Part shown: piece after piece, positions 1-32,000 of the stretch | Layout: the number at the start of each line of letters is the position of its first letter | Numbering within the stretch: position 1 is the first letter of the stretch | Assembly: GCA_016205145.1 (NCBI GenBank) | Contig: JACQJH010000001.1 | Coordinates: forward strand, 540,001-572,000 | Direction of reading: 5' to 3' | DNA from: Candidatus Iainarchaeum sp. | GTDB taxonomy: Archaea > Iainarchaeota > Iainarchaeia > Iainarchaeales > JACQJH01 | Length of the DNA: 32,000 bases | The notes under the pieces: model-generated | Database searches by the model: none | What the model was told of the DNA's origin: nothing | The model's input: the letters and a program-made list of their open reading frames with translations, nothing else | Made by a program: the position numbers and the translations under genes

Positions 1-243
1 TATCACGAGGTTGACAGTTTCTGCAGCCTCAAAAAGCAGTATGCGATTCTCAAGGCGATAATAAGGTACTTTGACCTTGCGCAGGCCGCGCTTGAATCCG
101 GCGCGCAGGTTTCGTCCATTGCGGGATTGGAAAGCAAGTCCAGGCTCGCAAAAGTCTGCCTTGTCGAGGAATCGAAGTTTGCAGCGGAACTCAAAAAAAT
201 CGAGTCCGAAATGGAATCCGAATTCAGGAACATTGCGGTTTAA
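1..243 (+). CDS. atpA: A-type (archaeal V-type) ATP synthase subunit A, C-terminal fragment; 5' end lies outside the window
   Basis: Frame-1 translation [43 protein letters not shown]... runs from base 1 to TAA at 241-243. The 'D.FCS..KQ' region is typical of A-subunit C-termini. atpB and atpD follow immediately. The minus-strand ORF 3..233 is its antisense shadow. Confidence 0.8.
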
Positions 244-257
244 GGGAGTTGACGAAA

Positions 258-1862
258 ATGAAGGAATACAGGACAATCACAAGGGTTGCAGGGCCGCTGG
301 TTTTTGTTGAAAAAACGCACAATGTCGCGTACGGCGAACTCGTCGAAATAGACCTTGGCGGCGAAAAGAAAAACGGCCAGGTCTTGGACACGTCAAAGGA
401 CATCGTTGTGGTGCAGGTCTTCGAGGGCACATCCGGCATTGAACGCAGTTCAATCGTGAAGTTCACCGGCAAGACAATCAAGCTGAACTGCTCGAAGGAA
501 CTGCTCGGCAGGGTCTTGTCCGGCCTCGGAAAGCCCTTGGACAACGGCCCGGAAATCATTCCGGATGAAAAGCGCGACGTGAACGGCGCCGCAATCAACC
601 CGTTTTCAAGGGCGCCTCCGCGCGATTTCGTGCAGACCGGCGTTTCAACAATCGACGGCATGAACACTCTTGTGAAAGGCCAGAAGCTTCCGATTTTTTC
701 CGCGGCAGGCCTGCCCCACAATGACATCGCATTGCAGATTGCAAGGCAGGCTAAAGTCGAGGGCAACTTTGCAGTTGTCTTTGCCGCAATGGGCATAACG
801 AATGAGGAAGCCCAGCAGTTCATCCGCGACTTCGAGCAGACCGGCGCATTGGAACGCACGGTGGTCTTCCTGAACCTGGCTGACGACCCGGCAATTGAAA
901 GGATCGTAACGCCAAGAATGGCGCTCACGGCCGCAGAGTATCTGGCTTACTCGCATGAAATGAACGTTCTCGTCATTCTCACGGACCTGACAAATTACTG
1001 CGAGGCATTGCGTGAAATCGGCGCTGCGCGCGAAGAGGTTCCCGGCAGAAGGGGCTATCCAGGTTACATGTACACGGACCTTGCGTCAATATATGAAAGG
1101 GCCGGCCTCATCAAGGGCAAGGCCGGAAGCGTAACGCAGATTCCAATTCTTACAATGCCAGGCGACGACATCACGCACCCTATTCCGGACCTGACAGGTT
1201 ACATCACTGAAGGCCAGATCGTGCTTGGCAGGGACCTTCACAGGAACGGCATATATCCGCCGATTGACGTCCTGCCATGCCTCAGCAGGCTGATGAACGC
1301 GGGCATCGGAAAGGGAAAGACTCGCGAGGACCACAAGGCCGTAAGCAATCAGATGTATGCCGGCTATGCGGAAGGCCGCTCATTGCGCGGCTTGGTTGCG
1401 ATTGTCGGCGAGGAAGCCTTGTCTGAAAGGGACCAGCGTTTCCTTGCATTCGCAAAGGCGTTCGAGGACAAGTTTGTCAGGCAGGGCAAATATGAAAACC
1501 GCTCAATAGTTGAAACCCTGAATCTCGGCTGGAAGCTGCTGACAATGCTGCCCAAATCCGAGCTGACGAGAATTGACGACGCGCTGATTGAAAAATATTC
1601 AAGGGAACTCGGCTTGAAGTTTTATGTTCCGAAGGGCAAGGAAGCGGAAGCGTCGTCCCAGGCCGGGCCGGAAAACGAAGCCGGAAAACCGGAAACAAAA
1701 GAGAATTCCGGAAAACATGAATCAACTGTCCGCGGCAAAGCGGAAGCAAAACAGCCTTCCGCGAATTCCGCAGCCAAAAAAAAGCCTTCGCCAGCCCAAG
1801 CGCCCAAAGCCGCGGCAAAAAAAGTTGCCGGCCATGCAAAAAAGAAAAATAAGCGAAAGTGA
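258..1862 (+). CDS. atpB: A-type ATP synthase subunit B with a ~80-aa Lys/Ala/Pro-rich C-terminal extension
   Basis: [19 protein letters not shown]... with core motifs ([59 protein letters not shown]) is unmistakably subunit B. GGGAG at 244-248 lies 9 nt before ATG 258. The track ORF uses an upstream TTG at 249. Confidence 0.95.
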
Positions 1863-1867
1863 AACAA

Positions 1868-2491
1868 ATGTCCGACATCAAGCCGACACGCTCCGAGCTG
1901 ATCCAGCTCAAAAAAAAGGTGAAGCTTGCCCAGTCCGGGCACTCGCTTTTGAAAAAAAAGCGCGACGGCCTCATAAAGGAATTCTTCGGCGTGCTGAACG
2001 AGGCGAAAAAATCGAAATCCGCATTGCAGGAAAACTATTCCATTGCAATGCAGGCGATCGCCCTTGCAAGGGCGGTCGACGGCACGTCGACAGTCAAGTC
2101 CGCGTCCTTTGCCCTCAAACAGCCCGCGGAAATCGAGCTTGAAACGCGCAATGTCATGGGCATAATCGTGCCGAAAATCCGGTCAGAGCACCATGTGAAA
2201 GAATTCCACGAGCGCGGCTACGGCGTTCTGGGAACTTCGGGTTACATTGACGATGCCGCGGAATCGTACGAAAAGGTTTTGGGAAACATAATTACGGCGG
2301 CTGAAATCGAAACGACCCTGAAAAAGCTTTTGCGTGAAATCGACAAGACCAAGCGCAGGGTCAACGCACTGGAATTCAAGGTCATACCTGAAATGAAGGC
2401 TGACGCGAAATTCATTGCATTGCGCCTCGAAGAAATGGAGCGCGAGGACGTCTTCAGGCTCAAAAAAATCAAGAAAAAGGAAAAAAGCTAG
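1868..2491 (+). CDS. atpD: A-type ATP synthase subunit D
   Basis: MSDIKPTRSELIQLKKKVKLAQSGHSLLKKKRDGLIKEF... is the conserved subunit D N-terminus. An alternative GTG start at 1859 overlaps the atpB stop. An oligo-T run (2502-2508) follows the stop. Confidence 0.9.
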   Translation: MSDIKPTRSELIQLKKKVKLAQSGHSLLKKKRDGLIKEFFGVLNEAKKSKSALQENYSIAMQAIALARAVDGTSTVKSASFALKQPAEIELETRNVMGIIVPKIRSEHHVKEFHERGYGVLGTSGYIDDAAESYEKVLGNIITAAEIETTLKKLLREIDKTKRRVNALEFKVIPEMKADAKFIALRLEEMEREDVFRLKKIKKKEKS

Positions 2492-2492
2492 G

Positions 2493-2837
2493 TCAGGCGC
2501 CTTTTTTTGTCGTCCTAATTTTGGGCAGATGTTCCTGCTTGAATAGTTCATCCAATGCGTGCCCTTGCGGGTGCGGAGAAAAGCGCCCGGTTTCATGTTC
2601 CCGCCATCGTTCAGGCCTGATGTGCGCAACATGTGCCAAAAGCAAATCCGCTATTTCCCTGCCATGTTCCGTCAAATGTTCCAAGTTGACGGTGCGGCTG
2701 CTTGGAACAATCGTGCCGTTGGGCCGCCTTAGGCCGAGGCCGACAACAAGCCGGCGTGCTTCTCCCCCGCCGAGCTGTGCGCCATGCCTCACTAAAAGGT
2801 GGTATTCTCCGGTGTGTTTTATTGGCTTTCCGGGCAT
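2493..2837 (-). CDS. hypothetical His-rich protein (114 aa), family not recognised
   Basis: Open frame co-directional with the SDR and bcp genes, 67 nt downstream of the SDR gene, with ordinary codon appearance. The overlapping plus-strand ORF 2521..2946 is Cys/Ser-rich and looks like an antisense artefact. Confidence 0.45.
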   Translation of the reverse strand: MPGKPIKHTGEYHLLVRHGAQLGGGEARRLVVGLGLRRPNGTIVPSSRTVNLEHLTEHGREIADLLLAHVAHIRPERWREHETGRFSPHPQGHALDELFKQEHLPKIRTTKKGA

Positions 2838-2904
2838 CAGTAATTTCTATTGGCGTTTTACGTATTTAAAACTAATCATGCCGATTTCGGAATGCTTTGC
2901 GCTT

Positions 2905-3687
2905 TCAAAACAGTCCGCCTGCCTTTCCGCCGTCGGCCTGGATTGAAACTCCGGTCAAAAAGCATTTGTCCGAAGCCAAAAAGCTCACAAGCTCGGCAAG
3001 TTCCTGCGGCGACTGCAGCCTGCCCATCGGAATGCCTGCGGCGATTTCCTTTTCCACTTCTGCAATGCTCTGCCCATCCTTCCTTCTGCGTTCCATGAGC
3101 TGCACGTACCTGTCAGTCTTGAACGCGCCCGGCAGAACGCTGTTTATGAAAACGTTTTTGTGCGCGAACTCCCTTGACAGCGACTTTGAAAGGCTCACAA
3201 CGCCGGCGCGGTAAACGTTTGACAAAACAAGCAAGTCGTTCGGTTCCTTGACCGTGAGAGACGCCAGATTGATCACTCGGCCGAAACCCTGCTCTGCCAT
3301 CAATGGCACAATCCGCCTGTTCAGCCTCGCGACGGACAGCAAAAGCTGTTCGTGCGCATGCAAAAAATCCTCGTCCGACAACTCGAAAAAAGTTCCCGGC
3401 TTCGGCCCGCCCGTGTTGTTGACAAGAATGTCGACTCTGCCGAACCTTTTCACGGCGCGTTCAACAAGATTTTCAATTTCCTCCGCCCGGTTCAAATCGC
3501 ATTTTTGCGCGAAAACGTTTTCCGGACCGGATTTTTCGGCAAGCGCCTTTTCGGCCTTTTCCAAATTCTCCTCGTTGTGCGAGCAGATGCAAACCCTTGC
3601 ATTGTCCCTGAGCAGGGTTTCCGCGCACGCAAAGCCGAGGCCCTTGCTTGCGCCGCAAACCAGCGCAACCCGTTTCCCGTGGTCCAT
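2905..3687 (-). CDS. short-chain dehydrogenase/reductase (SDR) family oxidoreductase, FabG-like
   Basis: N-terminal Rossmann motif ALVCGASKGLG, NNTGG (the NNAG equivalent), a C-terminal ...GVSIQADGG tail, and a ~260-aa length. The canonical YxxxK is not visible (SNVYRAGV). Confidence 0.85.
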   Translation of the reverse strand: MDHGKRVALVCGASKGLGFACAETLLRDNARVCICSHNEENLEKAEKALAEKSGPENVFAQKCDLNRAEEIENLVERAVKRFGRVDILVNNTGGPKPGTFFELSDEDFLHAHEQLLLSVARLNRRIVPLMAEQGFGRVINLASLTVKEPNDLLVLSNVYRAGVVSLSKSLSREFAHKNVFINSVLPGAFKTDRYVQLMERRRKDGQSIAEVEKEIAAGIPMGRLQSPQELAELVSFLASDKCFLTGVSIQADGGKAGGLF

Positions 3688-3744
3688 GAACAGTTTATTT
3701 CCGGAAAAGGGTTTTATTGGTTTTCATTCAAGCTGCCCCCGCTC

Positions 3745-4215
3745 TCATTTCAATTCTTCCAGTTTTTTCAGCACTTCTTCAGCATGCCCTTCAACGCTTA
3801 CTTTCGGCCAGGCGTGCGCAACCTTTCCTTCCGGAGAAATCAGGAACGTGCTCCTTGTGACGCCGTCGAATTCCTTGCCATACATCATTTTTTTGCCCCA
3901 TGCGCCGTACTTTTTCAGGACTTCCTTGTTTTCGTCGCTCAAAAGCTTGATGCCGAGGGAATGCTTTTCGATGAAAGCGCAATGGCTTTTTCCGGAATCC
4001 GGGGAAACGCCGAGCACAACCGCGCCCAGGTTTTCAAATTCCCTGTTTTTTGCCGTGAAATCAATTGCCTCGACCGTGCAGCCGGAAGTGTCGTCCTTTG
4101 GGTAAAAATAAAGCACAACCCATTTGTCACTGAAATCTTTGAGGCATATTTTTTTGCCGTTCCCATCCGGCAGACAGAACGCGGGCGCCCAGGCCCCAAC
4201 AGACAAATCCATCAA
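3745..4215 (-). CDS. bcp: peroxiredoxin, Bcp (thiol peroxidase) type
   Basis: APAFCLPDGNGKKICLKDFSDKWVVLYFYPKDDTSGCTVEA contains the YFYPKD.T.GCT peroxidatic-Cys signature of Bcp/PrxQ. Confidence 0.9.
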   Translation of the reverse strand: MMDLSVGAWAPAFCLPDGNGKKICLKDFSDKWVVLYFYPKDDTSGCTVEAIDFTAKNREFENLGAVVLGVSPDSGKSHCAFIEKHSLGIKLLSDENKEVLKKYGAWGKKMMYGKEFDGVTRSTFLISPEGKVAHAWPKVSVEGHAEEVLKKLEELK

Positions 4216-4336
4216 ATCACCATGAAAAGAATGACTTGGGATTTTAAGAATGTTTTTCCAGATTGGCGTCCCGGCTTTTTTCAGATAAGCATGTTCGCAG
4301 CCAATTTTTTATGCTTTGCGCTGCACTTTTTGGTTA

Positions 4337-5113
4337 ATGGCGAATTTCAAGCGAATCGTTTCCCTGGCGCCAAGCAACACAGAAATAATCTTCGCGATTG
4401 GCGCGGAAAAAAACCTTGTCGGCGTGACAGCTTACTGCGATTTTCCGCCTGAAGCGAAAAGCCTTCACAAAACAGGCCTGTGGACAAGCAGCCAGAATCT
4501 TGACGCCATTGAACGCCTGAAGCCGGATCTCCTGCTGGCCTCGATGTTCGTGCCGCAAAACGTCAGGGAATGGTCTGAGGGGAATGGCATCCGGCTCGTC
4601 AAACTTTTCCCGCAGACAATTGGGCAGGTGAATGAAAGCATCCTTGAAATCGGCGGGCTCTGCGGCAAGGAAAAGAATGCCGTCAAAGCCGTGCACGGAA
4701 TGACGGAACGGCTTGAAGCCATAAAAGCCGAATCCGAAAAGCTTTCGCATAAGCCGAAGATTTATTCGGAGGAATTCAACGATCCGCCGACCGTTGCGCA
4801 GAACTGGGTGCCTGAACTGATTGAAATCGCCGGTGGCGTTCCGATGGGAAAAAGCGGCGAGCTAAGCAGGGAAGTTTCAGCAAAAGCTGTTGGTGCGTTC
4901 AATCCTGATGCAATAGTCCTGCACTGGTGCGGTTTCGGCAACAGGCAGGAGCCGGCCTCGCTGGAAAGCCGGCTCGGCTGGAAAAACATTCCCGCGGTGC
5001 GGGCCGGCAGGATTTTTGCCCTGCACGATTCGCTTCTCAACAGGCCATCGCCAAGGATGGTTGAAGGCTGTGAACTGCTTCAAAAGATTTTCGGATTGCT
5101 GGTTGAAGCCTAG
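4337..5113 (+). CDS. BtuF/TroA-like (class III) periplasmic-binding-protein fold, cobalamin or Fe-siderophore binding family
   Basis: FKRIVSLAPSNTEIIFAIGAEKNLVGVTAYCDFPPEA is a typical BtuF-like N-lobe. Length is ~258 aa from ATG 4337 (track ORF starts at 4316). No obvious signal peptide. Confidence 0.8.
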   Translation: MANFKRIVSLAPSNTEIIFAIGAEKNLVGVTAYCDFPPEAKSLHKTGLWTSSQNLDAIERLKPDLLLASMFVPQNVREWSEGNGIRLVKLFPQTIGQVNESILEIGGLCGKEKNAVKAVHGMTERLEAIKAESEKLSHKPKIYSEEFNDPPTVAQNWVPELIEIAGGVPMGKSGELSREVSAKAVGAFNPDAIVLHWCGFGNRQEPASLESRLGWKNIPAVRAGRIFALHDSLLNRPSPRMVEGCELLQKIFGLLVEA

Positions 5114-5301
5114 CCCCACCAGAAGCTCTTGTCCTTCCGCCTTTCCTCAAGCGCCTTTTTCTTGTCGAAATCCGACATTTTTTCCGTTCCGGTCTTTCCG
5201 AGCCTTTTTGCCTGCTCGTCAATTTCAAGCGTGTGCTTGCAGTCGTCGCAAAGCTTCCTTCCGCCAAGTATGAGGCTTCCGCAGTTCTCGCATTTGGGCA
5301 T
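5110..5301 (-). CDS. small zinc-ribbon protein with a basic C-terminal tail
   Basis: MPKCENCGSLILGGRKLCDDCK carries CxxC-x11-CxxC. It is 63 aa and converges on the binding-protein gene with a 4-nt overlap. Confidence 0.55.
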   Translation of the reverse strand: MPKCENCGSLILGGRKLCDDCKHTLEIDEQAKRLGKTGTEKMSDFDKKKALEERRKDKSFWWG

Positions 5302-5567
5302 TATTCAACCACCGCAAGACTTTTGGCTGAACTGGCATTTAATTTTTTGCCCGGAAAGCCGGCCGGGAGGGGAAAAGCAAAAACCGGCGTTACCTTTAAA
5401 TACTACCTTGCACTATTAGGATACCGAACTAAAAAGTTCATAAAACAAACTTTGGATATGAATTTGGTTTGGGTTGTGAATTGCTTAGTTTTATATTTGT
5501 CCTTAATTTATTTATATTGCCTTCGAAAACCGAATAAAAATGGGGGACAAGAACGGGGTGATTTGGA

Positions 5568-5966
5568 ATGAGTTTGGTTACTTTGACTTTTGGTGAAAAT
5601 AATTCCGCGGGAAGCGGGCACGTCGAGATTGTGACTGCCAATGACAGGTTTCTCTCCGAGGCCAAGCAGACCGGCGTGATGAAAGTGTCCAAGATTGACA
5701 AGTTTGTCGGCACCGACGAGCTGTGCGTTCTGGGCGAGCTTGTTTCCGGCATGATCTGCGAGCACATGCTTGCGAACGGCATGGAAGTTCCGGCCGAAAT
5801 AATGGAGGTTTCCTCCAAATACGGAAAGGCAGTGGCAAGGCCGGGCACAAAGCTCCTGGTCATGGTCAAGGGCCTTTCAAGGGAAAATGTGCGGGTCGAC
5901 TCCCAGATAGAATTCGTGAAAAAGCCCGAGGCCGCAAAGCCCAAGGGCAGGCTCATAATCTGCTGA
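5568..5966 (+). CDS. hypothetical protein with an EF-Tu-domain-2-like beta-barrel pattern
   Basis: GGTGAT Shine-Dalgarno at 5555-5560 lies 7 nt before the ATG. The pattern VLGELVSGMI...GMEVPAEIMEV...KAVARPGTKLLVMVKGLSRENVRVDSQI resembles translation-factor beta-barrel domains. This is pattern inference only. Confidence 0.5.
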   Translation: MSLVTLTFGENNSAGSGHVEIVTANDRFLSEAKQTGVMKVSKIDKFVGTDELCVLGELVSGMICEHMLANGMEVPAEIMEVSSKYGKAVARPGTKLLVMVKGLSRENVRVDSQIEFVKKPEAAKPKGRLIIC

Positions 5967-6058
5967 ACCTGATTTTTGTTCCATTTTTTGGGCGCACCCC
6001 GCCCATTTTTTTCTTTCTTTTGTAAACCCTTAAATGCCTTTTGCGCTTACTGTTTTGC

Positions 6059-7246
6059 ATGGCTTTTGAAACCCTGCGGTTTGCCCTGACGAACCTGAAA
6101 AGCCAGCCCCTGCGCAGCAATCTCACTGTTTTGAGCGTCATTATCGGCATCGCGTCCATCGTTGCGCTGGTTTCCCTCGGCCAGGGGGTCACGAACTCTT
6201 TTCTGGGCTATTTCCAGTCGCTTGGCGCAACCACAATTCTTGTCGAACCCGGCAGCAGTTTCGCGGAAGCAGCTTTCAGCCGCGTTCCCGAATCTGATTT
6301 GAGGCTCATTGAAGGCGTCACGGGTGTCGAGGCGGCAATGGGCTTTTATGAAACGTCCGCAACCGCCAAGTACGGGAGCCAGACCGCAAGCCTGTTTGTC
6401 ATTGGCATTGACCCGGACAAGATAGTCTACCTGGAGGAAACCGGCTACATGCAATTGCTTCGCGGCAGGTTTCTCAGCGGGGGCGACAAGTACGGCATTT
6501 TGGTGCATGAGGAATTCCTTGAAAACGCGTTTGACGGAAAGGTCGGCCTCAGGCAAAGCATTGAAATAAAGGGAAAGAAGTTCCAGCTTGTCGGAATACT
6601 CAAAAAATCCGACGTCGCGTTTTCCAGCCTGTCAAACACGAACATTGTCTGGGCAAGCAAGGACACCGTGAAGGAGCTTTTCAGCGAGCCGGATCCGACC
6701 GAACTGGCGGTCAAGGTTGTCGACAAGAACAAAATCAATGAAATCGCCGGCCGGATCGAGGCAAAGCTTGAGCGCAAGCACGGCGAAAAAAAATTCCAGG
6801 TCCTCACTCCGGACAACATTCTTGAGCAGACAAACGCCATTCTCGGCGTATTGCAGGTGGTCGTGCTCGCCATTGCGGCAATTTCGCTTGTTGTCGGGGG
6901 CATAGGCATAATGAACACAATGGCGATGGCGGTCATTGACCGGACATCCGAAATCGGCCTGATGAAGGCTGTCGGCGCGACAAACACGAAAATCCTCTCG
7001 GTTTTCCTGGCTGAAGCCGGAATGATCGGCCTTTTCGGCGGCCTTCTGGGCACGGTTTCCGGTTACCTTATTGCTTTCGGCATCAGCGCTGTAGTGTCCG
7101 GCCAGTTTGCCATTCCCATCACAGTTGACCTGGCTTTTGTAGCGCAGGTCCTCGGCTTTTCCCTGCTGGTTGGAATGATTTCGGGCTTTTTGCCCGCGCA
7201 GAGGGCCGCAAAAATGGATCCCACGGAAGCGCTGAGATATGAATGA
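6059..7246 (+). CDS. ABC transporter permease, MacB/FtsX family (N-terminal TM, large extracytoplasmic domain, C-terminal FtsX 3-TM bundle)
   Basis: FALTNLKSQPLRSNLTVLSVIIGIASIVALVSLGQG at the N-terminus and ...GIGIMNTMAMAVIDRTSEIGLMKAVGAT...LPAQRAAKMDPTEALRYE at the C-terminus are family signatures. A TATA-like CTTAAATG lies ~30 nt upstream. Confidence 0.85.
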   Translation: MAFETLRFALTNLKSQPLRSNLTVLSVIIGIASIVALVSLGQGVTNSFLGYFQSLGATTILVEPGSSFAEAAFSRVPESDLRLIEGVTGVEAAMGFYETSATAKYGSQTASLFVIGIDPDKIVYLEETGYMQLLRGRFLSGGDKYGILVHEEFLENAFDGKVGLRQSIEIKGKKFQLVGILKKSDVAFSSLSNTNIVWASKDTVKELFSEPDPTELAVKVVDKNKINEIAGRIEAKLERKHGEKKFQVLTPDNILEQTNAILGVLQVVVLAIAAISLVVGGIGIMNTMAMAVIDRTSEIGLMKAVGATNTKILSVFLAEAGMIGLFGGLLGTVSGYLIAFGISAVVSGQFAIPITVDLAFVAQVLGFSLLVGMISGFLPAQRAAKMDPTEALRYE

Positions 7247-7277
7247 AATTGCCATATATTTGTAGCTGGTGTGAGCG

Positions 7278-8471
7278 ATGTTTGACAGGGAACTTTTGCA
7301 GAAGGCTTTGCAGGACATAAACAGCCAGGGCATCCGCGGCAAGCTCACGGTGCTGGGCCTTGTCATAGGCATAGCGTCGATTTTCATGCTCATTTCGCTT
7401 GGCCAGAGCCTTGAAAGCTCGGTCCAGCAGCAGTTTGAAACCCTTGGCACGCAAACCCTGATAGTTTTGCCCGGAAAAGGCTTTATCGACACTGCTTTTG
7501 TGAAACTCGGCAGGAACGATGCAAAGCACATCGAAGGCCTTGTCGGAGTCGAGTTTGCCGCAGAAATCTACTTCAAAACCCTGCAGGTCAGGCACGGCAC
7601 GGAAAAGAAAACAGCGCTTGTCGTCGGCGTCGAAGCCGACAAAATGGATAATTTCGGGGCGCTCAACATCCTCAATGTCGACAATGGCAGGGTTTTCGGG
7701 GCAAAGGAAAAGTTTGCCGCGATCGCGGGAAAGTCTTTTGCCGAAAACGCGTTCAAGGAAGCCATTGTGCCCAAGAAAAAGATCGAAATCGAGGACAAGA
7801 AATTCGAGATAACCGGCATAAACGCAAAACCCAACAACACGTTCGCAGGCTTTTTTGACAATGCCGTGCTCATAAACAAGGATACGCTCAACGAGATAAC
7901 GCCGGAACCAATCTATCCGCTCAGGATTTTCGCGAAAGTGGCTGACGGCGTGGATGCCGAAGAAGTGAAGGCGCGCATCGGGCGCAGGCTCGAAAAAGAT
8001 CACGGGGAAGAGGATTTCCGCGTCCTCGATGCAAAACAATTGGCTGAAACCGCGACAAGCGTTCTGGCAGTGGCCCAAATCTTTTTGGTCGGAATAGCCT
8101 TCATCTCGCTTTTGGTTGGCGCAATCGGCATAATGAACACGATGCTCATGGCGGTAACTGAGCGGACAAAGGAGATTGGCATAATGAAGGCGGTCGGTGC
8201 AACCGACAGGCAGGTTTTGGCAATGTTTTTGACTGAATCCGCGCTGATCGGCCTGCTTGGAGGCATAATCGGCGTCATTCTGGGCTCGCTGCTTTTCTTC
8301 GGCCTGGCGTTTGCCGCAAGCTATGCCGGTTTCAGCCTACCCGCTGACCTGAACTTCGGCCTCGCGATCGGCGCAATGCTGTTCTCTGCAATAATCGGCA
8401 TGCTGTCCGGCACAATCCCTTCACTGCAGGCCGCAAAGCTGGACCCGGTTGAGGCAATCAGGAGAAAATAA
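7278..8471 (+). CDS. ABC transporter permease, MacB/FtsX family (paralog of 6059..7246)
   Basis: Same architecture and motifs: GKLTVLGLVIGIASIFMLISLGQS...GIGIMNTMLMAVTERTKEIGIMKAVGAT...LQAAKLDPVEAIRRK. Confidence 0.85.
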   Translation: MFDRELLQKALQDINSQGIRGKLTVLGLVIGIASIFMLISLGQSLESSVQQQFETLGTQTLIVLPGKGFIDTAFVKLGRNDAKHIEGLVGVEFAAEIYFKTLQVRHGTEKKTALVVGVEADKMDNFGALNILNVDNGRVFGAKEKFAAIAGKSFAENAFKEAIVPKKKIEIEDKKFEITGINAKPNNTFAGFFDNAVLINKDTLNEITPEPIYPLRIFAKVADGVDAEEVKARIGRRLEKDHGEEDFRVLDAKQLAETATSVLAVAQIFLVGIAFISLLVGAIGIMNTMLMAVTERTKEIGIMKAVGATDRQVLAMFLTESALIGLLGGIIGVILGSLLFFGLAFAASYAGFSLPADLNFGLAIGAMLFSAIIGMLSGTIPSLQAAKLDPVEAIRRK

Positions 8472-8580
8472 CCGGTTTCCGCAATCAACGAAATCTGGCG
8501 CAGATTAAAAAGGCTTTTTTTGGCTTCTTTGTCCATGCTTGCCTGCGGTTTTTTTAACAAAACCCTTTTAAGCAACGCTT

Positions 8581-8612
8581 AACATTAAATGTATAATGTT
8601 TTATTGTGGTTT
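8581..8612 (+). promoter_or_regulatory. inverted repeat AACATTA-N6-TAATGTT, then the 14-mer TTTTATTGTGGTTT, directly upstream of the TumE-like/wHTH module
   Basis: The arms at 8581-8587 and 8594-8600 are exact reverse complements. The 14-mer at 8599-8612 recurs exactly at 22154-22167, upstream of a paralogous module. Confidence 0.3.
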
Positions 8613-8614
8613 GA

Positions 8615-8935
8615 TTGGCGAGGCAGAAAAAGTATTCAATTCCCTTGGCGGAAGCGGATGTGCTGGACGTCTCATTGGAGATTCTTGGAGGCGAAGTTGA
8701 GGGGTTTGCCTTGAATTACCGGACAAAAATCGGGGAAAACTTTTTTGCCGTGTACCGTGTTGATACGGCGCATGGGTATTTGCACGAACAGCGTTTCTGG
8801 CTGTCACCAAGACCGATTCCGCTTCCGGAAACCGGTGGAACTTTGAAAGCGGCGTTTGAATTTTATTTGGATAAAATAAGGGGAAACTTTGAAAAATACA
8901 AAAAACATTATCTTGCCAGCACGGAATCGGGGTGA
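8615..8935 (+). CDS. small TumE/DUF6516-like protein (putative toxin partner of the downstream wHTH protein); copy 1 of 3
   Basis: EVEGFALNYRTKIGENFFAVYRVDTAHGYLHEQRF aligns by eye with VELVGFALVYVAELGGKFIEVAKFDAGPHEPVNAHYY (21790..22125) and ELVRFCAIQLLEMRGKTHEVIKFDAAHGKCHVHRY (22589..22921). The start is TTG; an alternative GTG lies at 8660. The family name comes from memory of 'RYDN...H.H' TumE-like proteins and is unverified. Confidence 0.6.
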   Translation: MARQKKYSIPLAEADVLDVSLEILGGEVEGFALNYRTKIGENFFAVYRVDTAHGYLHEQRFWLSPRPIPLPETGGTLKAAFEFYLDKIRGNFEKYKKHYLASTESG

Positions 8936-8941
8936 AATAGC

Positions 8942-9325
8942 ATGGCTTACCGGCTTTCGGAAGAAAAATGGTCCGCGATAAAATCTTATCTGGGCAAAGT
9001 CTGGGATAACCCGGGCAGCTATCCGGACAATGCCCTGATTTTGAGCCTTTCTGATGAAGAAACAACCAGAATTTTTACAAAAAAACGCCTGGAACTAATC
9101 AGGCTTATTCAGGGCAAAAACCCGCAGAGCGCCTCAGCCTTAGGCAAACTGGCCAACCGCAAACTAAGCGCGGTTATGCGGGACCTTGAACTGCTGAAAA
9201 AATTTCACCTGGTTGAATTGAACAAAAAAGGGAAAACTGTTGTTCCCGCAATGACAAAAGAAATAATTGTCATTCCGTTGGCAAAGTTGCCTGCAAAAAA
9301 ACCGGAAGAAATAAAGGCGCTCTGA
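8942..9325 (+). CDS. winged-helix DNA-binding protein (putative antitoxin/regulator of the preceding gene); copy 1 of 3
   Basis: ...ETTRIFTKKRLELIRLIQGKNPQSASALGKLANRKLSAVMRDLELLKKFHLVELNKKGKTVVP.. is an HTH plus wing, 6 nt after the upstream gene. Paralogs lie at 22179..22529 and 22942..23340. Confidence 0.7.
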   Translation: MAYRLSEEKWSAIKSYLGKVWDNPGSYPDNALILSLSDEETTRIFTKKRLELIRLIQGKNPQSASALGKLANRKLSAVMRDLELLKKFHLVELNKKGKTVVPAMTKEIIVIPLAKLPAKKPEEIKAL

Positions 9326-9329
9326 ACGC

Positions 9330-10838
9330 TTACTTTTTTTTGGCCTTTTTTTTCGCCGGCTTTGTTTTTTTTGGCGTTCCGGTTTCAGGTTTTCCCTGCG
9401 CCGGCGAAGGCTTTCTGAGAATAAGCACGACTATCACGAACAGCATCAGGAAAATGCCTATGCCGACTGCCAACAGCATGACTTCAATCGGTGGCAGGGG
9501 CAACGCGCTTTTTGCCTGCGCTGCAATGCTCGCTTCCTCTTTTTTAAGGCAGGCGCCGGCAGCGCAGACCTTTCCTTCGCCGCAAGCCGTGCCTTCCGGA
9601 ACAGGCGTCGAGAGGCACAGGCCGTCCGAACAGGAATTTTTTGTGCAAACATTCCTGTCATCGCAGTCGGCGTCGACAACGCATGCCGTGCTTTTCATTG
9701 CCGGAATGGCCGAATAAGTGGCAATGGGTGCAAGCAGCAATTCAAACTCTTCGGCGCCGATCCTGCTTTTTATGCAGTAGGATATTTTTCCGGCGCCGTC
9801 AAGCCGGATTTCTGGAACGTTGAATTGCACGGCAAGCGGGAACTCCCTTATGACCGAAAACGAGGATTTTGTCGAAAATTCCGAGGCCTTTTTTATTATC
9901 GAGGGGGAAAAGAACTCCGAAACCTTTATTTCGGGCAGCGCTTTCCTGTCCCTGTTCACTATGTCAATGCCGATGTTTGTGACAAAATAGTCGGCGCCGT
10001 TTATCCTGTCGATTACCCTGAAGACCTTGACTCCGCGGCCCATTCTTATCCTGCCGGCGAGTTCTCCGGCCTCAGCCTTGAGGGCGGCGCTTTCTATGCC
10101 GAGCGCCCCGACCCGGCTTTCCGCGCTTTCAGCGGTTTCCGCGTATTCCCTGGACACGTTGAATGTTTCGCTCATTTTTGGCAGGAGCTTCTGCGCGCTT
10201 TCAAGCGACTCGTTTGCCCTCACGACCAGAGACTGCGCCACGAAAAGGTCGCCTTTCTGCAATGCGCTTTTTGCGTCGGAAATGCCCGAATCGCCTTCTG
10301 ACACGAGCCTGTTGAATTCCGACGACTTCGAGTATTCGATGCACGCGAATTTCAGGTATTCTATCTGCGAGTCAAGCTTGAGCTTTGCCTGCTCATACAG
10401 GCTTATGAGGCTGTTCACCACTGCCGGCGTCATTTTTGCGTCGCCGCACGTGGCATCCTTGCGCCCGCTTTTTGTCGTGACCACGTCAGCGGACATGCAC
10501 ACCCTTATGGCTGTGCCAATCTGTGTTTCGCCGCCGCCGCCGCTTGAAACGCAGATTGTGCCCTGCCTGCACACGTTTTCATAGAAAATTATTTTTACCG
10601 TCGTGCTGCCATCCGCCGGAACGGTTATGTTCTGCTGTGAAACCACGGCGGCGCCCTCAAAATTGCCCAATCCGATTGAAACCGGCATGTCCGTGTTTTC
10701 CGTGTTTATCACTGCAAGTTCAAACGTGCCCTGGCTCCTTGTGATTTTTGCGCTTGCCGGGGAAATCGTCAGGGCATGGGCGACGGAAAAAAGCATGATT
10801 GCAGCAAGGAAAAAAATTGCAGGTAAACGATTCCGCAT
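9330..10838 (-). CDS. secreted, C-terminally membrane-anchored surface protein: signal peptide, Ig-like N-domain, helical middle, beta-rich domain, Cys-rich module, TM helix, Lys-rich tail
   Basis: N-terminus MRNRLPAIFFLAAIMLFSVAHA. The N-domain LTISPASAKI...TAIRVCMSADVVT is paralogous to 17641..19059 and 20673..21233. Cys-rich stretch: CVVDADCDDRNVCTKNSCSDGLCLSTPVPEGTACGEGKVCAAGAC. TM helix: IEVMLLAVGIGIFLMLFVIVVLIL. Tail: PKKTKPAKKKAKKK. Confidence 0.75.
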   Translation of the reverse strand: MRNRLPAIFFLAAIMLFSVAHALTISPASAKITRSQGTFELAVINTENTDMPVSIGLGNFEGAAVVSQQNITVPADGSTTVKIIFYENVCRQGTICVSSGGGGETQIGTAIRVCMSADVVTTKSGRKDATCGDAKMTPAVVNSLISLYEQAKLKLDSQIEYLKFACIEYSKSSEFNRLVSEGDSGISDAKSALQKGDLFVAQSLVVRANESLESAQKLLPKMSETFNVSREYAETAESAESRVGALGIESAALKAEAGELAGRIRMGRGVKVFRVIDRINGADYFVTNIGIDIVNRDRKALPEIKVSEFFSPSIIKKASEFSTKSSFSVIREFPLAVQFNVPEIRLDGAGKISYCIKSRIGAEEFELLLAPIATYSAIPAMKSTACVVDADCDDRNVCTKNSCSDGLCLSTPVPEGTACGEGKVCAAGACLKKEEASIAAQAKSALPLPPIEVMLLAVGIGIFLMLFVIVVLILRKPSPAQGKPETGTPKKTKPAKKKAKKK

Positions 10839-11045
10839 TATATGGCACCTGACTCTCGCTTTAGCTTTTTTTTTGCGCGGCCCGGCGTTTTTGCACAGCC
10901 ACTTCGTGCTAAATAGGTAAAATCTTTTATTTAATGGTTTTGGATGGGCGAACCAGCAGACGGATGCGCGCCGGCCGTTCCATGTTCCCGGCCCGGCTTT
11001 TTTTTGGATTTCCGGCTTCCGCCTTTTTTTTTGGTTTTTCTGCGA

Positions 11046-12986
11046 ATGAAAAAATTTAAATGCCCCGACATGCTGTTTAATTGCATGCAGGAATTATTCG
11101 GGCGCAGGCTTCTGTTTGCATTGCTGTGCCTTGCCGCGCTTTTTGCCTTGGCGCTTGTCCTCTATCCCATTGCGGGCAAAAGCAATGCGCAACAGGCAAC
11201 CGGTGCACCCGCAGCCAAGGCGATTGCCTCGGCGCCCGGCTGGTCAAATGTCGGCCTGTGCGCCAGCGAGACCTGCGCATTGGACGATGAATGCGTCAGG
11301 AAGTGTGCAACCATAGCGGAAACCGTTTTCCCCGTGGCCTTCGCGGCCGGCTCGGGCTTCGGCCGCGCCGCAGGCAGCAACGTGGGCGAAGACGAACGCG
11401 GCTTGTTCCAGGTGCCCGGCAATTCCGGAAAATGCGGTGCGCCCGCGGTTTTCTATTCCAGGGTTCTGGATGCGGGAAAGGAAACGGATTTCGGGAACAT
11501 CGGATGGTCTTTTTCAGGTTCGCCGGATTTTTCGGTTTCGGTCCGGACAGGCGATTTTGACGGCAATGCGATTGCGTGGTCGGCCTGGTCGGAAAACCTT
11601 TTCGACGGCGTTTCGGCTGCGTCCGCGGTTCCCGGAGAAGGCAGGCTATTCCAGTTCAGGCTTTTTTTCAGGGAAGGCAGATGCGCCAGAATTGAGTCCA
11701 TTGCAATCGGGGAACGCGAAAAAATAACCGTCAAACCGGAAAGCATCGGGGGAAAAAGCCTGCCGAAGAACCTCGACGAGTCCAATCTTGAAAGCCGGTA
11801 CGGCGTGAACAACCACATTTCTTCGGCCACGCTTGGCGCCTTGAGCAAGGCCGGCTTCGGCTGGGTAAGGGATGACATGCCCTGGCAGGAAATCGAGCAG
11901 GCAAAGGGAAAAAAGCTGGTGCCGGAAAAAATTGACCGGTATATTTCCAATGCAAGGGATTTCGGCATGCACGTTCTCCCCGTACTTTCATATGGCACCG
12001 CATGGTGGGCCGCGGAATCGTTCAACCCGCAATCGTTTGCAGATTTTGCCGGCTTTGTCGCCGCAAAATACCGTTTCGGATACTATGAAATCTGGAACGA
12101 GGAAAACCTCGGCAGGTTCTGGGAGCCATGGTTCAACGAGCCGCCGAACCCGAAAAGGTATGCCGCCATATTCAAGGCGGCGTCGGCGCGCATAAAATCA
12201 GTGGAACCTGATGCCAAAATAATCGTCGGCGGAACCGTGGGCGCGGACGCCAATTTCATTGGCGCGCTTTTCGGCGAGGGCATAGCGGACTACGCAGACG
12301 TTGTGGCATTCCACCCGTACAGGTCGGCTTGCCCCATCGAGGAATACCTTGGCGATTTCACAAAACTGAGGGAAACCGTCGAGGCCCGCACGGACAAGCG
12401 CATTGGCTATTGGATAACCGAGGTCGGCTATCAGACAAAGGAAAACGGCCGGGTTTTCGCCCTGGATGAGGAAAGCCAGGCAAAAATGCTGGCAAGGGTA
12501 ATGCTTTTTACGCTCTCGCTTCCGATTGAAAAGGTTTTCTGGTATGATTCCGCGGACTCCGATTCAAAGGACGGCGAGGACAACTTTTACGGCCTGCTTG
12601 GCCGGGATGGCCGGCCGAAGGAATCCTATCGTGCCGCCGCGACAATCATAAGCCTGCTCAAGAACGCCGCGCCCGTGAATGCCTCAGTGGCCGCGGGAAA
12701 ACCCGAAAATCTTGAAGTGCACCTGTTTTCCGTGGAAGACAGGCTTTACCTTGCGGCATGGTATTTTTACGGCTGTGAAAAGGCGCGCGGAATAATGCCG
12801 GTGCGGCCCATAAAGGCGACTGTTGAACTCGGTTCTCCTGACTATCTTGCGCCGACGCAGATCAACATTGAAACCGGCGAAAGAACGCCCTTATATTACA
12901 CACGGCTGAGCAATGGAATCGCGGTTGACATTGCCATCAGCGACATGCCAATATTGATAGAGCTTTCAAAAGCGGGGGCGGCTTGA
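11046..12986 (+). CDS. secreted/anchored glycoside hydrolase, clan GH-A (TIM-barrel, GH5/GH39-like) with an N-terminal beta-rich accessory region
   Basis: A hydrophobic N-terminal segment (RRLLFALLCLAALFALALVLYPIAG). YYEIWNEENLGRFW is an NE-type acid/base motif and GYWITEVGYQT is a TE nucleophile motif, with spacing typical of clan GH-A. The start is uncertain: 10944, 11046 and 11086 are all possible. Confidence 0.75.
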   Translation: MKKFKCPDMLFNCMQELFGRRLLFALLCLAALFALALVLYPIAGKSNAQQATGAPAAKAIASAPGWSNVGLCASETCALDDECVRKCATIAETVFPVAFAAGSGFGRAAGSNVGEDERGLFQVPGNSGKCGAPAVFYSRVLDAGKETDFGNIGWSFSGSPDFSVSVRTGDFDGNAIAWSAWSENLFDGVSAASAVPGEGRLFQFRLFFREGRCARIESIAIGEREKITVKPESIGGKSLPKNLDESNLESRYGVNNHISSATLGALSKAGFGWVRDDMPWQEIEQAKGKKLVPEKIDRYISNARDFGMHVLPVLSYGTAWWAAESFNPQSFADFAGFVAAKYRFGYYEIWNEENLGRFWEPWFNEPPNPKRYAAIFKAASARIKSVEPDAKIIVGGTVGADANFIGALFGEGIADYADVVAFHPYRSACPIEEYLGDFTKLRETVEARTDKRIGYWITEVGYQTKENGRVFALDEESQAKMLARVMLFTLSLPIEKVFWYDSADSDSKDGEDNFYGLLGRDGRPKESYRAAATIISLLKNAAPVNASVAAGKPENLEVHLFSVEDRLYLAAWYFYGCEKARGIMPVRPIKATVELGSPDYLAPTQINIETGERTPLYYTRLSNGIAVDIAISDMPILIELSKAGAA

Positions 12987-13007
12987 AGCCCATTGCCTTT
13001 AAGCAGG

Positions 13008-14690
13008 TTAGCTGCACGCCGTCGCCTGTGCATAAGCTGTCATGGTTATCACGCCGCCGGAATAGGTTCCTGATTCGATTTTGGGGATTGCCATGTACCA
13101 GTACGTGTCCTGTGCCGCGGCCGTGCTTGTCGACACTGTTCCCCGGCCCCAATTATTCAAAATCCGGGAAACGCAGTTCGTGTTCGTTATCGACGTCGAG
13201 TTCGCATTGATGTCGGTCGTCGAAGGCGTTCCAATCTGGCTTGCTTTCCAGTAAATGCTGTCCCCTTCAAGAAAATCAGGGCTTGAGAAAGTCGTGCTCA
13301 TGTACGCGTACACTTTCTCCTCAATGTTTCCGGTATGCGTTACGATTATGCGTTCCGCAGGCGAACCACCGCAGCTAAGGGCAATGTTCGTGTCGGCATC
13401 GGCTTCGAAAGTGCACGAACTCCGGTCCAATGAAATGCCTATTGTAGTGTTCATTGCAACTGCATTTGCAGACTGGGTGTTTGCGCTGTTGCCGGTGTAG
13501 TCCTGGGCAATCATGCCGATGCCGTAGTTTCCGTTCACGTCCTTTACGCTTATGCCGGAATCGCTTGTAAGATCCGGGTCCGGCGGAATCTGGCCGCAGA
13601 TGTTTTCATCCGCCAGGGCCATCGAGGTTTTTGAATTGCCTGTCGAGCAGTCGAAAAACGACGTTGTCCTGTGCCGGTCCCAGGCATTGCCGGAATCCGC
13701 GTCATTCAAAGTGAACGCATTGCTCCACAACAGCATCCTGGAATTTGCGAGGTCGATGCTCGGATTTCCACCCCAGTCGAAAACCGTTGCCTTCAGGCAC
13801 AGGTAATCGGTTCCCGGAGTGAAGCCGCTGACGCTTGTTGCGGACGTGGCAAACTCGGTTGACGTGCACGCCGACGAGGATTTTGTAAGATAGAGTGCGG
13901 AAACCGACGGGCTCTTGTTGTCCACGTACGCGAAATTCCGGTCATCCTGACCGATGATGGCAAGTTCTGCGCCGGCGCTGTTAAGCTGGTAGGCACGGAC
14001 GACAATGTTGTAGTCGGATGTCCGGTCAAGCAGGACGTTTTCGTCGTACTCGCAGTAAATCGGCGCCCCCCAGCCGGCAAGAGGCCTTTCAGTGTTTTCG
14101 CCGGATGGCTGCAGCCTGCATGGATAAGGCGTCTTCCTTGAATTGAATTCCGGGGCGGCCTCGAGTGACTGGCCGCTGCGCTGGATGAAAACATTCAGGT
14201 CATAACCAGGGTTTGTGGAGCAGGCGGCGTCGTCTGACGAATTGATGACATTTCCGTCAGTGGAACAATAAAACGGCGTTCCCTCGAAGGTAATGTTCTT
14301 GTCGAAAATCACCTGGTTCTGCTCCGGCCTCACTATGTTGATATCCGCGTACATCTGGTCGTCTTCGCCGTCGCCGTCGTTGTCCTTGCCCGTCGTGCAC
14401 GGCAAAACTATCGGATAGCCGCCGCAAAGCCCGACGGTGGGGTCGCTGCATGTATCATAGGGCGTGCACGGCGTGAGGATTGGCAGGCACGTTGCAAGGT
14501 TCTGGTAGCCGCCGCAGTCAAATGCATTGCAGCAGGTCGCGTCCCCCGGGCACGGGTCATCAGTGCACGTCGGATAAAAACAGCATTCGTCGGCATTCGT
14601 TGCCGGAAACAAAAAAACCAGGGCAAGAAAAGCCGTGAACGCGAACAGAAGCGCGGTTTTCAGTGCCGGTGCAAGCCTGTCATTTGACAT
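13008..14690 (-). CDS. secreted modular surface protein P560: signal/TM, ~70-aa Cys-rich head, unique region, shared module A, shared C-terminal module B
   Basis: Signal region ALKTALLFAFTAFLALVFLFPATNA. Cys-rich head: DECCFYPTCTDDPCPGDATCCNAFDCGG...CTPYDTCSD. Module A (..GFTPGTDYLCLKATVFDWGGNPSIDL..NAWDRHRTTSFFDCSTGNSKTSM..) is shared with 16279..17583 and 19081..20118. Module B (..THTGNIEEKVYAYMSTTF...TAYAQATACS) is shared with 19081..20118. Confidence 0.75.
   Translation of the reverse strand: MSNDRLAPALKTALLFAFTAFLALVFLFPATNADECCFYPTCTDDPCPGDATCCNAFDCGGYQNLATCLPILTPCTPYDTCSDPTVGLCGGYPIVLPCTTGKDNDGDGEDDQMYADINIVRPEQNQVIFDKNITFEGTPFYCSTDGNVINSSDDAACSTNPGYDLNVFIQRSGQSLEAAPEFNSRKTPYPCRLQPSGENTERPLAGWGAPIYCEYDENVLLDRTSDYNIVVRAYQLNSAGAELAIIGQDDRNFAYVDNKSPSVSALYLTKSSSACTSTEFATSATSVSGFTPGTDYLCLKATVFDWGGNPSIDLANSRMLLWSNAFTLNDADSGNAWDRHRTTSFFDCSTGNSKTSMALADENICGQIPPDPDLTSDSGISVKDVNGNYGIGMIAQDYTGNSANTQSANAVAMNTTIGISLDRSSCTFEADADTNIALSCGGSPAERIIVTHTGNIEEKVYAYMSTTFSSPDFLEGDSIYWKASQIGTPSTTDINANSTSITNTNCVSRILNNWGRGTVSTSTAAAQDTYWYMAIPKIESGTYSGGVITMTAYAQATACS
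13166..13239. repeat. 74-nt patch nearly identical (2 mismatches by eye) to 19239..19312, inside otherwise diverged paralogous genes
   Basis: gggaaacgcagttcgtgttcgttatcgacgtcgagttcgcattgatgtc[g/a]gtcgtcgaaggcgttcc[a/g]atctgg is present at both loci. It encodes ...QIGTPSTTDINANSTSITNTNCVS on the minus strand. Confidence 0.85.
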
Positions 14691-16206
14691 AGATTTCTAT
14701 CCTGTTGGCAATTCCTTTAAGCGAATATGCCTTGTCCATTCCGTGGCATGACAGCTTCCACCGGAATTCCTTTCCCTGGTGCCCGTCCCTGAAAATTTGC
14801 GAGACAGCATACTTTTCCATTGACGAAAAAATTTTTTTACAATCCCCGGAATCGATGGCATCCGTTGTTTCAGTGAGCATTTCCTTGTCAGGGGTTCCCA
14901 TTCTCGCGGCAGGCACGGGTGACACTTTAAGGCCCGTCAGGACGTTGATAGCGCGCCCGCTTTCGGGAAATGCGAGAACCGCGCCGCCCGAACCATTGGC
15001 TTTGAGCCATTCAATGGCATGCTTTTGCGCGCCGGAATCAAATGCCCTGGCGCCCGAATCCCGTGCTTCGCCTTGCTCCGACACAAGCCCTGATGCGGGC
15101 ACCGCCAAAAGCAACAGCGCGGCAACCGCGAAAAACGTTCCCGAATGCTTTCCTGAAAAAAACCTTTCCATGATGAAATAAAACCCGAAGCCCGCGAACA
15201 GCGATGCAAAAAGGGAGAACAGGCTGAAAAGCCTTGCCGCCGGCGCAAGAAAAGAATAGCCGTTGGTGGTGAAAAGCACGAACAGCGCGCTCAAAAAAAA
15301 CGCCTCAACCACAAGCGGCACTATTTCATCGGCGGGCTTGCGCATGAACGCCAGGCCGGCCAGTCCAACCACCGAAAAAATCATGATAAGCGGGCTCACC
15401 CCCGAAAAAATGTTGAGGTTTTTTTCCGACACGGAATACGGCTCGAAAAAGAACGATTTCACCATTTCATCGGCCTGTCCCGTGCCATTGCTCAGGAAAT
15501 CCGTGTACGCGTAGAAAAGCGCCGGCACCACCGCAAGCGCGAGGACGAAAAAAATCTTGTGCCTCAGGAATGCCCTTATGTCAATGAGAAAATAAAACGC
15601 GAAAAGCGGCGCCAGAAGCAGGCTGTAAACGGGATAAATCGCGGTTCCGCCGGCAAGAACCGTGAAAAACGCCAGCAGGAATTTTTTGGATTCCGCGGAC
15701 CTGAAAAACAGGTAAATCAGAAGCGGCACCATTGCAAGGCCCAATCCCATCGGCGCAAAATACCGGAAGCCGAGCAGGAAAGCCGTGGGCTTCATGGCAA
15801 GCACCGCCAGCGCCGAGAAAATTCCCGCGGCAGGGCTCCTGAGGAAATGCCTTACCAAAATGAACGTCGAAAGCATGGCGATGAAAGTAACTATTGTGGG
15901 AAAAATCAGCGACAGGGCGAATGCGTCCAGGCCCGTGAAAATGACAAGCAATGCCATGAGGGCATGGAACCCGAATTCGGGGTTCTCAAACAATGCCTGT
16001 TCCTCCGAATGCACGTAATATGGTTCCTGCGCGGCAAGGGATTTTCCGGCAACCATGCCGTTGATTATCGCCACATGGTCCCATGAATCAGCGACAAGCG
16101 GAAAAGGATGTGAAACATAAATCGCCCCGCCGGCGAGGAACGCGCTTGACAAAAACAGCAATGCTATCGCAAATTTTTCCACTGTTTCCACCGGAAAACC
16201 GTTCAC
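14680..16206 (-). CDS. polytopic integral membrane protein (~11-13 TM) with a C-terminal soluble domain; GT-C-fold glycosyltransferase-like or polymerase-like (inferred)
   Basis: Continuous hydrophobic segments span the first ~370 aa. An acidic motif sits in the first loop (PLVADSWDH), and a ~130-aa hydrophilic C-terminal domain follows. Its stop overlaps the start of 13008..14690 by 11 nt. No WWDYG-type AglB motif was seen. Confidence 0.7.
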   Translation of the reverse strand: MNGFPVETVEKFAIALLFLSSAFLAGGAIYVSHPFPLVADSWDHVAIINGMVAGKSLAAQEPYYVHSEEQALFENPEFGFHALMALLVIFTGLDAFALSLIFPTIVTFIAMLSTFILVRHFLRSPAAGIFSALAVLAMKPTAFLLGFRYFAPMGLGLAMVPLLIYLFFRSAESKKFLLAFFTVLAGGTAIYPVYSLLLAPLFAFYFLIDIRAFLRHKIFFVLALAVVPALFYAYTDFLSNGTGQADEMVKSFFFEPYSVSEKNLNIFSGVSPLIMIFSVVGLAGLAFMRKPADEIVPLVVEAFFLSALFVLFTTNGYSFLAPAARLFSLFSLFASLFAGFGFYFIMERFFSGKHSGTFFAVAALLLLAVPASGLVSEQGEARDSGARAFDSGAQKHAIEWLKANGSGGAVLAFPESGRAINVLTGLKVSPVPAARMGTPDKEMLTETTDAIDSGDCKKIFSSMEKYAVSQIFRDGHQGKEFRWKLSCHGMDKAYSLKGIANRIEIYVK

Positions 16207-16278
16207 AAGATTAATGTTTTTTCATATAAAAATCTGTTGCGGCAAAGCAATTCTTCCGCGTTGCCGGTCCACCAATTT

Positions 16279-17583
16279 TTATTTTTTGCCCCCGGCTTTC
16301 CAAAGCCTTGGCGCCACTCCGAAAACCTCAAGCAATGAAACAAGGACGCCGGCGGGCTGGGCCAGCAGGAGCCCGGCCATGACTGCAATGAACGCGAAAA
16401 AAAACGCGAACGCCGTTTTTTGCGGTATTGACAGCGCCTTATTCAGCAGGGGCCTGCGTTTAAGCGCGAAAACCCCCCTGCTCCTGTAGAAAATTATCAT
16501 GAACACTGCGAGGCCTGAAACCCAGAGCAGGGAAAAGTCTTCCGTGTCCAGTTTTTTCCCGATTTCCCTTGTAACCGGAACCGACACCGCGATGCCCGTT
16601 CCAGGCACACGCACGCTCCGTTTCACGATTGCCGGGGCGGGCGTCACAGTGAAAGAGGCCTTTGTAGTTATTTCCACATACTTTATCAGAACAGTGTAAG
16701 CGCCCGGTCCGGAGGGCTTGAATTCAAATTCCCATTCCGAAACCGGCAATTTTTCCACGTGCCCGTCCGGAAAAATCATGAAAACCGAAACCCCTGAAAC
16801 GGAAACGTTTTCGTCTGACACTGAAATCGTTATTTTCTGCGTCTGATCGGATTCGATGGCCGGAAACTCCAGGGAAACCGCTGCCTGCGGCTTGCGTTCC
16901 ACGGGCTTGGCCGGCGGCAATCCCCCGGAACCAGGCGGCGACACGGTTCCGCCGCCGGCCTGCGACACCGTTGCCGCGGGCGTGGAAGCCGAAGCGCAGT
17001 TTGCAATCGACGTGGAGAATGCAACCGCGTTTGAAACGGTTTGCGTGGCCGGCGCATTCCCTGCATTGGTGTCCTGGACAACGGCCTTAACGCTCCACGC
17101 GCACTTGCTTATCGATGAAAGGCTGATTGAAACCGAGCCGGGGGAAATCTGAGCGCAAAACGATTCGTCGGAATTCGCCATAGTGGTTTTTGATGCGCCG
17201 GTTGAACAGTCGGCAAAGCCGACGGAATCCGTGGAAATCCGGATGTAATCCCACGAATTGGAATTGTTGTCCTCGGAAATCCTGTCCGCGACGGCAACCA
17301 CGAAATTGCTGTCTGAAAGCGAAATAGTCCTGTTTCCGCTTGAATCCCTTGCCTCGACCCTAAGGCACAGGTAATCCGTTCCCGGAACAAAACCCGTTGT
17401 TGAAATTGCTTCGGAGGCAAAATCGGATGCGGTGCAGTTGGAATCCGCTTTGGCCACGTACAGGCCGGAAATGCCCGGGGCATCGTTGAGGACAACCCCC
17501 GAAACGGTTATCGTGGACGCCGCGGCGTAGCTTATGAAAATCAGCATCAAGGCCGCGGCCGCAAAAAAATTTTTTTCCAACAT
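16279..17583 (-). CDS. secreted modular surface protein P434: signal peptide, shared module A, Pro/Gly linker, Ig-like domain, two C-terminal TM helices
   Basis: Signal peptide MLEKNFFAAAALMLIFISYAAA. Module A: GFVPGTDYLCLRVEARDSSGNRTISL..NSWDYIRIS..FADCSTGASKTTM. Linker: GGGTVSPPGSGGLPPAKP. C-terminus: LLWVSGLAVFMIIFY...FAFFFAFIAVMAGLLLA. Confidence 0.75.
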   Translation of the reverse strand: MLEKNFFAAAALMLIFISYAAASTITVSGVVLNDAPGISGLYVAKADSNCTASDFASEAISTTGFVPGTDYLCLRVEARDSSGNRTISLSDSNFVVAVADRISEDNNSNSWDYIRISTDSVGFADCSTGASKTTMANSDESFCAQISPGSVSISLSSISKCAWSVKAVVQDTNAGNAPATQTVSNAVAFSTSIANCASASTPAATVSQAGGGTVSPPGSGGLPPAKPVERKPQAAVSLEFPAIESDQTQKITISVSDENVSVSGVSVFMIFPDGHVEKLPVSEWEFEFKPSGPGAYTVLIKYVEITTKASFTVTPAPAIVKRSVRVPGTGIAVSVPVTREIGKKLDTEDFSLLWVSGLAVFMIIFYRSRGVFALKRRPLLNKALSIPQKTAFAFFFAFIAVMAGLLLAQPAGVLVSLLEVFGVAPRLWKAGGKK

Positions 17584-17640
17584 CGCCTTCAGGATATACT
17601 AATCACTTTTAGAATATAAACGTGGGTAAACGCGGGCGGC

Positions 17641-19059
17641 TTATCTCTTGTGATGCGGCCCTTCAAGCCTGCGCATCTGTGCGTGCACCTTGCCGACTTC
17701 ACGGTAGGTTGCCCCCAATGCAATCAGAAGAATGACCACGAGCACCGCGACAAGATACGGCCAATAGCTGGCGCGCGCGCTTTTTTCGGCTTCAAGCCTT
17801 GCCGCCTGCGCCTCCAGTTCAAGGTCCTTCTTTTCGACAAGATTCCTGAATTCCCTGACTATTTCCTCGGACTGGCTGAGCTGCAACTGCCTTACGCCGT
17901 AATTGAGAACGACGGGAACCATGAAAAGGCCCGCTTTTTCAACCGAAACCCTGTTGCTTATCTTGTAGCTTATCTCCTTGACTACGTCCGGTTCAAGGTC
18001 CCCCGCATAAAGCTCGAAAACCGCCGGGCTTTCGCTTATGAGGTTGAAACCGTAATCCGAGGTCGTGTTCGAAAGGCTCGGCACAAGCTGTTCCGGAATG
18101 TATTCCAGCAGGACAATGTTTTTCAGCTGGCTTCCGGCGTTGTTCTGCAGGAAAATCTTAACGTTCGTCTGGTAGTAGGATTTGCCGCCCGCAATGTCCC
18201 TTACGTATATGGACTCGAAGTTGCGCGTAACGGAAACCCTGTTGCGCAATTCCAGGACCGTTGCGATTTTTTTGCGGTCGGTCAGGCCGGCCATTCCAAG
18301 CACAGATTCAATCTGGCCGGCATGCGCATCATCCATTATCCTCTGGCCTTCGACAATGGAAAAATATTCAGTCGTCTTCTGCCCGAGCACTGACACTGCA
18401 GGAAGGCCGTTTCCGGTTTCCCTGGCTTTTGCAAAGAATTCTTCCAGAAGCGCTTCCGCCAGCTGGTAGTTTTCGGAACCAATGTTGTCATTGATCGACA
18501 GCAGCCTTGTCCTCAGGCCGCTTATCTCTGGCTTCGCTTTCGAGTATTCCGCCAAAAGCTGCATTTCCTTGAGCGACGAAACCCTGTGCGAAAGGCCTTC
18601 GAACACGGCTGAAGCCATCCTGAGCTGTGAATTGAAAAAAACGCTTCCCTTCGTTCCATTCACCGATTCCTTGGCAGGCAAACCGCTTTCGGTCGTGTTC
18701 ACCTTGACGCTGGCGCACACCCTGATTGCGGCACCCATCTTTTCCGTGCCCTTTCCGGATTCGGCAATGCAGACATTGGCGGTCTTGTAAATGCCGTCAT
18801 AAAACGCCACCATGAATTCAGCAGTCGAATTCGCGGGAATAACCTCGGAATCAGAGGACGCGATTGCGCCGCCCGCGAACCCCGAGGCATCAAACGAAAC
18901 CTGCACGTCCTTTGCAGTGTTGTTTATCGCTGAAACCGTCAGGACATTGTTGATATTGTCAACCGATGCGCTGGACGGGGAAATTGTCAGGGCCTGCGCG
19001 CAGGAAAAAACAAGAACAATGGAAAAAACCAGAAAAGCCAGCCTTGGCGTCCAAATCAT
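17641..19059 (-). CDS. secreted, C-terminally anchored surface protein; paralog of 9330..10838 but lacking the Cys-rich module
   Basis: Signal peptide RLAFLVFSIVLVFSCAQA. LTISPSSASV...AAIRVCASVKVNT aligns with the N-domain of 9330..10838. It has the same helical middle (EYSKAKPE..) and beta-rich domain. A coiled-coil LELEAQAARLEAEKSA precedes the TM helix WPYLVAVLVVILLIALGA. Confidence 0.75.
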   Translation of the reverse strand: MIWTPRLAFLVFSIVLVFSCAQALTISPSSASVDNINNVLTVSAINNTAKDVQVSFDASGFAGGAIASSDSEVIPANSTAEFMVAFYDGIYKTANVCIAESGKGTEKMGAAIRVCASVKVNTTESGLPAKESVNGTKGSVFFNSQLRMASAVFEGLSHRVSSLKEMQLLAEYSKAKPEISGLRTRLLSINDNIGSENYQLAEALLEEFFAKARETGNGLPAVSVLGQKTTEYFSIVEGQRIMDDAHAGQIESVLGMAGLTDRKKIATVLELRNRVSVTRNFESIYVRDIAGGKSYYQTNVKIFLQNNAGSQLKNIVLLEYIPEQLVPSLSNTTSDYGFNLISESPAVFELYAGDLEPDVVKEISYKISNRVSVEKAGLFMVPVVLNYGVRQLQLSQSEEIVREFRNLVEKKDLELEAQAARLEAEKSARASYWPYLVAVLVVILLIALGATYREVGKVHAQMRRLEGPHHKR

Positions 19060-19080
19060 TCATTCGCCTCAAAAATTGTT

Positions 19081-20118
19081 TCAAGAGCACGCAGTGCCCT
19101 GGGCATAAGCTGTCAGGGTTATGACGCCCCCGCTGTAATCGCCGGGGCTGACAGCCGGAACCGCCATGTACCAGTACGTGCTCTGTGCCGCGGTCGCGCT
19201 TGTCGATTGGGTGCCCCTGCCCCAGTTGCTCAAAATCTGGGAAACGCAGTTCGTGTTCGTTATCGACGTCGAGTTCGCATTGATGTCAGTCGTCGAAGGC
19301 GTTCCGATCTGGGCAGCCTTCCAGTAAACGTGCCTGCCGTCAATGACATCCGGGGTTGAAAACGTTGTGCTCATGTACGCATACACTTTTTCCTCGACAT
19401 TGCCGGTATGGGTTATGGTTATTTTTTCCTGCGGCGAACCGGAACAGTCCATTGCGACGTTCGCGTCCGGGCTTGCAGTGAAAGTGCAGGAACTCTGGTC
19501 CAGGGAAATGCCCGTGGTGGTTTCAACCGTTACCGAGTTGGCAAGACTTGAATTTGCCCTGCCGTAGTTGACGTCCGAGATATTTGCCTTGACATCCCAT
19601 CCTGCGCCGTTGATGTCCTTCACGCTGATGCCGCTGTCGGAAGTGGAATCGGAATCCGGCGGAAGCTCGCCGCAAAACTTGGTGTCGCCGGCCGACATAG
19701 TGGACTTGGCCGCGGCTGTCGTGCAGTCCTCAAACGTGGTTATCTTGTGCCTGTCCCAGCCGTGTGCGGAATTTGCCTGCGCTTCAGTCGCGCTGTTGGA
19801 ATCCGACCAGATGAGAATGTTCGTGTCGCTCAGGGACAATGAAATCGTGTCGTTGCCGTTCGGATCGGAAACAGTGACCGTAACGCACAGCGCGTCCGTG
19901 CCGGGAGTGAATGCGGCAATGCTCGTGCCGCTTGCAGGATAATCGCCGCCGTCGCACGTGCCATCGGTTTCGTTGACAATGAAAACGCTTGAAATCGTGG
20001 GCGCGCTGTTTGAAATCGTCCCGCTCACGTTCACTGTTCCCGCAAACGCATATGCCGCAATAAAAGCGATGAGGAAAACCGCAATGGCCGCCGCCAGAAA
20101 CCTTTTTTGCGACGTCAT
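19081..20118 (-). CDS. secreted modular surface protein P345: signal peptide + module A + module B (the minimal family member)
   Basis: Signal peptide RFLAAAIAVFLIAFIAAYAFA. Module A: AFTPGTDALCVTVTVSDPNGNDTISL..HGWDRHKITTFEDCTTAAAKSTM. Module B: ITHTGNVEEKVYAYMSTTF...GGVITLTAYAQGTACS. Confidence 0.8.
   Translation of the reverse strand: MTSQKRFLAAAIAVFLIAFIAAYAFAGTVNVSGTISNSAPTISSVFIVNETDGTCDGGDYPASGTSIAAFTPGTDALCVTVTVSDPNGNDTISLSLSDTNILIWSDSNSATEAQANSAHGWDRHKITTFEDCTTAAAKSTMSAGDTKFCGELPPDSDSTSDSGISVKDINGAGWDVKANISDVNYGRANSSLANSVTVETTTGISLDQSSCTFTASPDANVAMDCSGSPQEKITITHTGNVEEKVYAYMSTTFSTPDVIDGRHVYWKAAQIGTPSTTDINANSTSITNTNCVSQILSNWGRGTQSTSATAAQSTYWYMAVPAVSPGDYSGGVITLTAYAQGTACS
19239..19312. 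repeat. partner of the 74-nt near-identical patch at 13166..13239
   Basis: See 13166..13239. The flanking sequence of the two genes is clearly more diverged. Confidence 0.85.
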
Positions 20119-20435
20119 TTTCTTTTCTGCCTCTTGCCGAACAAAGTCTCTATTTCAAAAATCTCGTATGCCGCGAGGATTATTATAAGGAAAGAAACTA
20201 TGCTGAAAACGTACTTGAAACTCCCGATGATCTGCGGAAGGCCGAAAAAATCAACGGCAATGCCGACAACCTGTGAAACGACCATGAGCGAAACAAAAAC
20301 CGCGAAAAGCAGGCCGACCTCGCGCTCGATGCCTTCCCTGAAAAACCTGTCAAGCTTGAAGACCGCGATTACCGCGAGAATTCCGACAAATACCGTGATT
20401 CCGGACAATACAAGCGAAAGAGAGTCAATAGGCAT
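20115..20435 (-). CDS. small 3-TM membrane protein, first gene of the surface operon
   Basis: Three hydrophobic stretches (LSLVLSGITVFVGILAVIAVF, GLLFAVFVSLMVVSQVVGIAV, FSIVSFLIIILAAY). Its stop overlaps the ATG of 19081..20118 by 4 nt. Confidence 0.6.
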   Translation of the reverse strand: MPIDSLSLVLSGITVFVGILAVIAVFKLDRFFREGIEREVGLLFAVFVSLMVVSQVVGIAVDFFGLPQIIGSFKYVFSIVSFLIIILAAYEIFEIETLFGKRQKRK

Positions 20436-20438
20436 GTG

Positions 20439-20475
20439 CTCACTGTTGTTCGTGAAGAATTTTTGTGACAGTGAG
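20439..20475. promoter_or_regulatory. inverted repeat CTCACTGT-N21-ACAGTGAG, 3 nt upstream of the operon's first start codon
   Basis: The 8-nt arms at 20439-20446 and 20468-20475 are exact reverse complements. AT-rich TATA-like tracts (catataaatatttta) follow, in the divergent intergenic region 20436-20672. Confidence 0.3.
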
Positions 20476-20672
20476 ATATTGCACTATTTCATATAAATAT
20501 TTTATGCAAGGAATAACCTATGATACCCATTTCATATGTCTGATTTTTTGCCCAAAATGCATTTTTTGGCACGTTTTTTGGCATTCTGTTGCGGGCTTTT
20601 TAAACCGGATTTTTTCATATTTTTTTTCCGGGTTCGCGAACAAATAAAATCCCTTTTATCCAGGTTTTTGTC

Positions 20673-21233
20673 ATGCGAAAGTTTTTCGGCGAAAAAATCC
20701 GTGCCAGCGCGCCTGCAGTGGTTTTGGCTTTCGCGCTTTTTCTCGTCCCGGTTTTTTTCGTGATTTTTGCCCCCGCGCAAAGCGGCCCGCCCGGCGGCCC
20801 GGAAAAAAATCCTGCCGCATCGGAGTGGAAACCATTCGTTCCGCGCATTGATGCGAACGATTCCAACAATGGCGCATTCATTGAAAACATCGACCCGAAA
20901 CAGATAACCGTCAACATCAGCCCGGCTTACATTGACTCGCGGCCCGGAGAAGACTTCAATGTGGTGGTTTCAAACATCGGAAAATATTCGGGATACTATT
21001 CGCTGCAGGCAAGCCTGCCGGAAGAAGCAGGCCTTTTCCTCATGGACTCCAATTCTTTTCTGCTCAAAGGCGGCTCGTCGAAAAGGCTTTCAGTGCGCAT
21101 TGCCGAAAACGCCCTTGCCGGGGGCGGGCAGGTTAAAGCGAATTTGTGCGCGGCAAGATACGTTGGAATGGAAACCGGGTCGCAATCGCACGTCGTCATC
21201 CGGACCTGCGCGCTCGTGACAATCACGGGATGA
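20673..21233 (+). CDS. secreted protein made essentially of one copy of the Ig-like N-domain found in 9330..10838 and 17641..19059
   Basis: Signal/TM APAVVLAFALFLVPVFFVIFAPA. ITVNISPAYIDSRPGEDFNVVVSNIG...LSVRIAEN...VVIRTCALVTITG matches the I.ISPA...F...V.N...IR.C...VT pattern of the two larger proteins. Confidence 0.65.
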   Translation: MRKFFGEKIRASAPAVVLAFALFLVPVFFVIFAPAQSGPPGGPEKNPAASEWKPFVPRIDANDSNNGAFIENIDPKQITVNISPAYIDSRPGEDFNVVVSNIGKYSGYYSLQASLPEEAGLFLMDSNSFLLKGGSSKRLSVRIAENALAGGGQVKANLCAARYVGMETGSQSHVVIRTCALVTITG

Positions 21234-21278
21234 TGCCAACCCAAAAAAACCTTTCTTCACCAGATTTATCCGGCAAAT

Positions 21279-21443
21279 GCCCCTGTGGTGTAATGGACAG
21301 CATCTGGCCCTCCGGACGCCGTTTCGGCGGCGTGATGCGAGGCACTATGCTCCTTTCAGTCGCATAGCGCTGGCTCGCTAACGCTCGCAATTGTCAAGGT
21401 GGAAGCGAGGCCAGGATCCGGGTTCGAATCCCGGCAGTGGGCG
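21279..21443 (+). tRNA. tRNA-Arg (anticodon CCG) interrupted by a ~92-nt intron at the canonical 37/38 position
   Basis: Hand fold, element by element:
- Acceptor: GCCCCTG pairs with CAG(T)GGGC.
- D arm: U8, then stem GTGT/GCAT with loop AATGGACA.
- Anticodon arm: stem TGGCC (21305-09) pairs with GGCCA (21409-13); loop C-T-CCG-G-[intron]-A.
- Variable loop: GGAT.
- T arm: CCGGG-TTCGAAT-CCCGG.
- Discriminator: G21443.
The mature length would be 73 nt. Confidence 0.8.
21316..21407 (+). other. tRNA intron (archaeal endonuclease-type), boundaries +/- 1-2 nt
   Basis: This is the sequence between G37 (21315) and A38 (21408). It contains internal hairpins (CGCCG-TTT-CGGCG; GCACTATGC...GCATAGCGC). 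I could only pair 3 of 4 bp of a canonical bulge-helix-bulge central helix by eye. Confidence 0.6.
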
Positions 21444-21789
21444 AAGCCGCCACAGCCGGCTGGTCTGGGCGCCATGCAGGGCATGGCCTGCGCCTGATGG
21501 CGAAGCCGCTTCCGTCCGGCTCGCCGCCACGTCCGGGCGCGTTTTCGACCGCGCGTGCCGAAACCAAGGCATATTGCTGTGCAATATGCCGAGTATTCCG
21601 TTAAAGCTTTCGGGGGTTTGCAAGGGGTGCAACCCCTGCAGCGCAGGCTCGCTTCGCTCGGACGGCTGGTTCGGAACCAATTCGCATCACCATTGTGATA
21701 CGCCGGGCAAACAACCGGTAAAATGCCTGAAATGGCAATCGACGAAGTTTTGTGAAAGCATAAAAGCGCTTGTCTTTCGCTTTTGTTTT

Positions 21790-22125
21790 ATGGTTAAGCG
21801 GGGCCATGAAGTTGATTGGGTGGAATGCCTGAGTGAAACTGACACGCTTTTTGTGAGGCTTGTCTACGAACAGGATTCCGTTGAGCTGGTCGGGTTTGCA
21901 CTCGTTTACGTTGCCGAACTTGGCGGGAAATTCATTGAAGTGGCAAAATTTGACGCCGGCCCGCACGAACCTGTGAATGCCCATTATTATTTCAAAAACC
22001 CGCCTGAGAAACGGCATCTGAACGGGGAAAAAAGCATTGAAACCGTTGACGCGCTTGCCGGAATGTTAAGGGAAAAATGGGTGTTTTACCGGGCAAAATT
22101 CGTTGAGAATCACCCGTTTATTTAG
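21790..22125 (+). CDS. TumE/DUF6516-like small protein; copy 2 of 3
   Basis: MVKRGHEVDWVECLSETDTLFVRLVYEQDSVELVGFALVYVAELGGKFIEVAKFDAGPHEPVNAHYYF... Only this 3' third of track ORF 21391..22125 matches the paralogs. The 5' part of that ORF runs across the tRNA and a GC-rich structured region. Confidence 0.65.
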   Translation: MVKRGHEVDWVECLSETDTLFVRLVYEQDSVELVGFALVYVAELGGKFIEVAKFDAGPHEPVNAHYYFKNPPEKRHLNGEKSIETVDALAGMLREKWVFYRAKFVENHPFI

Positions 22126-22133
22126 ATAAATTT

Positions 22134-22167
22134 ATATAACCTAATAGGTTATATTTTATTGTGGTTT
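22134..22167 (+). promoter_or_regulatory. perfect palindrome ATATAACC-TAATA-GGTTATAT, then the 14-mer TTTTATTGTGGTTT, upstream of the wHTH gene
   Basis: The arms at 22134-22141 and 22147-22154 are exact reverse complements. The 14-mer at 22154-22167 is identical to 8599-8612. Confidence 0.4.
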
Positions 22168-22178
22168 CCTTGGAAAAT

Positions 22179-22529
22179 ATGAAAAAACTCGTAATCGTCG
22201 TGGGCGGGGACATGGGTCAGGACCTGCGCAAATTCATGAAAAATCCGGACAAAAAAGAGTTTGGCACACAAAGAGTTTACGTCAAAACCTTTGATGAGGT
22301 TCGAAGAGTGCTTTCCCCGCAGAAGCTTGACATGCTTTGCCGTTTCAGCAAAGGCGAATTTGGCAACCTGACCGTCGGCGAAACAGCAAAGCGACTGAAC
22401 CGCAAACAGGAAGCCATAAGCAGGGACGTTTCCGGCCTCGCCAGGCACGGCCTGATCAAAAAAACCAAAAAGGGCAGGCAGGTCCTGCTGAGCGCGCCGT
22501 TCAAGTCGATCGAGATTAGATTCTCATAA
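22179..22529 (+). CDS. winged-helix DNA-binding protein, partner of 21790..22125; copy 2 of 3
   Basis: MKKLVIVVGGDMGQDL...VYVKTFDEVRRVLSPQKLDMLCRFSKGEFGNLTVGETAKRLNRKQEAISRDVSGLARHGLIKKTKKGRQVLLSAPFKSIEIRF. It shares the '..F(D/E)...VLSP(K/Q)KLD(L/M)L......ETAK...RKQEA(I/V)SRD...L...GL(I/V)...K.G' layout with 22942..23340. Confidence 0.75.
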   Translation: MKKLVIVVGGDMGQDLRKFMKNPDKKEFGTQRVYVKTFDEVRRVLSPQKLDMLCRFSKGEFGNLTVGETAKRLNRKQEAISRDVSGLARHGLIKKTKKGRQVLLSAPFKSIEIRFS

Positions 22530-22588
22530 GTCAGTCAATTGACGAATTCTTCAGGCAGGATAAAAAGGCTTTCTTCACGCCATTTGTC

Positions 22589-22921
22589 ATGCCGGTTGAA
22601 ACACTCTTCAAACGCAGGGCGCTTTCTGAGAAAGATGCCATTTTCTACAGTTTCGATTTTGACACCGAAGCAAAAGAACTTGTCCGTTTTTGTGCAATTC
22701 AACTGCTGGAAATGCGCGGTAAAACGCACGAAGTGATAAAATTCGACGCCGCGCACGGAAAATGCCATGTTCACCGATACTGCAAGTTTGCGGAACACAA
22801 GGAAACAATCGGCATGAAAATTTCGCCCGAAACACTCAAGATTTGCAGAAAAGACATTGCGGAAAACTGGCAAAAGTATAAGGGCTGGTATCTAAAAAAG
22901 CGCCCTGAAACAAGCCTTTAA
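22589..22921 (+). CDS. TumE/DUF6516-like small protein; copy 3 of 3
   Basis: See 8615..8935. A 10-bp palindrome GTCAATTGAC (22534-22543) lies upstream. Confidence 0.65.
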   Translation: MPVETLFKRRALSEKDAIFYSFDFDTEAKELVRFCAIQLLEMRGKTHEVIKFDAAHGKCHVHRYCKFAEHKETIGMKISPETLKICRKDIAENWQKYKGWYLKKRPETSL

Positions 22922-22941
22922 TAACATTCGGGTTATACTAT

Positions 22942-23340
22942 ATGTCTGTCATGCAAAAATCCCAAGCCATAGAAAAGCCGAAAGAGGAGGAGCCCTTCAC
23001 CATAATCATCGGCGGCAATGAGGAAAAGGATTTGGACGATTTTTTCTCCGGAAAATCAACCGACCAGCCCAAGGACGTGCTTTATCTGGACACTTTCGAG
23101 CAACTGCACGAGCTTTTGTCGCCTAAAAAGCTTGATTTGCTGAAATGGCTCATGGACCTGCCGAAAAACCACAAGCCTTGCTCAGTTTCCGACACCGCAA
23201 AAAAAATCAAACGCAAGCAGGAAGCCGTGAGCCGCGATTTGAAACAACTGAAAAAGCTCGGCCTGGTCGAACTCAAAAAGGACGGGCAGAAAACCATTCC
23301 GACGCCGAAATTCAGGCGCATCGAAATAATCGTGAAATAA
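22942..23340 (+). CDS. winged-helix DNA-binding protein, partner of 22589..22921; copy 3 of 3
   Basis: ...VLYLDTFEQLHELLSPKKLDLLKWLMDLPKNHKPCSVSDTAKKIKRKQEAVSRDLKQLKKLGLVELKKDGQKTIPTPKFRRIEIIV. Confidence 0.75.
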   Translation: MSVMQKSQAIEKPKEEEPFTIIIGGNEEKDLDDFFSGKSTDQPKDVLYLDTFEQLHELLSPKKLDLLKWLMDLPKNHKPCSVSDTAKKIKRKQEAVSRDLKQLKKLGLVELKKDGQKTIPTPKFRRIEIIVK

Positions 23341-23412
23341 TCTTTCAAAAACCGCAAAAAGCCTTTTCCGGGGCAAATGGCGTTGAGAAATATATCAACA
23401 AATAAGTTCAAA

Positions 23413-23754
23413 ATGAAATACGACGACGAATACGATTACCTCTACTTTTACGACAGAGTAAACAGGTCATCTTCCGGCATAGAATGGGGCAACCTTGACA
23501 TTTCATACGACAAAAACGGAAACATCGTCGGGTTGTCAATTGAGGGCGCGTCCTCATTTCTGACAAACCTGACAAACAGGAAAATAACGAAAAACGCGCT
23601 GGCAAAAGCGGTTTCCGGCAGGCTCAAAATAAGGGAAAAAGCGGGAATCATTTACCTGACATTCATAATCAACCTCGAAAACGAGGCTCCGATAGAGGAC
23701 ACGATAACGGTCAAGTCCATAAACTACAAGTCGCCGCTGACCGAAACCGCCTGA
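23413..23754 (+). CDS. DUF2283-like small protein
   Basis: MKYDDEYDYLYFYDR......ISYDKNGNIVGLSIEGAS matches the 'YD.E.D.LY.....D..G.IVG(I/L)(E/S)I..AS' pattern I associate with DUF2283. The track ORF starts upstream at 23377. Confidence 0.55.
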   Translation: MKYDDEYDYLYFYDRVNRSSSGIEWGNLDISYDKNGNIVGLSIEGASSFLTNLTNRKITKNALAKAVSGRLKIREKAGIIYLTFIINLENEAPIEDTITVKSINYKSPLTETA

Positions 23755-23778
23755 ATATTTCCGGTGCAACCCTTAAAA

Positions 23779-23802
23779 GCACTATTTGCACTAAATTTAG
23801 TG
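23779..23802 (+). promoter_or_regulatory. operator-like element: GCACTA direct repeat and a perfect 14-bp palindrome CACTAAATTTAGTG, 12 nt upstream of the RHH-type gene
   Basis: GCACTA occurs at 23779-23784 and 23788-23793. The palindrome spans 23789-23802. A TATA-like CTTAAAAG at 23772-23779 lies just upstream. Confidence 0.4.
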
Positions 23803-23813
23803 TAAGTGGTGTC

Positions 23814-24050
23814 ATGGTTAATGCTACGCTGACGCTTTCGGTTCCGGAAAAGCTGAAAAAAGAAATCAGGGCCATGCCGGAAGTCAACTGGTCCGAGGAA
23901 ACAAGGCGTTTTCTCGAAGACCGCGTTGAAAGGCTGAAAGCCCTTCGGAAACTGGACGAACTTACAAAGAACAGCAGGCTAACGGAAGAGGATGCCATCA
24001 GAATCGGCCGCCAAATCAGAAAAGGCGTGGCCGAAAAAACCCTCAAATAG
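23814..24050 (+). CDS. VapB/CopG-like antitoxin-type protein, with no adjacent PIN or other toxin gene
   Basis: LTLSVPEKLKKEIRAMPEVNWSEETRRFLEDRVERLKALRKLDELTKNSRLTEEDAIRIGRQIRKG has the 'beta-strand, helix, NWSE' layout of archaeal VapB-type antitoxins. This is from memory and unverified. Confidence 0.55.
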   Translation: MVNATLTLSVPEKLKKEIRAMPEVNWSEETRRFLEDRVERLKALRKLDELTKNSRLTEEDAIRIGRQIRKGVAEKTLK

Positions 24051-24134
24051 CCTTTCGGATTGAACTAAAACGCGAAAAACAAAAAACCCGTTAACGCGAA
24101 ATTCAAAAGGATTGAGATAAAGATAATGTGACTG

Positions 24135-24404
24135 TCATTTGAATGACTTGTACCATCGCTCGTATTCTTTGTGCGTTTTGAAGCAATGCAGTATATAGCA
24201 AACCTCGTTTTCGATATTGTAAACGATTCTCGCCTGCCTTGTCACGTTTTCAGCAAAGAATGGCAAACCGTAATGCAAATGCCTTTTCATGGGCGCCGAA
24301 GCGATTTTTTCCGCATGCTTTATGAAAAATTCCCGCAGGCCGCCGTCCGCCTCATCCAATTCCCTTTCGGCCTGCCCGGAAAAAACGATTTCCATTAAAG
24401 TCAC
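24135..24404 (-). CDS. RelE/ParE-family type II toxin
   Basis: It is 89 aa, overlaps the upstream antitoxin stop by 4 nt, and its C-terminal ...RIVYNIENEVCYILHCFKTHKEYERWY is RelE/ParE-like. Confidence 0.7.
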   Translation of the reverse strand: MTLMEIVFSGQAERELDEADGGLREFFIKHAEKIASAPMKRHLHYGLPFFAENVTRQARIVYNIENEVCYILHCFKTHKEYERWYKSFK

Positions 24405-24637
24405 AGCCCGAATTTTTTCTTTATCTGGGCCAGGCTTTTCGTCTTCGCCTCGCCATCCCTTATTTCCTGCATTTCCAATTCAATGCCCTTGCTGACGAGT
24501 CTGACTTCTTCCTCTTCCAACTGCCGTTCATAGGCAAGCAAAGCCTGCCTGATGACCTCCGTCTGGTTGCCGGCATAACCCCTCTCAATTGCCTTGTTGA
24601 CAATCGCCTCATACGGAACGCCAAGATTCACATTCAT
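24401..24637 (-). CDS. ParD/RHH-type antitoxin
   Basis: MNVNLGVPYEAIVNKAIERGYAGNQTEVIRQALLAYERQLEEEE resembles ParD-like antitoxins. It is translationally coupled to the toxin. The track ORF extends to 24652. Confidence 0.65.
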   Translation of the reverse strand: MNVNLGVPYEAIVNKAIERGYAGNQTEVIRQALLAYERQLEEEEVRLVSKGIELEMQEIRDGEAKTKSLAQIKKKFGL

Positions 24638-25007
24638 GCAAACCACCCGCAAAAACCACGTGCAAACCGCACACGTTTAATATGCACTCAATACACATTC
24701 AACCTTATAAATATTGCGCATCAGGCATATGCCTGGTTGGGCATATAAACCGCCAAAACCCGCAAACAAGCCCGGCAACCAAAAACAAGCGGAGTCCCAA
24801 GCCCAAATGCGCCCAAGCCAAAAATGCCCGGAAAAACAAAAACCCGTGGTATACTGCATAGGCGGAGTATTTTCGGGGTGAGCTACTGCCAAAGCGCGGG
24901 AAACACTGCAAGGTCAGGAACCCAAAGCAAGCGAAGAATGCGGGTATTGTGGATGGAAAGGGTAACATAGATACTTTTATTAAAAATAAGGCAACTTAAA
25001 CTATAAA

Positions 25008-25211
25008 ATGGTTGAACAGAAAATTAACCTTTTTTGCCCCAAATGCGGCGAAAAAGTTGAAGTTCTTTGGGTTTATAACCCACCTCATGCCTATTTTGTT
25101 CCTGGCAGTAGAGCGGGGTCAGAAAAAAGAATAAAATTAAGTTCTAATATTGTTCAAGGAAATTGTTCTTGCGGGTATGTGTTCAAAGTGAAAGATTTGG
25201 ATGATTATTAA
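25008..25211 (+). CDS. small zinc-ribbon protein, first gene of the R-M cassette
   Basis: CPKCGEKVEV...NCSCGYVF carries CxxC...CxC. It is 67 aa, lies in the AT-rich block, and sits 16 nt upstream of the endonuclease ATG. Confidence 0.5.
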   Translation: MVEQKINLFCPKCGEKVEVLWVYNPPHAYFVPGSRAGSEKRIKLSSNIVQGNCSCGYVFKVKDLDDY

Positions 25212-25227
25212 TATTTGATTGGTATTT

Positions 25228-25965
25228 ATGGCTACTTGGCTTGATTCGCTAAAAGAAAGTTATGTCCTACTATTGACTACTCACCCTAGGAGTAATGTTA
25301 AGCTCGTACCGCCACATAGTTGGATTAGGAATAGATTGCAAGAGTTGTTGCCAAAGGATTTTGTGTGCTATTCTTTGGATAATGATGCGTCTAAAAGCAA
25401 AGAGAAGAAAATTAATGGCAAATTTTATGAAAAAACTGTTGATGTGGCCATTTTTAGAAAAGCAGTTCCTGTGGGCGCAGTTTCTTTTAAATTTGTGGCC
25501 TCTAATTATTCACAAAATTCTAATAATTACTTTGAAAACTTGATTGGCGAATGTTTCAATGTTCAATCAGAAGGAATCCCTTTTTGCCATGTTTTTGTAG
25601 TGCGCGATAAAATTCCATATTACAATAAAGATAGAGTAGTAACCAAATATGAAATTCTTACTGAACACAATTTAGATAAGTATCTTAGGTTGGCAAGTGC
25701 CGAATCTAATGATGCAGTTCCTTCTAAGTTGGCAATTACTATAATTAAAATTTCGGGGGATGAAGTTAGCGGGGATATTATTCACCCGATAGACTTCCAA
25801 ACACTATCTAATTCAAAAAAAGAGGCGATTAAAGGAAATATCTCAGTTGATTTTTCTGATTTTAAAATTTATCAAAAGGATATTAAAGAAAAACTTGAAT
25901 TGCTAAATATTAATAAAATTTTGAAAGAGTTTGTCGAAATAGTGGTCTCTAAAAACAAGCAATAG
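25228..25965 (+). CDS. putative type II restriction endonuclease (PD-(D/E)xK-like)
   Basis: It converges on and overlaps the methyltransferase gene by 17 nt. TVDVAIF-x10-GAVSFKFVASNYSQNSNNYFENLIGE looks like a D...SxK nuclease core. The assignment rests mainly on context. Confidence 0.6.
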   Translation: MATWLDSLKESYVLLLTTHPRSNVKLVPPHSWIRNRLQELLPKDFVCYSLDNDASKSKEKKINGKFYEKTVDVAIFRKAVPVGAVSFKFVASNYSQNSNNYFENLIGECFNVQSEGIPFCHVFVVRDKIPYYNKDRVVTKYEILTEHNLDKYLRLASAESNDAVPSKLAITIIKISGDEVSGDIIHPIDFQTLSNSKKEAIKGNISVDFSDFKIYQKDIKEKLELLNINKILKEFVEIVVSKNKQ

Positions 25966-27907
25966 TCAATTGCATATTTTGTTTTTTTGTACTATTTTTA
26001 GAATTAAAATATAAATTTTCCAAATAGTTGTCTATTTTATCTTTGCTCTGTTCTTCCGATAAGAATGCCAAGTCATGATTAGTAAGCCGCGGTATGCCAA
26101 AATTTTTTATGAATGTTTTTGCGAATGATTTGTAGCCGCCGCGATAGTCTTTGCTTGTTTTTTTTATGTAGTAATCCATAATGCTGGAATTTAGGATTTT
26201 TATAAGTACTTCTTTATCGCCTGAATAAAAAATAGAATATCCTGCATAAAATAAAGCGTCTTTTTTTGTACATAAAATGTAATTTGGGCTATTTGCAATA
26301 TTTGGCGTAATTATTTTTTCCCCAAATGAATTGTCAATGCCTTGTGATCGCCCATATATATACCAGGGGGTAATGTTATTTTTACCTTTGTCTCTTTTTG
26401 CAAGCTCGTCTTTTATTGATAGAAAATATTTGTAACAATTTGGAAATATTTTTGCTAATTCATGTTCTGGTAATGCCCGATACTTTTTTCCGATTTTTTG
26501 ATATGGGAAAATTATTCTTCTTTTATTTTTGATTATGTCCTGTTCATTTTTAACTATACTGGCTTTGATAATTTCTTTAGTTATGCCTTTTTCTATCACA
26601 TATTTTGTTTCATTTGAATATTTTATGTAACAATCTTTTTCTAGTTTTGAAGAATCTAATAAATACAAATTATCTTTTAGGGTTGCAATACCAACACTAA
26701 TCCTGGCAATTTTGCCAAGTGGTTCGCCTATTTCTTCTATTTTTTTTATTTTCATTTGGTCTTCGTGCATTAGTAGGTTCCATTTTTCTGGATTTAGTGC
26801 CTTGGTAACAATTGGTGAAAAAGTAAATGTGCCTTTTGTAAACTTATTTATGTTTTCGATTAGGGCGTAGTCAAAACTTTCTTTGTTTTTTTTATTTAGT
26901 ATAGTTATAGATGTGTAAGTGCTAACATCTTGGAAAATTTGTAAATGGTTAAAGTTTACTATCTGGCGGATTAAATTTTTTGTTTGTAAAAACTTTCTTA
27001 GTTGTTTTCCCGCGAGCGATGCAAAGTAGCTATTTGGGGTAATGTATCCTAATGAGCCATTTTTATTTAATAGTTGGATGCCTAACTCAAAAAATGGAAT
27101 AAATAGGTCGACATTTCCAGTACTTGCAGTGGCCCAGTTACTGCTTATTTTATTTCGCACGTTCTCTTGTAAATTTTGTATTCTAACATAAGGTGGATTC
27201 CCGATTATTGTATCGAATCCGCCATTTTTATCAAATACTTCTGGGAATTCCTTTTTCCAATTAAAAGTATTAGGGTCTAAGCTATCGCCCAGTTTTATAT
27301 TGAATATTATTTCTTCTTTGTCTTCGCCATTTTCTAGTGCTAACAATGACAATATTGTTTTTGTCCTATTTACATTGCTTTCCAATATGTCTACTCCAAA
27401 TATGTTATTTTCAATTATCTCGATAATTGGTTTCTTGCCTAATTTAGCTAATTTTTCTGTTGCCAATACCAAAAATGCACCGCTACCACAAGAACAATCG
27501 CAGACGATCAAATTATGTTTTTTAATCGTCTGATTATTTATGTAGTTAATTATGAATTCAGGGGTATAAAACGCCCCATTTAATTTACGATCTTTTGCTT
27601 CAATTAATAGTTCGAATATGCGTTCTATGTTTTTCAGGGTAATTTGGTTGGCATCATATGGGAGCTGTTTTTTTAGTTTTGAATAGTTTTCACTATCTAT
27701 TTTTTTTAGCATGTCGAGAATTAACTTGTTTTTCGGTTTTAGAATATTGTTTGCTTCTAAAAAAAAGGTTATTAGTCCGGCCTCTATTTGATCTATGGGG
27801 AAATTTTTTTGTAACTGAATTATGGAATTTGCGTTTATCAATTTGTCACGATGATTGTTCAGGTTTCTTTTTCTTATATTTGTTTTCGGAACCATATTTC
27901 CCCTCAT
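25949..27907 (-). CDS. N6-adenine DNA methyltransferase, gamma class (Eco57I/TaqI-like) with a large C-terminal target-recognition region
   Basis: GAFYTPEFII is motif X-like. VCDCSCGSGAFLV is AdoMet motif I. FDTIIGNPPYVRIQNL is catalytic motif IV (NPPY). Confidence 0.9.
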   Translation of the reverse strand: MRGNMVPKTNIRKRNLNNHRDKLINANSIIQLQKNFPIDQIEAGLITFFLEANNILKPKNKLILDMLKKIDSENYSKLKKQLPYDANQITLKNIERIFELLIEAKDRKLNGAFYTPEFIINYINNQTIKKHNLIVCDCSCGSGAFLVLATEKLAKLGKKPIIEIIENNIFGVDILESNVNRTKTILSLLALENGEDKEEIIFNIKLGDSLDPNTFNWKKEFPEVFDKNGGFDTIIGNPPYVRIQNLQENVRNKISSNWATASTGNVDLFIPFFELGIQLLNKNGSLGYITPNSYFASLAGKQLRKFLQTKNLIRQIVNFNHLQIFQDVSTYTSITILNKKNKESFDYALIENINKFTKGTFTFSPIVTKALNPEKWNLLMHEDQMKIKKIEEIGEPLGKIARISVGIATLKDNLYLLDSSKLEKDCYIKYSNETKYVIEKGITKEIIKASIVKNEQDIIKNKRRIIFPYQKIGKKYRALPEHELAKIFPNCYKYFLSIKDELAKRDKGKNNITPWYIYGRSQGIDNSFGEKIITPNIANSPNYILCTKKDALFYAGYSIFYSGDKEVLIKILNSSIMDYYIKKTSKDYRGGYKSFAKTFIKNFGIPRLTNHDLAFLSEEQSKDKIDNYLENLYFNSKNSTKKQNMQLTIACF

Positions 27908-28138
27908 TTTGAATTAAATATGTTTTAAACCATTAAAAAAATCATCGTCTGCCCCACCATAAACGCCAACGCCAGTTCCCCGAACCTTGCCGCTTTTTCC
28001 GTTTGCCCGTACGCGTCGAGGAGAAAGAGAATCCAAACCAAAACCCATTGAAAAGCCCAAATTTGGGAAACGAAAAACACCACAAAACCACTTTACATAT
28101 TTTATGCAATTTATGTAATTGTTTATTCTACAAAATCC

Positions 28139-28146
28139 TTTAAATA
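28139..28146 (+). promoter_or_regulatory. archaeal TATA box TTTAAATA ~31 nt upstream of the small ORF 28177..28320
   Basis: It is an exact TTTAWATA-type box. The 12-mer CCTTTAAATACT (28137-28148) is identical to 5393-5404. It is flanked by the partially palindromic repeats TGCAATTTATGTAATT and TGCATAATTTACATAATT. Confidence 0.45.
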
Positions 28147-28176
28147 CTTTGCATAATTTACATAATTTGACCGTTT

Positions 28177-28320
28177 ATGCCTGAAAAAAAGAAAACCGGC
28201 GCAGTAAGGCTCTCAATTTCAGTCTCGCCGGAAGAAAAGAAGTTCTTGGACGAAAACCAGTTCAGCCCGTCAAAACTGTTTCAATGGGCGCTGGGGCAAA
28301 AAGGGTTTGGAAAAAAATAG
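28177..28320 (+). CDS. 47-aa ribbon-helix-helix-like protein (below the ORF-track size cutoff)
   Basis: My translation is MPEKKKTGAVRLSISVSPEEKKFLDENQFSPSKLFQWALGQKGFGKK*. It has a beta-strand (RLSISVS) followed by two short helices, and a TATA box at the appropriate distance. Confidence 0.4.
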   Translation: MPEKKKTGAVRLSISVSPEEKKFLDENQFSPSKLFQWALGQKGFGKK

Positions 28321-28326
28321 TTTGTT

Positions 28327-29112
28327 TTATCGTGTGGGCTCGTTCCATCTTTCAGTAAATAAGTTTGTCATTGATGTGGCAATTTCGCTTATTTCCTTTA
28401 TAGTTGTATCTTTGTTCCCCAAGTCTTTAATGCTGCTTCCGATAGTCCAGCACTTGCCATCGCAAATAATAAATCTGTCATGAATTTTTTGGTTAATTTT
28501 GACCTCGATCTTTATCCCTAATTCTTTACCTAATTTTCCTTTATAACTTTCAAATTTACTTAAATCGTATATGTTGGAGGTTAAAATTTTTAATATCTTG
28601 ATTCTTCCTTTAATAGTGGCAAATGGAAAAAGCGTTTCAGGAGACACGTAAGAATCACATACCAAAATTTCTGGATCCTTTGAGTTTGTTATTGAATATA
28701 AAAATTCTTCGAATAATTTTATGGCGCTAAAATTCTGCCCAGATTTTATTATATAAACTGCCGATTTTCCAATTTGGCCCAATATTGTTCTTATTTTTTT
28801 CAATCCTTTACTTAGAAAATATAAACTTCTATTTTCCTCTTTAACAAAAGAATCTTTTTTTGCTTTGTGTAGTATTTTTCTAAAATTATCTTCTCTGCGT
28901 CCAAGATCCATAAAAAGATTTTTGCAGTCAGTATATTGTACCCCGGCGGTTTTGTTTTGATTTTCTATAAGATAAATAATCAGTAGGAGAACATCGGAAT
29001 CGGATAACACGTCATCTGCGATTAGCTTATTGTGGTATTTTTGAATTAATCCGGACATTTCGGGGGGAATTTCCAAATGAATTTTATTATTTTTTTTCGA
29101 TGTCATTTTCAA
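28327..29112 (-). CDS. unknown-function protein: N-terminal wHTH-like module + C-terminal PLD-fold (MIT_C-like 'D.Y...HDRFI') domain; third gene of the AT-rich operon
   Basis: The N-terminal module DSDVLLLIIYLIENQNKTAGVQYTDCKNLF...RSLYFLSKGLKKI is paralogous to modules in the two upstream genes. The C-terminal EILVCDSYVSPETLFPF...KIHDRFIICDGKCWTIGSSIKDLG resembles the DPY/HDR signature of non-catalytic PLD-like MIT_C domains. The start is uncertain: 29112, 29106 or 29058. Confidence 0.6.
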   Translation of the reverse strand: MKMTSKKNNKIHLEIPPEMSGLIQKYHNKLIADDVLSDSDVLLLIIYLIENQNKTAGVQYTDCKNLFMDLGRREDNFRKILHKAKKDSFVKEENRSLYFLSKGLKKIRTILGQIGKSAVYIIKSGQNFSAIKLFEEFLYSITNSKDPEILVCDSYVSPETLFPFATIKGRIKILKILTSNIYDLSKFESYKGKLGKELGIKIEVKINQKIHDRFIICDGKCWTIGSSIKDLGNKDTTIKEISEIATSMTNLFTERWNEPTR

Positions 29113-29485
29113 CGAATCCTTCGCCGCTATTAGTTAGTGTCCATGTTTTTAGTTCGTCCTTTTTTTCTTTGGCTTGCATCATGTGACCTTTTTCAACATT
29201 CTTGTCTAAAGTAGCGTTTATGTTGCTGGGCACTTTTTCTTTGGCGTCTCTAAAACCATTTTCTATATCTTTTGAATTAAAATTATTTGATTCGGTGTAG
29301 TTCTCTAGGTAATATCCTATGACTAATGCTTTTTGAACATCGCCTACTGCATTTTTTGAAAGAATAAATTCTTTTATGGACATTATTTTCTTTGACTTTG
29401 TTGGTCTGGTGTTCAATTGATCTTCTAGTTTTCGTATGCGTTCCTCGTGATTATCTAAGATGTGTGTTATTTGTTGAACCTCCAA
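29087..29485 (-). CDS. unknown-function protein: N-terminal coiled-coil + wHTH-like module; second gene of the AT-rich operon
   Basis: The coiled-coil is HILDNHEERIRKLEDQL. The wHTH-like module is DVQKALVIGYYLENYTESNNFNSKDIENGF...NINATLDKNVEKGHMMQAKEKKDELKTWTLTNSGEGFVE. Confidence 0.6.
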   Translation of the reverse strand: MEVQQITHILDNHEERIRKLEDQLNTRPTKSKKIMSIKEFILSKNAVGDVQKALVIGYYLENYTESNNFNSKDIENGFRDAKEKVPSNINATLDKNVEKGHMMQAKEKKDELKTWTLTNSGEGFVENDIEKK

Positions 29486-29489
29486 TTTT

Positions 29490-29927
29490 TCACCTGCCCC
29501 GTGGTTCTGATTTTTGTTCCTTCTTACTGTGTTTCCTATAAAGTGAATCCAATATGTCTTCGATTTGAAATGGGGAAATAGAATATTTTCCTTTTTTTTC
29601 TCTTTTTACCTGTTTCTGTTCGACTAACTCTTTTACTCTTGCCGCAATAATTTTTTTGTTTATGTGTGTAAAATCTGACAGTTCTTCGATTGTGACAATC
29701 GGGGCAATAGTTTTGTCCAATTTGTTTGCTAAAAAGCGGCAGACAAGTACCAAGCGGATATAGTCTGAATTTGTAAATGGGTTTTTTTCTAAAAGTACTG
29801 AGCCACTTTTATCGACTTTCGCAAACAGTAGTGCTCTGTCTACCAACCCAGGCAGTTTTTTTTCATTGTATGATTCTCGGTCAACAACAAACAATTCTTT
29901 TACTTCTTTCAAACTGAAACCAGCCAT
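29490..29927 (-). CDS. unknown-function protein with a C-terminal wHTH-like module; first gene of the AT-rich operon
   Basis: YIRLVLVCRFLANKLDKTIAPIVTIEELSDFTHINKKIIAARVKELVEQKQVKREKKGKYSISPFQIEDIL. There is a 4-nt gap to the next gene. Confidence 0.6.
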   Translation of the reverse strand: MAGFSLKEVKELFVVDRESYNEKKLPGLVDRALLFAKVDKSGSVLLEKNPFTNSDYIRLVLVCRFLANKLDKTIAPIVTIEELSDFTHINKKIIAARVKELVEQKQVKREKKGKYSISPFQIEDILDSLYRKHSKKEQKSEPRGR

Positions 29928-29965
29928 AAAAATCGTATACTGTAGTCGTAGTAACAGTTTAAAAA

Positions 29966-29999
29966 TATTCGTATCTAAAATTATGGTTTATTCGTATCT
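29966..29999 (-). promoter_or_regulatory. two 11-nt direct repeats TATTCGTATCT (plus-strand reading) spaced 23 nt, just upstream of a TATA-like TTTTTAAA and the operon start
   Basis: The repeats lie at 29966-29976 and 29989-29999. On the coding (minus) strand this reads AGATACGAATA-N12-AGATACGAATA-TTTTTAAAC, ~40 nt before ATG 29927. Confidence 0.4.
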
Positions 30000-30029
30000 C
30001 GATTAGTGCCTTTAGATTTCAATACGTCT

Positions 30030-30605
30030 TCACCATCTGTCTATCTCGGTTATCTTCAGCTCTTTTGCGCGCAAATAGATTTTTTCTGTCACAATTAGGT
30101 CGTGTTCCAAGTATGTTTTGATTTTGGCGTGGTTTCCGGCCCAGAATTCTTCTGCGACCATGCTTCCGTCCATTTCGTAGTCGTGGAAGCCGAGAAAGGC
30201 CGCGAATTCTTTGAGTGTTCCGCGCACGTTGCCGTATTTGTAGGCTGAAAGCTTTTCGCGCAAGTCGATTGTTTCCTTCAAGGTGAAGGGTTCGATTGCA
30301 ACGTTGTTGACAAAGCTTCTTGTGACGAGAAACGGCAAATCGAAGTTTTTGAGGTTGAAGCCCACTATTTTGAAGTTGCGATGCAGTTTTTTAAAAGCGC
30401 TGATTTCCTGCCAGAACGCTTCAAGCATGCTTTTTTCGCTTTCATCCATGAGAATGGTTGTCTTGGCGCCGTGCTTCAGGCCGATTGCGGCAACCTTGGA
30501 GTCGATGGGGTTCAACAGTTTTTTGCGCTCGGAGTCGTTTTCAACGCCCAAATACTGTTCCTTGTCGCAGGGAATTGTTTCAGTGTCCACGATTATGTAG
30601 TCCAT
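30030..30605 (-). CDS. DEDD-type 3'-5' exonuclease, PolB-exonuclease-like (RNase H fold)
   Basis: MDYIIVDTET is Exo I. IVGFNLKNFDLPFL is Exo II. YLEHDL is Exo III (YxxxD). The ~190-aa length fits the stand-alone 'predicted 3'-5' exonuclease related to PolB exo domain' family. Confidence 0.75.
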   Translation of the reverse strand: MDYIIVDTETIPCDKEQYLGVENDSERKKLLNPIDSKVAAIGLKHGAKTTILMDESEKSMLEAFWQEISAFKKLHRNFKIVGFNLKNFDLPFLVTRSFVNNVAIEPFTLKETIDLREKLSAYKYGNVRGTLKEFAAFLGFHDYEMDGSMVAEEFWAGNHAKIKTYLEHDLIVTEKIYLRAKELKITEIDRW

Positions 30606-30675
30606 AAGGATGGGTTTTGCGGAAAACTGCTTTTAAAGGGTTTCAGGGGAGGTTTCCCTTGATTTTGCCGCCGGT

Positions 30676-30954
30676 TTATTTTTTGTAGATGCTGTCGTGA
30701 TGGTCGTAGTCTTCCACTATGACTGTTTTCCGGTTTTCGTCGATTGAGTAGATTAAAACGAACGGGCCATGGGCATGAACTCTTCTCAGGCCGTGCATTG
30801 GCTTTTTCAGCGGCTTGAAATTGTATGGGTTTTCGAGTATTTGCCTAAGCTTTTTCTTGATTGCCTTTTCCTGTTCCGGGTCGCGTTTCGCGGCTTTTTC
30901 AAATGCCCTTTCAACGTGTTCAAGGACTTCAAGGCTGTATGGCAATAAAATCAT
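30676..30954 (-). CDS. RelE/ParE-family type II toxin (archaeal RelE-like)
   Basis: ...ILENPYNFKPLKKPMHGLRRVHAHGPFVLIYSIDENRKTVIVEDYDHHDSIYKK. A 4-nt overlap links it to the upstream antitoxin. It is a paralog of 31483..31761. Confidence 0.75.
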   Translation of the reverse strand: MILLPYSLEVLEHVERAFEKAAKRDPEQEKAIKKKLRQILENPYNFKPLKKPMHGLRRVHAHGPFVLIYSIDENRKTVIVEDYDHHDSIYKK

Positions 30955-31193
30955 CTTTTGCGCAGGTTTTCAAAGTATTCGTCAATGTTTTCAACCCGCA
31001 CGGCTTTTTCTTTTTTTGCCTTTTTCATCCTTTCGACGAAGTCCGGCCTGAGTTCTGGCTCAAGCACTTCTTTGTCGTATTCTTCGGCCAGCTTGTTGAT
31101 TGCCTCGCTCTTGTCGTTCAGGCCATACTTTGCCTTGACAATGTTGATTACGCGGTTGGCTCGGTCGTCAAGCTTTACAATGGCGGTAGGCAT
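30951..31193 (-). CDS. antitoxin-like protein (DUF2683-like), partner of 30676..30954
   Basis: VKLDDRANRVINIVKAKYGLNDKSEAINKLAEEY. It is a paralog of 31764..>32000. The family name is from memory. Confidence 0.6.
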   Translation of the reverse strand: MPTAIVKLDDRANRVINIVKAKYGLNDKSEAINKLAEEYDKEVLEPELRPDFVERMKKAKKEKAVRVENIDEYFENLRKR

Positions 31194-31227
31194 ATTATTC
31201 TCATATTAATGTGGCATTAATTCAATA

Positions 31228-31449
31228 TTAAAGCGTATTGTTTTGGCAAAATGCCAGTTCTTCCGGTTCGGCGTGCTTCACGTACAGTTCTGTTGCCTCT
31301 TTGAGGTTTGCCAAGGCCTTTTCAACGGTTTTGCCCTGGCTTACGACGCCCAATTCTATGCAGTGCGCCACGAAAAAGTCGTCTTCCTTTTCAACAACCG
31401 CGGTCAGCTTGAACATGCCTTGTCCCGATAGAACATTGTCGCGTTCCAT
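31228..31449 (-). CDS. HicB-fold (UPF0150) antitoxin-like protein, with no adjacent HicA
   Basis: FKLTAVVEKEDDFFVAHCIELGVVSQGKTVEKALANLKEATELYVKH is a typical HicB N-domain. Only ~33 nt of intergenic space lies on each side, so no hicA fits. Confidence 0.7.
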   Translation of the reverse strand: MERDNVLSGQGMFKLTAVVEKEDDFFVAHCIELGVVSQGKTVEKALANLKEATELYVKHAEPEELAFCQNNTL

Positions 31450-31482
31450 ATTTAAACGGTTTTTGGGACCCTTTCCATGGAT

Positions 31483-31761
31483 TCACTTGTATGCGTGGTC
31501 GTGGTGCGCGAATTTGTCGAAGAGTATGAAGTTTTCTTTTTTGAAGACTTTGAACAGCAGGACAAAGTGCTTTCCTATGTGGACGCGCTTGTATTCGCTC
31601 AGGCCGTGCCTGAGGTTTTTGTAGTGTTCTATTGCATATTCGTCTGAGGCGATTATTTCCCTGACTTTTTTGTTGAGCATTTCAGCGAGTTTTTTGTCCC
31701 TTTTCGCCAGGACCGGGATTTCGGCTTTCAGCTCGTCGGAAAAGTCGAAAGAAAACGCCAA
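31483..31761 (-). CDS. RelE/ParE-family type II toxin (paralog of 30676..30954)
   Basis: ...HYKNLRHGLSEYKRVHIGKHFVLLFKVFKKENFILFDKFAHHDHAYK. Confidence 0.75.
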   Translation of the reverse strand: MAFSFDFSDELKAEIPVLAKRDKKLAEMLNKKVREIIASDEYAIEHYKNLRHGLSEYKRVHIGKHFVLLFKVFKKENFILFDKFAHHDHAYK

Positions 31762-31763
31762 GT

Positions 31764-32000
31764 TTAATCGCCCCTGAATAGCCTGTCAAGTTCCTTGGCG
31801 GTCATTGACCTGAAACCGTATTTTTTGATGTGCCTTTCGCATGATTCTATGACTTCCTTGACGAACTCCTCTTTCGGCTCCCTTTCCACGAATTCGTCGC
31901 CGAACATTTCGGCAAACTTGCTGAGCGCCTGGCCCTTGTCCTTGAGGCCGTATTTTTCCTTTATCACGCCCAAAACCCTGTTTGAATAATCGCTTGACCG
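31764..32000 (-). CDS. DUF2683-like antitoxin, 5' end beyond the window
   Basis: The frame stays open upstream of the track's TTG start. Reading ...RSSDYSNRVLGVIKEKYGLKDKGQALSKFAEMF aligns with DDRANRVINIVKAKYGLNDKSEAINKLAEEY of 30951..31193, so the true start is past base 32000. Confidence 0.65.
   Translation of the reverse strand, partial: RSSDYSNRVLGVIKEKYGLKDKGQALSKFAEMFGDEFVEREPKEEFVKEVIESCERHIKKYGFRSMTAKELDRLFRGD

Follow-up and report, generated by a model that had tools for sequence, protein, structure and literature searches.

A locus of secreted proteins with nested two-module architectures as a candidate cell-surface fiber or stalk of Iainarchaeota

We analyzed a window of 32,000 nucleotides from Candidatus Iainarchaeum sp. 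(assembly GCA_016205145.1, contig JACQJH010000001.1, positions 540,001 to 572,000). The host, a tiny-celled DPANN archaeon of the Iainarchaeota, carries here a conserved gene cluster whose products are orphan proteins, some secreted and others anchored in the membrane. The original prediction, made from the letters alone, described six minus-strand genes as one operon encoding a modular secreted family, arranged like tip, shaft, and anchor subunits plus an accessory partner. All six open reading frames are present at exactly the coordinates predicted, with the same junctions: a 4-nt overlap between P106 and P345, gaps of 21, 57, and 72 nt, and an 11-nt overlap between P508 and P560. The conserved unit reaches past these limits, to P680 and P502.

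P502, 9330..10838, minus strand: paralog of P472 with an equal three-domain layout, C-terminal TM helix, Lys-rich tail
P680, 10944..12986, plus strand: membrane-anchored PslG/GH39-like glycoside hydrolase, convergent with P560
P560, 13008..14690, minus strand: signal peptide, Cys-rich head, modules A and B; without N-terminal strand motif or anchor
P508, 14680..16206, minus strand: polytopic in the membrane (about 11 TM helices), C-terminal domain soluble
P434, 16279..17583, minus strand: signal peptide, N-terminal strand motif, module A, linker, beta domain, TM helices
P472, 17641..19059, minus strand: signal peptide, two beta domains, helical region, TM helix, basic tail
P345, 19081..20118, minus strand: Sec signal peptide, N-terminal strand motif, modules A and B; no anchor
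P106, 20115..20435, minus strand: opens the cluster; small membrane protein, three TM helices by hydropathy

The gene linkage behind the proposed operon holds, and its expression as one transcript is uncertain. The heptamer TTTATAT, with 12 copies in the window versus 2.7 expected from shuffling, precedes P106, P434, and P508 on their coding strand. Its position as a TATA-like box suggests that there are as many as three transcription units (P106-P345-P472, P434, and P508-P560).

TATA-like box TTTATAT, 20491..20497, minus strand: 56 to 62 nt upstream of the P106 start; candidate P106-P345-P472 promoter
TATA-like box TTTATAT, 17614..17620, minus strand: candidate promoter inside the cluster, 31 to 37 nt before the P434 start
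TATA-like box TTTATAT, 16224..16230, minus strand: upstream of P508; candidate P508-P560 promoter

The spacing of the last box suits the 500-aa NCBI start of P508 better than the GTG at 16206. P472 starts 21 nt after P345; its ribosome-binding site is GAGG, and it lacks a TATA box. P106 has no family match and no counterpart in any related locus (the gene upstream of the P345 ortholog in loci L002 and L003 is a different one), and it is therefore probably not a core component.

Three of the proteins are built from shared modules. P345 and P560 are 56% identical over 311 aa comprising modules A and B (E, 2e-121), P345 and P434 are 36% identical over the N-terminal ~200 to 250 aa (E, 1e-29), and P560 and P434 are 39% identical over 168 aa (E, 2e-27), so that the sharing is far above chance. 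The motifs by which the modules had been recognized (FTPGTD.LC, D..GN..ISL, WD, DC.T..K, and YSGGVIT.TAYAQ.TACS) are present in the alignment, and module HMMs recover the nested architectures, with A and B in P345, a head followed by A and B in P560, and A only in P434.

P345 N-terminal strand motif VNVSGTISNSAP, 19999..20034, minus strand: residues 29 to 40; candidate donor strand
P345 module A, 19519..20007, minus strand: residues ~38 to 200
P345 module B, 19084..19518, minus strand: residues 201 to 345
P434 N-terminal strand motif ITVSGVVLNDAP, 17476..17511, minus strand: precedes module A
P434 module A, ~16999..17475, minus strand: no module B in this protein
P560 Cys-rich head, 13926..14594, minus strand: residues ~33 to 255, 16 Cys
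P560 module A, 13440..13925, minus strand: between head and module B
P560 module B, 13011..13439, minus strand: after module A; no anchor

After module A, P434 continues with a Gly/Pro/Ser linker, a small beta domain, and 2 to 3 C-terminal TM helices; hydropathy supports the two originally assigned and possibly a third. It likewise bears out the predicted signal peptides, the C-terminal TM helix and basic tail of P472, and the polytopy of P508. Orthologs of P434 occur in L001 (464 aa) and L008 (476 aa), and one of P560 occurs in L001 (543 aa).

No Pfam, NCBIfam, or PDB family matches this nested family, and an enzyme or S-layer match, which the original prediction had named as evidence against itself, was found for none of the modules. 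Only about 10 of 1.84 billion representatives are firm members, which makes the family very rare, and members with a named source come only from Iainarchaeota/Diapherotrites MAGs. Such rarity without any family match was counted in favor of the fiber reading proposed below, and such smallness against it. Head types are exchangeable, a cohesin or repeat-rich head occupying in other members the position of the Cys-rich head of P560, and one member and its neighbor both bear cohesin domains. Module B is 64 to 74% identical whatever the paralog type, the P345-P560 value (74%) exceeding that between orthologs (64%), while module A splits by paralog type (41% versus 72%). A constant B beside a diverging A would be expected if B were a common acceptor or interaction surface.

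A beta-strand motif (VxVxGxVxNxxP; in general form, [VILM]x[VI]x[GAT]x[VI]xNxxP), placed 1 to 5 residues past the predicted signal-peptide cleavage site, opens the mature chain in 11/11 headless members and is absent from 4/4 head-bearing ones. Among 15 proteins, seven combine the motif with module B and have no TM helix; four have a head and B, with neither motif nor TM helix; and the remaining four have the motif and TM helices without B (three P434-type proteins and one otherwise unrelated anchored protein of L011). Module B and an anchor never occur together (0 of 15). The central small residue of the motif co-varies within genomes, being G/G in P345 and P434 and A/A in P0017 and the 425-aa L011 protein. 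In format the motif matches the donor strands of Fim pili (FimA, VHFKGEVVNAAC; FimF, ITIRGYVRDNGC; FimG, VTITVNGKVV), whose tip adhesin FimH has no donor strand, as is the case for the head-bearing members here. Since the latter retain the second half of the motif (YVDNxSP), it could be merely strand A of module A, which counts against a fiber.

This presence/absence rule for strand motif, module B, and anchor reinforces the tip/shaft/anchor logic of the original prediction, and the same logic is seen again in the very distant locus L010/L011. We tentatively propose, as a reading somewhat short of probable, that the locus encodes a polar, Sec-secreted, Iainarchaeota-specific cell-surface fiber or short stalk. 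P560, with a variable head, A and B, and no free N-terminal strand, would be the distal (tip) adhesin; P345, with strand, A, and B and no anchor, the repeating (shaft) subunit; and P434, with strand, A, and C-terminal TM helices but no B, the membrane-proximal base. These paralogous subunits would be set in fixed polarity through a non-covalent joint acting as in donor-strand complementation, the N-terminal strand of each entering module B of the next, more distal one. A P472-family protein would be an obligatory membrane-tethered partner, which could either help A+B subunits to assemble or hold them, or could serve as the anchor where there is no P434-type gene, while P508 and P680 would be lineage-specific accessories. 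The architectures and their conservation, the gene linkage, the distribution of the motif, and the beta-sandwich character of A and B are established. That the subunits polymerize, in this polarity and by a strand-into-B joint, that P472 plays such a part, and that the structure is adhesive we infer from sequence.

The AlphaFold2 monomer model of P345 (pLDDT, 78.7) consists of two all-beta domains, modules A and B both being modeled as beta-sandwiches. In it the conserved N-terminal segment is unpacked (pLDDT of <50 at residues 25 to 33), and module A scores 85 to 93. DSSP assigns about 9 strands to module B, which may thus be a complete sandwich, a point against the fiber. The Foldseek search suggested in the original prediction yielded only weak matches (E of about 1e-4; TM of 0.15 to 0.29) to generic tandem Ig-like folds. 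They include integrin, MSCRAMM, and arrestin, which counts against the fiber, and the donor-strand pilin complexes CfaE-CfaB, SafDAA, and CsuC-CsuE, which, although weak, are among the best and count for it; the top match is a CfaE-CfaB pilin fusion (E, 2.6e-4; TM, 0.29). Threads, AbpA bundling pili, and cannulae are absent from the top 50.

The predicted accessory partner is confirmed as a gene pair: in four loci (the window, L005, L006, and L007), a P472-family gene follows the A+B gene by 4 to 21 nt. Pairwise identity among the A+B proteins of these loci is no more than 33 to 41%, so that the linkage extends across diverged loci. P472 has an N-terminal Ig-like domain (residues 22 to 125) with a conserved Cys pair, a ~150-aa helical region, a second beta domain (276 to 400), a short coiled coil, a TM helix (433 to 451), and the basic tail. 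Its paralog P502 carries an extra Cys-rich insert and has orthologs in L001, L005, and L006. In L002, the A+B gene has no P472 gene downstream up to the contig end, which speaks against the proposed fiber. The three-part scheme is not universal, because no P434-type gene is seen in the available sequence of L005 and L006.

The close A+B to P472 linkage also suits a non-polymeric display, in which P472, P502, and P434 would hold single secreted A+B proteins at the surface by protein-protein binding, much as CscA holds WxL proteins in Firmicutes or as in cohesin-dockerin display; the A+B proteins with their varied heads would then be individual adhesins or ligand binders, not fiber subunits. We regard this as possible though doubtful. 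A P472-type protein is the sole anchored component seen in L005 to L007, the constraint on module B across paralogs suits binding to a shared partner equally well, and the possible completeness of the module B sandwich and the cohesin domains of one member and its neighbor point the same way. Display leaves unexplained, however, why the anchored P434-type paralog keeps strand and A and drops B, why the strand region alone recurs in the otherwise unrelated anchored L011 protein, and why it is missing from every head-bearing form. The parallel with Csc/WxL clusters drawn at the outset stands as to layout, in that both encode secreted proteins with a common C-terminal domain next to an Ig-like protein that ends in a TM helix and basic tail, but not as to homology, no WxL, DUF916, DUF3324, or dockerin signal being found in any member. 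Moreover, these archaea have no peptidoglycan, and Csc/WxL systems have no counterpart to the N-terminal strand rule or the B-less anchored paralog.

The layout of P472 (beta-sandwich domains, helical and coiled-coil stretch, C-terminal TM helix), encoded directly after the A+B protein, also recalls SlaA/SlaB of Sulfolobales, in which the gene for a secreted protein is followed by one for a stalk with beta-sandwich domains, coiled coil, and C-terminal TM helix. In a two-component S-layer, the A+B protein would be the outer canopy and the P472-type protein the membrane-anchored stalk. Weak matches to SbsC spectrin-like domains in two members and the Ser/Thr-rich, acidic, sequon-bearing composition of the proteins would agree with this, yet we consider it improbable: there is no sequence relation to SlaA/SlaB or to any S-layer protein of Pfam or PDB, the domain order differs from that of SlaA/SlaB, P345 is small, and the family is far rarer than expected of a phylum's main wall protein. 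Multiple head-bearing, exchangeable-head paralogs and a B-less anchored form, which SlaA/SlaB lack, are unexpected for a lattice protein.

Among known fibers, the statement that no archaeal equivalent had been described is out of date. For haloarchaeal Tafi, TafC has been proposed as tip, TafA/E as core, and TafF, which has three TM helices at its C terminus, as anchor; the subunits assemble by donating an N-terminal strand, as solved in Natrinema TafE and modeled in Haloarcula (PMC11821415, PMC12337348); this same tip/core/anchor logic (PMC11821415) counts for the fiber. Strand-donation fibers of archaea also include threads, ABP, and cannulae (PMC9715654, PMC9245690, PMC12518558). Homology of the locus to chaperone-usher, WxL, TasA, or Tafi systems was rejected.

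Tafi and the Sec-type DUF1102 "tafi-like" loci of Thermococcus/Archaeoglobus resemble the present locus as archaeal clusters with a two-domain tip, a beta-sandwich core, and an anchor, and the Tafi anchor, like P434, has an N-terminal domain resembling the core subunit and ends in about three TM helices. No sequence relationship to them could be detected (neither DUF1102 nor a PDB profile is matched), the signals here are Sec, not Tat, the dedicated signal peptidase TafD and DUF5305 protein TafG lack counterparts in this locus, the subunits here have two domains, and P472 has no Tafi counterpart. The Tafi model has the donor strand of the core subunit inserting into the anchor, whereas here the anchor carries a strand and lacks B, which would imply the opposite polarity.

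Chaperone-usher pili (type 1/Fim, CFA/I, Saf, and Csu) resemble the proposed scheme in several respects: their tip adhesin carries a receptor domain at the N terminus and lacks a donor strand, their subunits start, once mature, with a strand of alternating hydrophobic residues around a central Gly, they have a terminator or base subunit, and a gene next to those of the subunits encodes an Ig-like accessory protein. In contrast to them, the locus has no homology to the Fimbrial, PapD, or Usher families, its structural matches are weak (TM below 0.3), its subunits have two domains, there is no outer membrane, and the candidate helper P472 is membrane tethered with a long helical stalk. Archaeal threads (Saci_0406/0405), AbpA, and CanA are Sec-secreted beta-sandwich subunits joined by donor-strand complementation, a joint that is only predicted here, with a paralogous cap protein encoded beside the major subunit (PMC9715654, PMC9245690, PMC12518558). 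They show no sequence match to the locus and, unlike it, no identified membrane anchor or partner.

In L001 and L008, P508 is a conserved neighbor of genes of the P560 or P434 type. The first external loop of P508 (68 aa) has invariant D40/W42-D43-H44 and EPYY, and the protein could, as a guess, act as a GT-C-like glycosyltransferase or provide a platform for assembly. The catalytic region of P680 (residues ~294 to 575) is clearly PslG-like (5jvk, 2.7e-24; PslG, 8.8e-13), and P680 is syntenic in L001 and L002, that is, in three loci with the window. These two proteins might form the core of a glycan-handling surface module, with the A/B proteins as carbohydrate-binding or scaffold accessories, a reading favored by that catalytic domain, by the GT-C-like topology and conserved acidic first loop of P508, and by a DUF6541 match, only a weak one (E, 3.6e-4), in one P508 homolog. 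We think it very improbable: searches of PDB and NCBIfam detect no relative of P508; A, B, and the heads give no CBM or enzyme signal; and P508 and P680 are limited to the closest relatives, while the deeper conserved pair is A+B with P472. The true start of P680 is likely M35, at nt 11046.

The window derives from a Candidatus Diapherotrites MAG (locus tags HY394_02795-02815, on a 613-kb contig). The six minus-strand ORFs at window positions 13008-20435 (P106, P345, P472, P434, P508, and P560) had exactly the coordinates of the original prediction. They overlap by 4 nt at the first junction and by 11 nt at the last, with gaps of 21, 57, and 72 nt in between. Pairwise alignments bore out the sharing of modules among three of the products, with 56% identity over 311 aa between P345 and P560 (E value of 2e-121), 36% over the N-terminal ~200 to 250 aa between P345 and P434 (E value of 1e-29), and 39% over 168 aa between P560 and P434. 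HMMs of the two ~150-aa modules, A and B, showed that the predicted nesting is real: P345 consists of A and B, P560 carries an N-terminal extra domain (the head, rich in Cys) before A and B, and P434 has A only, its small beta domain being different from module B by both module HMMs and hhalign. The hhalign comparisons also detected no relationship between A and B, between the head or the P472 domains and either module, or between the Ig region of P434 and B. By hydropathy, the secreted proteins carry signal peptides, P434 has 2 to 3 transmembrane (TM) helices at its C terminus, and the Ig-like protein P472 ends in a TM helix with a basic tail. The polytopic protein P508 has about 11 TM helices followed by a soluble C-terminal domain, and the small protein P106 has three.

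The six genes had been read as one operon. Their close linkage stands, but the distribution of the motif TTTATAT makes a single unit uncertain. It occurs in 12 copies in the window versus 2.7 expected, about a fourfold excess, and lies 20 to 60 nt upstream of several start codons (e.g., at 16224, 17614, and 20491 on the minus strand and 22131 on the plus strand), a placement that makes it the probable TATA box of the genome. It is present on the coding strand shortly upstream of P106, P434, and P508, and is missing from the P345-to-P472 junction, where a GAGG ribosome-binding site occurs instead. Given this arrangement, three transcription units appear as likely as one operon.

Proteins with the A+B architecture are rare. 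Only four turned up among 5.8 billion proteins in a word-indexed search, and full HMMER profile searching across 1.84 billion representatives gave 14 matches, 10 of them strong; the sole other named source of the family was a Candidatus Iainarchaeum MAG, from the same DPANN phylum as the window. Word-indexed searches with P508 and P472 returned only the query, a weak negative given that known homologs with 41% identity were missed too. A profile scan of GTDB genomes revealed no A+B contig beyond one already known, and metagenome contig scans yielded no further relatives. Viral contigs, phages, and plasmids, covered by contig scans and tblastn, had no relatives either, and a viral or mobile-element origin was rejected because the phage and plasmid tblastn searches were without a match. 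Scanned against Pfam and NCBIfam, the full set of cluster proteins, 10 A+B members, and seven P472-family members gave weak generic Ig-like or helical matches, the sole family found among the A+B members being cohesin, which forms the head of one of them. PDB sequence and profile searches with A+B, P472, P508, and the P560 head gave nothing meaningful.

Relatives of the cluster genes were found at the following loci, in which P680 and P502 types refer to neighbors beyond the cluster:

L001: divergent A+B paralog, P434 type, P508 type, P560 type, P680 type, and P502 type, in rearranged order
L008: P508 type adjoining P434 type
L005, L006, and L007: A+B gene followed after 4 to 15 nt by a P472-family gene; second copy in L006
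L010/L011: head+A-like+B protein (at least 617 aa), A+B protein P0017, 221-aa protein with signal, Ig-like domain, and TM helix, and 425-aa anchored protein

In the window, the A+B gene is separated from P472 by 21 nt. The A+B proteins of L005, L006, and L007 share just 33 to 41% mutual identity, and the 425-aa anchored protein resembles the family in its N-terminal strand region alone. Gene content across the loci indicates that the deep core is an A+B protein with a tethered partner; the tip/anchor elaboration is found again in distant relatives, and P508, P680, and P106 are lineage specific or unlinked. In L005 (8994-11126), the A+B protein has an N-terminal cohesin and is preceded by a separate protein of 203 aa with a cohesin and a C-terminal TM helix.

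Proteins of the P472 family are built from four parts. Their N-terminal Ig-like domain, which is conserved and contains a Cys pair, is followed by a helical region of ~150 aa, another beta domain, and a TM helix plus basic tail; no PDB relatives were found. P502 (9330..10838, minus strand) is a P472 paralog. Two tandem MacB/FtsX-type ABC permease genes (6041-8471, plus strand) are located just upstream of P502, with no link to the cluster found. A Cys-rich insert (C..D.DC.D...CT.D.C....C) precedes the TM anchor directly in P502 (residues ~386 to 432), the L005 partner (11131-12783), and the 425-aa anchored protein of L011 (3207-4484), with weak matches to ADAMTS_CR_2, DUF7107, and Dicty_CTDC. 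Divergent from the cluster, P186 (20673-21233, plus strand) combines a signal/TM segment with a two-Cys Ig-like domain, and its similarity to the P472 N-terminal domain is faint (hhalign probability of 14% over 96 aligned columns).

P508 had no relatives in PDB or NCBIfam and only a weak match to DUF6541; from its topology and invariant acidic first loop, one might guess at a GT-C-like enzyme, although the notion of a GT-C glycosyltransferase gained no further backing. P680 (10944-12986, plus strand), which shows synteny with A+B genes in three loci (the window, L001, and L002), matched PDB entry 5jvk (2.7e-24) and PslG (8.8e-13) over residues ~294 to 575, with an E value of only 0.081 against Pfam GH39. 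It is a membrane-anchored PslG/GH39-like glycoside hydrolase with a TIM-barrel catalytic domain, and its true start, judged from the L001 ortholog, is likely Met35 (nt 11046).

A regularity that points to a mechanism concerned the N terminus of the mature subunits. The strand motif [VILM]x[VI]x[GAT]x[VI]xNxxP opens the mature chain in 11 of 11 head-less members, starting 1 to 5 residues past the predicted cleavage site, and its first half is missing in all four head-bearing members. Three classes of protein resulted: strand and B without TM helices (n = 7), head and B with neither strand nor TM helices (n = 4), and strand and TM helices without B (n = 3, plus one). Such a distribution would be expected of a polar chain with the strand as donor and B as acceptor, in which the tip would only accept, the shaft would both accept and donate, and the base would only donate. 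The motif has the format and position of the donor strands of FimA, FimF, and FimG, and FimH is without it (E. coli K-12 sequences); purely as a sequence pattern, it follows the chaperone-usher donor-strand format (alternating hydrophobics and a central Gly), with the head-bearing proteins excepted. The conserved strand was unpacked in the monomer AlphaFold2 (AF2) model, its low pLDDT being the one indirect sign of an incomplete Ig fold with an acceptor groove that would be completed in trans. The central small residue of the strand co-varied within genomes (G/G and A/A). The Fim-like format, the unpacked strand, and this co-variation fit the donor-acceptor reading. Identity of module B across paralog types was 64 to 74% (74% between P345 and P560 and 64% between P345 and its ortholog), while module A showed the opposite trend, with 41% for the former pair against 72% for the latter. 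The two B modules were 79% identical as DNA and lacked long identical tracts, and a recent gene conversion between them was therefore rejected.

The AF2 model of A+B was usable with 10 sequences (pLDDT of 78.7 and pTM of 0.68; with five sequences, the pLDDT was 49 and the model was unusable) and consisted of two all-beta domains. Foldseek against PDB returned weak, generic matches to tandem Ig-like proteins (E values of about 1e-4 to 1e-3 and TM scores of 0.15 to 0.29). The list was headed by the donor-strand-complemented CfaE-CfaB pilin fusion, with an E value of 2.6e-4 and a probability of 0.97 but a TM score of only 0.29, and included SafDAA and CsuC-CsuE (E values of about 1e-3) as well as integrin, MSCRAMM, arrestin-fold, and PorU structures; matches in the viral library BFVD were equally generic. 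The fold is thus compatible with pilins and adhesins, and the matches are not decisive.

We then compared the locus with known surface systems. PapD-like chaperones (PF00345/PF02753) had no match at an E value of ≤1 among the cluster proteins and seven P472-family members, the outer-membrane usher (PF00577) had none in any ORF scanned, and no Fimbrial-superfamily pilin was matched in Pfam or by PDB sequence. The proposed parallel with Csc/WxL clusters found no backing in sequence: the WxL domain (PF13731) was not detected at E values of ≤0.1 to 1 in 10 A+B members, nor were the CscA-type domains DUF916 and DUF3324 at ≤1 in seven P472-family members. For TasA/camelysin, archaeal bundling pili, and threads, Peptidase_M73/TasA-like and Saci_0406-like subunits gave no Pfam or PDB profile match and were absent from the best 50 Foldseek matches, and the same applied to TafA/TafE- and DUF1102-type pilins (Pfam scans of 10 members). 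As for type IV pili and archaella, the signals are class I-like rather than class III, and no ATPase or platform gene was present in the window around the cluster. The architecture of P472 loosely resembles the SlaB stalk (beta-sandwiches, coiled coil, and C-terminal TM helix), with PDB chains giving coiled-coil noise only. By the sequence tests run, the cluster falls outside the chaperone-usher, Csc/WxL, TasA/ABP, thread, Tafi/DUF1102, type IV pilus, and SlaA/B families.

In its layout, and perhaps also in the way it works, the locus resembles chaperone-usher pili and, within the archaea, Tafi. The parts proposed for Tafi are a tip (TafC), an adapter/core (TafE/TafA), and an anchor (TafF) with a pilin-like N-terminal domain and three C-terminal TM helices (PMC11821415), and the structure of a strand-donation pilus is available (PMC12337348), so the earlier statement that no archaeal equivalent had been described is outdated. 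The tip/core/anchor set of P560, P345, and P434 matches TafC, TafA, and TafF at the architecture level only. Haloarchaeal Tafi subunits have Tat signals, whereas the subunit N termini here are Sec-like, with Ala-x-Ala-type cleavage sites and no RR motif. In contrast to the dedicated signal peptidase of Tafi, neither a SipW-like peptidase (TafD) nor a DUF5305 protein (TafG) was matched in the window ORFs scanned, and DUF5305 gave no signal in the P472 family. The two-domain subunits, the implied opposite polarity, and the P472 partner also set this locus apart from Tafi.

Taken together, the original observation is confirmed and its interpretation is supported in part: the nested architectures, the gene linkage, and the strand/B/TM rule fit the predicted tip/shaft/anchor set with a partner. 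A polar fiber or stalk with a tethered partner is our best explanation, and a tentative one. The main rival, a non-polymeric display complex, is only slightly less probable; if it applies, the locus would nonetheless provide three or four new surface-protein families in a barely characterized phylum. If the fiber reading is true, it would represent a new fiber-subunit family, a genetic handle on assembly and polarity, and a likely adhesion organelle in Iainarchaeota. The orphan proteins encoded here form a small, conserved group whose proposed division of labor is clear and open to testing, and they include candidates for an anchor and for a tethered assembly factor. To our knowledge, the assembly machinery and membrane anchoring of archaeal strand-donation fibers (threads, bundling pili, cannulae, and Tafi) are still largely unknown, and the molecular basis of DPANN attachment to hosts is poorly understood. 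A bolder version, which we consider unlikely, is that of a further, sequence-unrelated class of archaeal strand-donation fiber, confined to DPANN/Iainarchaeota, by which ultra-small cells would attach to hosts or surfaces. Its complete, genetically linked parts list would comprise a tip with exchangeable heads, a shaft subunit of two domains, a membrane anchor that bears the strand, and an Ig/coiled-coil assembly factor tethered to the membrane. This last factor would be the first functional equivalent of a pilus chaperone in archaea.

Next to the cluster, ARAGORN with introns allowed identified a tRNA-Arg(CCG) at 21279-21442 (plus strand), whose 92-nt intron occupies the canonical site between positions 37 and 38 and which was missed by the default tRNA scan and by Rfam at the gathering threshold. 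Since ORF 21391..22125 overlaps this tRNA, the true start of the DUF7718 gene is probably near 21790. Downstream (21800-30000) are two tandem pairs of DUF7718 and HVO_A0114-type HTH genes and, beyond them, a low-GC island (29 to 34% against about 53%) with an Eco57I-type restriction-modification methylase (25949..27907); an integrated element adjacent to the tRNA is a possible explanation. A tRNA-Thr(TGT) at 2688-2785 (minus strand) was reported with 98 nt, over-long for a plain tRNA, and therefore probably contains an intron as well.

Follow-up and report, generated by a model that had tools for sequence, protein, structure and literature searches.

Few defence systems beyond CRISPR and R-M are recognised in archaea, especially in DPANN. 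The PDC candidates of PADLOC were defined by their embedding in R-M, BREX or DISARM loci. One of them, PDC-S05, is in its proper form a single-gene, mostly bacterial system of about 300 aa with an N-terminal ORF6N or RhuM-N (KilA-N-like) domain, to which most of the PDC-S05 HMMs match. Protection of E. coli has been shown for just one PDC-S05 protein, which had a Virulence_RhuM domain. An MIT_C-like PLD domain with a conserved Asp/Glu plus HDR site also occurs in other defence effectors, namely in DruE of Druantia type III, as PB-PLD1 in Menshen NsnC and at the C-termini of some BrxL proteins; the PLD domain is fused to a helicase in DruE, where it is present in two tandem copies, to an inactive PIN domain in NsnC and to AAA+/Lon in BrxL. 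The D/HDR site of Menshen PB-PLD1 and BrxL has been proposed to be enzymatic. In DruE, mutagenesis identified the MITD1-like PLD domains as the nuclease site: pocket residues D1740, H1830, D1917-R1918-Y1919, R1951, H1999-x-R2001 and S2022 are needed for defence, and the D1740A variant no longer degrades ssDNA. MITD1 itself, a eukaryotic protein with an N-terminal MIT domain binding ESCRT-III, is described as containing a membrane-binding, non-enzymatic domain. The question of whether MIT_C-class domains are nucleases has been raised for human MITD1 and BrxL, and answered so far for DruE only. TrmBL2, to which the third protein described below was also compared, is an abundant archaeal chromatin protein.

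Here, a three-gene cassette was analysed computationally in a window of archaeal DNA (the whole stretch of 32,000 nucleotides). Its third protein carries an MIT_C-class PLD domain behind a predicted winged helix, and it is preceded by two winged-helix-type proteins. The trio as a system is absent from PADLOC, and none of the three proteins is in a curated family.

Gene Organization and Promoter

The three co-directional minus-strand open reading frames reported in the preliminary description were found again in the ORF list and are referred to here as g1, g2 and g3.

29490..29927, minus strand: g1, winged-helix-type protein of 145 aa, first gene of the cassette (ORF)
29087..29485, minus strand: g2, 132 aa, with a long N-terminal helix (residues 2-25) and a MarR/PadR-like winged helix, both as predicted (ORF)
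28327..29106, minus strand: g3, two-domain protein of 259 aa (261 aa from TTG at 29112), predicted effector (ORF)

With more than 100 homologues per gene, artefacts or chance ORFs were ruled out. The spacing between g1 and g2 is 4 nt, as had been claimed. The overlap of g2 and g3 is 26 nt if g3 starts at TTG 29112 (28327..29112), the start assumed earlier, but ATG 29106 is the more likely start because homologues begin with MTSKK or MISKK, and the overlap is then 20 nt. The 243-aa version of g3 at NCBI (P0001) looks too short. Overlaps of 17-29 nt between the two genes are also present in L001, L005, L072 and L074, and the 20-nt overlap of the g3 start with the g2 stop suggests translational coupling.

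29958..30000, minus strand: putative promoter/operator of the cassette (read from the sequence)

Upstream of g1, two copies of a direct repeat, GAGATACGAATA (30000..29989) and TAGATACGAATA (29977..29966), are separated by 23 nt from start to start, and a TATA-like TTTTTAAA (29965..29958) abuts the repeat about 30 nt 5' of the g1 ATG. The 12-nt repeat exceeded the best repeat in 30 of 30 shuffles of the same 110 nt (shuffle maximum 10). A GAGATAC core, picked out post hoc, is also found upstream of g1 in L020, L021 and L023. The direct repeats and the TATA-like box may together form the promoter/operator of the cassette.

The Winged-Helix Proteins g1 and g2

It had been claimed that all three products share one DNA-binding module. 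This holds for g1 and g2, which aligned in hhalign over 110 columns with a probability of 94.4% (E 8.5e-8) and can be taken as true paralogs, but the N-terminal domain of g3 is only weakly similar to them (E 0.006-0.007, probability about 6%). Of the relationships examined by BLASTP and hhalign, that of g1 and g2 alone was upheld, and a triplicated module is not supported.

The AlphaFold model of g2 (pLDDT 84.7, pTM 0.70) gave the MarR-family dimers NadR, MepR and MftR as best Foldseek matches (E about 3e-3 to 1e-2, probability 1.0), with PadR also among the matches at probability 1.0. The model presents g2 as a winged helix with an N-terminal helix of the dimerisation type, and paralogy to g2 suggests a winged-helix fold for g1 as well. 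Weak matches to AbiEi (E 1.7e-4 in the PADLOC search) for g1 and to MarR_2 for its homologue in L001 were also obtained. No Pfam or NCBIfam family was matched above threshold by g1, g2 or g3, and no PADLOC model was counted as a match for g1 or g2, beyond the weak AbiEi similarity.

Homologues of g2 number 216. For g1, a word-indexed search hit only the query itself, as if g1 were an orphan beside a two-gene system. This was overturned by positional analysis and exhaustive phmmer searching: g1 matches 12 of its 17 positional counterparts, and 199 cluster representatives were retrieved at E ≤ 1e-3, with 60 at ≤ 1e-10. Median identity between loci decreases from 52% for g3 to 41% for g2 and 27% for g1, by which measure g1 appears as the fast-evolving gene of the cassette. 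The metagenome scan was performed with the g2 alignment, as the g1 alignment had no sufficiently conserved stretch. In P0330, g1 and g2 are fused.

Fold and Predicted Active Site of g3

Homologues of g3 (140, with 45-68% identity) are spread over archaeal phyla. The AlphaFold model has a pLDDT of 86.8, and two domains were delimited.

28783..29067, minus strand: g3 N-terminal domain (residues ~16-110), predicted beta-hairpin and winged helix-turn-helix (AlphaFold)
28339..28758, minus strand: g3 C-terminal domain (residues ~119-258), PLD superfamily, MIT_C class (Foldseek, profiles, PADLOC)

The C-terminal motifs noted previously, CDSY and KIHDRF...GSSIKDLGNK, are present in g3 and near-invariant in 60 homologues, the conserved residues being D153 (CDSY), H211-D-R213, S227, K229 and G232-N233-K234. 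They are also kept in bacterial relatives fused to ORF6N and in a sister PLD family. The PLD/MIT_C fold proposed for this domain was upheld by AlphaFold, Foldseek and the profile match to MITD1. Foldseek aligned it with the MITD1 C-domain (4a5z) at E 1e-6, TM 0.60, rmsd 3.8 Å and 22% identity, with further matches to FAM83A, PPK, PLD2 and Tdp1 (probability 1.0 for all five). Searching the PDB with the g3 family profile gave MITD1 at E 7.6e-4, with CDsYIs aligned to EDPYIR and kIHDR to sIHDR. D153 and H211-D212-R213 thereby correspond to the Asp after beta-2 (DxY) and the HDR motif before beta-5 that have been described for the MIT_C class. The Pfam MIT_C model (PF16565) scored 13.7 bits, under its gathering cut-off of 25, and PLDc_2 gave E 0.021. 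The preliminary description had recognised no known defence-system signature, which did not hold for this domain: it is matched by the PADLOC candidate PDC-S05 through the models of two sub-families that end in this domain, with an E of 3.7e-17 for PDLC04869 (positions 154-296 of the 306 in the profile) and of 5e-15 for PDLC04879 (positions 149-280 of 285), the match being limited to the C-terminal half of the profile.

The canonical pattern HxK(x)4D(x)6GSxN is absent from g3: H211-x-R213 stands in the place of HxK, position +7 is variable, and positions +14 and +15/+16 are taken by G225 and S226/S227. The domain had been regarded as non-catalytic, and this is now doubtful given the D/HDR site in Menshen PB-PLD1, BrxL and DruE. 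Residue conservation alone is no proof of catalysis, because the same residues are kept in MITD1; by analogy with the defence effectors, the g3 C-domain is probably a phosphodiester-cleaving nuclease.

The N-terminal domain is recognised as a winged helix only from its predicted structure. Its counterpart in the sister g3 family matches neither g1, g2 nor the N-domain of window-type g3 (hhalign E 0.07-0.1). For the whole length of g3, the best Foldseek matches were eight TrmBL2 chains (E 1.7e-9 to 4e-8, probability 1.0), in alignments that cover the N-domain, with a TM of 0.35, 11-13% identity and an rmsd of about 19 Å over the whole chain. The individual domains of g3 and TrmBL2 match, while their arrangement does not.

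The trio could also contain no enzyme at all and act solely in regulation or as chromatin, with g3 as a TrmB/TrmBL2-like DNA-binding protein that uses its PLD-like domain to oligomerise or to sense a ligand, like TrmB sugar sensors and MITD1, and with g1 and g2 as accessory winged-helix regulators; such a set could silence or tune its island, adjacent R-M genes included. This explanation, which we judge unlikely but deserving of attention, agrees with best full-length structural matches to a non-enzymatic chromatin protein, a winged helix in all three proteins, operator-like repeats at the promoter, an AT-rich cassette within AT-rich foreign DNA and housekeeping neighbours for most cassettes. 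However, a link to TrmB was not seen by sequence: in Pfam, neither PF01978 nor the TrmB C-terminal model matched g3 at E ≤ 1, and the g3 profile search of the PDB did not recover TrmBL2 at E ≤ 10. The TM to TrmBL2 is just 0.35, and the C-domain is nearer to MIT_C (22% identity, TM 0.60). In addition, the polar pocket is invariant and is shared with the bacterial ORF6N fusions; constraint of this degree behind unrelated N-domains usually marks an active site or a ligand site. A structural chromatin protein would also hardly account for HEPN (Ymh) in the place of PLD in L086 (see below).

Conservation, Distribution and Variable Third Gene

Conservation of the three genes as one unit, which the preliminary description had proposed to check, was confirmed. 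Among the 27 g3-anchored loci, g2 was found directly upstream of g3 in 23 and g1 upstream in 22, and the g1 HMM matched upstream in 52 of the 58 g2-anchored loci. The cassette is present in at least 10 archaeal lineages, with a patchy spread over DPANN, Bathyarchaeia, Nitrososphaerota, Asgard, Methanoperedens and Thermoplasmatota, and it also occurs in Ignavibacteria and Bacteroidota among bacteria. Cassettes were found inserted between housekeeping genes. The GC content of the trio is below that of the distant flanks in 22 of 22 loci (mean -0.078), and in L022 it is 0.29 versus 0.63. The trio is horizontally mobile. Viral or plasmid carriage was not supported, as no g3 relatives were found in IMG/VR viral contigs, PLSDB plasmids or INPHARED phages; PHROG gave no matches for g2 or g3.

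The third gene beside the g1-g2 core varies. It encodes the window-type PLD protein in 10 loci and the sister PLD family in 34, while in L086 a wHTH is joined to Hypoth_Ymh/HEPN (Pfam 1.5e-34; PADLOC Aga_HEPN 5e-19 and PD-Lambda-3_B 1.7e-16). For the third genes of L126/L144 and L128/L147, two of the three non-PLD types, HEPN is a suggestion from motifs, as neither Pfam nor PADLOC gave a HEPN match. Variation of the third gene around a g1-g2 core is as expected at a toxin/effector position.

A position of this kind also varies in TA families, and the trio might be a selfish addiction (TA-like) module that stabilises its island or a linked R-M system, with g3 as toxin, g1 and g2 as antitoxin/repressor, and no antiviral role. 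The operon is compact, overlapping and probably autoregulated, wHTH partners precede the effector (g1 being weakly AbiEi-antitoxin-like, E 1.7e-4), the cassette is mobile and patchily distributed, and TA pairs lie nearby in the window. Nevertheless, g1, g2 and g3 matched no known TA family, three components with two paralogous partners are atypical of type II TA, and the cassette was not found on the plasmids or viruses searched, where addiction modules are most common. Taken as a separate explanation we find it rather improbable; as the boundary between TA and abortive infection is not sharp, it overlaps with the preferred one, a mobile conflict cassette.

Low-GC Block and R-M Adjacency

24950..30030, no strand: foreign low-GC block of about 5.1 kb with the R-M pair and the trio (composition)
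25949..27907, minus strand: type II gamma-class N6-adenine DNA methyltransferase of the Eco57I/TaqI_C type (Pfam, PADLOC)
25219..25965, plus strand: 248-aa ORF, putative cognate restriction endonuclease (by position only)

The AT-richness described for the cassette was confirmed by composition, as part of a low-GC block continuous from about 24950 to 30030. GC is about 0.23-0.42 inside the block versus 0.45-0.56 outside (summarised, 0.30-0.35 versus ~0.52), and its ends show neither a tRNA in the tRNA scan nor flanking direct repeats in the repeat search. The methyltransferase (Pfam Eco57I 7e-40, N6_Mtase 1.4e-21, TaqI_C 2e-5; PADLOC MTase_II 3.7e-144) is co-directional and directly downstream of g3 within the same block. 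Convergent with it, the 248-aa ORF overlaps its 3' end by 17 nt and had no family match in Pfam or PHROG. Besides this Eco57I/N6_Mtase-type methyltransferase (E 7e-40), the neighbours listed earlier were recovered, namely the DNA_pol_B_exo2 exonuclease (E 2.7e-17) and the ParE/DUF2683, HicB-like and RelE/YhaV-like TA pairs.

Of the 29 contexts from the window-type clade, about 10 (about one third) have a complete R-M system next to the cassette, mostly just downstream. Such systems follow the trio directly in the window and in L009, L010, L011, L013, L072, L076 and L080, and in L076 the start of the methyltransferase overlaps the g3 stop. The adjoining systems are of unrelated types (Eco57I-like, N6_N4+BsaWI, N6_N4+HinP1I and type III Res/Mod). 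About two thirds of the window-type cassettes have housekeeping neighbours only, and the sister-clade cassettes lie outside defence islands, nearly all of them with no R-M nearby. R-M is thus a frequent neighbour in the window-type clade only; the defence-island context claimed for the locus does not reach the sister clade, and R-M association was rejected as a general property. Repeated siting beside unrelated R-M systems suggests co-mobilisation or cooperation.

Another explanation is that the trio is not autonomous but belongs to the R-M system next to it as an accessory, for example as expression controller or as a second, modification-dependent nuclease. R-M genes directly downstream in the window and seven other loci, the gene overlap in L076 and the position of trio and R-M within one low-GC block in the window point in this direction. 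The adjoining systems, however, belong to unrelated families and types, each apparently complete alone, and no R-M is nearby in about two thirds of the window-type and nearly all sister-clade cassettes. We consider such dependence very improbable.

Proposed Function

With chances that we put at about even, the trio is a mobile conflict cassette, serving either in anti-invader defence or as a closely related toxin/addiction-type module. As effector of such a cassette, g3 would be placed on DNA by its winged-helix N-domain. The Asp / His-Asp-Arg / Ser-x-Lys / Asn-Lys pocket is intact in its MIT_C-class PLD domain, a predicted phosphodiesterase that would act most likely on DNA and probably as a homodimer, like single-domain PLD enzymes. 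The paralogs g1 and g2 would most likely form a pair that binds the promoter direct repeats, with autoregulation of the operon as the result, and that probably also keeps g3 in check or licenses it. Given its fast evolution, g1 may be the specificity or sensing component. The trio would be co-translated from one nearly leaderless, overlapping operon, and the window-type cassette would travel with, or land beside, R-M systems; in the defence form, it may protect its host.

A wider proposal, put forward tentatively and with the chances against it, is a modular immune system, widespread and mainly archaeal, that is built around a conserved g1-g2 core. This fast-evolving pair would recognise invader DNA or protein and license interchangeable DNA-tethered effectors, either an MIT_C-class PLD nuclease of two families or a HEPN RNase, with one clade physically, and perhaps functionally, coupled to R-M as a second line. 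If true, uncultured archaea, DPANN among them, would have yielded a defence family, and its effector would serve as a minimal, single-domain model of how MIT_C-type PLD domains (MITD1, BrxL, DruE) work as enzymes. Should the trio be a defence or addiction module in the more restricted sense, it would be an archaeal-centred addition in which two winged-helix proteins form a conserved core and the DNA-tethered effector varies. At about 140 residues on a winged helix, the PLD domain of g3 is the smallest known setting for asking whether MIT_C-class PLD domains are nucleases.

Comparison with Known Systems

The C-terminal ~140 residues of g3 and of the PDC-S05 sub-models PDLC04869 and PDLC04879 are homologous, with DxY, HDR[FY] and G[AS]SxKDxGNK motifs common to both, and in both a DNA-binding domain precedes the C-domain. 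The embedding of PDC candidates in R-M, BREX or DISARM loci also echoes the R-M adjacency of the trio. Unlike PDC-S05, g3 has an N-terminal winged helix and two obligatory partners, g1 and g2, that PADLOC does not match. Bacterial relatives of the C-domain carry ORF6N (E 1e-29 to 1e-35) or RhuM-N, while g3 gave no ORF6N or Virulence_RhuM match at E ≤ 1 in Pfam. PDC-S05 is defined as single-gene, whereas g2 precedes g3 in 23 of 27 loci, with overlapping frames. The protection observed in E. coli is not transferable to the trio, because the tested protein may lack the MIT_C-type C-domain.

MITD1 MIT_C (PF16565; PDB 4A5Z/2YMB) is the closest solved structure to the g3 C-domain. Both have a single PLD-like domain and no HxK motif, and g3 has in addition the invariant SxKDxGNK segment and a DNA-binding N-domain. 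Compared by description, the Asp, His-Asp-Arg-[Phe/Tyr] and Ser of the DruE pocket have their counterparts in g3. The PADLOC DruE and BrxL models did not match g3 at E ≤ 1, and the single PLD copy of g3 is carried on a winged helix, in contrast to the helicase, inactive-PIN and AAA+/Lon fusions.

TrmBL2 (PDB 5BPD, 5BQT, 5BPI, 5BOX) is archaeal, of a size similar to g3 (~260 aa), and likewise has a winged helix followed by a PLD-like alpha/beta domain, but it is a chromosomal housekeeping gene of Thermococcales and not part of a mobile three-gene cassette, and TrmB-family C-domains are not known to have the D/HDR/SxK pocket. Finally, g2 resembles MarR-family repressors by structure, and g1 weakly resembles AbiEi and MarR_2. 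What sets both apart from MarR/PadR and AbiEi is that they form their own pair of families, occurring together and located upstream of a two-domain effector.

Genes of the cassette and their surroundings

The window comes from a MAG of Candidatus Diapherotrites, a DPANN archaeon. ORF calls returned exactly the coordinates that the preliminary description had proposed for three co-directional minus-strand genes, termed g1, g2 and g3 in operon order. Their products are identical to those of HY394_02895, HY394_02900 and HY394_02905 (NCBI locus tags), all annotated as hypothetical. The neighbours that it had noted (methyltransferase, stand-alone exonuclease and toxin-antitoxin genes) were likewise recovered.

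Features of the window
2688-2785, minus strand: tRNA-Thr(TGT), 98 nt, the sole tRNA in the window
22942-23340: HVO_A0114/ArsR-type winged-helix protein (E 7e-18)
23377-23754: DUF2283 protein
25219-25965, plus strand: 248-aa ORF in the low-GC block
Inside the low-GC block: N6-adenine methyltransferase, Eco57I/TaqI_C-type (Pfam E 7e-40; PADLOC MTase_II 3.7e-144)
28177-28320, plus strand: 47-aa ORF, MPEKKKTGAVRLSISVSPEEKKFLDENQFSPSKLFQWALGQKGFGKK
28327..29112, minus strand: g3, ORF of 261 aa
29087..29485, minus strand: g2, ORF of 132 aa
29490..29927, minus strand: g1, ORF of 145 aa
30030-30605, minus strand: stand-alone DNA_pol_B_exo2 3'-5' exonuclease
30676-31193, minus strand: ParE and DUF2683
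31228-31449, minus strand: HicB/DUF7387-like gene
31483-31973, minus strand: RelE/YhaV-like gene and 69-aa partner

Spacing between g1 and g2 is 4 nt. The most likely start of g3 is the ATG at 29106 (MTSKK...), since homologues likewise begin MTSKK...; with this start, g3 and g2 overlap by 20 nt at the g2 stop, and g2/g3 overlaps of similar size (17-29 nt) are found in other loci.

The low-GC block extends continuously from ~24950 to 30030, with a GC of 0.23-0.42 vs ~0.52 in the remaining window. Tests for tRNA or direct repeats at its ends found none. The 248-aa ORF is convergent with the methyltransferase, overlapping its 3' end by 17 nt, and gave no match in Pfam, PADLOC-relevant or PHROG families; its probable product is an uncharacterised restriction endonuclease of type II, the putative partner of the methyltransferase. 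The 47-aa ORF lies in the spacer between methyltransferase and g3 (27908-28326, GC up to ~0.42), on the opposite strand and with no Pfam or PHROG match. A small ribbon-helix-helix-type regulator acting on the R-M genes is one possibility for it; another is that it is no gene. The toxin-antitoxin gene run at 30030-31973 on the minus strand has intermediate GC (~0.45). A second region of moderately low GC (22000-24900, 0.44-0.46 vs ~0.53) precedes the AT-rich block and may be an older island. The tRNA-Thr is long for a tRNA, which suggests an archaeal intron.

Upstream of g1, a 12-nt direct repeat (GAGATACGAATA / TAGATACGAATA, 23 nt apart) adjoins a TATA-like TTTTTAAA and exceeds in length every repeat that arose when the same sequence was shuffled 30 times. 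A GAGATAC core, spotted post hoc in the 110 nt upstream of g1 in 4 loci, namely the window (30000-29966) and three other cassette loci (L020, L021 and L023), is a possible conserved operator half-site. The g1 proteins of these four loci are only 23-35% identical.

Conservation of the three genes as a unit

A word-indexed search gave 140 homologues for g3 and 216 for g2, and for g1 returned g1 itself alone. This orphan status was misleading and was overturned by positional counterparts and phmmer. The g1 position is always filled by a ~140-aa gene in other contigs, these counterparts are homologous to each other and to the window g1 (12/17 match it at E<1e-3, the best with 34% identity, E 2e-25), and exhaustive phmmer gave 199 cluster representatives. 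By HMM search of g3-anchored loci with enough room, g2 was found directly upstream in 23/27 and g1 in 22/27, the loci lacking either being rearranged or decayed. In an independent g2-anchored sample of 80 metagenome loci, g1 was present in 52 of 58. The trio, first described as one operon, is thus met elsewhere as a unit. For GTDB and metagenome loci, neighbouring genes were predicted by a simple ORF heuristic.

Median between-locus identity decreases from g3 (52%) to g2 (41%) and g1 (27%). Among its relatives, g1 is also found fused with g2 or with another winged helix. Relatives of 220-300 aa, several with a second winged-helix domain, include the proteins P0330, P0245, P0252, P0256, P0262, P0274 and P0282, P0330 being a g1-g2 fusion (g2 HMM E 5e-6, residues 172-267). 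A four-gene version, in which an additional g2-like gene precedes g1, occurs in L021 (664-1077) and L074 (6757-7176), with g2 HMM E 9e-39 and 2e-44, and also in L075 and L079. The nearest relative of the window g1 is in L020 (35%), yet the L020 g3 is only 48% identical to the window g3, whose nearest relatives are in L009-L011 (65-66%). Since the nearest relatives differ, recombination of g1 between cassettes is suggested.

Distribution and mobility

Full-length g3 was found in DPANN hosts (Aenigmatarchaeota, Nanoarchaeota, Woesearchaeota, Pacearchaeota and Parvarchaeota), in further archaea (Bathyarchaeia, Nitrososphaerota, Thermoprotei, Heimdall- and Freyarchaeota, Methanoperedens and Thermoplasmatota) and in a few Ignavibacteria and Bacteroidota, with 45-68% identity across archaeal and bacterial lineages. 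Cassette GC was below that of distant flanks in 22/22 loci, at ~0.28-0.36 even where the host has 0.60-0.63, and the usual neighbours are housekeeping genes (ribosomal proteins, SecY, aminoacyl-tRNA synthetases, RNA polymerase). Therefore, judged by composition and context, the cassette behaves like a small insertion acquired by recent transfer. Searches of IMG/VR viral contigs, PLSDB plasmids and INPHARED phages did not find it. No PHROG family was matched by g2 or g3, and g1 gave a single weak match (E 3.7e-4).

Predicted folds and conserved residues

No Pfam or NCBIfam model reached threshold for g1, g2 or g3. The g2 model, a confident one (pLDDT 84.7), places a winged helix after a long N-terminal helix, with structural likeness to MarR/PadR-family dimers. 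The g3 model (pLDDT 86.8) has two domains:

Residues ~16-110: N-domain, beta-hairpin and winged helix (predicted structure)
Residues ~119-256: C-domain, alpha/beta domain (predicted structure)

One module triplicated in the three genes had been proposed. This stands for g1 and g2, which are paralogs (hhalign probability 94.4%, E 8.5e-8, 110 columns), but the g3 N-domain resembles them weakly (E ~0.006).

The C-domain of g3 has, as had been guessed correctly, a PLD-superfamily fold: Foldseek aligned it to the MITD1 C-domain (E 1e-6, TM 0.60, 22% identity), with further matches to FAM83A, PPK, PLD2 and Tdp1. A 60-homologue g3 profile searched against PDB also found MITD1 by sequence (E 7.6e-4), and the pairing of CDsYIs with EDPYIR and of kIHDR with sIHDR bears out the DPY/HDR signature of MIT_C, the fold class originally suggested. 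D153, H211, R213, S227, K229, G232, N233 and K234 are invariant across the g3 family. The classical HKD motif as such is absent from g3, which has H-x-R, G and S at the positions of its H-x-K, G and S.

The best whole-length structural matches to g3 were eight chains of the archaeal chromatin protein TrmBL2 (E 1.7e-9), with the same domain order, although with a TM of only 0.35 and no sequence-level link. This match, together with the many housekeeping contexts, speaks for the main rival explanation, in which the cassette would be a regulatory or chromatin module of TrmBL2 type, without enzyme activity and carried on foreign DNA. We consider it rather unlikely.

Variation of the third gene

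The gene after g2 in the g2-anchored sample falls into three classes: window-type g3 (10 loci), a sister family of PLD proteins (34 loci, 257-277 aa) and genes that are neither. The sister-family C-domain is 24-30% identical to that of g3 and carries VDPYC / IHDRY / GHSxKDLGxK motifs, while its N-domain is unrelated, with no similarity found to g1 or g2. A polar pocket kept invariant in g3 and common to proteins with unrelated N-domains argues against a purely regulatory or chromatin role.

In the third class, the L086 gene fuses a wHTH-like segment to Hypoth_Ymh (Pfam E 1.5e-34; PADLOC Aga_HEPN 5e-19, PD-Lambda-3_B 1.7e-16), which we take to be a HEPN-family domain; this replacement of PLD by HEPN also weighs against that role. 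The third genes of L126/L144 and L128/L147 contain R-x4-6-H-like motifs (RNKRSIAH, LRNACGHP); they are without profile support for HEPN, to which they are assigned as a suggestion only. In L144, such an alternative gene follows g1 and g2.

Alternative third gene of two loci
L128 445-1236 and L147 354-1121: wHTH-like N-terminus, LDLRNACGHP near the C-terminus

The L128/L147 gene has no Pfam or PADLOC match; it matches phrog_27609 (E 1.1e-11), a phage family whose function is unknown.

A constant partner pair with an exchangeable enzymatic domain is the arrangement known from toxin and defence systems. That the cassette is a pure addiction module is considered improbable.

Adjacent restriction-modification systems

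Complete R-M systems adjoin the window-type trio in ~10/29 independent contexts; almost all of them lie immediately downstream of g3.

R-M genes adjoining window-type loci
Window: Eco57I-like methyltransferase and putative endonuclease
L005 (L016 is the same lineage): N6_N4 methyltransferase and BsaWI, behind IS
L072, L011: type III Res and Mod
L009: type III, starting 2 nt after g3
L010: Eco57I-like and N6_N4
L013: two N6_N4 methyltransferases
L076: N6_N4 and BsaWI, the methyltransferase start overlapping the g3 stop
L080: N6_N4 and HinP1I
L078: larger defence island, upstream of g3

The L078 island (1-6105 and 13938-16576) contains an MmeI/Eco57I-type methyltransferase (949 aa), a PLDc_2-ResIII-helicase protein (992 aa), HsdM_N and HATPase_c_3 fragments, and SLFN_AlbA_2 and RlaP genes; g2 is apparently lost or decayed there.

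DNA methyltransferases outnumbered every other family in bulk scans of 60 downstream ORFs (6, with ResIII adding 2), while 57 upstream ORFs held one C5-methyltransferase/NgoPII pair only. Sister-family cassettes showed 0-1 R-M in 19 loci, searched with a handful of seed proteins and one motif, and had miscellaneous neighbours. The R-M association is clade-specific, holding for the window-type loci and not for the sister family. Since R-M families differ between close cassette relatives, co-location or cooperation is argued for rather than a fixed composite system. It is very improbable that the cassette is an R-M accessory.

Proposed function

The best-supported reading, which we put at about even chances, is a mobile conflict cassette, with g3 as a DNA-tethered effector and g1/g2 as the winged-helix pair controlling it. 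The MIT_C-class PLD domain of g3 would be a phosphodiesterase, probably active as a dimer. The paralogous g1 and g2 would autoregulate the operon at the promoter repeats and control or license g3, with g1 as a fast-diversifying specificity component. The outcome might be antiviral defence, plasmid exclusion or addiction.

Comparison with known systems

PADLOC matched g3 residues 101-248 to the candidate defence family PDC-S05 (E 3.7e-17), covering only the C-terminal half and with two of the family's many HMMs. Bacterial relatives from GTDB genomes are true PDC-S05 proteins of ~300 aa, in which an ORF6N or RhuM-N (KilA-N-like) domain at the N-terminus precedes a C-domain as in g3. DxY / HDR[FY] / G[AS]SxKDxGNK motifs are common to both. 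Thus g3 and part of PDC-S05 have the C-terminal domain in common; g3 differs in its DNA-binding domain and three-gene setting. PDC candidates were defined by position inside BREX, DISARM or type I R-M loci, and one PDC-S05 representative reduced T7 and T5 plating ~1000-fold. Since a Virulence_RhuM domain was reported in it, this protective protein may lack the g3-type C-domain.

According to the Menshen analysis (2025), the PB-PLD1 effector of that system has the Asp/Glu and HDR site of MIT_C; this type of domain was noted also at BrxL C-termini, and both were proposed as enzymes. In Druantia DruE (2026 preprint), two MITD1-like PLD domains build a pocket of Asp, His, Asp-Arg-Tyr, Arg, His-x-Arg and Ser that is needed for defence, and D1740A abolishes ssDNA degradation. 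Because of these results, the "non-catalytic" label initially given to the PLD domain can no longer serve as the default for domains of this class, g3 being set beside DruE, BrxL and PB-PLD1 by their published descriptions. The effector domain class and its defence use are thus already known, while the three-gene cassette itself, the g1/g2 families, the archaeal breadth, the effector variation and the clade-specific R-M coupling appear to be undescribed in the libraries and literature covered.
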